Part shown: positions 1-64,000 of the stretch, piece by piece
Layout: every line of letters starts with the position of its first letter
Position numbering within the stretch: position 1 is the first letter of the stretch
NCBI GenBank assembly: GCA_044892505.1
Contig: CM097882.1
Span: forward strand, 160,518,001 to 160,582,000
Source: Schmidtea nova
Lineage: Eukaryota
Direction of reading: 5' to 3'
DNA: 64,000 bases
The notes under the pieces: generated by a model
The model's database searches: none
What the model was told of the DNA's origin: nothing
The model's input: only the letters and a program-made list of their open reading frames with translations
Position numbers and translations under genes: made by a program

Positions 1-648
1 TGCTTAACATTAAATTGTCCAATGATGAAAGTTGTTGAAAACGATAATGTGATATTTCATTGTGAATATTGTGATCAATCGAACTGTTCGAGATACAATA
101 AAAGATATTATCCAAATCAATGGGGGCTCAATATTACAGAATTGTCGATGAAATTTTGGGAAGTTGGGAGAGGCGAAATATTAGACCGAAATGAGCCATT
201 ATTGACATTAAACGAGAAAGGATTTGTTCTATTTCAAATACAATATGATGACATTCATGCAACATTTCAAATGATAGCATCTAAATTCTATATTCCACAG
301 CGATCTGGAACTGAAACCTTTTCTCTGGATAATTTGCCGATCGCTGATCAGTGTATTGTCGAACTCATCTTATCGTATTGGAGTTTGTCTTCAGAGCAAA
401 GCTTGACATTCAAGCTCAATAACGACATCAAGATCCCAGAAGCGCGCTGGTTTTCTGGATCTCAAACCAATGGCCAAACAAATCACAGAGAGCCTTTTTC
501 TATTCTTTTACGTGGTGTTCATTACAAACAACAATTTAGTGACAACAAACTCGAGTTGCTCACTTCTTTGATAAAAACATTGTTTGATAGAAATAAAAAT
601 ACCTTCCAAACGGTTTTTGCTCGATACAGATGGGTTATTAATAAATAA
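1..648 (+). CDS. ORF of unknown function, open to the left window edge, whose stop lies inside the start of an LTR-like repeat
   Basis: Frame 1 has no stop from position 1 to TAA at 646-648 (at least 215 codons) in AT-rich DNA. No recognisable motif. Confidence 0.45.
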   Translation, partial: CLTLNCPMMKVVENDNVIFHCEYCDQSNCSRYNKRYYPNQWGLNITELSMKFWEVGRGEILDRNEPLLTLNEKGFVLFQIQYDDIHATFQMIASKFYIPQRSGTETFSLDNLPIADQCIVELILSYWSLSSEQSLTFKLNNDIKIPEARWFSGSQTNGQTNHREPFSILLRGVHYKQQFSDNKLELLTSLIKTLFDRNKNTFQTVFARYRWVINK

Positions 649-1235
649 TCTTTTTGTATCTGACTCCGCTGTTCTTTCTTTGACAATAACCCAACACAAT
701 AATTTTTATTTTCAAATTGATCAAACACAATTTCAACTACACAAAATTACAAAATGTTCTCTGCTCTCTTGCGTTAGGGTATATGTCCTAATGAGAAATC
801 TCCCTTTCTGATACACAATGAAATTTGTTAATTTTGGACTCTAGCATTTAGCTCTCTCTTTTAAGTTTTCTTTCTGTCGCTTCTGCTTTTTCACCACAAA
901 TTACAATTTTCGCTCGTCCAAACTGATAATATCGGCAAATTGCTCTCAGTTTATATAGTAACTTTTCCCTTGATCTTGTCAGTTTAATTTAATCTGTCAA
1001 AAAAAATAATTAAATTGTTTTTGTAGCTGGATAATTTAATTTGTAGAAATTTGGTTTGCCACGCTTAGTTACATTTGTTTTGGGCTAATTGGTTTTTTGA
1101 CTTTTCCCGGGGCATCCTTTAATCATCCAATTCTCTTGGATAATCTAATAATTTTGTTGATGCCCGGATTTTCCACATTGCTCGGGTTTCCCACTTGCTC
1201 GCGGTTATCATTAGCTCGGGTTTTCTACTTACCTA
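631..1235 (+). repeat. Degenerate copy of LTR-like family A (relatives at 53783-54671 and 62662-63464)
   Basis: Shares tgggttatta start, ctgactcc..gttct, aacccaacacaataa and the tandem gctcgggtttccca motifs with the two solo LTRs. No TG..CA end or TSD seen. Confidence 0.65.
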
Positions 1236-3437
1236 ATAAATTATTTTTTAATTTTTAATTTTTAATTTTTAATTATTTTTATTTATTTATTTTTATCCAG
1301 ACGAATTGCCAACAGTTGGACAACAAGCATCACCAGAAGATTACCCAGTAACAATAAGCCTCAGTTCTCAACTATCACTAGGAAACAGATAGTATTTAAT
1401 CTGAAACAGAAGGACAATCTATTTTTCCACTAAGAATTCACGAGGATCTGACGATCATTTTTAAAGAATTCCAACCCAGCTTTTAATGTAAGGAAGATGA
1501 TTTTTAGAGCATGGGTTAGCGAGACATGCCCTCGTTATCCCATGTGAGGTATTTTGATTTGTATTGTTTTTGTTATTTTATTCTATATTGTTGGGCCCAC
1601 CAAAGATCTAAAAAACACGAAATATATCAATAACAGTTGAAACAAAATAATTACAAAATAACCCATTGGAACATAGAAAGCCTAAGGAAAAAGATAAAAA
1701 CAAATAATTAAGAAAATAAAAAATTACCCAAAGATTAAACTAATCCGAATTTGTTGAGAATAGCCAGACAGGAGATCTAGAATAAAAATATACAAAAAAA
1801 ACGCTTAAAAATTAATAAATAAGAGTACATTTTATTAAATAATTACTAGAAAAAATGAGACCACCGAGCGAGAAAACAGATCTGAAAATGAAATAAAGCA
1901 GAAAATTAATTTAAAATAATTAAACCTACAGTGAAGGCGGCCGAATCCTGATTGGTCGGTTCAACCTAGACAATCAGTATATATACTGATACAAAACTTC
2001 ATTAGTTCATACTATAATTTTGAGATTAATAGTAAAGTAGCAACTTAACCGCGCTTTATTAAACTAGAAACCAAATTAATTGCACAAATTTCACTGAAGA
2101 TTGCTGAAGGAAAATATACAGTAATTATTTTGTTTTTATTGTAAATGTTGCCCCATGATTTCATTATAATTCATTATGCAATTGTTATATCAATATGATA
2201 ATTTGTTATATGCCTTGTTTTATGTTGATTTATAACTTATCATAGATTTTTATGAGCACGTCGGGAGCTATATGCTGCTAGGGTGCAATCCGAGGCTGTA
2301 AAGGCTAAATAGCTAACGAACTGAATGGCTGTAAAATTTTTGTATTACTGAATTGACCATTGACCCGGACTAAATTAGAAAGTGCATAAGCTCAATAAGA
2401 TTTTGAAATATTGATCCACGTCAGGGTCTACTATCTAGATTTGAACCGAAATGTTGAAATTTTTTTCATGTTATTTAATCTTGGTACCGAATTGAGATGA
2501 TACTCCGTATATATTTGACTACGAAAGGGGAGAGTTGTACTGATAAGATACCTAGCGGATAAATTAGCCAAACCGGAACAAGCACCCGTCAGATGATTAT
2601 TTTTGAGATTGACTAAATAAATTCGACTTCAAACGGTCATCAAATAGAATTATATCCAATCCGAAAGACCTTACTGCCACCCAAACTTAGAATAAAGGGG
2701 AGAATATTCCGGTACATAAGAAAACTCCCGAGCAAGGCGAGACAAAATTCAACAATAAAATATAATAATTAAAATTATTTTCAGACAAAATATCCGTTAA
2801 AGAGATGTTCATGATAAATATTCGATATGCTCAGCCAGTGGAGAATCATTGGTGATGGAAAGACGGAAAGCTCAGGCGGAACCGAATACGCGCCAGTCCC
2901 TTCAAAAATCTGCCGTTTGAAATATTGCAGCAGGTGCACCAGAAGATGTGGAAATGGAAGCATGAACTGGACACTGCTTGTCCGTTCACTGTGTGGGACC
3001 ATCCTCGTCACCATGCTTGGTACAGCGGATACGCCAGCTGGCCCATCATTTCGGGCGAGGACTTCAAACCTTGGTTCGTGCTAATACTCGACGAACATGG
3101 ATTTCCTCAGCTAGTGATGTATTGCGGGTTACATTCCAGGAATTGGGCATTACACTCAATACTGCAATTCAGCCGTTACGGGAGGCCCAAAAGGAAAACT
3201 TGAAGATCTAAACTCTCCCGACTCCTTCAAGGCCACCATGCAGGTTCATTTAATCTTCGCATATCGCGGAAAGGCTGGTGGGGAATGAAGTGTTGTTCAA
3301 TAAATGTATTAAATAATGGTGTTCCGTCTAATCAAATTTTCATTTGATTTTCAAATAATCTAATGCTCATTGTAATTTTAACCAAATTTACGTGATGAAT
3401 GAATCGTATCTATTTTATTTTATGCAGAAATTTAAAA

Positions 3438-3923
3438 ATGAACAAACCAAGCACTCAGACAAATTGTTACGTCAAAACCAGGAGCGTCAGTTGAGAGATC
3501 AATAATGGCAAAATAAAGCGACTCACGGCCACTAATGAGAAGTTGAAATCCAATTGGTTTTCACCCGAAAAGATGAAGATGCAAATGATGAAGATGTTAA
3601 GGATGCAGGAGGTCCTGTCAGAGACCAAGACCGAACTCGAAGTGGTCCAACGAGAACTCAAGAACTGCTTGAACTCAGTAACCAAATCATACATCGATAC
3701 TGAGTTGCGGGCACTTATTCGGCATATCACAGCCCACAGATGGACAATAACCCAGTCTAGGGAGATGTCAGTCGGAACCAGTAACGACGTTCCATGCGAA
3801 ACCGCTTTATCTACAATTATCCAGTCTACAGCCGAACCAACTCCAAAAACCAACCAAATCGGGCCGGAACCACTTGCACTGCAACCGGGACGCATTAAGA
3901 GAAGCCGGTTGGGTTCTAAATAA
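3438..3923 (+). pseudogene. Coiled-coil-like ORF of unknown function; distant paralog at about 41380-41660
   Basis: ORF 3543-3923 (ELEVVQRELKNCLNSVTKSYIDTELRALIRHITAHRW) aligns by eye with + strand 41400-41550 (LEVDATRIKLRNC*RYIIQRFVENDIKDLIRIITIAEW). Confidence 0.4.
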
Positions 3924-4009
3924 CGGCGCCGAAGGCGAGACTTTGCCCGCCAGTAGGGGATAGTGAGGACTCGGAGCCACTTTTTCACATAACAACGGTT
4001 GCTAGGGTT

Positions 4010-4245
4010 AATACATCAATATACAATCCCCGAGGAACCTGTTGCCAAGGTAAACACACCTCAATATATAGTCCCCGTGGAATATGTTGCTAAGGTTGCT
4101 AAACACACATACGTCAATATAATCCCCGTGGAATATGTTGCCAAGGTAAACACACCAACATACACCATTATATAATCCCCAAGGCAGTTGTTTCTAAGGT
4201 TTACACACGCATAAATATATAATCCCTATGCATATGTTGGTAAGG
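4010..4245. repeat. About 5 diverged tandem units of 45-55 bp
   Basis: Repeated atata(a)tcccc..gg...tgttgccaaggtaaacacac units. Confidence 0.8.
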
Positions 4246-5994
4246 TAAATAAAGGTAGAACTAGTTAGTAAGTAAGGAATTGGTCTGTTTGTAAACTAAG
4301 GGATTGGATTAATTGATATCTAGTTAATAGGAAGAGATAATTGATTGACATATGGAACAATTTTTCTAGTTGGTTAATATATAGAGTCAGTTGGTAACTG
4401 GTAAGTAACTAGATGGTTTTTGATTTGTGGATAGAGTCAGTTGGTATCTGATCAGTTACTAGTCAGTTGTTTTATTTGTGTGTGTAATGAGATTATTAGT
4501 TAGTTGATCGGTTTATTCTTGGTACTTAGATTGATTAATAGACGTTACTTATTATTATTATTAATATTATTATTTTACTTGTTTCCATATTTTCAATTAT
4601 TACGTTTATTTTTAAAAGTTTATGACATTAATCGTTATTTTTTTACTTAGTATACAAATTGCAACAACTCTTGTTTAATAACTAGTTTTATTCTAAATAA
4701 ATTTAATATTTACATATGTTTTATTTACTACATTTATTTGTTGTTATTTGATCATTTCCTTAAATAAGGTCATATTGAAAAACAATTAGATTTGTATTTA
4801 TTAATTTAAAATTTTACTTGTGAAAAAAATTTACTTTGTATTTATTATTTTAAAAAATTTTACTTGTTGGTTAATGTTTAAAAAAAGTTTTTTACATTGA
4901 TTTTAGTGTTAAAAAATTCTACATTAACTTTATTGTTAAAAAAATTTACTTTAAAGAATTTCAAAAATATTTAATTATTCTCACATTTTTCAAATATTAC
5001 ATTAAAAAGTTCATTTAAAACCAATTCATTTTAAAATAATGTCATTAAAACGCACGTGTTTCTTAATTTACTGGTTTTAAAAAAAATTATTTGCTTATAA
5101 TTCTATTTATCTTTAAATTCTTAATTTATTTTTAAAATTCTATCTTTAATTTATTTACTTTACCATTTTTCATAAATCCTTTACAAATTATTTTAAAATT
5201 CTAACTTTAATTTACTTATTATTTCCATGTTTTTTATTTAATGTAACATTTTACTTTATAAATTCTATACAAAAATATTGAGTGAATTATTTACTGAGTT
5301 TGGAAATTCGTATAGATATTATTTACTTTTTTATTTAATTATCATAAATTTATTTAGATTTAATTATTTAGTTTAAAAATTTTTTAAATATTTCCACGTT
5401 TTTTATGTACTTTGCCCTTTTTTACTGAGACTGGCATTTCATGTATAAAATTTTGATTTTTTCATGATTTTAATTTTTTGACCTTTTCTGTTCGCCTTTC
5501 AATTCTCAGTAGATTGGTATAAAAATTATTGAATTCTGACAACTATTTAATTTTTGGAAATTCCCAGACCAAACACTTTTCTTTTGGCAGAATTAAGAAG
5601 AAAATATTACGACAAAACCTTTCTTGAATAAAATTTTGTATTTGAAATTCGATTTGTATTGTTTAATTTTTATTTGGTAAAAAATTTTATTTGTTGATTA
5701 ATTTTTATTTGGTAAAAATTGTATTTGTTAAGACTTTTATTGGTTTGAAAATTTTATTTTGTGAAAAAATTTTAATTTTATATTTAAAAATTTACCAACT
5801 CCGAGATTTCCCAAAATAATTCGTACTTATTTTTAAAATTTTCATATTATGTCATTTCAATTCTGACTTTGCCTTAATTTTAACCTTTTTTATTAAATTT
5901 TAAATATTATGTCATTCTTTTGTTTTTTGTAAAATTCTCCATGTTTTATTGTCTATTTAATTTAACCATTTAAATCTATTTAAATCTACCTAAA

Positions 5995-6440
5995 TAATCA
6001 GAGTCCTTTTTTGTCTCAGAAATTGTGGGAATTGAAAATTCTATTCAAAATAATTTCAACTTGTTCAAAAAATTTACACGTTTTTTTATTTACCATTAAA
6101 AATTTTAATATCAGTTAAAAATTACCAGTTCCTTTTTGCCCGAGAAAATTGTAGGAATTGAAAATGCTATATAAAATTAATTTCAATCTATTTTACTAGT
6201 TTAAAAAATTTACACGTGTTTTTATTTACCATAAAAATTTCAGTTCAAAATTAGCAGAGTCTCTTTTTGCCCTAGAAAACTCTCGGATCTCAAAATCATA
6301 TTCAAAAATACAAGACCAAAAATCATATTCAAAATAACCAGACCAAAAATCCATGTATAAAAATCCCTGTACAAAAATCCAGTGTCCCTTTTGCCCGAGA
6401 AAAATCTCGGAGTAGAAAATCCTATTCAAAAGATCGACAA
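5995..6440. repeat. About 4 spaced, diverged repeats (cttttt gcccgagaaaa ... gaaaat.ctat)
   Basis: Units near 6000, 6125, 6255 and 6380. Located upstream of the Maverick PolB. Confidence 0.6.
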
Positions 6441-6474
6441 AAATTTTCCAATACAAAAGATCGACGAAAAAACA

Positions 6475-6546
6475 TAGTGGCCCTCTAGGACACCTGTTTT
6501 TTCTAGGGGGGTGGGTAGAATTTTGAAGTGTCCCAGAGGGCCATTA
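6475..6546. other. GC-rich inverted repeat (stem-loop)
   Basis: tagtggccctctaggacac (6475-6493) pairs with gtgtcccagagggccatta (6528-6546) with 2 mismatches. The 34-nt loop contains a G-run. Confidence 0.8.
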
Positions 6547-7526
6547 ACTACCTACTAACTTTAATGTAAATTATAAGTTGTTGAAATAATATGATTTTAA
6601 TTAAATAATAACGTCAAATCGTGTTTTAAAAAATTATTTAGTTTTTTAAAATACTGCATCGTAATATATGTTAAGTCATAATTCTCTATCATTTTCTTGA
6701 ATTTGATTTGATGATAATAATAACTTTCCTAACCCCTACTTGATTTTCATTGGTTAAAATTTATGTGTGTTATAACTTTGATATATAAACAATAATCTTT
6801 CATTCATTATTCACTTTAACAAATAATAAACATTTAAAATGAACATTATACAAGTTTTATGAACGAAAACCCAAGTAACAAAGAAAATGGTAAATTTATT
6901 TTTTAATTTATTATCATTTAGTACTAATTTAGTTAGTATCAATAATTCAATTGGGAATTCGATTTTAGAAAATGTGGTAGAAAATGGTACTTAATTTTTA
7001 ACTTAATAAATTATTTAACCTTTACTTTAGATGATGTAAATATGACTGAACAAACTATCGCACAAACTAAGATTGTTGGTGACGAAAATATTATGAATAA
7101 TGAAGTTATACCTCATGTGGTATTGAATGTTCAATGTAAGTATTGATTAATTTTAATTAATTTGATTATATTTTGATAATAATTTTAATTAATTTAGTAA
7201 ATAATTTTAGTAAAATATTTGTAATTATTTAATTTTGATAATATTTTGTAATAATGTAAATAATCTTTACTTTGAGTAAAGAGCTAATTTAAACAAATTA
7301 TTTTAATACTATTTTGTAATAAGTTTTATATTAAATTTAAATTATTTTATGTAATTATTATATTTAAATAGTATTCATCTTAAATTTCATATTTACTTTT
7401 TAATAATTCATATTTTTATTAATTTATTTGAATGATATTTTGATAAATTCAAAGATATTTCATATTTAAGGTAATTTTTATGGGAATTATTGTAAGTCGT
7501 CAAATCATAACAACTGCCACAAATTA

Positions 7527-7841
7527 ATGGAACGATACTATCGTCTTATAAATAACCAAGTCACCTTCTATGTATGTCCCACATGTAAGAGTGCCCAAAA
7601 TATAACATATATTGATTTTTATTTCCAACATTATCTACATTTAAACCAATTCTCATGCACTAATAAAAATCTTTTTGCATTAATTAGTAAAAATAAACGA
7701 GGAACTGTTACTGTTTATCCTAAACCGCCTAAAATAATTATAATTTCCGATTATGAAGATGTCCATTCATCAAATGACGATGTTTTAGTTATTACTAAAT
7801 TACATGTTGTCCAATATGGCGGTTCTGTTGAAACTGGTTAA
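7527..7841 (+). CDS. Small ORF just upstream of PolB with CxxC and a QYGG motif; possibly the frameshifted PolB N-terminus or a Maverick accessory gene
   Basis: 104-aa ORF containing VCPTCK and QYGGS, adjacent to and on the same strand as the PolB remnant. Confidence 0.35.
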   Translation: MERYYRLINNQVTFYVCPTCKSAQNITYIDFYFQHYLHLNQFSCTNKNLFALISKNKRGTVTVYPKPPKIIIISDYEDVHSSNDDVLVITKLHVVQYGGSVETG

Positions 7842-7899
7842 ATATAATCTGAAAAAATCTCTTGCCATTGTTAAAATGGATGTGAATTCTTTAAATTTA

Positions 7900-8119
7900 A
7901 ATAAATTATTATTTCTTCACCTTTATTAAATAAATTTAATTCAGTTATTTCCGAAATGGGATTTGTAAAAGTACAATTCTGCATTGATGTAGAATTTGAA
8001 AAAGATTGACAATTCCAATCTTTTATAATATCAAATTTCGCAAAACCCATGAGTGATATCTTTTTAGATGATGGTATTGCTCTATTAAGTGAAAAAATTA
8101 CTAAAGTCTGCGAAAATGG
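7900..8119 (+). pseudogene. Maverick/Polinton protein-primed DNA polymerase B, 5' part (interrupted by LTR element)
   Basis: Reads ...GFVKVQFCIDVEFEKD*...LSEKITKVCENG and continues in frame across the ATGG TSD into SNLSINKIKE at 22061. Confidence 0.7.
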
Positions 8120-9228
8120 TGTTGAGGTCCAAGATTTTTAGATCTCAACGCGCACTGGTGTACACTATAGTATATAATAATAAAATCAAGTCTTTTGAAA
8201 AATTTATTCAATAACAAAATTTACCAAATTCAAAAATCAAAAGTTATCAATTACGCTTTCAAATCAAAAGTTATCAATTACGCTTTCAAATCTTCACACT
8301 GTTTTATAAAGTTTATTTAAAGGATATTTTTTGCGTGTCCTACTGTGTGCTTGTTATATAATTAAATGTTATTTGTTTTATTTACTCTTTTAAATATGTT
8401 GGACCTTTTTGTACTGTCCTTTAATGTTAATGTTCTCGCAGGATTTCCCTTTGAGAATAATAAGGCGCAATTTTTGGTTGAAAGCAAGTTTCAAAAATTG
8501 TGGGGCAAATTTTAAAAATTTTCACTTCTTTAAATACTAAAGTTTTTCGTACTCGTTATTGAAATAATTAAAATAATTTCATCTAGATATTGAAACAATT
8601 AAAATAATTTCGTTATTGGAACAAAACAATTAAAACAATTTCAAAAATGTTGACTCGCTACCGAAACAAAATAATTAAAATAATTTCCTTTATCTATTTT
8701 TCCATGCTACAATTATGTTGCCCCGATTCTAATATCCGTTGAAATAAAATAATTTCAACATCCATTGAAATAAAATATTTCATTAAAAAGTACATAAATA
8801 TTAATAATAATTTTCTAAATTATATACATTTAAAAGAACTAAAATAATATATCGCATTCCCAACTAAAATAATAATATCCAATGTTGAATGTTCATATCA
8901 AATATTTACACTAGAAATAAAATATATACAAGAAATAATATATCACATTCCCAATAATAATATCAAATGTCGAATGTTAAGGATCAAATATTAAATATCA
9001 AATGTCGAATGTTAATCAAATATTAAATATCAAATGGATGTTGATATCCTGGTTGGTGCTTGGATTGATTGTGCACTGGGTACTGATTGATATTGGGTTC
9101 TGTTTCTTTTTGAATATTGGTTGTATCGACAGGCTCTGTATAAATAATAACTCTGTATTTGTTGCCCCCCACACTATAATTTTCTGATAGGAGGAATGTA
9201 TTGATGGGCTTACCTTCATCATCCAACA
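8120..9228 (-). repeat. 3' LTR (1109 bp)
   Basis: Matches 20953-22060; about 6 substitutions and one 1-bp indel seen by eye. Confidence 0.97.
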
Positions 9229-11122
9229 TTCCTCCCCGGGCCGTCAAAGTAATGTCCTCATTACCCTTGTCACACAATATTAAATCAATTCTTTTCTCTT
9301 TTATTTGAATTGTTGTTTTTCGAAATCCATTTTTTATCACAAGGTTTATCGTCTCCTCGTGCTCAATTTGTCTTCCAAAATGAGTGCAGAGATCTTTTTC
9401 TGAGACATACTTTTTGTCTTTGTCTATTATGAAGTCTGATTCTTCTGGTTCTGTCCAGTCGGCTAACATTTCAACGTTTGGTTCTGGTCCGATATCCTCT
9501 TCCATTATGTTGTATTTATTACTTGTTGATGGTTCTTCACTATCTTCTTCCATTTTGATGTCGTTACTGCTGGTTGAAGGTTCTTCTATGTTTTCATCTG
9601 CTGAGAAATATTCATCATCTATATCACATTCGTCCATTCTTTCATATAGAATATTTTGAATTTTGGGTTCTGCTTTGATTTCTCTAGTTGGAGCGATAAG
9701 TGGTATTTCTTCTTTTATGATCATGAGTTCATCGTCGTCACTGTCCATGAGCTCTTCCATGAATGACTTTTTTGGTTTGTAATGATTGGTTTTTGTTGAT
9801 TCCCCATGGGACGGCTCCATGCCTTCTCCATCTTCATATTCACTTTCTATCTCACCTTCTGCTTCGCTCTCTTTTTCGTTTTCGAATATTGTTTCTAGTT
9901 GTTCTTCTCCTTTTGCTTGTTTCCTTTTAAGAAGTGTTGCGGAATCCCATTTGACAACTTCTTCCCATTTATTTTCTGAGATATCGTAGATAACTTTTAA
10001 TAGCATTGTGGTGATCTTTGTTGAGAATGGTTCTGGTTGTCTCAATATATCATTTAACTTTTTATCTTTATGCCAACTTTTATGGTAATTGATTACCTGG
10101 TAAGCCAAATTTGATATTTTTATTTTTGGTGGGGCCACGTTTTTTACAAAAGAACACATGAATCGATCCTGTGCCATTTCTCTTATGCCCATAATGTTGT
10201 CCAGATCTATCGTCAATAGTTTTAACTTATCTATGATGTTGAATCCAACTATGATCTTTCCATAGAGAATGTTTCGAATTTCATTTAAGGCTTTATATTC
10301 GTCTTCATTTCCAATTATGTTTTCTTTTGTAGATTTAGTTTTTTCCGTGTAGAATTTTTCTACTTTCGTTCTTGGGGTGATGAACTTGTTATACAGAATT
10401 GCTCCTTTTTTGCTTCTGATACAAATTTCCACTGGTCTGAGATTTTTGTTTATATCTTGAACTACTTTTATATCCACAATTACAGTTAATGAATGCCTTT
10501 CTTCTGTCGTTAATTCTTGATTCGTGAATGATATCTTCTGGTTGATCATATCTTCATTAATTTGTAGGATTGAATGTATTGGGTTTAATTTTATGAACGG
10601 ATTTGGGATTGTCGGGATATATAGCACTTCGATTGCTATCACACATGGTAGGTTATTCATCTGCACTGTCAGCTCATTGAAATCGTTTGACATGCTTCTG
10701 TCTTTTCTTATTAACTTGATAACTGCTGAACAGTTGCTTGTGACAATTAACGGGATTTTATTTTGACATATTGCAACTTCTGTTTTTGTCATGTGGAATA
10801 TTAATCTGTGAGGGATTCTCTTGTTTTCTGCAACTTCTTTGTCGACGTTTTGGTATTTGTCGAAGGTTCCAATAAGCTCTTTGAGTTTCACTCTTCGGGC
10901 CTCATTGAATTTTATCAGATGCATTTCCCGTTCTTCTATTTCGACTTTCATGTCGTTTGGGATACATATTTGATTTGGGAAACTGCGAATTGTAATTGGG
11001 GTTCCATCAGTACATATCTTGTTCTGTAGATTTTTGTAAAAACTCATGTTGAGTTTGTTTATAAAACAAGTGTATTTCTGGTAGGTTCTTGATTGATTGA
11101 AATGAGGTTGATTTTGATTCAT
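9023..11122 (-). CDS. 699-aa accessory ORF: DEDDh (ISG20/REX4-like) exonuclease-like domain with degenerate catalytic motifs, acidic region, C-terminus encoded in U3
   Basis: VIVDIKVV...VEICIRSKKGAILYNKFITP...FYTEKT...EIRNILYGKIIVGFNI..KLKLL resembles REX4-family VAIDCEMV...G.VLYDKYVKP...RT.VSGI...LL.GRILVGH.L..DL..L. Intact ATG-to-stop ORF. Confidence 0.75.
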   Translation of the reverse strand: MNQNQPHFNQSRTYQKYTCFINKLNMSFYKNLQNKICTDGTPITIRSFPNQICIPNDMKVEIEEREMHLIKFNEARRVKLKELIGTFDKYQNVDKEVAENKRIPHRLIFHMTKTEVAICQNKIPLIVTSNCSAVIKLIRKDRSMSNDFNELTVQMNNLPCVIAIEVLYIPTIPNPFIKLNPIHSILQINEDMINQKISFTNQELTTEERHSLTVIVDIKVVQDINKNLRPVEICIRSKKGAILYNKFITPRTKVEKFYTEKTKSTKENIIGNEDEYKALNEIRNILYGKIIVGFNIIDKLKLLTIDLDNIMGIREMAQDRFMCSFVKNVAPPKIKISNLAYQVINYHKSWHKDKKLNDILRQPEPFSTKITTMLLKVIYDISENKWEEVVKWDSATLLKRKQAKGEEQLETIFENEKESEAEGEIESEYEDGEGMEPSHGESTKTNHYKPKKSFMEELMDSDDDELMIIKEEIPLIAPTREIKAEPKIQNILYERMDECDIDDEYFSADENIEEPSTSSNDIKMEEDSEEPSTSNKYNIMEEDIGPEPNVEMLADWTEPEESDFIIDKDKKYVSEKDLCTHFGRQIEHEETINLVIKNGFRKTTIQIKEKRIDLILCDKGNEDITLTARGGMLDDEGKPINTFLLSENYSVGGNKYRVIIYTEPVDTTNIQKETEPNINQYPVHNQSKHQPGYQHPFDI
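9229..9240 (-). promoter_or_regulatory. Polypurine tract
   Basis: Minus strand GGGGAGGAA immediately precedes the 3' LTR start TGTTGG. Confidence 0.85.
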
Positions 11123-11149
11123 CTTTGTTTTTGATTGGTATCGAATTGA

Positions 11150-11430
11150 TTTCTTGATATATTGATTTGAGAGATGATTAATAGGGTTTTGACGGTTTGA
11201 CAGAGATATAATTGAATATATTGAGATATTTGGGTAATTGTCGTAACGATTCGATTGGTCTATAGAATTGACGAGATTGATTGGGTATTTTGTATAGAGA
11301 TAATTGGTAGGGTTTTTTGATTGTTTGTTGTGACAGTTTAAAAAAGAGATGATTGTATTTATTGAGATTTTTGAATGGTTGTTGCAATGATTTGATTGGT
11401 GTGTAGAATTGACGAGATTGATTGGGTTTT
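11150..11430. repeat. Diverged tandem duplication of about 141 bp in the pol-ORF4 spacer
   Basis: gattggt.t.tagaattgacgagattgattgggt occurs at 11253-11286 and 11394-11427. Confidence 0.75.
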
Positions 11431-11587
11431 CGGAATTTGTTGGAACTTGCTTTGTTTTGCTCGTGTATTCTTTTCTAAAAATAAAGGATAAAGTTTTTTG
11501 TTTAAGGCGTATTGTCGGTTTAACCTTATACGCTATATAAATACGAATATATATATGATTTTAATTATTATTATTGACCAAAACGTA

Positions 11588-12375
11588 TTATACCAATGTG
11601 GATTTTGTATATTCACCTGGTATATATTTGCCCAAATGGAAATGTCCTGGTACATTTCTGACCAGTCGGCTCCGATACCGCTGCCTTTTCCACTTGTACT
11701 TTTTATAAATTTGTACGCTAGTTATTAAAGCTAAAACTGCTAATGCTATTATTGATGTTGTGATGACATAATAAGGCCAATGTGGCTTTTTATCCTCTTT
11801 ACGAAATGCTTGTAGTTCCTCTAAGTTATGTATCACTATTGGTCTTTCTTGCCTTATTTTGATAGGTTCTTGTTTTTGTTTTTTGGCATTGTATTGTTTT
11901 TGGAATTTGGCTATTCCAGTGCTTGTTGGTATTTCGTTTGTATGTGGTGTGGTATTTAGTATATTATCTGATGTCGTTGTTGTGCTTTTTATTCTATCGA
12001 GTGTTTTTGTTATGTTATGGTTTTTTGTTATATTCTTGGGTAATTGTTCTGTTTTTATTTTTTTGCATCTCCATGTTGTTGTATCTGTGTTTCTCTGTAT
12101 GCAGATTCTGTATATTGTATTAGGTGCTAGTTTTGTGAAATTAATATAGTTTCCTCTTTCGATTTCGTTGGTTGTTCTGTCGTCTTTTCCTTTTATCATC
12201 TTTGGGTTTTTCCCGTTCGTTGTTTGCATGTATAAATCAATTACTCCTCTATTTATGATAAATGCTCTAACTTCGTTTGTTGATATTTTTATTAATACTT
12301 TGTCAAATTCTATTGTTTCGGTTGAGCCAACAAATGTTATGATTGTTAAGAAGATAGCCGATATTATTAGTTTGT
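11588..12375 (-). other. Type-I membrane protein module fused after integrase (signal peptide, FN3-like domain, Thr-rich stalk, TM, basic tail)
   Basis: KLIISAIFLTIITFVGS (12325-12375); NFTKLAPNTIYRICIQ resembles the FN3 L.P.T.Y.ICV motif; STTTTS stalk; YYVITTSIIALAVLALITSVQIY (about 11704-11773) followed by KKYKWKRQRYR. Confidence 0.75.
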
Positions 12376-15300
12376 TATGAGATCTTAGATTATACTTGTG
12401 AGGTTTATCTATCGTGACCTCGGCTTCCGCCAACTTGCATCTGTTGACATGTACTACTATTGGATCCTCGTTTTTATGTTTTTGTAAGTGTAAATTCTCA
12501 TTTATTACTTTTACTACTTCATATGGGCCTTTATATGGTCTTGCTAATTTTGTTGTTTTTCCCTTTCCTACTTGTGGTGACATAAGTCTAACCTTATCAC
12601 CTACTTTAAAGTTGTGTGGTTTACTATTTTTGTCGTAGTCGGCTTTGTACTGTTCTTGTCTATATTTGACTTTTAGATTGGCTACTTTATACACTTCTTG
12701 CAGTTTTTCCTGCATTAGTGTGACATAATCTGGTGCATCTAAATATTGTGATACTCGAGGTTCAAATATTGTATCTATTGGTGTTGCTGGTTCTCTTAAA
12801 AACATTAAATAATACGGTGAATACCCTGTTGTTTCGTTTGGAGTGATATTATGAATGTATGTGCATTGACTTATGTATTCGTCCCAATCATTTTGATTTT
12901 TTCCTACAGAAACAGCTAGTCTGCTTAGTAATGTCCCATTAAATCTTTCTACTAGTCCATCAGTTTGAGGGTGATACGCTGTTGTGTTGATCTTTTGCAT
13001 GTTAAAAATATTAGCTACTCGTTTTATTAATTCACTAGTAAAATTTGTTCCTTTATCTGTTAATAATCTTTTGGGTGTGCCTATCTTGAAAATAATTTTT
13101 TCTATAAGCAATTTAGCAACTGTTTCTGCTGTTTCGTCTTTTGTTGGAAATGCTTCTGCCCATCTAGTAAAATAATCACTAAATACTAGTATATGTTTAT
13201 TCCCATTAATTGTAGTAGGTAATTTACATAGAAAATCCATTGCACATAGTTCCATTGGTGATGTCGTTGCTGGAATGGGATGTAACGGCGCTTTTGTTTT
13301 TGTACCTGTATTTTTTCTTGTTGCACATATTGTACACGCGTTACACCATCTCTTAACATCTTTCTTTAATTCTTCCCAGTAATATTTTTGTAATAATCTA
13401 CTTGCTGTCTTTCTAGATGATAAGTGACCTCCTAATGCTCCATCGTGATATTGTAGTAGGAGTATTTGTCTTAATTTCTGAGGTACTACTATTAGTTGCT
13501 TACCATTGAAATCTTCTATTACTACTAATTTCTTTGATATTTTATACTTTGAATTGTTTTCTTTTCTGATTTCATTTTTTATTTTACTGATCTCTGGGTC
13601 TTTCATCTGTTCCTCATATATATCGATTGGTTTTTCTGCTACTAGTGCAAATATTTCAAGTGCTCCTAATTCTGGTATTCTTGATAGTGTATCTGCGTTT
13701 TTATTTATTCTACCTGGTTTATATATAATTTTTAGGTGCATGTCTTGTATTTTCATTGCCCATTTAAATAATCTACTTGATGTATCTTTATGTTTCCATA
13801 AGCCTTCTAATGGTTTATGGTCAGTTCTTATTATCACTTCAGTCCCATATATGTATGGTTTGAATTGTTTTAGGGCGAATACTATTGCGTAACATTCTTT
13901 TTCTATTGTTGAATACCTCAGCTGTGCTCCTTTTAATGTTTTACTGGCATATGCTATTACGTAATCTTTCCCTTTTTCTTCTTCTTGGCCTAAGACTGCT
14001 CCTACGGCTTTCCCGCTGGCATCCGTCATTACTATAAACTGTTTTTCGAAATCTGGGTATCTTAACACTGGTGCTGTTATCAATCTTTCTTTTAGTTTAT
14101 TGAATGCTTCTTGATGTTCCTTTGTCCACTTCTTTTGTATCTTGTTAACTTTGCTGTTAATTTCTTGTACTATTAACACATTTTTGCATTCTCCTTTTGT
14201 TCTAATTCCCTTTGTTAGTTCTATTATCGGTGATGCTATCTTTGCATAATCTTGTATGAATTTACGATAGTACCCTGTTAGACCTAAAAACCCTTGTACT
14301 TGTTGTACTGTTTTTGGTATTGGGAATTTCTTTACAACTTCTATTTTTTCTGGATTTGGTTTTATCCCTTCTACTGTAACTATATGCCCTAGAAATAACG
14401 CCGAAGGTTCTGCCCATTTACACTTAGTTGGTTTAATTTTAATTTTTGCTTTTCTTAGTCTCTCGAGTACATTTGTTATATCTTTTAAGTGTTCCTCAAA
14501 TGTTTTTGATGATATTAGTATATCATCCATGTAAACTGCGCAATGTTGTACATTTACTAATATTGTGTTCATTAGGCGCTGAAATGTAGCTGGTGCGTTA
14601 GTTAACCCGAAAGGTAATCGTGTGTACTCATATAAACCATCCTCGATAACAAATGCTGTTTTTTCCGCATCCCCTTCCTCCATTTGAATTTGCATATATC
14701 CCTTATTTGCGTCAATAACTGAAAAATACTTAGCATCCCTAAGTTTATCGTATTGCTCTTGTGCTTTTGGGAATGGGTATGAATCTTTTACTGTTACATC
14801 ATTTAATTTACGATAGTCAATGCACATTCTTATTTCTCCGTCTTTCTTTTTAACGGGTACAATGGGTGATGCCCACTGTGAAAAACTCTGTTTTATTACA
14901 CCTGCATCGTTTAGTTCTTTGATTTGTCGTTTTATTTCCTCTCTTAACTTGTATGGTACGCTGTATGGTCTTTGTTTTATTGGTCTCGCATTACCTGTAT
15001 CTATTACATGTTTGATTATATCGGTATCTCCTAGATCAAATTCGTGTTTTGCAAAAACATCACTATATTTATCTATCAATGTTTGTAGTTGTGCTTGTTG
15101 TGTTATTGTTAAGTATTCATTATTAATTTTTACTTTGTCATATGATTTTATATTATTTATCTTACTAGGTTCGACTACTCCCTTGCCGTTATTATTCATC
15201 ACGCTTATCTCACTGACTTCGTACGTTTTTTCTAATTCACCTTTGAATAATTTTCCCAATTTCGTACCTTTGTGTATTTTAACATTACTTTTTTCATAAT

Positions 15301-15463
15301 TTGCTATTCTCAATGGTATTATTCCCTTTCTCGGAATTACGCATTCATTGGTTAGCATTATATTCTGATTTTGTATAATTGCCGTTTCTGGCTCAAAAAT
15401 AAAAGTGTCCTCACTTTTGATGTTAACTTTTAAGGGAATTATATGATCGCATTCATATTCCAA
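11588..15463 (-). CDS. pol: Pol segment: RT, RNase H, integrase (HHCC, core, GPY/F), then a C-terminal signal/FN3-like/TM module
   Basis: WASPIVPVKKKDG, MCIDYRKLN, LPFGLTNAPATFQ, YMDDILI; TDASG, EKEC, TDHKPL; H-GGH..C..C; MDF, TDKGTNF, GLVERFN; YKGPYEV. Continues ORF2 in frame across one TGA. Confidence 0.97.
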   Translation of the reverse strand: MEYECDHIIPLKVNIKSEDTFIFEPETAIIQNQNIMLTNECVIPRKGIIPLRIANYEKSNVKIHKGTKLGKLFKGELEKTYEVSEISVMNNNGKGVVEPSKINNIKSYDKVKINNEYLTITQQAQLQTLIDKYSDVFAKHEFDLGDTDIIKHVIDTGNARPIKQRPYSVPYKLREEIKRQIKELNDAGVIKQSFSQWASPIVPVKKKDGEIRMCIDYRKLNDVTVKDSYPFPKAQEQYDKLRDAKYFSVIDANKGYMQIQMEEGDAEKTAFVIEDGLYEYTRLPFGLTNAPATFQRLMNTILVNVQHCAVYMDDILISSKTFEEHLKDITNVLERLRKAKIKIKPTKCKWAEPSALFLGHIVTVEGIKPNPEKIEVVKKFPIPKTVQQVQGFLGLTGYYRKFIQDYAKIASPIIELTKGIRTKGECKNVLIVQEINSKVNKIQKKWTKEHQEAFNKLKERLITAPVLRYPDFEKQFIVMTDASGKAVGAVLGQEEEKGKDYVIAYASKTLKGAQLRYSTIEKECYAIVFALKQFKPYIYGTEVIIRTDHKPLEGLWKHKDTSSRLFKWAMKIQDMHLKIIYKPGRINKNADTLSRIPELGALEIFALVAEKPIDIYEEQMKDPEISKIKNEIRKENNSKYKISKKLVVIEDFNGKQLIVVPQKLRQILLLQYHDGALGGHLSSRKTASRLLQKYYWEELKKDVKRWCNACTICATRKNTGTKTKAPLHPIPATTSPMELCAMDFLCKLPTTINGNKHILVFSDYFTRWAEAFPTKDETAETVAKLLIEKIIFKIGTPKRLLTDKGTNFTSELIKRVANIFNMQKINTTAYHPQTDGLVERFNGTLLSRLAVSVGKNQNDWDEYISQCTYIHNITPNETTGYSPYYLMFLREPATPIDTIFEPRVSQYLDAPDYVTLMQEKLQEVYKVANLKVKYRQEQYKADYDKNSKPHNFKVGDKVRLMSPQVGKGKTTKLARPYKGPYEVVKVINENLHLQKHKNEDPIVVHVNRCKLAEAEVTIDKPHKYNLRSHNKLIISAIFLTIITFVGSTETIEFDKVLIKISTNEVRAFIINRGVIDLYMQTTNGKNPKMIKGKDDRTTNEIERGNYINFTKLAPNTIYRICIQRNTDTTTWRCKKIKTEQLPKNITKNHNITKTLDRIKSTTTTSDNILNTTPHTNEIPTSTGIAKFQKQYNAKKQKQEPIKIRQERPIVIHNLEELQAFRKEDKKPHWPYYVITTSIIALAVLALITSVQIYKKYKWKRQRYRSRLVRNVPGHFHLGKYIPGEYTKSTLV

Positions 15464-15519
15464 TTCAAATGCTTCTAATGCAACAACTTCTGTGAACTTG
15501 GATTTATGTTTAATTGCTT

Positions 15520-15850
15520 TTCTCTTTATCGTATTATCTGTTAAATCTATAATTCAATTTTCTAACTTGTTGAGTATATCGATTCCCAATATACATATGC
15601 TATTACATTCTTGCACCACTTTAAATATGTGGTTTATTACCTGTTCTGGTGTTTCGACTATTAGTTCTATGTCTCCCTTTAGTGGAATACGATGTGCTGA
15701 TAACGATACTACTTTATCCGTTGTGCTCATAATATTTCTTTTTTGATCATCTGTCAGTTGATCTTCTCTAATTAAGGATGTTGCTGCTCCTGTATCTACT
15801 AATGCATTTATGATTATATTGTTTATAATTATTCTAAGTCTTGGTCTTGC
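15520..15850 (-). other. Retropepsin aspartic protease domain (TGA at 15554-15556 near its C-terminus)
   Basis: RPRLRIIINNIIINALVDTGAATSLI...CILGIDILNKLEN*IIDLTDNTI. Confidence 0.92.
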
Positions 15851-18800
15851 TTCGTTTGCTGCATCTAATCGTTCCATTGTTTCGACTTCTAAGCTATAAC
15901 AACCATATATCTTTTTAGGTTCACAATAACAATTCTTGTTTTCTCTAGGAATTTTGATTTCTATATTTTCTTGTAGCTCTTTTAGTTGTTCTCTTTGGTT
16001 TTCATATAGTCCTTGTTGTGGTACATTTCCTCCATGTGATATATGCGCTTTAATTATTTCCTCATCGTTTTCATCATCTACCAGTAATTGCCTTTCTTCA
16101 CTCCTTTGGACTTTTATTAAACGTATTTCCTTGTCGTGTTTCGCCGTAATAAGATATTTAGCTATAAATGGGCACAAACATGCTAATAATTTATATGAAT
16201 TTCCAAATACTTGTTTTAGCTGTCTCAGTGATACTAGAGAAGAACATATCATTTTTAGTAATGCAACCGTATAATATATACCTAAGATTGTAGAAAACAT
16301 GTTTCCAAGGACTGCAAAGTATCCCCATATGCTATATAGTACTTTATATGCTACTTTTTTGAAGTATTCTTTTGATAATAACACATCAAAGTTGTAATTT
16401 CCTCCGTAACTTCCTTCGATAACTCTGTTAACCATTATTGAAAGTACTCTTTCTTTTTCGTTTGGAAATAGCATGTGTTTTCTTGCACTTTCTATAGCTT
16501 CTCTCGTATATATACCATTACTGTCCATATCGTTGATTTCTTTAAACTCTAATCTTTTTTCTAGCTCTATGAGTTCTAATTTGAGTGGTTTCATTGTCTC
16601 TTTTCTATCTGACATAGATATCCACATTTCGTCATTTATTTTGTATAATGGGTCTAATAGGTTAGTGCATTTTTCTATTTTTCTCGGTATATATGTTTTT
16701 TCTGTTAATATTCTAGTAATTGGTTGAAGGTATACCCTTTCTCCTTTATATATTACCGGTAATTCATTAGCGCACTGATTATTTGTTGCTAACGATACAC
16801 TAACAGGTTTACATTGAAATGTCTGTATCACTTCTCCTACTATCCTTGCAAATGTTCCTTCTTCTGAGAAGATTATTGGTGCCATTAAATCTGGGTTTGT
16901 TACCGCCACTGCCATTTTTGTCCTCAATATTTCTCTGTTGAGTTTGCAATCGCTCATAATTGTTGATTGATATACTTTATCTAATTGTACTAGTTGGTTA
17001 TGATAGAAAAAATCGATTTTATTGTTGAAGTATGATGCAAGTTTGACGTCGAATTTATTTACTTTTTGTTTTGCATCTTTGACTTCCTCTTTGCTTATGT
17101 ATATCCCTTCATAATTAGTTTGTATTATTTCCTTACCACATTTTACACTTTTCCTTTTACTAACAAACCTCATTGCTTCGTTTTCAGATTCTGACATATA
17201 TATTGTTGGTGTATCTTTTTCTTGTACAATTGTTGTTTTCCTTTTTTGATCTCTCACCCTTTTTGAGTCTACTTCTGTGAACTGTTTTCCTTTGATTTCC
17301 CTAAATTTTAATGATTTTAATTTTGTTAACTGACAATCGTATTTATCTATTTTGTATATTAGCATTGATTCTCCTGTATCGCAATAAGATTCTTCTAATG
17401 TACAAAATTTGTATATCATCATTTTCTTTGAGCTGCTGTCGAATGATGCTTTGAACTTTCTCAGTTCTACCATGTAGTGTCTCCTTACTACAACATTACT
17501 CAGTTTTTCGCCCCATATTGTATATTCTCCTCCTTCACAATATCCTCCTTTTGATGTCCATCCCACGACATTTACATCTTGTCTCATTTTTGCCCCTATC
17601 CTTGCTTCTAGTTCTATTCCTTTATGACCGCTATATTTTACTTTCTTTGTTTTAAATGCATCTTCACACTCTATTGGCGACAATATTACTGCTTCGGGTG
17701 TCCACGTAGGTTTTAACACTGTTCTTGCCCCAACATGACATATATATGCTTCCTCCTGATACTTTACTATGCACTCTTTAGCCTCTGTATGAATAAAGTC
17801 TGATTCTTGATAAACATGGAATCTTTGAGGCTCTGACATGATTAATTTAGTTGGATTTGCTTCAGGGCAATTTTCAACATCCAACAGTGAGTATTTTTGT
17901 CCCCACTTTGGATTTTGACAATCGTATGCTACCATTGCATTGCCCCCCTTGATTAAATCTAATAACAAAGTGATTATGACTATTACTATGGAGGTTATCG
18001 ATTTACTCTCTGTCTTTGGTTTTACTGTTGCTTTCTTTATTAATTGTTTTATTACATCATCTGTATCACTCTCTTTATTCGTCGTATCTTTATCATATAA
18101 TACTTTCCATCCTCCTTTCTTTTTTATCCATGGTATTGCCTCTACTTTCAATCTTTTAAACATCATTGTTGCTACTTTTTCTAATTGCTCTTTTGGATTT
18201 TCCTTTAGGAGCTTTTTATATCTTGCGGCCAAGTATGCCATGGCCGTTATTATTTTATCTTTATCTATCCCTGTATTAAACAGGATTTTTAACACTGTTT
18301 TTTCATTTGCTTCCTCTGTAGCTAGTTTTTTAGTATCCTTTTTAATTAACATCATCCTTTCAGTTATATTTTCAATTAGTACTGTTGGCTTTGTTTCTGG
18401 AAATAGCTTAATATTTATTGCTTTTATTACTTCTTTTATTTTGTTTACGTCCTTATTATCGTCTTGATACTCTGATTGTTTATGTTTATGTTGATTTGCA
18501 ATCTCTCTTAATCGTTCTGCTGTCTTCCTATTCTCCGATTTTTCTATTATTTCTGATTTTCGAGGTCTTCCTCTACCTCGTTTTGATGTTTCTGCATCTT
18601 TTGTTTTTGCTTCCTCAGCTATTCTTTCTATTGTTTCTTGTAAGTTGCTATACTTTTCATCTATAGGTTTAAATATAATTTCTTCATCCATTACTGATTT
18701 CTTTGTTTCGCTAGGTGATTTATCCCATAGCCTAAATAATCTATCAAAATCGTTTTCTTCATTTATACTCAGCTCAACCGACGGTACTGGCGTCACTATT

Positions 18801-19000
18801 TCATCGATCATTTGTTTTTCTACTGTGGCTACCACAATATTATCACTTACTGGGTTTATCCCATAATCGATTAAGTACTCGTCACTTAATAATTCTATTC
18901 CGTTAAAATATAATTTTATTACATCTTTCTCTCCTATGGTTCCTGGCCATTTGGCTCTTACCATTCGTTTTAATTTGCTCACTTTAGTGCAAGGATGCAT
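15554..19000 (-). CDS. Middle polyprotein segment: ubiquitin-like, AT-hook, Bcl-2-like, signal peptide, chuvirus-G/gB-like glycoprotein, TM, aspartic protease
   Basis: See sub-features. Protease ALVDTGAATSLI ... ILGIDIL at the C-terminus. Confidence 0.92.
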   Translation of the reverse strand: MHPCTKVSKLKRMVRAKWPGTIGEKDVIKLYFNGIELLSDEYLIDYGINPVSDNIVVATVEKQMIDEIVTPVPSVELSINEENDFDRLFRLWDKSPSETKKSVMDEEIIFKPIDEKYSNLQETIERIAEEAKTKDAETSKRGRGRPRKSEIIEKSENRKTAERLREIANQHKHKQSEYQDDNKDVNKIKEVIKAINIKLFPETKPTVLIENITERMMLIKKDTKKLATEEANEKTVLKILFNTGIDKDKIITAMAYLAARYKKLLKENPKEQLEKVATMMFKRLKVEAIPWIKKKGGWKVLYDKDTTNKESDTDDVIKQLIKKATVKPKTESKSITSIVIVIITLLLDLIKGGNAMVAYDCQNPKWGQKYSLLDVENCPEANPTKLIMSEPQRFHVYQESDFIHTEAKECIVKYQEEAYICHVGARTVLKPTWTPEAVILSPIECEDAFKTKKVKYSGHKGIELEARIGAKMRQDVNVVGWTSKGGYCEGGEYTIWGEKLSNVVVRRHYMVELRKFKASFDSSSKKMMIYKFCTLEESYCDTGESMLIYKIDKYDCQLTKLKSLKFREIKGKQFTEVDSKRVRDQKRKTTIVQEKDTPTIYMSESENEAMRFVSKRKSVKCGKEIIQTNYEGIYISKEEVKDAKQKVNKFDVKLASYFNNKIDFFYHNQLVQLDKVYQSTIMSDCKLNREILRTKMAVAVTNPDLMAPIIFSEEGTFARIVGEVIQTFQCKPVSVSLATNNQCANELPVIYKGERVYLQPITRILTEKTYIPRKIEKCTNLLDPLYKINDEMWISMSDRKETMKPLKLELIELEKRLEFKEINDMDSNGIYTREAIESARKHMLFPNEKERVLSIMVNRVIEGSYGGNYNFDVLLSKEYFKKVAYKVLYSIWGYFAVLGNMFSTILGIYYTVALLKMICSSLVSLRQLKQVFGNSYKLLACLCPFIAKYLITAKHDKEIRLIKVQRSEERQLLVDDENDEEIIKAHISHGGNVPQQGLYENQREQLKELQENIEIKIPRENKNCYCEPKKIYGCYSLEVETMERLDAANEARPRLRIIINNIIINALVDTGAATSLIREDQLTDDQKRNIMSTTDKVVSLSAHRIPLKGDIELIVETPEQVINHIFKVVQECNSICILGIDILNKLEN
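16140..17935 (-). other. env: Envelope glycoprotein domain, chuvirus-G / herpes-gB-like (class III fusogen-like)
   Basis: Preceded by a hydrophobic signal (SITSIVIVIITLLLDLIKGGNA). Starts VAYDC..YSLLDVENCP. Cys-rich ectodomain with CG..I.QTNYEGIYI, FARIVGEVIQTFQCKPV, CANELPVIYKG.RVYLQPITRIL. Hydrophobic TM region VLYSIWGYFAVLG...LLKMIC. Confidence 0.8.
18092..18523 (-). other. Bcl-2-like helical domain
   Basis: BH1-like ILFNTGIDKDKIITAMAYLAA and BH2-like EAIPWIKKKGGWKVL (W at 18107-18109) with Bcl-2-like spacing, followed by a hydrophobic anchor. Confidence 0.65.
18554..18583 (-). other. AT-hook motif
   Basis: KRGRGRPRKS. Confidence 0.8.
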
Positions 19001-19054
19001 CTTTTGTTTAATACTAAAAAATTAATTATCATTTGATTCAATCGTTACATTTAG
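18824..19054 (-). other. Ubiquitin-like domain spanning the gag stop codon
   Basis: LNVTIESNDN*FFSIKQKMHPCTKVSKLKRMV...IKLYFNGIELLSDEYLIDYGI matches the Ub pattern (V.P.TKV..LK; L.F.G..L.D...L.DY.I). Confidence 0.7.
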
Positions 19055-20704
19055 TGTTTCATGCAATTTTTCATTTTTTCTTATATATTCTCCATAACAT
19101 TTCAGCATCTCTTTTATTTCTATTTCTAATTCAAATACTCTCGTTACATTTTGTCTCTTTACCATCATTGGTATTAAATTTCTAAGTCTCTCTAAATCAA
19201 TCCCATTAACCTGTATTTTATTGATTACTCTTAATGTTTCATTGTCATCAAACGGTTGCTTATGCAATACCTCTTTAAATTCCTCTATTAATTCTTTTTG
19301 TCTATTTTCTTCTGTAAGAAATATTTCATCTGCTTCTCTAATTTCCTTTAACTCATCATTATCAATATCTACCTCATTTGTAAAGGTGCTAAATTCATTT
19401 ATAGACATTTCAAGTTTTCTCTCAATAAGTCTTCCATATTGAGTTTTAAATTCTTTTAGTTCCTCTCTTAATATATTTATTTCTTTATTTGCTGATTCAA
19501 GCTCAGCACTATTTACCTGTTTTATCTCAGGCTCATTTTTAAATCTTACTCTTATTGGTGAATCTGCTCGTGGTTTATTACATACCTTTGCTAGGTGACC
19601 ATACTTTTGGCAATTATAACATTTTATTTGTCCATTAAAATTCACTTTATCTCTACCATCATTATTATAAGTATTTCGCCTCACTGGGCTATCTTGCCTA
19701 TTTCTCGAATTATCTCTATATCTATTATCTCTTCTATTATATTCGAAGCGACTATCTCTATTATTTTTATTATATCCACTGTAACTGTTTCTGTTATTAC
19801 CAGAACGACTATCTCTAAAATTATCTCTGTTGTCTCTATCATTATCTCTATCAAAACGATTGTCTCTAAAACTGTCTCTATTATTATTTCTTTGATAACT
19901 ATCTTTAAAATTATTTCTATTTCTATTATCGAAATTTTTATTTCCTGGACTATTAAACCTTCCCCTGTTTTCAGGTGATTGGCTTCTATTAGGACTAAAT
20001 TTTCTTCTATTATTAACAAATTTCAAGTATAATTGTTTCATTTCTTCCCAGGGAATACTGTCATCCTTATTTCTCAACTCAGGTTTTACCTCGGGTTGTT
20101 TTTCAACTTCTACAGCATCTACCTCTGGTTTAAATCTATCTCTTTGTATTGCTTCAATGCGTTTTGCCTTTTGAACTAACTCATTTAAGTCTTCATACTC
20201 AATTGTAATTAATGCTTTGTATAAGTATTTTTGGATGCCGTTCCAAAACTGATCCTCAATTAATTTACTAGTGTGATCTCCGGCACCAAATGCCTTTTTT
20301 GCTAATTCTGTTATCGTGTATATATATTCACCTACTGATTCTCTGGCTCCTTGGTATCTACTTCTAGATTTTTGAACATTTATTTTTTGTAAGTCTCGAT
20401 CTATTACTATTTCTTTTCTAAGGTTTGTAACTAACTCTTGATAATTAATGCCTTTACATGCTAAATTATTGTATGCCTGTAATGCGTATCCCTTTAAGTA
20501 TAATGGGATTCGTTGTTTTAATTCATTTGTTTTCCATCCGCAAGCTTCTGCATACTGTGCGATTTCGGCAAAAAAGTCGTCGAACTTTTCAGGGTCTCCT
20601 TTATATGATTCTATTGGTAATGTTTTTATAAAATTATGGCTGCTTATGTTGTCTGTATTACTGTTACTTCCACTATTGCTGCTGCCTGTACTATTATTAC
20701 TCAT
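19022..20704 (-). CDS. gag: Gag: capsid domain, R/D/N-rich region, CCHC zinc knuckle, coiled-coil extension
   Basis: YKGDPEKFDDFF..AEACGW; RYQGARESVGEY; CYNCQKYGHLAKVC. First ATG at 20704 (the track start at 20737 is TTG). Confidence 0.93.
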   Translation of the reverse strand: MSNNSTGSSNSGSNSNTDNISSHNFIKTLPIESYKGDPEKFDDFFAEIAQYAEACGWKTNELKQRIPLYLKGYALQAYNNLACKGINYQELVTNLRKEIVIDRDLQKINVQKSRSRYQGARESVGEYIYTITELAKKAFGAGDHTSKLIEDQFWNGIQKYLYKALITIEYEDLNELVQKAKRIEAIQRDRFKPEVDAVEVEKQPEVKPELRNKDDSIPWEEMKQLYLKFVNNRRKFSPNRSQSPENRGRFNSPGNKNFDNRNRNNFKDSYQRNNNRDSFRDNRFDRDNDRDNRDNFRDSRSGNNRNSYSGYNKNNRDSRFEYNRRDNRYRDNSRNRQDSPVRRNTYNNDGRDKVNFNGQIKCYNCQKYGHLAKVCNKPRADSPIRVRFKNEPEIKQVNSAELESANKEINILREELKEFKTQYGRLIERKLEMSINEFSTFTNEVDIDNDELKEIREADEIFLTEENRQKELIEEFKEVLHKQPFDDNETLRVINKIQVNGIDLERLRNLIPMMVKRQNVTRVFELEIEIKEMLKCYGEYIRKNEKLHETLNVTIESNDN

Positions 20705-46047: not shown

Positions 46048-49000
46048 CAGTAATCCTTTGAACTGTGGGGTTTCGGAGTTGCGTGTTTTTGTTTTTACCA
46101 CTAAAATTTCGCATTGCGTGGTAAAAGTTTCGCAGCAGCGCGTACATGTTTCTCCATTTCTCTTTTTTCGTACAATATACACATACAATTTAGCGAATCC
46201 CCTTAAATTGTGTGATGTAACTTGTAGTTTTTTCCGCATTTTGTTTTCGAAACTCTTCATTAAAGTGTGGATAATTTACTTTAATTTTTTAATAATTATA
46301 CGTAATACATTGTTGGAGTTAACCGTTGTTTTCTTATTGAAAAAGGAATATTAAAGATAGGAACTGTTTTTATTATTTTAGTGCCATTTTTATTTAAGTG
46401 AGTGTTACACCTACAACAGTTTTTTATTTAAAGTAAAAATTTTTCGTTCTTAAAGATTTAATGTTAAAGCATCTTTTTTTACAGTTTTATTAAATCCCAT
46501 AAAATGAACGAGGCTAGAAAACGAAATATTTTAACATTAAAGGTAAAATTAGCTATTGTTAAAGAAATAGAAAATGGCGAAAAATTATCTGCATTAGCTA
46601 GGAAACATAATTTAAATGAATCAAGCATAAGAAGAATAAAATGAAATGCTGAGAAAATTAAAAGTTTAGTTGCCTGTTCTAAACCATTATCTTCAAAAAC
46701 CACAAAAATAATTTGAAATTCTGTAATAGAGAAGACAGGAAAATTGCTAAACTTTTGGATAGGGGACCGAAATCAAAAAAAGAATGGCAATTAATTCAGA
46801 CATTATTCGTAGTAAAGCATTATTAATTTTTGATTATTTGAAAAAGAAAGAACAGTCTTCATCCAATTCTATAGAGCTTCATTTCTCAGCCTGTAAAGGT
46901 TGGTTTGAAAGGTTTAAACGACGGCAAAATTTACATAATATAAAATTAACGGGGGAAGCGGCTAGTGCTGATACAGTAGCGGCTTCTGCATTTTAAATTT
47001 TTTGAATGATCTAACAGAATGTGGTGAATATCTATCAAAGCAAGTTTTCAATGCCGACGAGACAGGCCTATTTTGGAAACGGATACCGAGTAGAACTTTC
47101 ATATTGAAGGAAGATAAATCTGCTCTTTGTTTCAAGGTTGAAAAAGACTGCTTATGACCCCTTTTATGAGGAAATTCCGCTGGGGATTCTAAGAACAAAG
47201 TACTGTTAGTTTATAAATCTGAAAATCCCCAAGTTTTTAAAAGAATGTCAAAGAGTTCTTTACCAGTCTATTGGAAATCGAATAATAAAACTTGAATGAC
47301 AGGTAAAATTTTCAAAGACTGGTTTTTAAAATGTTTTTGCATAGAAGCTGAGAGTTATTACAAAAGAGAAAACATTTCCCTCAAGATATTGCTAATTCTT
47401 GACAATACACCAAGTCATCTCGCAAATTTGACTGATTTGCATCCAAATGTTAAGGTAATATTCTCCCCCCCCCAAACACGACCTCTTTAATTCAACACAT
47501 GGACCAATGTGTCATTGCTGTATTTAAACTATGTTATCTTAGAAGAACGTTTTTCCAACTAATTGAAACTACAGATTGACCAGATAAACTCTCAATTCGT
47601 CAATATTGGCAACAATATAACAACTTAGATGACATAAAAAATATTAAATTTGCTTGGAATGAGGTAAAGAACGCAACTATGAATGTCGTTTGGAAAGAAA
47701 TATGGTCTGAATGCTGCATCAGAGAAGCAGTTGTGATATGCCAGCACTAGTGGAAATTGTGGAAATGGGTAAAAAGATTTGCGGTAAAGGATTTGATGAT
47801 ATAGGTTCAGAAGATATTTCTGAAGTTATTGAATGTGCTCAAGGAGATCTTTCTGTTAAAGAAATCATAACGTATTTCGCAGATAATAAAGTTAAAAAAG
47901 AAGAAAATGATGATGATGCAGAAATAGTCAAAGAAAAAAATAAGTACCAAAGCACTGGCGGAATTTTAAAAAATTGGCAACCAAATTGGTGAAGAAGCCA
48001 TTAACTTAGACCCTGATGTTGAGCGTGCTTTAATATTCCGCAGACGTTTGATTGAAGCTTTAGTGCCATATAAGAAACTTTATAATTCAAGAGATAAAAG
48101 CAATAACTATTAACAAGTTTTTTTTGCAAAACCCTTGGCGGAAATATCAAATTTATCAGAAGATAGTAGTGAATACAGCAATGAAAGTAAAATGATGTAA
48201 AGAGTTTTTCTTTTACATAAGTATTTTATTAAATGAATTTATAATTTTTATTTATTTTTTGTTTATGTTTAACTTTTATTTATATGTAATGTAACTAGCG
48301 GGGCCGGCTCGAGCTATAGGCGACCTAGGCGGCCGTCTAGGGCGGCAAAATAATGCTATGGTAAAAAATTAAGGCAACCTTTCAAAATATTTTTGTTGCA
48401 AAATTGATCGTTTGTATAATTGTATTTACTTTACTTTGAAATAACCAATTGCGCCATTAGCCATTTAGCTATATTTAATTGTTAACCCTTGCTCTCCTGA
48501 TTGTACCGTCTGTAGACTAGTGTAGACTTCTTTGAGTTCATTCACACTTTTAAACCTATCAAAAATGACCACACTCTGCAGACTGACACATGCTAAACAC
48601 TAATAAAAATATTTCCATACGTGCATGCGCAAATGAGAAAAGGTCTTTGTGATTGCTTGTTTGAAAGTGTGAGTGGTCTATCCGTGTGCTCACTTCAAGT
48701 GAGTCACTTGAAAGAGTGTAAGATATAATACATTTTCAGTCGTGAATTGTTCAATGTACCTCGCTTCATCCTGTCATTCTGTACCATCTGTAGACTATTT
48801 ACTACGTACATACTTCGTCTCTTATGAGTGACGGAAGAAAGAGATTAAGTGTATCAGGTTACAAGAATTTGGCAGACGAAAAGAAAAGGAAACAAGAACT
48901 CGAGATATCCAAGTTACGTAAAATTAATACAATTTTCAAAAAATCCAACAAGCTTACTGCGGATGAAGGACAGTTTGCTGAAATAAAAGGACCCACAGAA

Positions 49001-51879
49001 GATGATACAGCAGCACCCATTGATCCATTATCATTCTTGGAACATACAAAAGAAAATGACACTCTCTCTTTGCAATGCCATTTGACTGTTGAGGTGAAGA
49101 TTGCTAATCATCCAGAAGGTAAGTGGTCCCTATAATATGATCTAGGTAGAATGTTGTATATCATTTAATTGTTTTTATATTACAGACGACCATCAAGAAG
49201 CCGATATTGAGGATCCATCCCAGTGGTTCGCCCTCAACGATGCGTTAAGAATTCAGTTGGTGAAAAGAGGTTCACGACAAATCATGGACGTACAATTTCC
49301 ACTAGATGATAAAGGAAGGAAATTTAGTTCCCATCACTACAAACCAAATCTTGTGAATGGAGAAAGTGTGACACGTTCTTGGCTAGTTTATTCGAAAAGT
49401 AAGAACGTCGTATTCTGTTTCTCGTCTAAACTCTTCACGAAAGAATCGGTGGCAATAACAAACAGTGGTTGTTGTGATTGGAAAAATATGTCCGCTATTC
49501 TCTCAAGTCATGAAGTGTCGCCAACCCACATAAAAGCTTATATGCAATGGAAGGAGTTAGAAGTTCGTTTGCGTACAGAAAATACTATTGATGCAGCCAA
49601 TCAGCGTGTCGTAAAACAAGAAGTCGAACACTGGAGACAAGTATTGGAAAGACTCATCGGACTCGTTAGAGTACACGCAGTTCAAAACTTAGCATTTCGA
49701 GGTTCGTCCGATAAGCTTTTTACGCCCAACAATGATAACTTTCTTCAATTTGTTGAATACTTAGGAAGCTTTGATCCTGTAATGAAAGAACACATCCGGC
49801 GCATCAAAAGTGATGAAGTTCATGTGCACTATGCGGGCAAGAATATTCAAAATGAAGTCATTGGATTGTTGGCAAAAAGGTGAGAGACGAAATTCTTAGT
49901 GAAGCCAAAAATGCAAAATACTTCTCAATAATCTTTGATTGTACATCTGACGTTAGTCATGTTGAACAAATAACTTTTGTGATTCGATTTGTGTCCTTGT
50001 GCGAAGCTCAAGAAGAACGTGTTGTAAATTTTGCTGTTCACGAACATTTTCTGTAATATGAGGTTGCATCTAATACAACTGGGGCTGGAATGACGAATTT
50101 AATTGTGAAGAAGATCGAGGAAATGGGCTTTGTTTTGACTAATCTCAGACGGCAAGGTTACGACAACGGCTCTAACATGAAAGGAAAGCATAATGGCGTA
50201 CAGAAGAAAATTCTTGATTTAAATCCTCGAGCATTTTATATCCCTTACACTGTTCATTCACTGAACCTTGTCGTCAACGATGCTGCACATTCCTGCACAG
50301 AAGCTGTCAAATCTTTTGGAGTCGTACAGGCGGTGTAAGTGTTTTTTTCTGCGTCCACACATTGCTGGAAGGTTCTCATGAATAATGTGTCGGGTCTAAC
50401 TGTCAAACCTCTCAGTGAAACGAGGTGGTCAAGTAGAGTAAATGCCGTTCGTGTTTTACGTTATCAAATTCGAGAAGTCTAGGATGCCCTTGTCTCCATT
50501 ATCGAAGATACGACTCTAACTGGAGTGACTGCCTCACAAACTCGTGCAGATGGTCAAGGAATTGCATTTCAGCTGAGTTGCTTCAAATTTGTTGTTAGTG
50601 TGGTCGTTTGGTATAACATCCTTTACGAGGTCAACTTTGCGAACAAACTGCTTCAATCTCAATCTGTCGACATGTCCGAAGCTGTCACTCAGCTGAATAA
50701 AACCATTCAATATCTCGTAAACTATCGCTCTGACGACAGCTTTCTCAAAACTCTTGAAGAGGCAGAAGACTAAGCAAAAGATCTGGAGATAGACCCAACA
50801 TTTCCTGGTGTGACGCGAGTTCTGGATCGTACGAAAAAACGAATGTTTCAGTATGAAGCGGCTGATGATCAAATATCAGATCCAAGACAGTCGTTCAAGT
50901 GTCATTTTTTCTTCGTGGTGTTAGACGCTGCTATCAACTCTATGGAAGAGCGCTTCACGCTCTTGAATGCTCATCACACACTGTTTGGGTTTCTCAGTTG
51001 TATTGGAGGAGACTATCAGTCCGCCACCTTTCTTGAAAAATGCCGATCATTAGAAAAAGCTCTGACTGACGACAGTGACAACGACATTGATGTCCTCCGT
51101 CTTTTTGAAGAAATAAAATGCCTACAACATCGAATTCAAGAGAGAAAAACACCAAAGCAGTTGCTTGAATTTATCTTTGCTAATCAACTGTGCAGTGTAT
51201 TACCAAATTTGTCTGTGGCTTTGTGCATCATGCTTACTATCCTAGTATCTGTTGCAGCAGGAGAATCCAGCTTCTCAAAACTGAAAATAATAAAGAATTA
51301 CTTGCGACCTACAATGGCAGAAGATCATTTATCGGGCTTGGCTATTCTCTCCATTGAGAAAGAAATGGCTTCCAAGGTGGACATCGGCGAACTTGCTCGG
51401 AAATTTGCCTCAATAAAAATAAGGCACATTCCATTCTTTTCTGATTGAACTATTGTCTGTACGGTTTGTCTGTATTTCAACAATTACATCGCACACATTC
51501 TCTGACCATGTATTTTTTCAGTAGACGGTGTAGAATAAATAGAATTGTAGACGGGCAGTAGAAAAGATAATTACAACAACAAATATTAAGAGAAACATGA
51601 AAGATGAACGCACAGTGATTTAAACAATCCAAAATGAACTTTACATATAGGCTATAGGGCGGCAAATTTGCGTTTTGCCTAGGGCGGCAAAAACCCACCA
51701 GCCGGCCACGGTAACTAGTCACTGAATAAATACTTTATTTGAACTATGTACTTACTTATAATTAATTTTTTATGAGAAATTTAAAATTTGGAACGTATTT
51801 TCCAAATTTAATACAAAAGTGGGTTCACAGTGCGCGGTTTCGGTTTGCGCGCTGTTTTTTTCAGAACGAGGGATTACCG
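46048..51879 (+). mobile_element. pogo/Tigger transposon, degenerate transposase about 46504-48198, with a hAT inserted near its 3' end
   Basis: CENP-B HTH (RKRNILTLKVKLAIVKEIENG), FSACKGWFERFKRR, VFNADETGLFWK, ILLILDNTPSH. Termini CAGTAATCC / GGATTACCG. Confidence 0.88.
48299..51710 (+). mobile_element. hAT transposon (ZMYM-like/TTF-zinc finger and hAT dimerisation domains), disrupted transposase about 48824-51448
   Basis: TIR cggggccggct / agccggccacg. TSD GTAACTAG (48291-48298, 51711-51718). RSWLVYSKSKNVVFCF, LAFRG, QGYDNGSNMKG, ETRWSSR, ESSFSKLKIIKNYLR. Confidence 0.95.
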
Positions 51880-52504
51880 TGTTAATTTTTGAATGAGTTT
51901 CACTATTTTTGTATAAGATCTAAAAGTCAGATTTTTATTAATAAAGACATAATAAATATTTTATTTCAAAGTTTATTATAACATGATACAAATGAAAGCG
52001 TTTATCAAAATTGTCGAATATAATTAGGAAATTGATCAGAAGTATATCTTTGATCAACTGAGTAGGGGAATTAGATGAAATGTGAATTTGATGTTTTTAA
52101 AAAAATGAATTATAATTGTAATTGATATTTTAAAAGCAATCGCATCAACTTTGCGCTTTATAAATATAATTAAAGAGGAAATTTTATGTTGAACTGCAAC
52201 TGTAAATTCTAATTGTAATTTTAAATGAAACATGTTTAATTAATTTGAGCCTCGTCAATATTTTGCAGTTTAAAAATCGTACTCAAACGATTCCATAAAT
52301 AATATCCTAATGTTTATAAATCAGCGTTTCCCAACCCTTTTACGATTATCGCCCATTTCCAATTGAAAAATATTCAAATTGTCTGCTAGTGGGCGATATC
52401 GCCCAGGTTGGGAAACACTAGGGTAGAGTAGATTTAACTACATGTAAGGTGATTTGTGTGCGTCATATATTGTTATACTATAAATATTGACAAATTGAGG
52501 GCAG

Positions 52505-52507
<3 letters not shown>

Positions 52508-52580
<73 letters not shown>
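52508..52580. repeat. (TA)n microsatellite
   Basis: Direct reading. Confidence 0.95.
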
Positions 52581-52582
<2 letters not shown>

Positions 52583-53211
52583 TATTCCGACAATCCGCCA
52601 AAACGACAATCCAGCAAGTACGACAATTCGCCAAACGACAATCCGCCAAATTACAATCCGCCAACAGACAATCTGCCAACACGACAATCCGCCAACACTA
52701 AAAAATTGGTGTGAAAACAATGTCGGAATAAAACTTTTAAAACTTGGTCTCTGTTCCGGTTCACTGTTCAATTGTAAATGTAATATTAATTTAAAACTAT
52801 AACATTGCAGAATTTTTTAATTAAGTTTAAGTAATTTTAATATTAACTCGCAAAATGTTAATTAATTATTTGTTGCAATTAAATTGAAAATTAATATTTA
52901 CCTCTCAGCCAGTTAAATTGTTTAAATATTTAATTAAAATTTTATATTAAACAATTACTAGTTGATTCTTATCTTTCAGCGGAGAATTTATTATTAAAAT
53001 TTTAAAAATATAATAAATTTAAAATGTATGTATGTTAAAACAAAAATTTATCGACTTTTTGGCAGGTTTTCGCTTTGGCGGATTGTCGCTTTGGTGGATT
53101 GTCGCTTTGTACTATTTGGCGGATTGTCATTTGGCGAATTGTCGTTTGGCGGATTGTCGCCAGCCTATTAATGATTTGGCGGATTGTCGTTTGGCGGATT
53201 GTCGTACAACC
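52581..53211. mobile_element. Foldback-type MITE with tandem acgacaatccgccaa subrepeats, flanked on both sides by (TA)n
   Basis: Left array 52588-52700 is inverted relative to the right array 53070-53205. Confidence 0.8.
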
Positions 53212-53344
53212 ATATATATATATATATATATATAAATTGGATTTATTTTTTAAATGTTAAATTTTTAAATCTTTTTAATAATGTTTTTCAAATATAAAAA
53301 ATAAAAGTGCCAAATAGATATCGAAGGAAATATTTTTTTTGAAT

Positions 53345-55160
53345 TGTTGAGGATAACCAAATAATAAAAATTAAATAATATTATAAAATAAATAAAAATG
53401 ATTGGAGAAAAATGGATAGAATAAATGATGTGTTGCTTTGGAATTTTGAGAAGAAGGAATGAAAAGAAAAAATTGCGAAAAGGAAGGAGAATAGTAAAAT
53501 AAAGGAAATTAAACAATAAAATTAAAGAAAGGTTATTGTTAATCAAGAAGCACTAATTGCTAAAAAGGAATTTAAAAATCTAAATTTAAATCAGAAGGGA
53601 AGTTAATATCTTGACAGCTCGTCCGAGATAACGAAAGTGCAATGGAAAGAATTGGATAAAGAAAAATTGAGGTAAATAAAAGTTTATTTATCTCGACAGC
53701 TCTTAGAGATAATAAACGAATCTTGGAGAAAAAATGAAGTGTTCTGGAGATAAAATATCGGAGGGGGAGTTATCTTAAGTATTGTTGGGTTATTAGTGTG
53801 AAGTCAGTAGTTTCTGACTCCTGTGTTCTCTTTCAATTACAAAATGAACAAAACCCAACACAATAACTTTCTTTATTTTTAAAATGATCACAACTCTTTT
53901 TATCACAAAAAGTTACTCAGGCTCTGCACTCTTCGCGTGACGGTAGAACACCCAATGGGATATCTCCCTCTATGGTACGCAAAAGATTAAGTTCAAATTC
54001 TACCTTTGATTTCCTTTCAACGTCTCCTCCAAATATCTTCTAACGGTTTGAGATTCACTTTACTCCTAAAATTTATCTTCGACCAACTGGCAATTTCGGC
54101 ACTTTGCTCTCCGTTTTTATACCATCTTTGTGTTGCCATTCTGTCGGTGTAATTGGATATCGTCAAAAATCAAACTAATCAAATCTGCTCGGTTGTAATC
54201 GGATCTGATTAGCCCTGCTTCGTCGTAATTGGATCTTTGCCGTTAATGGTTTTTCCGGCTCTCCCCAGGGCATTCAATTTAATTCGATAGTTTAATGACC
54301 TCGCTGATGTCCCGGGTTTCCCACATCGCTTGGATCTCCTACTAGCTCGGGTTTCCCATTCGCTCGGGTCTCCCATTAGCTCGGGTTTCCCATTAGCTCG
54401 GGCTTCCTATAGAATAATTAATTATTTTAATTAATTTGTATTTTCTAATTATTTCCGTCTGGGGCCACTTTTTATTTTTATATACATATTTTCGAATTTG
54501 TCTCATCATTTGGCATCCTCCCATACCTTGTCCCCCCGCTCAAACTTTATTTTAATTTTTTAATTAATTTTTAATTAATGTTTGATCATTAATTATTATT
54601 TTTAAAATTTTGTATTTTTATTGATTTGTGCAATTTTAAATATATTTTCTGTGATTTTAACAACCCCAACAGTATCAAGGAATGGCAAAGTATAAAATGG
54701 AAAAAACACGAGAAATGAAAGAGAAGAGGAATTCGAGAAATTTATGATGAGATTTATTGAGTCAATATAGAGGTGAAATATTCTAAAAAGTTGTATTAAA
54801 GGAAAACTAAAAAATATTTGAATTAAACGTAGCAAAACAAGAAACAATTAAATAAGAAAGAAACAGAAGTCTATAGAGAAAATTACCCGTCAAAATACAA
54901 AAAATCGATTTGCTAATTATGGAATCAGAGGTAGCAGTGATTGATAGTTAATTCAAGGTGTTATACAAGTAAAGCTATTCTTCAGGTAATTTCGTAATAA
55001 GTATTGTAATATGAATAGGTAGTGTCCTTTTAATTTGTGTACTCGTCTGTGATAATCGCTAAATGTTTATATTGTCAAAAATTTGTTATTTTGTTTGGTA
55101 AATATAGCACGCTTCGAGTCAAATACTTAATTGATAATTTTATACTTCACCAAAAAAACA
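53345..55160 (-). repeat. Family B LTR-like copy interrupted by a family A solo LTR
   Basis: Starts tgttgaggata (reverse of the 45957 end). The distal part matches 44965-45250. Flanks GAAT / AAAT. Confidence 0.6.
53783..54671 (+). mobile_element. Solo LTR, family A
   Basis: TGTTGGG...CCCAACA ends and 4-bp TSD GTAT on both sides. Confidence 0.9.
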
Positions 55161-55439
55161 AAATTTGATATTATAAAATTAATGATTGTTACTTTATTGA
55201 TTTTAATGATTTTGAAGTAGAAAATGATTTTATTATTAAAGAATTATGCATAATTAAAGTTGACAAGATTTTAAAACCAATATTAATCAATCAAATAACG
55301 ATGATAATGGTTTGAAATGGTATGAAGGAGTACCATTTTGTGAAGAATGTCTTCCAAGCGTTAGGTGTTAATTTCAAAACAGCTATTTTTTATGTTACTG
55401 TTAAGGATACGTAAATAATAAATTAAATATTTTCACAAA

Positions 55440-56030
55440 TAGATAAAAATGATTGGAGGAAAATGGGCAGGATAAATGACGTGATGTTTTGAAATTTGCA
55501 GAAGGAGGAATGAAAAGCAATAATTGAGAAATGCAAAGATGGTAGCGAAATAAAATAAACCGAACAATTAGTCAGAAAAGGTCATTCCTAATTTTGAAGC
55601 ACAAAAATGGAAAAGGAATTTCGAAATCGAAAACCAAAAACAAGAAGAAAAATTATATCTTGACAGATGAAAAACAAAATTTATCTCGAGAGCCAGAAAA
55701 TGACGAGCTATAAGGGAAGAAAGCCACAGTAGTTGAACAAAAGTTTGGATTGAGAAGTTTAGAGTGGCAAAAAAATTAAAAGCTTGGATAAATTACATAG
55801 AATAAATTATATAATTTGAAAATTTTTATTGAGAAGATAAAGAGAACTAAGTAAACAAGAATTAGAAAAGAGTCAAAGTATATTGAATAAAGTAGAAAGT
55901 CAAAGCATGAAAACAACCGAAATCTTTTGCCAATAATTGAATCTAAATCAGTGGTCAGTGATTGTTGTATTCTATGTATTATACATTAGGGCTATTCCTC
56001 ACGATGTATTGTAATAAGGGTCAAAATTTT
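55440..56030 (-). repeat. Partial family B LTR-like copy
   Basis: Similar to 53390-53700 and to the reverse complement of 45150-45960 (aatctaaatcagt..gctattcctcac). Confidence 0.55.
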
Positions 56031-56289
56031 GTAACATCCTGGCGACACAAACTAAACGGACAAGATCCTTTGAAGCATGGTGTTTAATTAATCGTTTCAT
56101 TATAAATTGTGAAGTGTGGAGCCGGGAACAAAGACATAATGACTCAACCCTCCGGGGGAATAAAAATTTTCTTTATGACTCATCGGTATGACTCATTTCA
56201 AATTCAAATTTTAAATTTGAATGTCCAAAGGTTAAATAAGGTCAAACCTTCAAACAAGGGTATCATTCAAAATGTCTTGGAGATGTTTA

Positions 56290-56842
56290 TACAATGGTCA
56301 TACTCTCGAAGGTTTGTGGAGGGTACTGAACCTTCAAAGGGTCTAAAACCTTCAAATGTTTTCAAACCTTATTATATATATATGTCATTCGAAAGGTATT
56401 TGAGAGGTAAGTATGATAGTCATACCTTTGAAGGTCTATGGTGGGTGCTTGACCCTCAAAGGGTGCAAAACCTTTAAAAAATTTAAACCTTACAACTTAT
56501 TTATCATCCAAATGGTATTTGTGAGATGTATATGATGTTCATACCCTCGAAGGTTTATGGTGGGTGAATAACCTTTAATGGGTTTCCAAACTTAAAAGTT
56601 TTTTAAACCTTGCAAGTTATATATCATTCAAAAGGAATTTTAATGGTAAGTATGATGGTCATACCCTTGAAAGGTCCAAAGTTCAAAAAATAGAAAACCT
56701 GATAATATACATATCAAACAAAAGGTATTTGAAGGGTGGGTATGATGATAATACTTTCGAAGGTTAATGGAGGGTGCTGAACCTTCAAAACTTTAAAAAC
56801 CTTCAAGGGGTCTAAAATCTTTAAAACTATATAGTATATGTA

Positions 56843-56898
<56 letters not shown>

Positions 56899-56970
56899 AA
56901 GTAAAGGTAATTCAAAGGTGAGTATAATGGTCATATTCTCGAAGGGTCCAAGGTTAAAATTTTTAAACTA
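56290..56970. repeat. Diverged minisatellite of about 120 bp (about 6 units), with (TA)n at about 56845-56896
   Basis: Recurrent catac.ctcgaaggt.t.tgg.ggg...aaacctt...aaaggtattt...gtatgat. Confidence 0.8.
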
Positions 56971-57396
56971 TATAATATGTATAGCAAGCAAAAGTGTATT
57001 AAAAAGGTAATTAAAAGGTAAAAGGTATATGTGTTTGAAAATTTTTCTACCACTATTTTAAAGATTTTCTTACCCCAATTTAAACAAAGACATTGCAATA
57101 CAGATGCAACTTAAAAAAGACATTTCATTGCAGATGCAACTTAACAAAGGCATTGTAATGTCTGTGCAAGCCAAATTAATAAAGAATTGTCACACAAAAT
57201 AACTNNNNNNNNNNNNNNNNNNNNNNNNNNNNNNNNNNNNNNNNNNNNNNNNNNNNNNNNNNNNNNNNNNNNNNNNNNNNNNNNNNNNNNNNNNNNNNNN
57301 NNNNNNNNNNNNNNNNNNNNNNNNNNNNNNNNNNNNNNNNNNNNNNNNNNNNNNNNNNNNNNNNNNNNNNNNNNNNNNNNNNNNNNNNNNNNNNNN

Positions 57397-59033
57397 AATA
57401 TATATTTTGCACAATATATTTCGAGAACTTAATTCTCTTCATCAGGTGCTACCCAATCTACATTCAAATATAAATCAAATAAATCGATTTTTTCGAACAA
57501 ATTAGTATTAATTTTTAAAATAAAATATATATTTTAAATTCTATTATAGTCAAAAAATTTATATCGATTAAAAATTTTTTTAAATTTAAATAAATTAATC
57601 TTAAAAATATAATATTCTTTTATTTTTATACAAAAAAATATTTTTTTTAAGAATATCTTATAAATATTTTCATATTTATAAACAACAGAATGATTGAAAA
57701 CGAAATCCACAATCCCCAATTGAAAATTGATCATTCTGTTGTTTATAAATATGAAAATATTTATAAGATATTCTTAAAAAAAATATATTTTTTTGTATAA
57801 AAATAAAAGAATATTATATTTTTAAGATTAATTTATTTAAATTTAAAAAAACTTTTTAATCGATATAAATTTTTTGACTATAATAAAATTTTAAATATAT
57901 ATTTTATTTTAAAAATTAATACTAATTTGTTCGAAAAAATAGATTTATTTGATTTATATTTGAATGAATTGGGTAGCACCTGATGAAGAGAATTAAGTTC
58001 TCGAAATATATTGTGCAAAATATATATTTGGATTGGCGTTCGTTTTTAATTATTTTAGTGCCATGCTTGTTGTGTTATATATTAAAGAAAGATAATAATC
58101 CGTCAGTTGTTCCAGTATTCTGTGAATGTTTGTCTAGGAAAATGTTTGTATTTAATTTTTATAATTCTAAATGTATAGAGTTTTATATTGTCAAATTAGT
58201 ATTTCGATTTAATGATGAGGTTTACACGCGTGCTGATTCCTTCTCTTATTCTATTGTTTATGAATTAATTGATGTGATTGTTGGCGATTCTAGGTTTTCT
58301 GTATTGTTCTTTGCTCTGTTCTCGTTTATATTTTCAAACGTCATGGGTGAAATGCCACATACATTGGAAAAGACTGCCCGTCTTCTCTGTATTCGAGTTT
58401 CAGAGCGGAGTCAATTAATGGGATTTAGCGTTGTTTTCAGTCATATCGTTGTTTGTGAATATGTGAGTGTGAGAATTTTGAGTCCGTGTGTTTGCCTCAT
58501 TTTTTGCGGTTTAAGTAAATTAACTGATGTGGTTGTTGATGATGTTTATTTTCTTCTTTTGATTTGTGTTCTATACTCGTTTAATTTTTCAAATGTCATG
58601 GGCGTAATGCCACATACTTTGGACAAGACTGACCGTCTTTTCTGTACTCGAGTTTTAGAGCATTTTCAATTGGGGATTGTGGATTTCGTTTTCAATCATT
58701 CTGTTGTTTATAAATATGAAAATATTTATAAGATATTCTTAAAAAAAATATTTTTTTGTATAAAAATAAAAGAATATTATATTTTTAAGATTAATTTATT
58801 TAAATTAAAAAAAAATTTTTAATCGATATAAATTTTTTGACTATAATAGAATTTAAAATATAGATTTTATTTTAAAAATTAATACTAATTTGTTCGAAAA
58901 AATCGATTTATTTGATTTATATTTGAATGTAGATTGGGTAGCACCTGATGAAGAGAATTAAGTTCTCGAAATATATTGTGCAAAATATATATTTAGATTG
59001 GCGTTCGTTTTTAATTATTTTAGTGCCATGCTT
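57397..59033. repeat. Tandem about 960-bp repeat with a fold-back: 57397-57690 is inverted against 57728-58020
   Basis: 57728-58040 recurs at about 58690-59033. The first arm is its reverse complement, with a spacer of about 36 bp. Confidence 0.85.
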
Positions 59034-61324
59034 NNNNNNNNNNNNNNNNNNNNNNNNNNNNNNNNNNNNNNNNNNNNNNNNNNNNNNNNNNNNNNNNNNN
59101 NNNNNNNNNNNNNNNNNNNNNNNNNNNNNNNNNNNNNNNNNNNNNNNNNNNNNNNNNNNNNNNNNNNNNNNNNNNNNNNNNNNNNNNNNNNNNNNNNNNN
59201 NNNNNNNNNNNNNNNNNNNNNNNAAATATAAAAAATGTTTAATGACTTTTAAAAAATTTGAAAAATCAAAAACTAAAATTGAAAATGCTAAAATTTATTA
59301 AATAACATTTACGCAATCACGCCTTGTCAATTCTCCAAATTAAAATAATAACATCTTTTGCATCTATTTTATAACCCGGAATGATTATAGAAATGAACCA
59401 ATGTTCTTGATCCTTGTATTCGATAGATTGGAAAGTATCATGGAAACAAGTTTTCGGTTGTTGATCCAAATAGTTTCCTTGCAACTTAAACTTTTATTGA
59501 TTTTCAATGAAACCTTATTTAGTGCAACAACATCTTCTTTACTTAAATTTGCAGCTAAATTGTTATTCAATGACTTTGTTAATTTCACTGGATACGACAA
59601 ACAAAACAGTATTTATTTTACAAACAAATTAATTTTGTAATCGTAATACATTTGTACTGGTTTCACTTCATTATTGATTTTCCTTTCTTCACTAATGTCA
59701 AAAGTTGATTTACGTGCTGGCATTTTAAAAATTGTGACATTATCTGAAAAATGACATTGTATTTATAATGATGAGTAATGCCTTTGTCCAACCAAAATTA
59801 TGCATTCTAATTGTACATGACATGCATGTCTTTGTTGTATATAAATTATGCATGTGTTTAATTAATATGTTTATCGATTTATCATCTTTAATTATCTTGT
59901 TTTTGTCATATAAAAATTATTTTACATAATTTAAAACATTTCTTAGAAACTTATTTACTTTAAAACCTAATTACTTTAAAACTTATATACTTATTTACTT
60001 TTATATCTTATTTTACTTTAAAATAAAAAACGAAAATTATAAATTAATGAACATTTATTAAATAATAATTAAAAACTAAAATTACAACATAAAAAATGAC
60101 AACACATATAAAACAATTAAATAGTTCATTCTGCAATGTCGATATCATCAACCTTACGATGACATTCATCGCAATTTGGAGATTTCATAGACTGATCTCA
60201 TTCAAGCGGATATGGCCCATCGAGAGTTTATGCCTGACAATTATTGCGATCCATAGATTTGCCAGATCCATCGTTGATTGATTTGAAAGTGCCAGACAAT
60301 CGGTCAAATTTGGTCATATTTCTTTCGGTTCCTCTTCATTGAATTTGTCTAATCTTTTGGAATATACCTCATATTCCTTCAGTGCATTTTGAAGCGCCCA
60401 GATATGGAATTTTTGGATGCGGTCCGTGCAATGTCTGCATTGATGCGCAGAGAATAGGCTCGGCCATGTACGGAATCTCTGTCTCTTGATTGGCCAGATG
60501 ACCGAGGAAGATTTGATTGATATCGATCCCGATCAGGCATTGGATCTTGTATGGGAACAGTTTCGGTGTCGTATGTCGGCATCAGATTTTGGTAGATCTT
60601 CTCCAGTTTACCTAGCAGTACGTACATAAATTTATCTAGAAAATAAATATTATAATAATGAAAAATTGTAAATTTAAAACTTTACCACAATTCATTAAAG
60701 TTGATCAGAGACACATTTTAAGTTATAAATGATTGCAAAATTTTCATTGTATATAAACCATAGTAACACACAAGAAAATGAAACATACACTCAACCAATC
60801 AGATTCGAGTATGCATAACATGTCTTTATTCCATAAATACACAATGAACCAATCAGAATCATTCATTACTGTTGCTGATCTAATGCAATCATGAGTCATA
60901 CGTTAATATGAAATCAATAAACTCTTTATCTTCAATAATTGATTTTATATCTAAAGATAATTTTGGCAAATAACACATTCTACTAATTTATCCAAATAAT
61001 TTAAATTACAACTAAATCCCAAGTCTGCCGTTACAGAAATCGATTGGATTGTTAAATCAAAGATCTTTACTTTTTCATTGCTAATAAATTCCTTGCATAC
61101 CATAATTTAAATCTCCGGTCTTAAAATATTTTATCGGATATTTCCCTCTATCAATAATTTGCTGTGGTTTCCCATTTGGAAAATTCATGTGCGATACATC
61201 AGTCTTATCCTTATACTTTATATTGCTAAGAATTATTGAAATTCTTTTAAATATTACAATAACAATGACAATTATTATTTAAAACAAATATAAACAATAA
61301 TAAATAATTAATAAAATCAGAAAT

Positions 61325-61950
61325 ATGGAATTAAGAAACGATGCAGTGTTTCAAATTGTTGGACCGAGCGGGAGTGGGAAAACTTTATTTGTTGGTAAAT
61401 TATTACAATCAAAATTATTCAAATCAAAGTTTAATAAAATTTATTGGCATTGGGGAGCAGATGAAGAACATGGAATGACTCAAGATCAATTTTGTAAAAT
61501 AAAAATGACAATCATAAAAGGTTTCGATAAAAATTGTTCATCTAGATTAAGAGAAGGGGATGTGATTACTATTGATGATTTGTATCAAGAGGCAAATAAA
61601 GAGAAGGATTTTAATAATTTATTTACAAAAGTCGCTAGACATAAAGGAGTTGCAGTTATTTTTTTTACTCAGAATTTATTTCATCAGGGTGGCGGTCATT
61701 GAACGCAGAATTTGAATGTTCAATATCTTGTTGTTTTTGAAAATCCTAGAGATGCAACAGTTATTGATTTTCTTGAAAGACAAGAATTCCCTATTAATCA
61801 CAATTTCTTGATTGATGCATTATAAGATGCTACAAAAGTTCCTCATGATATGTTTTTCTTGATTTCACACAACAATGTTGTGATGATTTATGAGTTAGAA
61901 CTGATATTTTCAGCAAGGAAGGAGCCATGGTTTACAAAAAAAGTTTTTGA
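61325..61950 (+). pseudogene. Maverick/Polinton A32/FtsK-like packaging ATPase
   Basis: GPSGSGKT Walker A, ITIDD Walker B, ARHKG.AVIFFTQNLF, YLVVFENPRD. In-frame stops after 61702. Confidence 0.92.
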
Positions 61951-62029
61951 AAACAAAGAAAATCGGAAAAGCAAAGAAACCAGTTTCAAAAACCAGTTAT
62001 ACACGCTCTAAAAATTACTTATTGATAAT

Positions 62030-62423
62030 ATTCCAAAGAGTAATCGTATTCAAAATACTATAAAACCAAATCCAAAACAAATACTTCATCGTAGTTTTCC
62101 ATTTTTCAATGCATTACTAAAAGCCCTAAGTACTAGAAGAATGAGTATTTTACAATCGTTTCTTAATTACGTTATTGATGATTTACTAATGATTTTAATT
62201 AAATTCGTTAGAGATAAAATCAATATAAATGAATCTAAAAGAACAGTTTTGAACAAACACAAGAAACATTTGTTATCACTTGTAGAAACAAAGAAATAGA
62301 AAATTAATGCGTAAAATAATGCGTAAAATAATATATAAACAACAAGGAGGATTTATTGCAGTATTGTTACCATTATGATTAGCATTATTGGGAGGTGCTG
62401 GTTTAGTTAAAAAAAGGTCATAA
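62030..62423 (+). pseudogene. Maverick small basic protein ending in QQGG|F plus a hydrophobic helix
   Basis: ...LNKHKKHLLSL...RKIIYKQQGGFIAVLLPL*LALLGGAGL, located between ATPase and integrase. Confidence 0.55.
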
Positions 62424-62426
62424 ACA

Positions 62427-63579
62427 ATGGGTCAATCATTGACTAATCTTAATTTAAACTTTAATTCTTCTTGTTTTAATGGAAAAGATATGGACAAACC
62501 AAAAACACGAAGCAGGTTTCGGTGGAGTCGAAAAGCTAATGAAAAATGTATCGAATTCAAAAAAAACATACTCAAAGTTGGTTATCGGGGCAACTTGCAT
62601 GCTGTTAAAACAAACCGATACTGAAACAGTTTCCGACACGAGTATATAAAAAATATAGAATTGTTGGGTTATTAATGAGTAGTTGGTATTGTCTGTCTCC
62701 TGTGTTCTCTTTTTATCACAACAATAAATCAAAGCCAACACAAAACTTTTTTATTTTGATTCAACAACAACACTTCACAAAAGGTTATAAAGGTTCTGCA
62801 CTCTGCGATAGGGTAGAAATTCCCTTTTTGGTACGAAAGGAATTGATAGATCGCTAGTTTATAACTTCTAATTACCGCTTCAGTTGCCTTTTCTACGTTC
62901 CGGTTTGTTGCTCAACTCGTTGAATATTTCTTCGACAAACTGCTAATATCAGCAATTTGCCCTCAGTTTATATACTACCTGTTTGTTGTCATCCTGTCGC
63001 CTTAATTGGATCTGTCGAAAATAAAATAATTAGATTGGTTTGGCCGCTGCCTAATTGAATTTCGCTTATAATTGGTTTGAGGCTTTTCCTGGAGCATCCT
63101 TTGCTCATTCAATTTGTTTGGATAACTAAATGATTTTGTTGATGCACCGGATTTCCCACATCGCTCGGGTTTCCCATTGGCTCGGGTTTCCCATTAGACA
63201 ATTAATTATTTTTAAATTTGTATTTTCTTAATTTATCTTTCTGGAGGTCTCTTTTAATTTTATATACCCATATTTGAATTTGTCACATTATTTGACATCC
63301 TCCAATACCAGTTTCCCCCTCTGAATCTTTATTTTTGAATTTCATAAATTTTTAATTAATGTAACATTTTAATTATTGTTTTTCCCAATTTGTAATTTTA
63401 TTGATTTGCACATAGCTTTTGTGCCTTTTACTTTTATTTTCTGTTTACTTTAACAACCCCAACAGAATTAATGATTTTTGGCAAATAGATTTGATGGAAA
63501 TAATTCCGTATTCGAAAATTAACAAGGGATACAAATATATTTTAATATGTATTGATGTTTACAGTCGTTTCGCTCTGAC
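62427..63579 (+). pseudogene. Maverick retroviral-type integrase, split by a solo LTR and truncated by a hAT
   Basis: AGFGGVEKL...KQFPTRVYKKYR, then after the LTR INDFWQIDLMEIIPYSKINKGYKYILICIDVYSRFA. Confidence 0.88.
62662..63464 (+). mobile_element. Solo LTR, family A
   Basis: TGTTGGG...CCCAACA ends and TSD GAAT (62658-62661, 63465-63468). Confidence 0.92.
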
Positions 63580-64000
63580 TAGAGTATCCGACATGATTAT
63601 CGATTAATCGACTAATCGTGTATTTTCATCAATTTGTGAATAATCGATTAATCGTCTTTTTAAAGATTACTTTACTAGGATTTTAATAATTAAAAAAACT
63701 AAAATGGACGTATATTTTTAAATTTTTATTTTTTAAAATTAGGCTATGACGAAGTAAAGATTAACATATGCATTTTTTGTTGCATTTCATTTCATTTGGT
63801 TTGATTTGATTTGTTTTGTTTAGTTTTGTTTTAATTTATTACTGCTGATTTATTAGTGCGTGTTCGTATTGAAAAATAATTTATATTAAAACTTAATAAT
63901 AAATAATCCTCAGAAATGCCGAAACAAAAATCTTTAGTTTGGCAATATTTTAGAAAGCAAGCGAAAGATAAATCAAAATGTAATAATTGCGGTTTTGGGG
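63580..64000 (+). mobile_element. 5' end of a probable hAT transposon with BED zinc-finger start at 63916
   Basis: TAGAG start, aatcgattaatcg subterminal repeats, MPKQKSLVWQYFRKQAKDKSKCNNC. Confidence 0.65.

Follow-up and report, generated by a model that had tools for sequence, protein, structure and literature searches.

A predicted ISG20-class pseudo-nuclease in the last ORF of a Ty3/gypsy element from Schmidtea nova

Organization of the element and position of its last ORF

An LTR element of 13.9 kb lies in the window, the 64,000-nt stretch of the Schmidtea nova genome analysed here (GCA_044892505.1, contig CM097882.1, positions 160,518,001 to 160,582,000), with all of its features on the minus strand; coordinates below are positions in the window. 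The 5' LTR (20953..22060, 1,108 nt) and the 3' LTR (8120..9228, 1,109 nt) have TG...CA ends, are flanked by a 4-bp target duplication (ATGG) and are 99.4% identical. With so few differences between them (six mismatches and one gap over 1,109 nt), the insertion is recent. A primer-binding-site-like sequence begins with TGG two bases inside the 5' LTR (20932..20950). The gag gene, which encodes a CCHC zinc knuckle (19022..20836), is closed by a stop ahead of ORF2 and is a separate ORF. ORF2 (15554..19000) starts with a weak ubiquitin/SUMO-like match (PF11976, E 0.068) and a Bcl-2-like match (E 1.4e-5), both under the Pfam cut-off, followed by a Monjiviricetes (gB-type) fusion glycoprotein (PF24664, E 4e-89 in Pfam) and an aspartic protease (E 1.6e-7 in Pfam). 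In pol (11588..15553), reverse transcriptase, RNase H and integrase are followed in frame by a tail with two hydrophobic stretches, resembling a membrane protein. The LTR ends, the target duplication, the primer-binding-site-like sequence, a polypurine tract (PPT) and the order protease, reverse transcriptase, RNase H, integrase are those of Ty3/gypsy elements, and the gB/chuvirus-like fusion protein placed between gag and pol is the arrangement of GAG-ENV-POL errantiviruses with gB-type envelopes. No Rfam match was found in the element.

The final ORF of the element (9023..11122) encodes an accessory protein of 699 aa, consisting of a double-stranded beta-helix (DSBH) domain, a DEDDh exonuclease fold that has lost most of its catalytic residues, an acidic linker and a small C-terminal region. 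A sequence-only reading of this locus had called the ORF intact, which it is; at the ORF's composition, 699 codons without a stop are expected by chance with a probability of ~5e-24. It had also placed about 69 codons inside the 3' LTR, with the PPT encoding ARGG. Indeed, the last 206 nt of the ORF (68 residues and the stop) lie in U3 of the 3' LTR, and the PPT (9229..9237) sits within the ORF in codons giving A-R-G-G-M. The first 206 nt of the 3' LTR have a coding-like GC content, 38% vs. 15–33% in later 100-nt bins, and the chance of finding 68 open codons in U3 is ~0.002 given the composition of the whole LTR and 0.01 given the local one. The single-base gap between the LTRs falls in the part overlapped by the ORF. 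The frame is kept in the 3' LTR, and no indel at this gap position is present among those listed in four DNA runs. Between pol and the ORF lies a 465-nt spacer (11123..11587) with six CCAAT boxes, compared with 1.5 expected; two of 1000 shuffles reach six, and the excess comes partly from one duplicated block. Upstream of nine relatives that were checked, such clusters are absent (0–1 boxes each). The spacer is a candidate internal promoter of the 699-aa ORF.

Lentiviral nef is also a last ORF that overlaps the PPT and U3, and a likeness to nef had been suggested. The likeness holds for position. It does not extend further: no search returned any sequence or fold similarity between nef and the 699-aa ORF, and the overlap is absent in those relatives where it could be checked. 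Scanning with 10 intact members of the protein family described below yielded 16 short loci, which are not independent since 15 of them come from two assemblies. At five of the 16, a PPT-like junction resembles that of the window. In four full-length relatives the ORF ends 475–896 nt before this junction, the fifth locus being a truncated copy. These junctions suggest that at least some relatives are the last genes of LTR elements, without a U3 overlap; the overlap is specific to the lineage of the present element. Within that lineage it is older than the present copy, because P0002, one of two close relatives of the protein, has similar residues across the PPT/U3 junction. In L003, L005 and L006 the ORF ends in a purine-plus-TG run, which was rejected as a PPT because a better junction lies downstream. 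At L012, a retroviral-type protease is found upstream of the family ORF, and tblastn reached reverse transcriptase or integrase at none of the 16 short loci. The pol tail has no BLAST similarity to a membrane-protein ORF upstream in L001. Searches of viral contigs and metagenome contigs returned no locus for the close relatives P0001 and P0002.

The two-domain fold and its protein family

A Pfam search with the whole 699-aa ORF returned no family. The ISG20/REX4-like DEDDh fold proposed earlier is nevertheless well supported at ~aa 208–393 (9944..10501), and is of the ISG20/ISG20L2 type: phmmer matched 1WLJ (ISG20-type) at E 5.9e-5, the family profile matched ISG20L2 at E 6e-32, and language-model features gave 0.95 to RNase_T clusters. 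Using a 63-row alignment, we built a structure model of aa 21–405 with a pLDDT of 92 and a pTM of 0.89, values suggesting that the DSBH domain and the nuclease fold pack as one unit. The best fold match of this predicted model was ISG20L2 (7YW5; Z 18.5, rmsd 2.2, 157 residues aligned), followed by ISG20 (Z 18.3, rmsd 2.6, 160 aligned), and the next match came at Z 14.5.

The five catalytic columns read D217, K219, K299, F366 and T371. D217 alone is kept and four of five residues are replaced. The ExoI motif is D217-I-K219 and the ExoII motif is G293-F-N-I-I-D-K299, as the sequence-only reading had them (D-I-K and GFNIIDK). To these we can add the loss of ExoIII, with F366 and T371 in place of its residues (T372 in the HHalign register, a Thr as well). 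A protein with these replacements would be expected to have no nuclease activity. Three acidic residues, D298, E315 and E364, lie near the lost sites.

Ahead of the nuclease fold is a cupin/DSBH domain (~aa 21–170, 10613..11062) that had not been noticed before. It has a cupin match at E 6e-5, and in the fold search cupins and 2-oxoglutarate oxygenases are tied at Z 9.3–10.9, with a prolyl hydroxylase at Z 10.9 (rmsd 3.1, 143 aligned) and a cupin at Z 10.5 (rmsd 2.7, 97 aligned). Judged from the alignment, no metal-binding His/Asp set of the form HxD/E...H is conserved in the domain, and H110 is its sole well-kept histidine (40 of 47 rows). Behind the nuclease fold, the long acidic tract described earlier corresponds to a fast-evolving linker (aa 400–565, 9428..9925) with 54 D/E vs. 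15 K/R. The C-terminal region (~aa 566–670, 9113..9427) then runs across the PPT into the start of U3. A full-length model from three sequences had a pLDDT of 31, with no reliable fold in the linker or the C-terminal region, and no shorter homologues of the latter were found. A beta-hairpin motif was recognized by eye in 13 hand-picked family tails, where it holds in leave-one-out for most. The idea that the U3-coded part is this terminal motif was rejected, since 565 of 928 scored shuffles did as well against the motif as the tail of the 699-aa protein.

Searching 1.84 billion representatives, we obtained 63 matches at E up to 0.001. After P0012, a repetitive false match, was dropped, the other 62 were aligned with the query to give the 63 rows. 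In sixteen rows, which are fragments apart from two multi-domain proteins, one or more catalytic columns are missing; this leaves 47 that could be scored. Asp or Glu was accepted at ExoII, where a change from DEDD to DEED is common among intact members. All five catalytic residues are kept in 29 of the 47 rows (live rows), including the ExoIII histidine in 29 of 29. The other 18 (dead rows), the query among them, keep two or fewer: 11 keep none, six keep one and one keeps two. No row keeps three or four. P0001 and P0002 have the exact D-K-K-F-T pattern of the query; their identity to it is 63% and 53%, respectively, in the nuclease fold and 28–29% in the linker, and both are chimeric, partial gene models. 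The remaining dead rows are 17–25% identical to the query. Catalytic loss without simple decay, as the sequence-only reading had proposed, agrees with this alignment of the catalytic positions: the fold is conserved and the same replacements recur in divergent relatives. The DSBH-DEDDh two-domain unit defines a protein family for which we found no name.

What the dead rows share lies outside the catalytic set. A set of residues spanning both domains is kept in 87–100% of dead rows, and P55, N56, E165, P250, R251, D274, G312, R314 and W386 in 94–100%, figures that are partly inflated because a dead query was used to find the rows. In the DSBH region, P55, N56, K59, R65 and E165 are at least as conserved in dead as in live rows. 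Four non-catalytic pocket columns (232, 263, 295 and 296) are conserved in live rows and mostly lost in dead ones, including the query. The second ExoI column is Lys or Arg in 11 of the 18 dead rows, and no new invariant Cys/His set was seen in them. A gain of positive charge in dead domains was considered and rejected, since the median charge of the nuclease domain is +2.5 in dead and +3 in live rows (p 0.78); that of the query is +7. The number of independent losses of activity in the family would be one to four, depending on the tree. The nuclease tree gives two changes of activity, a tree without the catalytic columns gives one, with a weak support of 75, and a quick tree of the DSBH domain, built from 39 rows after eight short ones were set aside, gives four, at least two of them forced.

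Selection and possible roles of the protein

Variants were taken from four DNA runs of one study, which contain a deep form close to the window and shallow pieces ~10% diverged. Among the 40 of 330 differences listed, 19 fall in the 699-aa ORF. In this listed set, codons 1–400 have six silent and five replacement differences (pN/pS 0.2–0.33, p 0.011–0.062), codons 401–630 (the linker) zero and five, codons 631–699 one and two, and the whole ORF seven and 12 (pN/pS 0.41–0.67, p 0.06–0.27); pol has five and four. Two indels are listed in the ORF, a 3-nt deletion that keeps the frame and a 2-nt frameshift carried by about one tenth of the depth in one of the four runs. The counts weakly fit constraint on the folded part of the protein. 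At the loci of relatives, five intact pairs have dN/dS of 0.05–0.13 with dS near saturation. At L014 a dead copy and an intact one stand in tandem, and the end of that dead copy is also present at L015; between these two dead ends dN/dS is 0.09, over the last 90 codons only, mostly tail.

The ORF product is most likely an old, selected pseudo-nuclease and not a decaying relic, given that dead rows with 17–25% identity have kept the fold core. A kept fold, a lost catalytic set and apparent selection would make it a DEDD pseudo-nuclease, with a codon-level signal that is weak. Taken together, readings in which the protein is non-catalytic and selected seem probable. The sequence-only reading had suggested nucleic-acid binding or a decoy of host defence, both of which are putative roles. 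The single reading that we favor, at an overall probability of roughly 0.45, is a pseudo-nuclease whose role is to bind RNA and to shield or chaperone it with no cleavage. The accessory gene would descend from a captured ISG20/REX4-class 3'-5' exonuclease placed behind a cupin/DSBH domain. Its nuclease chemistry would have been lost long ago in this lineage, with selection preserving the rigid two-domain fold for binding. The RNA bound would probably be transcripts of the element itself or small RNAs that target those transcripts, and the acidic tail may act as a flexible regulatory or partner-binding arm. We infer that the protein is expressed from its own RNA, binds RNA and benefits the element. 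This reading agrees with the retention of the fold, with Lys or Arg in the second ExoI column and with cellular precedents, and what favors RNA binding as such is precedent. Exuperantia has an RNA-binding role. Two other cellular DEDD pseudo-nucleases, EXD1 and Maelstrom, are described as binding RNA in PMC5408684 and PMC7968707 (partial texts), and RNase II pseudo-nucleases, Egalitarian and PML PXL may be further precedents, according to sources of which part was available. Against RNA binding, basicity is no higher in dead domains than in live ones (p 0.78), and with the pocket columns lost it is doubtful that the old active site could still grip a molecule as it did the substrate.

Both the unchanged basicity and the drift of the pocket fit a possible though less favored reading, in which the pseudo-nuclease is selected and acts by contacting other proteins. 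As a decoy or adaptor, it would tie up the partners of either a host 3' exonuclease or a live member of the family, and its acidic tract would perhaps mimic nucleic acid. What dead rows conserve, in both domains and away from the catalytic residues, points in this direction, as do the tandem of dead and intact copies at L014, with the same dead copy's end at L015, and the presence of Bcl-2-like and ubiquitin-like modules in the same element. Overexpressed human ISG20 restricts LINE-1, according to the available part of PMC4441479. In the present element, however, the dead copy stands alone, and the kept residues may be merely structural.

If the gene were instead a decaying passenger, a once-active exonuclease now drifting and open only because the element is young, one would expect a whole-ORF pN/pS not significantly below 1, a linker with replacements and no silent differences, and a minor frameshift, all of which appear among the 40 of 330 differences and the indels listed; both close relatives, moreover, are known only as chimeric, partial gene models. 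We consider decay improbable. The same four replacements in an intact domain occur in three proteins that are 53–63% identical, drift should have produced members with three or four catalytic residues where there are none, and the dead-copy ends at L014 and L015 have dN/dS of 0.09 (90 codons, mostly tail). It is also quite improbable that a rearranged or alternative active site keeps the protein active as a nuclease, as has been reported for Maelstrom, which lacks the DEDD set yet is called an endoribonuclease (PMC7968707, partial text). D217 and the acids D298, E315 and E364 could supply such a site, but D298 is absent from P0001 and P0002, 11 of the 18 dead rows have none of the five residues, and dead rows share no new invariant Cys/His set. 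A selected function in the DSBH domain, such as ligand sensing or a non-metal activity with the nuclease fold as structural support, is very unlikely: residues P55, N56, K59, R65 and E165 and the 2-oxoglutarate oxygenase matches covering the whole domain would suit it, but the domain has no conserved HxD/E...H, with H110 alone well kept (40 of 47 rows).

Invertebrate retroelements face piRNA and exonuclease defences, against which few element-encoded suppressors are known. More speculatively, the DSBH-DEDDh proteins might be an undescribed accessory family of invertebrate env-bearing retroelements with active trimmer and pseudo-nuclease forms, sometimes adjacent. The dead form would then be a counter-defence protein that keeps retroelement RNA from being trimmed at its 3' end by the host or silenced by small RNAs, an invertebrate counterpart of retroviral accessory genes. 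In this family, natural live and dead versions of the same fold can be set side by side to compare the role of the nuclease with that of the non-catalytic surface.

Relation to known elements and exonucleases

Exonuclease ORFs in LTR elements are already known from bdelloid rotifers, where the Juno and Vesta LTR retrotransposons and Terminons carry a DEDDy exonuclease as ORF3 (PMC5408684, partial text). Rotifer ORF3 shares with the 699-aa ORF a DnaQ-like 3'-5' exonuclease fold and its place as an extra ORF after pol, and the ExoII-type change from DEDD to DEED, common among intact members of the present family, occurs there too. In the same partial account, however, it is an RNase D-like DEDDy enzyme with intact catalytic residues and takes the place of env. 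The 699-aa ORF is of the ISG20 class (DEDDh), has lost four of five catalytic residues, contains no intact RNase D-like DEDDy motif, and adds a DSBH domain and an acidic tail in an element where env is present.

The closest gene order is that of the planarian element Burro/GYPSM1, which in the available text of PMC6431247 has gag, a ubiquitin/SUMO-like domain (PF11976), a Bcl-2-like domain, a mononegavirus-like envelope, protease and pol. The present element has this Burro-type order (Ubl, Bcl-2, env, protease), its Ubl and Bcl-2 matches being under the Pfam cut-offs. Burro is ~30 kb long, with a single gag-to-protease polyprotein of ~4,900 aa, in contrast to 13.9 kb and a separate gag here, and the MATH, BIR and ankyrin domains of Burro have no Pfam matches in the present element. 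The part of the review PMC6431247 available mentions no exonuclease ORF in Burro; the primary description may differ. GAG-ENV-POL elements with gB-type envelopes have been described from nematodes, bryozoans and flatworms (PMC13524379, partial text). These errantiviruses, recent and multi-copy elements, share the gene order and envelope class seen here. The main text of that survey has no mention of exonuclease, DEDD, Bcl or accessory, and its seven supplements contain no exonuclease, DEDD, Bcl-2 or a 7-residue motif of the present envelope. Full-text literature searches returned no account of an LTR-element exonuclease ORF that is of the ISG20 class, fused to a DSBH domain or dead, nor of the pairing of DSBH and ISG20-like domains, and the available part of PMC11410931 describes no such ORF; primary reports on Burro or nematode ERVs, or repeat libraries, may mention it. 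The ORF extends accessory-gene complexity to a compact Burro-like element.

Among cellular proteins, human ISG20 and ISG20L2 and plant SDN1 are the closest solved folds (Z 18.3, 18.5 and 14.1) and the closest sequences; unlike the 699-aa ORF product, they are active, cellular and without a DSBH domain. Exuperantia, EXD1, Maelstrom and Egalitarian resemble it in having an exonuclease fold without the catalytic set, but they are host genes, which presumably come from other DEDD branches, whereas the 699-aa ORF is encoded by a mobile element. In the fold search with the model, Exuperantia was matched at Z 10.6.

Gene junctions and the ends of pol

The gag and ORF2 reading frames of the element are separate on the minus strand, with gag ending 21 nt upstream of the ORF2 ATG (19000-19024). 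ORF2 and pol share one frame and are parted solely by a single TGA (15553-15556, minus strand), an arrangement that points to readthrough or splicing. The start of pol, before the reverse transcriptase (15100-15553, minus strand), gave a weak match to Spuma_A9PTase (E 2.4e-5). This region may correspond to the dUTPase-like region noted for Burro, the giant gypsy elements of planarians, and Pfam found no dUTPase in it.

Beyond integrase, pol continues in frame (11591-12370, minus strand) with two hydrophobic stretches, the first followed by β-rich and then Thr-rich sequence and the second by a basic tail. In this outline the extension looks like a membrane protein, and it had no Pfam match. At two other loci, L001 and L012, the accessory-ORF homologue is preceded by an ORF of comparable layout; the pol tail and the L001 ORF showed no BLAST similarity.

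Modules preceding the envelope

The N-terminal part of ORF2, in front of the envelope (17900-19000, minus strand), carries a weakly matching ubiquitin/SUMO-like start, a Bcl-2-like domain (E 2.5e-6, below the cut-off) and an AT-hook-like motif. Burro elements likewise have such modules in front of the envelope.

Relatives of the accessory ORF

A single contig, L014, carries in series a copy that has lost the DEDDh catalytic set (49-1434), a copy that retains it (1729-3018) and an ORF with a ubiquitin domain (4038-4625). Another family member, P0014, combines a degenerate nuclease domain with a C-terminal RING finger. Loci L003, L005, L006 and L007, from otherwise divergent elements, have in common a short hairpin-like inverted repeat (2753-2801 in L003) that immediately precedes the PPT-like junction.

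Other features of the window

By eye, fragments resemble a Polinton-type polymerase region (22012-23769), a Penelope GIY-YIG end (33961-34868), a Tc1/mariner transposase (38342-39178), a hAT transposase (49146-51448) and a packaging ATPase (61304-61702). The window also contains a 203-bp palindrome (42084-42490) that is near-perfect and has a spacer of 1 nt.

Follow-up and report, generated by a model that had tools for sequence, protein, structure and literature searches.

An FN3-type surface protein fused to the integrase C-terminus of gB-carrying Ty3/gypsy elements

The pol polyprotein of a Ty3/gypsy LTR element with a gB-type fusogen as its env continues in frame beyond the integrase into a second surface protein, composed of a signal-like segment, an ectodomain modelled as an FN3 domain, a stalk, a transmembrane helix and a basic tail with a PDZ-type C-terminus. 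The element lies in a stretch of 64,000 nucleotides from Schmidtea nova (contig CM097882.1, positions 160,518,001 to 160,582,000), referred to here as the window, whose own numbering is used throughout. The element type is known already; the cassette is what is new, and a second surface protein of FN3 type that ends in a PDZ-type motif is apparently an undescribed clade feature of gB-carrying Ty3/gypsy elements. We interpret its architecture and topology as those of an accessory type I membrane glycoprotein of the gag-env(gB)-pol clade, with a probability of roughly 0.9, whereas the odds that it serves as an adhesion and cell-to-cell-spread helper beside gB are about even.

Organization of the element

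The element occupies the minus strand and comprises the following features:

8116-8119 and 22061-22064: target-site duplication ATGG, 4 bp, flanking the element
8120..22060 (-): whole Ty3/gypsy LTR element, 13.9 kb, gag-env(gB)-pol order
20953..22060 (-): 5' LTR, TG...CA ends
about 20933-20950: PBS-like 18-mer
19025..20836 (-): ORF1, encoding gag with a CCHC knuckle; an in-frame TAA comes next (19022-19024)
15557-19021 (-): ORF2, with a Bcl-2-like stretch, internal signal, gB-type fusogen and protease
16232..17998 (-): signal inside ORF2 (aa 342-362), then the ectodomain and membrane anchor of a gB-type class III fusogen
15557..15853 (-): aspartyl protease, end of ORF2, followed by an in-frame TGA (15554-15556)
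11591-15553 (-): ORF3, 1321 aa, RT, RNase H, integrase and tail, stop at 11588-11590
12377..15553 (-): RT, RNase H, integrase and GPY/F, ending in KYNLR
12320..12376 (-): predicted internal signal sequence (heuristic), with basic n-region, 13-aa h-region and a candidate site between VGS and TET
12044..12319 (-): FN3-fold beta-sandwich by model, aa 1079-1170, one sequon
11774..12043 (-): stalk with three sequons, Thr-rich in its first half
11705..11773 (-): predicted transmembrane helix, 23 aa
11591..11704 (-): basic tail, predicted cytosolic, C-terminal STLV at 11591-11602
9026..11560 (-): ORF4, extending into the 3' LTR
about 9229-9242: purine-rich tract adjoining the 3' LTR
8120..9228 (-): 3' LTR

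TG...CA LTRs within a target-site duplication, the order protease, RT, RNase H and integrase, and a gB-type env identify this as an env-carrying Ty3/gypsy element, which makes it an errantivirus as PMC13524379 uses the term operationally. The fusogen is recognized by the Pfam family PF24664 (E 4e-89), and its membrane anchor by hydropathy. While the protease closes ORF2, RT and integrase share one continuous frame, ORF3, which stays open without a stop from RT via RNase H and integrase to the end of the tail. The gag gene, ORF2 and ORF3 all lie in one reading frame and are parted by single in-frame stops, so this is not an intact copy, which leaves its family assignment unaffected. A preliminary description of this DNA had placed both surface proteins at two points of one polyprotein; that arrangement is realized in the relative P0001, a single 3771-aa ORF, but in the present copy it is interrupted twice. 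Both stops align to points at which P0001 is continuous (the end of ORF1 with 603 and the start of ORF2 with 606; the end of ORF2 with 2012 and the start of ORF3 with 2015).

The two LTRs are identical at 1102 of 1108 positions. Since a divergence of about 0.3% per LTR leads one to expect, by our estimate, one to two nonsense changes in 9 kb, the copy is most likely young but disabled, and it may not express the FN3 protein at all. No second copy of the element was found within the 64-kb window. Programmed read-through of the two stops is less likely than mutation, as P0001 is continuous there and the first stop splits a ubiquitin-like-looking stretch. This stretch, at the gag/env junction (about 18812-19060, minus strand), is common to P0001, P0002 and P0003; its label was given by eye, and a library search with it returned no match.

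A signal-to-tail cassette follows the integrase

The GPY motif of the integrase (aa 1010-1012) is succeeded by KYNLR and then by the cassette, which makes up the last ~260 aa of pol. Every part that the preliminary description had named, namely the hydrophobic run, the domain with LAPNTIYRICI, the Thr-rich stretch, the helix and the basic tail, was found in its place; it was silent on the C-terminal STLV and on the two upstream in-frame stops. The hydrophobic run (aa 1063-1075) has 13 residues and a KD value of 2.75, compared with 3.22 for the gB signal, and LAPNTIYRICI occupies aa 1142-1152. The putative transmembrane helix spans aa 1261-1283 (best 19-mer KD 2.23) and is followed by a net charge of +7 across 15 aa. 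Between ectodomain and helix, the Thr-rich stretch (aa 1173-1215; T 28%, S 7%) accounts for about half of a stalk of ~90 aa. Serine and threonine reach 17% across the 90 aa before the helix and 11-22% in the stalks of relatives; the term 'mucin' is therefore too strong for this stalk, although its first half is indeed Thr-rich.

The tail frame is unlikely to be an accident of base composition. Its 262 codons were matched by none of 5000 base shuffles (longest 135), which argues against a chance open frame; the remaining two same-strand frames contain 28 and 15 stops over the same interval. The tail also resembles the pol core in composition, with GC/GC3 of 0.324/0.277 against 0.327/0.232. An internal ATG start was considered and rejected, given that the nearest methionine lies 71 aa upstream, within the integrase, and is not conserved. 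Also of note, the KYNLR motif (12380-12394, minus strand) has counterparts of the form [RK]Y.[LF]R at the integrase end in 10 of the 13 clade rows described below, and we take it to resemble the chromatin-binding YNLR motif of foamy-virus Gag.

The ectodomain is modelled as an FN3 domain

The AF2 model built with an 11-row alignment is a beta-sandwich (pLDDT 77.8, pTM 0.68), and according to this model the ectodomain is an FN3 fold, in keeping with what had been proposed from its motif. Foldseek against the PDB placed FN3 domains in the top rows, with 19 at E<=0.001. The best VIA match was fibronectin 6mfa (Z 10.1, rmsd 2.7, 86 residues aligned), and 37 chains scored Z>=8. The alignment-free model, with a pLDDT of 59.5, is again an Ig-like/FN3 sandwich; its Z of 7.9 to 6mfa is middling and tied with two bacterial Ig-like domains. 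A profile of the same alignment searched against PDB sequences gave 35 matches at E<=10 (best E 0.0047), 31 of which are, judging by name, presumably FN3-containing proteins. The tyrosine-corner pattern L-x-P-x-T-x-Y of strands E-F is retained, with L65 invariant and Y71 shared by at least 90% of the rows, all 11 of which were picked by this motif.

The domain shares 7-20% identity with its structural matches. FN3 domains usually carry a strand-B Trp, and this residue is absent here. A Cys pair lies on strands F-G in the window domain, as opposed to strands C-E in relatives. Pfam fn3 (PF00041) did not match the window domain and matched 2 of the 11 rows, at best with E 0.026; Pfam, NCBIfam and PDB sequence searches (E<=10) left the domain unnamed, the sole NCBIfam row (E 0.01) falling on the transmembrane helix. 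No LRR was matched ahead of the FN3 domain, which begins right after the signal. Atlas offered FNDC5 (0.89) and FNDC9 (0.87), both below 0.9 and to be taken as leads only. The best 50 BFVD rows were generic FN3/Ig-like viral domains, with one at E<=0.001; no herpes glycoprotein was seen among these 50, which is not evidence of absence.

The fold also speaks to an alternative role for the protein, as a decoy or dominant-negative receptor that mimics a cytokine or growth-factor receptor through tandem FN3 domains and a helix, soaks up ligand, occupies PDZ scaffolds and favours cell survival, without a direct part in entry. Domains of interferon and interleukin receptors are among the VIA matches (Z 8.2-9.2), relatives carry one to three repeats, several of them with Cys pairs, and the clade collects host-modulating domains (Bcl-2-like, ISG20-like exonuclease and, in P0007, ankyrin). 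VIA rows within 1 Z count as tied, however, and an adhesion molecule cannot be told from a cytokine receptor by its fold. A function in the particle or in spread would be the better match for a protein that is co-translated with the fusogen and encoded in the env slot, and in our judgement the repeats differ too widely in number and sequence to mimic a single ligand. We regard the decoy role as unlikely.

The cassette is retained across a clade

Relatives were reached only via a gB search (3 matches) and an integrase search (best 120 of 189). Among the matches listed, 12 close pol relatives together with the window constitute the 13 clade rows, P0002 being left out for want of an integrase. 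In an integrase tree of 38 rows, comprising these and 25 of 110 more distant pols, the 13 rows form one clade with support of 100/99, with the window row on a long branch. Their integrases are 49-91% identical, and the rows are not independent of each other in any of the counts below.

The complete cassette, from signal through ectodomain and helix to tail, follows the integrase in frame in 11 of the 13 rows, the window included, so that the conservation expected of a genuine module is present. The slot after the integrase is the usual position of env, as the preliminary description had remarked and as the available text of Chary & Hayashi (eLife, PMC13524379) also indicates. P0005 has the signal and FN3 domain, and its record ends before any transmembrane helix. 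The ORF of P0003 includes gB but no cassette (the downstream DNA lies outside the record); its integrase is followed instead by a domain resembling a protease and by a basic tail. P0012 keeps a signal and helix in the same slot around a short, Cys-rich, non-FN3 ectodomain, with a long, Tyr-rich cytosolic tail.

Retention on this scale largely refutes the reading of the tail as a passenger, that is, a captured piece of host gene or chance read-through without function. Direct searches returned no sequence homologue of the tail among 1467 candidates or 1.84 billion representatives, and stops interrupt this copy, as a passenger might lead one to expect, but the in-frame retention at such integrase divergence, the sequon enrichment and the conserved terminal motif make it very improbable.

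A profile to which ten relatives contributed one repeat each detects repeats on which it was not trained (iE 2e-7 to 0.025) and finds nothing in the 110 more distant pols. In P0013, it reveals a second signal-FN3-TM cassette near the N-terminus (aa ~45-235), upstream of the protease (iE 4.5e-7), which indicates that the polyprotein carries the cassette as a module able to move. Neither this profile nor BLAST detected the window domain, and an 18-repeat profile of relatives scored it at 2.5 bits, with shuffles reaching 10.9; the 18 repeats were picked by motif and include one false pick on a transmembrane helix, P0006_r3. What links the window domain to those of its relatives is hence its position, topology, fold and tail, and the domain could be an independent capture.

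Outside the clade, four distant pols (P0018, P0021, P0058 and P0073) carry 860-960-aa signal-to-TM tails after a chromodomain. These tails, for which a library search gave no match, are probably env, and they indicate that an internal signal after the integrase is a route in use.

These distributions also bear on how closely the FN3 protein is tied to gB. One possibility is an obligatory partner, in the manner of gD or gH/gL, whose receptor binding would be needed to fire gB; both proteins would derive from one polyprotein in P0001, and the accessible text of PMC13524379 notes that HSV needs gD/gH/gL and calls the entry of gB-type GAG-ENV-POL elements unknown. P0003, with gB and no cassette in its ORF, and P0012, with its swapped ectodomain, both oppose such a requirement, and an ectodomain that diverges much faster than gB fits poorly with a fixed protein-protein trigger. 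An obligatory trigger is thus improbable. The two-component entry system suggested earlier, attachment protein plus fusogen, survives in that the second surface protein is real, but probably not as an obligatory pairing. Here it should be noted that gB adjoining the cassette is seen in this element and in P0001 only, the other clade rows being partial proteins.

Putative marks of function on both sides of the membrane

The 11 ectodomains hold 62 sequons, as against 33 in shuffles, and none of 2000 shuffles reaches 62, an enrichment that would fit lumenal domains. By a loose rule, (-3,-1) sites are present in 11 of 11 cassettes. Hydropathy, charge, these sites and sequon enrichment agree, as heuristics, on a type I topology, with a predicted cleavage after the signal; of the cleavable signal proposed earlier, the signal-like segment with its (-3,-1) site is supported and the cleavage itself is a prediction. 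There is no conserved methionine ahead of the signal (the nearest lies 1-131 aa away across relatives), which, like the second cassette of P0013, fits release by polyprotein processing.

A C-terminal S/T-x-V/L/I is the motif of a class I PDZ ligand. Such an end is present in 9 of 11 cassettes, against 3 of 110 control pols and 0.33 expected from composition, in a count whose clade rows share ancestry and in which truncation may affect some of the control C-termini. P0010 and P0012 do not carry the motif. The cassette tails are otherwise 12-51% identical. This conserved end, which did not figure in the preliminary description, suggests that the protein also acts at the cytosolic face of the membrane in the cell that makes it, presumably in sorting or anchoring.

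The ectodomain, on the other hand, changes rapidly. Pairwise ectodomain and integrase identities are 38/91, 37/87, 42/85 and 22/79%; gB is 38-51% identical where the integrase is 51-64%, whereas the ectodomain is down to 22-25% where the integrase is 78%. Fast divergence is expected at a host interface, and could instead reflect weak constraint. Together with the PDZ-type tail, it would fit a decoy receptor equally well. Surface topology and a PDZ-type retention signal are, in addition, compatible with a superinfection blocker that masks the entry receptor or incoming gB, a role also raised in the preliminary description. Strict co-expression with gB on the same surface would seem self-defeating for a blocker unless the two were spatially separated, and no positive evidence favours it, which makes this role quite improbable.

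A model for the FN3 protein as a spread helper

On the reading that we favour, at about even odds, the FN3 protein would be an adhesion and spread helper that acts beside gB. In a working copy, it would be translated as the end of the polyprotein, alongside gB. The internal signal would thread the cassette into the ER, where host signal peptidase would free the FN3 protein from the integrase, leaving it N-glycosylated and anchored by its transmembrane helix. Judging from hydropathy and charge, four passes through the ER membrane are expected for the polyprotein, at signal 1, the gB anchor, signal 2 and the second transmembrane helix, with gag and pol facing the cytosol and gB and the FN3 domain the lumen. 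The integrase would then have to be released from the signal stub; an extra protease-like domain is located between integrase and signal in P0001, P0004 and P0007.

We speculate that the fast-evolving ectodomain binds a partner on the host surface, and the conserved S/T-x-V/L terminus may bind host PDZ scaffolds and thereby direct the protein to polarised membranes or cell-cell contacts. By keeping the target cell in contact with the particle or the producing cell, the FN3 protein would allow gB to fuse, as a helper that is useful, not obligatory. Fusion by rhabdovirus G and by baculovirus GP64 needs no partner protein, which counts against the need for a helper. We can also envision, much more tentatively, a herpes-like division of labour in which a class III fusogen and a cell-derived FN3 adhesion receptor arise from one ER-spanning polyprotein and the PDZ tail builds a virological-synapse-like contact that steers particles from soma to germline; this elaboration is possible but doubtful. 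If true, retrotransposons would gain their first example of a two-glycoprotein entry system, and cell entry by gB-type errantiviruses could be approached directly. The FN3 protein, with its conserved signal, ectodomain, helix and PDZ-type end, can be expressed and assayed alone, and the implied topology would itself be unusual, with gag and pol emerging as loops in the cytosol from a polyprotein that is tethered to the ER by four passes.

Comparison with known systems

Among described elements, the closest are the gB-type 'ancient errantiviruses' (GAG-ENV-POL) of Nematoda, Bryozoa and Platyhelminthes (PMC13524379), which share with this element a Ty3/gypsy pol, LTRs and an HSV/gB-type env between gag and pol. 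As far as the available text goes, they have only chromodomains after the integrase, where this element has a second, non-fusogenic type I protein. The words fibronectin, FN3, Ig-like, immunoglobulin and attachment do not occur in the accessible main text of that paper, whose architecture figures could show a tail without naming it. Rotifer LTR elements carry small TM-bearing ORF3s and DEDD exonucleases where env would sit (Rodriguez et al. 2017, PMC5408684), a likeness to the extras of this element, but these are separate ORFs, non-FN3 and not additional to gB, in contrast to a fused cassette beside gB, and their exonucleases are of the DEDDy/RNase D type rather than ISG20-like; the word fibronectin is absent from the portion of that article available. 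More broadly, the literature within coverage, which mostly excludes subscription papers, offered nothing relevant joining LTR, gypsy or Metaviridae with fibronectin.

Cellular proteins provide the nearest likeness in layout. FNDC5/irisin and FNDC9 likewise run from signal through FN3 and transmembrane helix to a short tail (irisin 4lsd, Z 8.4), and the LRR-FN3 protein ELFN2 was matched by the profile at E 0.089. LRR-FN3 proteins typically show both the L-x-P-x-T-x-Y-x-x-C pattern and a PDZ tail. In LRRN, FLRT, LRFN and ELFN, LRRs precede the FN3 domain, whereas the window protein is without LRRs and inside a retroelement polyprotein. Herpesvirus gE/gI sorts to cell junctions and promotes cell-to-cell spread; the likeness to it, as to gD and gH/gL, is a functional analogy only, between helpers of a class III fusogen, without kinship in sequence or fold. 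A retroelement surface protein with a PDZ-type C-terminus has a precedent in HTLV-1 Env, which the text available of PMC10671467 describes as regulated, including in its trafficking, by a cytoplasmic C-terminal PDZ-binding motif; there the motif is on the fusogen, and here on a separate, non-fusogenic protein.

Further domains in the element, its relatives and the window

The wider inventory of these elements suggests retrotransposons assembling the toolkit of a complex virus, with Bcl-2-like, ISG20-like, ankyrin and FN3 domains. The Bcl-2-like domain (18107..18304, minus strand) lies directly upstream of the gB signal, whose stub could serve it as a membrane anchor; it matches PF00452 at E 1.4e-5, under the cut-off, and TIGR00865 at E 5e-4, with Bcl-xL chains only at E>=0.13. 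ORF4 is in the same frame as the other ORFs, overlaps the 3' LTR by ~200 nt and has a 141-nt repeat in its 5' part. At about 10121-10468 it includes an ISG20/REXO4-like exonuclease stretch (PDB 1wlj, ISG20, E 4.9e-5), whose catalytic residues seem altered by eye.

Several aspartyl-protease-like domains per polyprotein occur in P0001, P0002, P0003, P0004, P0007 and P0011, including one after the integrase; ankyrin repeats follow the integrase in P0007, and P0003 has C2H2 zinc fingers. P0002 (gag-gB-PR) complements P0011 (PR-RT-IN-cassette), and as each lists a longest contig of 21743 bases, the two are possibly one element. The window as a whole is AT-rich, with N-gaps around 32-33 kb, and also holds GIY-YIG (Penelope-like; 34386-34865), Tc1/mariner (38342-39175) and hAT (49146-51445) remnants, all on the plus strand.

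What the first reader, a model, noticed from the sequence alone, without database searches (positions are those of the whole stretch)
11588..20704. Gypsy element encoding a single membrane-threaded polyprotein with the fusion glycoprotein between Gag and protease
Seen: gag (ends 19022), ORF2 (19000-15554) and pol (15463-11588) are in the same frame, separated by 21 and 90 stop-free nt after single TAA and TGA codons, giving one frame of about 3,040 codons. Inside it, a signal peptide, Cys-rich glycoprotein and TM lie upstream of the DTG protease. Established: env genes in Ty3/Gypsy errantiviruses, retroviruses and env-bearing BEL/Pao elements (Ascaris Tas with gB-like env; mosquito Pao elements with chuvirus-like G) normally follow pol. 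Inference: translation would go cytosol (Gag), ER lumen (Env), cytosol (PR-RT-RH-IN), lumen (FN3), cytosol, with processing by signal peptidase plus the viral protease, as in flavivirus polyproteins. I know of no described LTR lineage with this layout. It may be an infectious virus-like element.
Basis: partly seen in the sequence, partly recalled or inferred. Interest (0 to 1): 0.95.

Follow-up and report, generated by a model that had tools for sequence, protein, structure and literature searches.

The report
Gypsy retrovirus with env before protease
This is a recently inserted 13.9-kb gypsy-type endogenous retrovirus with a chuvirus/herpes-gB-like fusion glycoprotein between gag and protease in the same reading frame; the layout is real and shared by relatives but was already described in 2022-2023, whereas I found no paper describing its Bcl-2-like and ISG20-like extra genes.

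Summary
That frame has 3,905 codons and 4 internal stops; the other two frames have about 400 each. The element is larger than stated: 8120-22060, with 1.1-kb LTRs 99.4% identical, a 4-bp target duplication, a primer-binding site and a polypurine tract.

ORF2 holds a Monjiviricetes-type fusion glycoprotein (Pfam 4e-89) between a signal-like segment and a membrane anchor, followed by a retropepsin. Its AlphaFold model matches herpesvirus gB and chu-like virus glycoproteins, so it is a class III fusogen.

Nine unrelated metagenomic proteins carry glycoprotein, protease and RT (six also IN) in that order in one uninterrupted ORF. Three more carry gag and glycoprotein in one ORF. This rules out a nested insertion or mis-assembly.

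The novelty claim fails. GAG-ENV-POL gypsy elements with gB-type env are published (Sacco 2022; Chary and Hayashi, PMC13524379).

In this copy two in-frame stops interrupt the polyprotein, with no recoding signal; neutral decay predicts about two.

Possibly new: ubiquitin-like and Bcl-2-like domains ahead of the env signal, a second membrane module after integrase, and an ISG20-like ORF running into the 3' LTR. The host is unidentified.

The parts
8116..8119 (.). Target-site duplication, copy 1 (ATGG)
   Evidence: the same 4 nt directly flank the two LTRs
8120..9228 (-). 3' LTR (1,109 bp, TG..CA ends)
   Evidence: 99.4% identical to 20953-22060
9023..11122 (-). ORF4, 699 aa, an ISG20-like exonuclease-fold accessory gene. 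It reads through the polypurine tract and about 205 nt into the 3' LTR.
   Evidence: BLASTP 4e-14 to the RNase_T ORF of L001. The family profile hits ISG20L2 at 1e-11 and ISG20 at 5e-9. ORF4 alone hits ISG20 at 8e-5.
10088..10543 (-). ISG20-like core of ORF4 (aa ~194-345)
9229..9237 (-). Polypurine tract abutting the 3' LTR
11186..11430 (-). Two copies of a 141-nt (47-codon) tandem repeat, in frame, between pol and the ORF4 start
11588..15463 (-). pol ORF, 1,291 aa: RT, RNase H, integrase, then a C-terminal membrane module
14378..14854 (-). Reverse transcriptase (RVT_1, 4e-36)
13742..14128 (-). RNase H (RT_RNaseH and RT_RNaseH_2)
12434..13486 (-). Integrase (H2C2 zinc domain, rve core, p58_C-like end)
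11714..12367 (-). Second membrane module: hydrophobic segment, about 180 aa with 4 N-glycosylation sequons (NxS/T), then another hydrophobic segment
   Evidence: The same position and topology occur in P0002, P0006, P0155, P0016 and P0151, but there is no sequence similarity and no Pfam hit.
15554..19000 (-). ORF2, 1,148 aa: ubiquitin-like region, AT-hook, Bcl-2-like domain, signal, glycoprotein, membrane anchor, protease
18806..19000 (-). Possible ubiquitin-like domain (aa 1-65), tentative
   Evidence: The A3 profile hits ISG15 at E 0.05. P0014 gives a weak Pfam ubiquitin hit at the aligned position.
18086..18358 (-). Bcl-2-like domain (aa ~215-305), probable
   Evidence: Pfam Bcl-2 E 2.4e-6, 28.5 bits, below the 31.4 cutoff. 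Weak Bcl-2 hits at the same place in P0005 and P0014. A GGW motif is invariant in 4 sequences. The profile hits Bcl-xL at 6e-4.
17942..17998 (-). Hydrophobic segment: an internal signal for the glycoprotein and possibly a tail anchor for the Bcl-2-like domain
   Evidence: an aligned hydrophobic segment occurs in relatives
16316..17935 (-). Class III fusion glycoprotein ectodomain (14 conserved Cys)
   Evidence: Pfam PF24664 at 4e-89. AlphaFold2 pLDDT 81.5. Foldseek best hits are gB at 7e-15 and chu-like virus glycoproteins at 1e-42.
16232..16300 (-). Glycoprotein transmembrane anchor
15560..15853 (-). Retropepsin (RVP, DTG motif)
19022..20704 (-). gag, from the first ATG, with a CCHC zinc knuckle
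   Evidence: tblastn 1e-20 to the gag ORFs of L005 and L001, which carry Retrotrans_gag.
20932..20950 (-). Primer-binding site, starting TGG, 2 nt after the 5' LTR
20953..22060 (-). 5' LTR
22061..22064 (.). Target-site duplication, copy 2 (ATGG)

Best explanation
[quoted passage not shown] It spans 8120-22060 on the minus strand.

In this lineage the envelope gene, a class III fusogen of the chuvirus-G/gB type, is not a separate 3' gene. It is built into the gag-pol polyprotein between gag and protease.

The likely mechanism is inferred, not shown:
1. The genomic RNA is translated from gag.
2. The hydrophobic segment after the Bcl-2-like domain acts as an internal signal and sends the glycoprotein ectodomain into the ER lumen.
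3. The glycoprotein's membrane anchor returns the chain to the cytosol, so protease, RT, RNase H and integrase are made on the cytosolic face, tethered under the envelope protein.
4. A second pair of hydrophobic segments after integrase displays a small glycosylated module in the lumen.
5. Signal peptidase cuts on the lumenal side and the retropepsin cuts on the cytosolic side, releasing the parts.

The Bcl-2-like and ISG20-like accessory parts probably act on host cell-death or RNA-decay defences.

This copy has two in-frame stops within the gag-to-integrase frame and two more before ORF4, and no frameshifts. It most likely no longer makes the full chain.
For: Provirus anatomy: LTRs, target duplication, primer-binding site and polypurine tract.

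Domains: CCHC; PF24664 at 4e-89; RVP; RT, RNase H and integrase.

Class III fold: model pLDDT 81.5; gB at 7e-15 with probability 1.0 over about 640 columns; chu-like virus glycoproteins at 1e-42, TM-score up to 0.67; 14 conserved Cys.

The order is conserved in uninterrupted ORFs:
- P0002, P0006, P0016, P0017, P0151 (4,844 aa), P0155, P0170 and P0009 carry glycoprotein, protease and RT, most with integrase as well.
- P0001, P0010 and P0014 carry gag and glycoprotein in one ORF.

Contigs L001 and L003-L005 show the same gene order, and L007 shows it as far as the contig reaches (gag, glycoprotein, proteases); L001 also has an RNase_T ORF after pol.

The pattern signal / glycoprotein / anchor / enzymes / segment / segment recurs in P0002, P0006, P0155, P0016 and P0151.

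The RT-RNase H-integrase regions of glycoprotein-linked elements are 47-55% identical to this one, against 40-44% or less for other gypsy pols. They form one neighbour-joining clade.

One frame has 4 internal stops in 3,905 codons, against about 400 in each of the other frames.
Against: - In this copy the frame is interrupted. No read-through context is apparent from the sequence at the ORF boundaries (my own reading), and the 110 nt after each ORF end form no unusual RNA structure (z = -0.78, +1.02, -0.39).
- Neutral decay since insertion predicts about 2.2 new stops. The stops may therefore be damage, or native gene boundaries; sibling copies are needed to tell.
- No transcript, splice or protein data are available.
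- Topology rests on hydropathy alone.
- The clade of glycoprotein-linked pols has only 57/100 bootstrap support.
- The Bcl-2-like call is below Pfam's cutoff, and its structure model is poor (pLDDT 47).
Confidence: 0.72

Rival explanations
1. The genes are the same, but they are expressed separately. The in-frame stops are native gene ends. Gag is made from the full-length RNA. The glycoprotein-protease ORF and pol are reached by re-initiation, basal read-through or spliced messages, as env is in retroviruses and Drosophila gypsy. No single membrane-threaded chain is made in this species.
For: ORF2 opens with an ATG a few codons after the end of gag. Contig L001 has gag and the giant ORF in different frames. 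The four stops seen exceed the roughly 2.2 expected from decay, though not significantly.
Against: Protease and RT would still need a joint product, and the boundary between them is uninterrupted in all eight relatives that cover it. Gag and glycoprotein are fused in P0001, P0010 and P0014. No recoding signal was found. Four ORFs sharing one frame is unexpected for independent genes.
Confidence: 0.22
2. It is a chance chimera: a chuvirus-derived endogenous viral element or another insertion nested inside an ordinary gypsy element, or an assembly artefact.
For: Jingchuvirales glycoprotein EVEs are often found next to gypsy fragments in insects and were judged not to be captures (PMC10084718).
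Against: There are no internal LTRs or extra repeats. The glycoprotein is in frame with gag and protease. At least twelve diverged relatives from several samples have the same order. The pol sequences of glycoprotein-bearing elements cluster together.
Confidence: 0.02
3. It is a domesticated or decaying host locus. The glycoprotein or the accessory ORFs have been kept for host use, while the element itself is dead.
For: The frame is interrupted, and the ISG20-like ORF lacks two of the acidic motif positions.
Against: The LTRs are 99.4% identical, and the target duplication, primer-binding site and polypurine tract are intact, so the insertion is recent. All enzyme motifs are present. The neighbourhood consists of other transposons, not genes.
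Confidence: 0.04

Closest known systems
Non-canonical GAG-ENV-POL Ty3/gypsy endogenous retroviruses. Sources: Sacco et al. 2022, J Gen Virol 103:001739, nematodes (not held; known to me only by its title and citation); Chary and Hayashi, eLife 2026 / bioRxiv 2023, PMC13524379, covering Nematoda, Bryozoa and Platyhelminthes.
   Same: A gypsy-type pol. The envelope gene sits between gag and pol. The envelope is a gB-like class III fusogen related to RNA-virus glycoproteins. The elements have LTRs and a tRNA primer-binding site.
   Different: I could not compare sequences, so membership of those clades is untested. The paper I could read treats GAG, ENV and POL as three ORFs. It does not mention a shared polyprotein, a protease fused to ENV, Bcl-2-like or ISG20-like genes, or a second membrane module. 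My recollection that Sacco et al. describe a continuous gag-env-pro-pol ORF is unverified.
Anakin and related mosquito BEL/Pao elements with a chuvirus-like glycoprotein (Dezordi et al. 2020, PMC7642597)
   Same: The same glycoprotein superfamily (PF24664), captured by an LTR retroelement.
   Different: They belong to a different superfamily (BEL/Pao) and the glycoprotein lies downstream of pol. P0065 shows that order: DUF5641, then the glycoprotein. Those glycoproteins score 600-800 bits against PF24664, while this one scores 300.
Drosophila errantiviruses (gypsy, ZAM, Idefix)
   Same: Ty3/gypsy elements with an envelope gene.
   Different: Their env is F-type, lies after pol, and is expressed from a spliced message. 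The last point is established knowledge and was not tested here.
Flavivirus-type membrane-threaded polyproteins (a working analogy only)
   Same: Cytosolic and lumenal segments alternate, set by internal signal and anchor segments. Processing is shared between host signal peptidase and a viral protease. This is inferred here.
   Different: There is no homology, and the protease is aspartic, not serine. The processing is not shown here.
Viral Bcl-2 homologues of large DNA viruses, and cellular Bcl-xL
   Same: The BH1-BH2 region matches at the profile level, and a C-terminal hydrophobic anchor follows.
   Different: The score is below Pfam's cutoff and no confident fold was obtained. To my knowledge none has been reported in a retroelement.

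Membership tests
Ty3/gypsy (Metaviridae) LTR retroelement | LTRs with TG..CA ends, a 4-6 bp target duplication, a primer-binding site and a polypurine tract | tested here: met
Ty3/gypsy (Metaviridae) LTR retroelement | Domain order PR-RT-RH-IN, with integrase after RNase H, and a gypsy-type RT/RNase H and H2C2 integrase | tested here: met
   All nearest pols are gypsy-type, and there are no BEL/Pao (Peptidase_A17/DUF1759) hits.
Ty3/gypsy (Metaviridae) LTR retroelement | Gag with a capsid domain and a CCHC knuckle | tested here: met
   CCHC. Gag aligns to the L001 and L005 gags, which hit Retrotrans_gag.
GAG-ENV-POL gypsy ERVs (Sacco 2022; Chary and Hayashi) | env ORF between gag and pol | tested here: met
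GAG-ENV-POL gypsy ERVs (Sacco 2022; Chary and Hayashi) | env is a gB-type class III fusogen | tested here: met
GAG-ENV-POL gypsy ERVs (Sacco 2022; Chary and Hayashi) | RT groups with the published nematode, bryozoan or flatworm clades | not testable with these tools
   No sequence of those elements was available. The supplements are not held.
GAG-ENV-POL gypsy ERVs (Sacco 2022; Chary and Hayashi) | Host is a nematode, bryozoan or flatworm | tested here: inconclusive
   Rfam and tRNA scans found nothing. A neighbouring Tc1 transposase has its best named hit in the fluke Paragonimus westermani at 65% identity, which is only a weak hint.
Monjiviricetes/chuvirus-type fusion glycoprotein (PF24664) | Profile match above the curated cutoff | tested here: met
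   299.7 bits against a cutoff of 27
Monjiviricetes/chuvirus-type fusion glycoprotein (PF24664) | Conserved cysteine framework, an N-terminal signal and a C-terminal anchor | tested here: met
   14 Cys, as in 16 of the 17 relatives compared. Hydrophobic segments.
Monjiviricetes/chuvirus-type fusion glycoprotein (PF24664) | Class III fold | tested here: met
Bcl-2 family | Pfam Bcl-2 match above the gathering score | tested here: not met
   28.5 bits against 31.4, E 2.4e-6
Bcl-2 family | BH1/BH2-region similarity conserved in relatives, followed by a C-terminal anchor | tested here: met
Bcl-2 family | Helical-bundle fold | tested here: inconclusive
   The model has pLDDT 47 and is all-helical in this region, but it is not usable for a fold search.
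ISG20/DEDDh exonucleases | Sequence homology to the exonuclease domain | tested here: met
ISG20/DEDDh exonucleases | Complete set of acidic catalytic motif positions | tested here: not met
   In the alignments, two motif positions that are acidic in L001 or ISG20 are not acidic in the window copy.
   No hit at E<=10.

The most novel reading that the evidence does not exclude
This element and its metagenomic relatives (up to more than 20 kb, with one ORF of 4,844 aa) may form an undescribed, gene-rich branch of envelope-bearing gypsy retroviruses of small invertebrates. In this branch the envelope fusogen is translated as part of the gag-pol polyprotein. The elements would also have collected host-derived countermeasure genes, as large DNA viruses do: Bcl-2-like, ubiquitin-like, ISG20-like, ankyrin and RING genes, and multiple retropepsins. 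A Bcl-2 homologue whose tail anchor also serves as the envelope signal peptide would be a first for retroelements.
Probability: 0.3. Interest if true: 0.8.

Novelty: new member of a known kind. Interest (0 to 1): 0.5.

Why it matters
The gene order is not new, so the headline claim loses most of its force. What remains useful is this:

1. There is independent evidence, from unannotated metagenome contigs, that envelope, protease and polymerase are one uninterrupted ORF with a conserved pattern of membrane segments. That gives the published GAG-ENV-POL order a mechanistic reading: co-translational coupling of envelope and replicase at a membrane.

2. The accessory genes resemble host cell-death and antiviral-RNA-decay factors. 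This suggests these elements interact with host defences as true viruses do.

3. Many 'chuvirus glycoprotein EVEs' found next to gypsy fragments may be parts of such retroviruses rather than fossils of RNA viruses.

Tried and rejected
- The search for homologous proteins with ORF2 aa 356-1148 returned nothing. This was probably saturation of the word prefilter, because the exhaustive HMMER search then found 1,164 relatives.
- Scans of metagenome and viral contigs with ORF2 gave one short locus and none. The glycoprotein alignment was too diverged to build search patterns.
- No second copy or fragment of the element exists in the window, so the stops could not be compared between siblings.
- The structure model of the ORF2 N-terminus was too poor to use (pLDDT 47).
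- A lack of N-glycosylation sequons (NxS/T) in the ectodomain looked odd at first but is not: 0 seen against 2.7 expected, and relatives have 1-3.
- The C-terminal membrane modules of relatives show no sequence similarity to each other, so homology is not claimed.
- Troyka elements were rejected because they have CG..CG ends and 3-bp duplications. BEL/Pao was rejected because there are no Pao-type domains.
- A variant genetic code was rejected because only 4 stops occur in 3,905 codons.
- Host identification failed: Rfam and tRNA scans were empty and the Tc1 search gave only a weak hint of a flatworm.
- Sacco et al. 2022 is not in the library.

Full report
**1. Observation**

It also gives a fourth at 9023-11122. 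A single-frame translation of 20800-8900 shows that all four share one frame. From the start of the gag ORF to the end of ORF4 there are 3,905 codons with 4 internal stops. The other two frames have 424 and 388 stops, and base composition predicts about 320. The long open frame is therefore real.

**2. The element is bigger than the finding**

Direct repeats at 8120-9228 and 20953-22060 are the LTRs. They are 1,109 and 1,108 bp long, 99.4% identical (7 differences), and start TG and end CA. The same 4 nt, ATGG, flank both. A primer-binding site starting TGG lies 2 nt inside the 5' LTR. A purine tract abuts the 3' LTR. The provirus is thus 8120-22060, 13.9 kb, on the minus strand, and recently inserted. 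No other copy or fragment lies in the window.

**3. Genes**

- gag has a CCHC knuckle. It aligns with the gags of relatives that hit Retrotrans_gag.
- ORF2 matches Pfam Monjiviricetes_fusion (PF24664, 4e-89) and, at its C-terminal end, RVP.
- pol has RT, RNase H, an H2C2 zinc domain and an rve integrase core. The DTG and YMDD motifs are visible.
- Hydropathy finds segments at ORF2 aa 335-353 and 901-923, and at pol aa 1033-1051 and 1232-1250.

**4. The glycoprotein is a class III fusogen**

I aligned ORF2 aa 330-960 with 45 relatives; 14 cysteines are conserved. The AlphaFold2 model built from that alignment has a mean pLDDT of 81.5.

- Against the PDB, Foldseek's best matches are herpesvirus gB (E 7e-15, probability 1.0, about 640 aligned columns).
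- Against viral models, the best are chu-like virus glycoproteins (1e-42 to 1e-40, TM-score up to 0.67), followed by xinmo-, rhabdo- and nyavirus glycoproteins and gB.
- Named sequence relatives include a chuvirus glycoprotein and insect genomic copies.

**5. The layout is conserved, so it is not a chimera**

The exhaustive HMMER search with ORF2 found 1,164 relatives. The best are long polyproteins.

- Pfam and BLAST show glycoprotein, then protease, then RT, most with integrase as well, in one uninterrupted ORF in P0002, P0006, P0016, P0017, P0151 (4,844 aa), P0155, P0170 and P0009.
- Gag and the glycoprotein share one ORF in P0001, P0010 and P0014.
- Contigs L001, L003, L004, L005 and L007 (sample ERZ25039515), L006 and L008 (ERZ5540424) and L002 (ERZ893782) were fetched; L001, L003, L004 and L005 show the same gene order, L007 shows it as far as the contig reaches, and L002, L006 and L008 hold little beyond the polyprotein ORF itself.
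- All close relatives come from metagenomes. One had been mis-binned into a bacterial MAG.
- The RT-RNase H-integrase regions of these elements are 47-55% identical to the window's, against 44% or less for other gypsy pols. They form one neighbour-joining clade, with bootstrap support of only 57/100.
- The pattern signal / glycoprotein / anchor / enzymes / segment / segment recurs in P0002, P0006, P0155, P0016 and P0151.

**6. Is it one polyprotein in this copy?**

In the window copy, two in-frame stops interrupt the gag-to-integrase frame and two more lie between pol and ORF4. There are no frameshifts. I see no familiar read-through context at the ORF ends. The 110 nt downstream of each fold no better than shuffled sequence (z = -0.78, +1.02, -0.39).

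From the LTR divergence, about 37 substitutions are expected in the frame since insertion, and 5.9% of possible substitutions create a stop. That gives about 2.2 expected new stops. Relatives are uninterrupted at the same junctions.

The simplest reading is that the lineage encodes one chain and this copy is lightly damaged. Native gene ends cannot be excluded without sibling copies.

**7. Accessory parts not in the finding**

(a) ORF2 N-terminus.
- Pfam Bcl-2 hits at aa 232-298 (E 2.4e-6, 28.5 bits, below the 31.4 cutoff).
- Weak Bcl-2 hits fall at the same place in P0005 and P0014.
- A four-sequence alignment has an invariant GGW motif, followed by a linker and the hydrophobic segment.
- The profile of that alignment hits Bcl-xL structures at about 6e-4, and ISG15 (for the first 50 residues) at 0.05.
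- The structure model was too poor to use.
- I rate the Bcl-2-like domain as probable and the ubiquitin-like domain as tentative.
- If real, the hydrophobic segment would serve both as the Bcl-2 tail anchor and as the envelope signal. This is inference.

(b) The membrane module after integrase. It is conserved in position and topology only. There is no sequence similarity between relatives and no FN3 hit.

(c) ORF4.
- It is homologous to the RNase_T ORF after pol in L001 (4e-14).
- The family profile hits ISG20L2 (1e-11) and ISG20 (5e-9). ORF4 alone hits ISG20 at 8e-5.
- Two acidic motif positions are not acidic in this copy, so activity is doubtful.
- ORF4 reads through the polypurine tract into the 3' LTR.

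(d) Relatives add 2-4 retropepsin copies, ankyrin repeats and a RING ORF.

**8. Comparison with what is known**

- Chary and Hayashi (PMC13524379) report Ty3/gypsy elements arranged GAG-ENV-POL with gB-type ENV in Nematoda, Bryozoa and Platyhelminthes. They cite Sacco et al. 2022 for nematode ERVs with env and pol flipped. They also report chuvirus-like glycoproteins next to gypsy pol in 114 arthropod elements.
- That paper does not mention a polyprotein, fusion, read-through, Bcl-2 or ISG20.
- Sacco et al. is not held. My memory that it describes a continuous gag-env-pro-pol ORF is unverified.
- Anakin (BEL/Pao) has the glycoprotein after pol (P0065).
- Dezordi et al. 2023 saw gypsy fragments beside glycoprotein EVEs but did not call them captures.

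**9. Host**

The host is unknown. The window has about 30% G+C and is full of other transposons: Tc1/mariner, hAT, a GIY-YIG ORF and an A32-like ATPase. The Tc1 transposase's best named hit is a trematode at 65% identity, which is a weak hint only.

**10. Verdict**

The novelty is that of a new member of a published kind, with accessory genes that may be new.

Noticed in passing
window 9023-9228 and 21859-22049: The last ~205 nt of ORF4 lie inside the LTR, so the same coding stretch is present in the 5' LTR (tblastn 96-100% identity, split by the one LTR indel). The layout resembles accessory ORFs that overlap U3 in some retroviruses.
   Followed up: partly
window 11123-11587: The ~155 codons between the end of pol and the ORF4 ATG hold only one further in-frame stop and contain a 47-codon tandem repeat (11186-11430, 80% identical). 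This stretch may be coding, or may have been until recently.
   Followed up: partly
window ~18550-18585 (ORF2 aa ~140-150): An AT-hook-like GRP motif (Pfam AT_hook, weak) is conserved with P0014 and lies in a stretch also similar to P0004 and P0151.
   Followed up: no
L001 6512-21046 and 21702-23398: A metagenomic relative encodes a single 4,844-aa ORF with four retropepsin domains, ankyrin repeats and a C2H2 finger. It is followed by an RNase_T exonuclease ORF and a RING (zf-C3HC4_3) ORF, which makes it an unusually gene-rich retroelement.
   Followed up: partly
L007 1-2340: An ORF4-like (ISG20-like) ORF lies upstream of the gag of the next element on this contig. This may reflect tandem elements or a different gene order.
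   Followed up: no
window 38342-39175: A Tc1/mariner transposase ORF (DDE_3 and HTH_Tnp_Tc3_2). Its best named relative is from the fluke Paragonimus westermani, at 65% identity.
   Followed up: partly
window 50774-51445: An ORF carrying a hAT dimerisation domain.
   Followed up: no
window 34386-34865: An ORF with a GIY-YIG nuclease domain, possibly from a Penelope-like element.
   Followed up: no
window 61304-61699 (and ORF 57977-58819): An ORF with a Pox_A32-like packaging ATPase domain, possibly from a Maverick/Polinton fragment. The neighbouring 281-aa ORF has no Pfam hit.
   Followed up: no
P0006 (NCBI HBK71150.1) and P0176: Eukaryotic retrovirus-like polyproteins are filed in public databases under bacterial MAGs (Flavobacteriaceae, Turicibacter), which points to binning contamination.
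   Followed up: no

What the first reader, a model, noticed from the sequence alone, without database searches (positions are those of the whole stretch)
18092..18523. Bcl-2-like domain directly before the env signal peptide
Seen: ILFNTGIDKDKIITAMAYLAA followed about 40 aa later by AIPWIKKKGGWKVL, then a hydrophobic segment about 35 aa further on. Established: Bcl-2 proteins have BH1 (LF.DG.NWGRIV), BH2 (WI...GGW..F) and a C-terminal membrane anchor, and many DNA viruses carry vBcl-2 with degenerate BH1. Inference: after signal peptidase cleavage, the env signal could double as the tail anchor of a retroelement-encoded apoptosis modulator. I do not know of Bcl-2 cargo in LTR retrotransposons.
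Basis: partly seen in the sequence, partly recalled or inferred. Interest (0 to 1): 0.85.

Follow-up and report, generated by a model that had tools for sequence, protein, structure and literature searches.

The report
Bcl-2 cargo in flatworm env retroelement
A virus-like jumping gene, likely from a planarian flatworm, carries a protein piece predicted to fold like the cell-death regulator Bcl-2 just before its envelope protein, where it would likely be tethered to the ER membrane and may dampen cell death; the same cargo was already reported in related giant elements.

Summary
Real, but largely known. Window 18083-18475 (minus) is a Bcl-2-fold domain: Pfam PF00452 E 1e-6, an element-only profile finds Bcl-xL at E 9e-8, and an alignment-based AlphaFold model (pLDDT 85) matches Bcl-2-family structures ahead of everything else. 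It lies in a young 13.9-kb Ty3/gypsy element with the order gag, ubiquitin-like, Bcl-2, signal, gB-type env, protease, RT, IN. About 30 of 150 scored sister copies read this as one ~3,070-aa frame; this copy has two stops. The domain is kept in four families here and in 4 of 150 public homologues. The hydrophobic segment is env's own signal peptide (peptidase pattern in 18 of 19, also in relatives without Bcl-2), so cleavage would leave the domain on the cytosolic ER face; this is inferred. Function is open: the BH1 glycine needed for Bax/Bak binding is replaced in 9 of 9 element domains, and constraint is weaker than on env. BCL2-env-protease in frame was published for planarian Burro elements (PMC6431247), and the closest compact family is catalogued (Smed_errantivirus_3, PMC13524379). 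New here: the full fold prediction, presence in compact families, one gain with losses, and the signal-anchor reading.

The parts
20953..22060 (-). 5' LTR (TGTTG...CAACA), 1108 bp
   Evidence: 6 substitutions and 1 indel against the other LTR; 4-bp target-site duplication ATGG at 8116-8119 and 22061-22064
20933..20950 (-). primer-binding-site-like stretch (starts TGG); tRNA not identified
   Evidence: sequence
19022..20836 (-). gag frame with CCHC knuckle; ends in an in-frame stop in this copy
   Evidence: PF00098 E 3.3e-4; the stop is shared by 1 of 29 sister loci aligned
18821..18991 (-). ubiquitin/SUMO-like domain (weak match)
   Evidence: PF11976 E 0.042, PF00240 E 0.095; same position as in Burro per PMC6431247
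18557..18583 (-). AT-hook-like RGRGRP motif
   Evidence: PF02178 E 0.049; a similar motif is seen by eye in P0002, P0003, P0005 and P0015
18083..18475 (-). Bcl-2-fold domain, 8 predicted helices; alpha2 and alpha3 run together as one helix
18224..18286 (-). degenerate BH1 region (NWGR position reads DKDK)
18098..18139 (-). BH2 region (W...GGW)
   Evidence: invariant in 15 of 15 rows
17936..18001 (-). env signal peptide; predicted peptidase cut two residues before AYDC; would-be membrane anchor of the upstream piece
   Evidence: small -3/-1 residues at this offset in 18 of 19 proteins, against 2-6 of 19 at the eight other offsets
16049..17935 (-). gB-type (Monjiviricetes) fusion glycoprotein, transmembrane segment about 16232-16324
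   Evidence: PF24664 E 4e-89; TM by eye
15554..15850 (-). aspartyl protease; frame ends in an in-frame stop in this copy
   Evidence: PF00077 E 1.7e-7
11588..15553 (-). RT, RNase H, integrase, then a second signal-like plus TM module (11591-12370)
   Evidence: hydrophobic segments by eye
9023..11560 (-). ORF4, ISG20-like exonuclease fold at about 10154-10414; ends inside the 3' LTR
   Evidence: E 3.6e-4 to 1wlj_A
8120..9228 (-). 3' LTR, 1109 bp, preceded by a polypurine tract (9229-9237)

Best explanation
This is a Bcl-2-like domain, predicted to have the full eight-helix fold, carried in frame between gag and the env signal peptide of a multi-copy Ty3/gypsy retroelement; it was likely captured once from a host gene, would be left tethered to the cytosolic face of the ER by the cleaved env signal, and likely dampens death signalling in the cell that expresses the element. 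Steps: (1) shown: one reading frame gag-Ubl-Bcl2-signal-env-PR-RT-IN in sister copies. (2) Predicted: the fold. (3) Inferred: the internal signal threads env into the ER lumen, signal peptidase cuts two residues before AYDC, and the upstream piece stays in the membrane with its N-terminus in the cytosol. (4) Inferred: the element's protease frees Gag from it. (5) Inferred and weakest: it acts on host death or autophagy regulators through an altered groove or another surface, as BH-less viral Bcl-2 proteins do.
For: Fold: the element-only profile A1 finds Bcl-xL at E 9.1e-8, and all 60 rows shown are Bcl-2/Bcl-xL. The model has pLDDT 84.7, pTM 0.82. Foldseek gives 12 matches at E<=0.001, and every listed row is Bcl-2/Bcl-xL. 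VIA rows 1-35 are Bcl-2-family or poxvirus Bcl-2-fold chains, Z 12.7-5.8 over up to the whole domain, while unrelated chains start at 4.9. The top viral hit is a herpesvirus v-bcl2. Retention: four families only 16-44% identical to the window in this domain keep it at the same place, as do 4 of 150 public homologues. All 9 carriers fall in one starred env clade of 14 rows (95/87). Element domains group apart from 9 host paralogues (83/96). dN/dS between subfamilies A and A2 is 0.12-0.20. The BH1 arginine position is basic in 7 of 9. The signal pattern holds in 18 of 19. Context: Burro elements carry IAP and BCL2-like domains (PMC6431247), and the Burro1 IAP is reported to protect stem cells (seen only as cited in PMC13465017).
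Against: The NWGR glycine is replaced in 9 of 9 element domains and the tryptophan in 8 of 9; Bcl-2 G145A fails to bind Bax/Bak (PMC5841437, passages). However, 7 of 9 host paralogues here also lack that glycine. Alpha3 is shortened in the model. Constraint is much weaker than on env or RT (0.03) and no stronger than on the neighbouring linker (0.14). Among 44 family-A copies, shared variants in the domain are 4 synonymous to 9 non-synonymous, against 26 to 0 in env (small numbers). 10 of 14 public polyprotein homologues examined lack it, 5 of them inside the carrier clade, so it is dispensable; some of these may be N-terminally cut gene calls. The single-sequence model gave pLDDT 60 and no Bcl-2 match. 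The best VIA Z values (12-13) sit at the level the tool flags for helical bundles. There are no expression, processing or binding data.
Confidence: 0.5

Rival explanations
1. A Bcl-2 fold repurposed for something other than apoptosis: an ER-tethered scaffold that inhibits innate signalling (like poxvirus A52/B14/N1, recalled) or helps hold Gag next to env during assembly.
For: BH1 is degenerate in 9 of 9 and alpha3 is short, while the hydrophobic core and W...GGW are kept. Neighbouring cargo is ubiquitin-like here and TRAF/MATH and RING in related elements of this genome.
Against: Structural ranks favour cellular pro-survival Bcl-2 proteins (Z 12-12.7) over A52/N1/B14 (Z 6.3-7.8). Relatives without the domain keep intact frames and the same signal, so assembly does not need it.
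Confidence: 0.25
2. A relic: an old capture now kept mainly as a soluble in-frame spacer under relaxed constraint and being lost lineage by lineage.
For: dN/dS is like that of linkers. Shared family-A variants are mostly non-synonymous. There are several losses inside the clade.
Against: The full helix register and W...GGW are kept across families 16-44% identical in the domain, with a confident fold. The tail linker varies in length (24-56 aa) while the domain core does not.
Confidence: 0.2
3. A pro-death or dominant-negative Bcl-2 that promotes lysis of the producing cell and release of particles.
For: Bcl-2 G145A can act as a dominant negative (PMC5841437, passages); the element encodes a fusogen.
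Against: No BH3-like motif with the Gly-Asp core is visible in alpha2 (by eye). Other cargo of this element group is anti-apoptotic (IAP).
Confidence: 0.05

Closest known systems
Burro (GYPSM1) giant gypsy-like LTR elements of Schmidtea and Dugesia (Grohme 2018, not readable here; Arkhipova & Yushenova 2019, PMC6431247, section 7 read whole)
   Same: One polyprotein with gag, a SUMO-like PF11976 domain, BCL2-like domain, mononegavirus-like env, protease, RT, RH, IN; env in frame between gag and pol.
   Different: The window element is 13.9 kb with 1.1-kb LTRs and a ~3,070-aa frame, against more than 30 kb and 4,873 aa. No MATH, BIR or ankyrin in it. It has an extra post-integrase membrane module and an exonuclease-like ORF4. 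Burro sequences could not be compared directly.
Smed_errantivirus_3 and the GAG-ENV-POL HSV/gB-type errantiviruses of Platyhelminthes (eLife 2026, PMC13524379; passages and supplementary rows)
   Same: Same ORF order and env class. The window env matches the listed Smed_errantivirus_3 env at about 45 of the first 67 residues, and family C resembles Smed_errantivirus_1 (both by eye). Listed spans are about 14.5-18 kb.
   Different: The paper's main text has 0 occurrences of 'Bcl', 'Burro' or 'apoptosis'. Whether its elements carry the domain was not checked.
Viral Bcl-2 proteins of DNA viruses (KSHV Bcl-2, BHRF1, ASFV A179L, M11L, N1L)
   Same: Captured Bcl-2 fold with degenerate BH motifs (structure matches).
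   Different: Here it is a polyprotein domain of a retroelement with no tail anchor of its own other than the env signal.
Signal peptides that anchor the upstream protein, e.g. HCV core-E1 and flavivirus capsid-prM (recalled, no call)
   Same: An internal glycoprotein signal remains on the C-terminus of the preceding cytosolic protein at the ER.
   Different: The upstream protein there is the capsid, and it is often released by a second cleavage; this is untested here.

Membership tests
Bcl-2 family (fold) | eight-helix bundle around a central hydrophobic helix | tested here: met
   predicted, not solved; the single-sequence model failed
Bcl-2 family (fold) | PF00452 curated score | tested here: inconclusive
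   window 29.6 bits < 31.4; family B 34.7 and 16 of 30 fetched loci are element copies over the cut-off
Bcl-2 family (fold) | BH2 W...GGW | tested here: met
   15 of 15 rows; 8 of 9 family representatives have W and P0006 has Y
canonical pro-survival Bcl-2 | BH1 NWGR with Gly and Arg | tested here: not met
   Gly in 0 of 9, Trp in 1 of 9, basic residue in 7 of 9
canonical pro-survival Bcl-2 | binds BH3 helices and blocks apoptosis | not testable with these tools
canonical pro-survival Bcl-2 | own C-terminal tail anchor | tested here: inconclusive
   a hydrophobic segment lies 24-56 aa after GGW, but it has signal-peptide features and is present in relatives without Bcl-2
Ty3/gypsy GAG-ENV-POL errantivirus (gB-type env) | LTRs, PBS, PPT, TSD; PR-RT-RH-IN order | tested here: met
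Ty3/gypsy GAG-ENV-POL errantivirus (gB-type env) | gB-type env between gag and pol | tested here: met
   PF24664 E 4e-89; by-eye match to Smed_errantivirus_3
Burro | SUMO-like, BCL2, env, protease order in one frame | tested here: met
   (the SUMO-like match is weak)
Burro | giant size (>30 kb, ~4,900-aa ORF1) | tested here: not met
   13,941 bp; ~3,070 aa
Burro | MATH, BIR and ankyrin cargo | tested here: not met
   no such Pfam hit in the four frames; they occur in a different element of this genome
Burro | dUTPase-like domain between protease and RT | tested here: inconclusive
   a ~100-aa spacer is present; no Pfam or PDB hit
Burro | RT phylogeny with Burro1-4 | not testable with these tools

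The most novel reading that the evidence does not exclude
A whole clade of compact planarian endogenous viruses, not only giant Burro, encodes a working viral Bcl-2. It uses the env signal peptide as its ER anchor and protects the producing stem or germ cell through a non-NWGR groove, so that making envelope obligately co-produces a death suppressor.
Probability: 0.3. Interest if true: 0.7.

Novelty: new member of a known kind. Interest (0 to 1): 0.42.

Why it matters
A Bcl-2-like motif in Burro has stood since 2018-2019 as an untested annotation, and the functional work I could trace concerns its IAP (seen only as cited in PMC13465017). This finding adds a confident full-fold prediction, domain boundaries, and carriers about half Burro's size with hundreds of young copies. 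It also adds natural relatives with and without the domain and a concrete topology. Together these make it testable whether a retroelement carries a true vBcl-2 and whether such cargo bears on planarian stem-cell survival. It is not a new kind of system.

Tried and rejected
Single-sequence AlphaFold of 17942-18481: pLDDT 60, no Foldseek match at E<=0.001; superseded by the alignment-based model. Word-indexed homologue searches found nothing: longer proteins, 2988 candidates; A1, 1413 candidates. ESM Atlas gave only sub-0.9 primase-like leads for the domain and no usable hit for the post-integrase module. Single-sequence PDB search gave only E 0.05. Complex prediction with a host Bak-like BH3 candidate (L105:5396-5578:-) was not available, so there is no verdict on binding. 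Expression: no RNA holder listed; the four unlabelled contig runs cover the element but say nothing on expression or splicing. No giant Bcl-2-bearing Burro frame was found in G000. BIR and MATH searches led to a multi-copy element with SUMO-like/protease/ankyrin, TRAF and IAP ORFs, with no RT, env or Bcl-2 match in 3 of 3 neighbourhoods examined. The search with P0016 returned no answer. Absence is therefore not shown. The host donor gene is unresolved: element domains form their own group, and the A1 profile's best host hit is L036 at E 2.5e-7, with others close behind. dUTPase-like and FN3-like guesses made by eye were not confirmed. Rejected: chance motif; host gene nested in the element (the domain is in frame in 150 of 150 scored matches apart from a few with stops); filing under Burro proper. 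Earlier scan findings: none returned. Grohme 2018 and Lee 2026 are not held, so their text and supplements may already say more about this domain.

Full report
Observation. The BH1-like stretch is at 18224-18286, the BH2-like stretch at 18098-18139, and the hydrophobic core starts 36 residues after GGW. PF00452 matches at E 1e-6, 29.6 bits, just under the 31.4 cut-off. The single sequence aligns without gaps to Bcl-xL alpha4-alpha8, though only at E 0.05.

The element. The domain sits in a 13,941-bp LTR element, 8120-22060. It has 1.1-kb LTRs differing by 6 substitutions and 1 indel, TG...CA ends, a 4-bp target-site duplication, and PBS-like and polypurine stretches. Pfam gives CCHC gag, then a weak SUMO/ubiquitin-like hit (E 0.042), Bcl-2, a Monjiviricetes fusion glycoprotein (E 4e-89), protease, RT, RNase H and integrase. 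The three frames are one register broken by two stops in this copy. In the genome, 150 of 2085 candidates were scored (84-100% identical), and about 30 of them, counted by eye, lie in open frames of 3,054-3,082 aa. The host is likely a planarian: the env resembles published Schmidtea mediterranea elements, and Burro-type cargo elements are abundant.

Is it Bcl-2? Three more families in this genome keep the domain at the same place. Family B includes a copy reading INWDR at BH1 and scoring 34.7 bits, over the cut-off. Families C and D score E 1.6e-4 and 5.5e-4. An alignment of 15 element copies, with no host genes in it, has W and GGW invariant at 16-96% identity to the window. Its profile finds Bcl-xL at E 9.1e-8, and all 60 rows shown are Bcl-2 or Bcl-xL. 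AlphaFold on that alignment gives pLDDT 84.7, pTM 0.82 and eight helices, with alpha2-alpha3 as one helix. Foldseek lists only Bcl-2/Bcl-xL, 12 at E<=0.001, TM 0.51-0.67. VIA ranks 35 Bcl-2-family or poxvirus Bcl-2-fold chains first (Z 12.7-5.8, up to 131 residues aligned; the poxvirus fold assignment is recalled), and unrelated chains begin at 4.9. Viral hits are led by v-bcl2 proteins at E 0.01. Against this, the single-sequence model was poor and matched nothing, and Z near 12-13 is at the tool's caution level for helical bundles. The uniform ranking and the independent sequence evidence decide it.

Distribution and origin. Of 150 public homologues of ORF2 (unnamed, mostly ENA), 4 match the element profile upstream of env (E 4.6e-15 to 5.4e-6; next best 0.065). 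I built an env tree of 33 rows: 5 genome families or subfamilies and 28 of the 150, namely the 14 polyprotein-type hits plus 14 others as outgroup. All 9 carriers lie in one starred clade of 14 rows (95/87), with 5 non-carriers inside it. The label needs 4 changes, at least 2 forced by starred branches, which fits one gain and several losses without proving it. Some non-carriers begin only 140-230 residues before env and may be cut gene calls; P0002 has 891 upstream residues without the domain. In a tree of 9 element and 9 host domains the elements form one side (83/96, not starred), so the capture is old and the donor unresolved.

The hydrophobic segment. In 19 proteins, 9 with and 10 without Bcl-2, small residues stand at -3 and -1 for a cut two residues before the env AYDC motif in 18 of 19, against 2-6 of 19 at eight other offsets. 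The uncharged core is 14 residues in the window, and its distance from GGW is 24-56 residues. It is therefore env's signal peptide and exists independently of Bcl-2. If the polyprotein is made as one chain, cleavage leaves Gag-Ubl-Bcl2-signal in the ER membrane facing the cytosol. Splicing, protease sites and intramembrane release are all unknown.

Function. The NWGR glycine is replaced in 9 of 9 element domains and the tryptophan in 8 of 9, while the arginine position stays basic in 7 of 9. G145A abolishes Bax/Bak binding in human Bcl-2 (PMC5841437, passages). BH motifs may be absent in viral Bcl-2 proteins (PMC7022251, passages), and 7 of 9 host paralogues here also lack the glycine. dN/dS between subfamilies A and A2 is 0.12 and 0.20 for the two halves of the domain, 0.14 for the upstream linker and 0.03 for env and RT; deeper pairs are near saturation. 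Among 44 family-A copies, shared variants are 4 synonymous to 9 non-synonymous in the domain, against 26 to 0 in env. The fold is thus conserved over long times under modest constraint. I put an ER-tethered death-signalling modulator at 0.5, a non-apoptotic scaffold at 0.25, a relic at 0.2 and a pro-death role at 0.05. No binding prediction or expression data could be obtained.

What is known. PMC6431247 (section 7 read whole) reports a BCL2-like motif in Burro-2, -3 and -4 (citing Grohme 2018), a PF11976 domain before it, and env homology to mononegavirus glycoproteins between BCL2 and protease, in frame. PMC13524379 (passages and supplementary rows) catalogues GAG-ENV-POL gB-type elements in flatworms. 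Its Smed_errantivirus_3 env matches the window at about 45 of 67 residues by eye, and its main text has no 'Bcl'. PMC13465017 (passages) cites Lee 2026 for a functional IAP in Burro1; that paper and Grohme 2018 are not held. PMC8532177 and PMC11410931 were seen as passages only and add no Bcl-2 detail. The element shares Burro's core order but fails its size and MATH/BIR/ankyrin features, so I file it as a compact GAG-ENV-POL errantivirus related to Burro by architecture. I found no description of the signal-as-anchor reading or of Bcl-2 in the compact families in searches; 'errantivirus' plus 'Bcl-2' gave 0 papers. The library lacks most subscription journals.

Verdict. Observation confirmed; interpretation partly supported; new member of a known kind; interest 0.42.

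Noticed in passing
window 9023-11560 (-); L075/L076 and L077/L078 ORF after pol: ORF4 has an ISG20-like DEDDh exonuclease fold (E 3.6e-4). By eye its catalytic motifs look degenerate in families A and B but intact in family C. It ends inside the 3' LTR.
   Followed up: partly
window 11591-12370 (-): After integrase the frame continues into a second signal-like segment, a ~180-aa ectodomain and a TM helix; a similar tail is seen in families B, C and D. No Pfam, PDB or Atlas hit.
   Followed up: partly
L091-L092 (G000:C1:284332000-284343600) and many copies: A young multi-copy element with SUMO-like/protease/ankyrin, RING-TRAF-MATH and BIR-RING (IAP) ORFs but no RT or env nearby; likely a non-autonomous Burro-like derivative.
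   Followed up: partly
L075:2587-9999, L077:2358-9998: Families C and D appear by eye to carry two or more ubiquitin-like repeats before the Bcl-2 domain.
   Followed up: no
L031-L039, L042, L050, L052, L056, L059: At least 14 host-like Bcl-2 loci; 7 of the 9 aligned lack the BH1 glycine, so this host's own family is divergent too.
   Followed up: partly
window 19022-19024 and L007: The stop after gag is shared with one other copy (1 of 29 aligned), which suggests a common source copy or conversion.
   Followed up: no
P0007: A public protein labelled 'Flavobacteriaceae bacterium' (MAG) is a gag-env-pol element of this clade; likely animal DNA in a bacterial bin.
   Followed up: no
window 42084-42490: Near-perfect 203-bp inverted repeat with a 1-nt spacer.
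   Followed up: no
window 8114-22063: Contigs of public runs join across the whole element; this may be an empty site or another copy of the flanking repeat.
   Followed up: no
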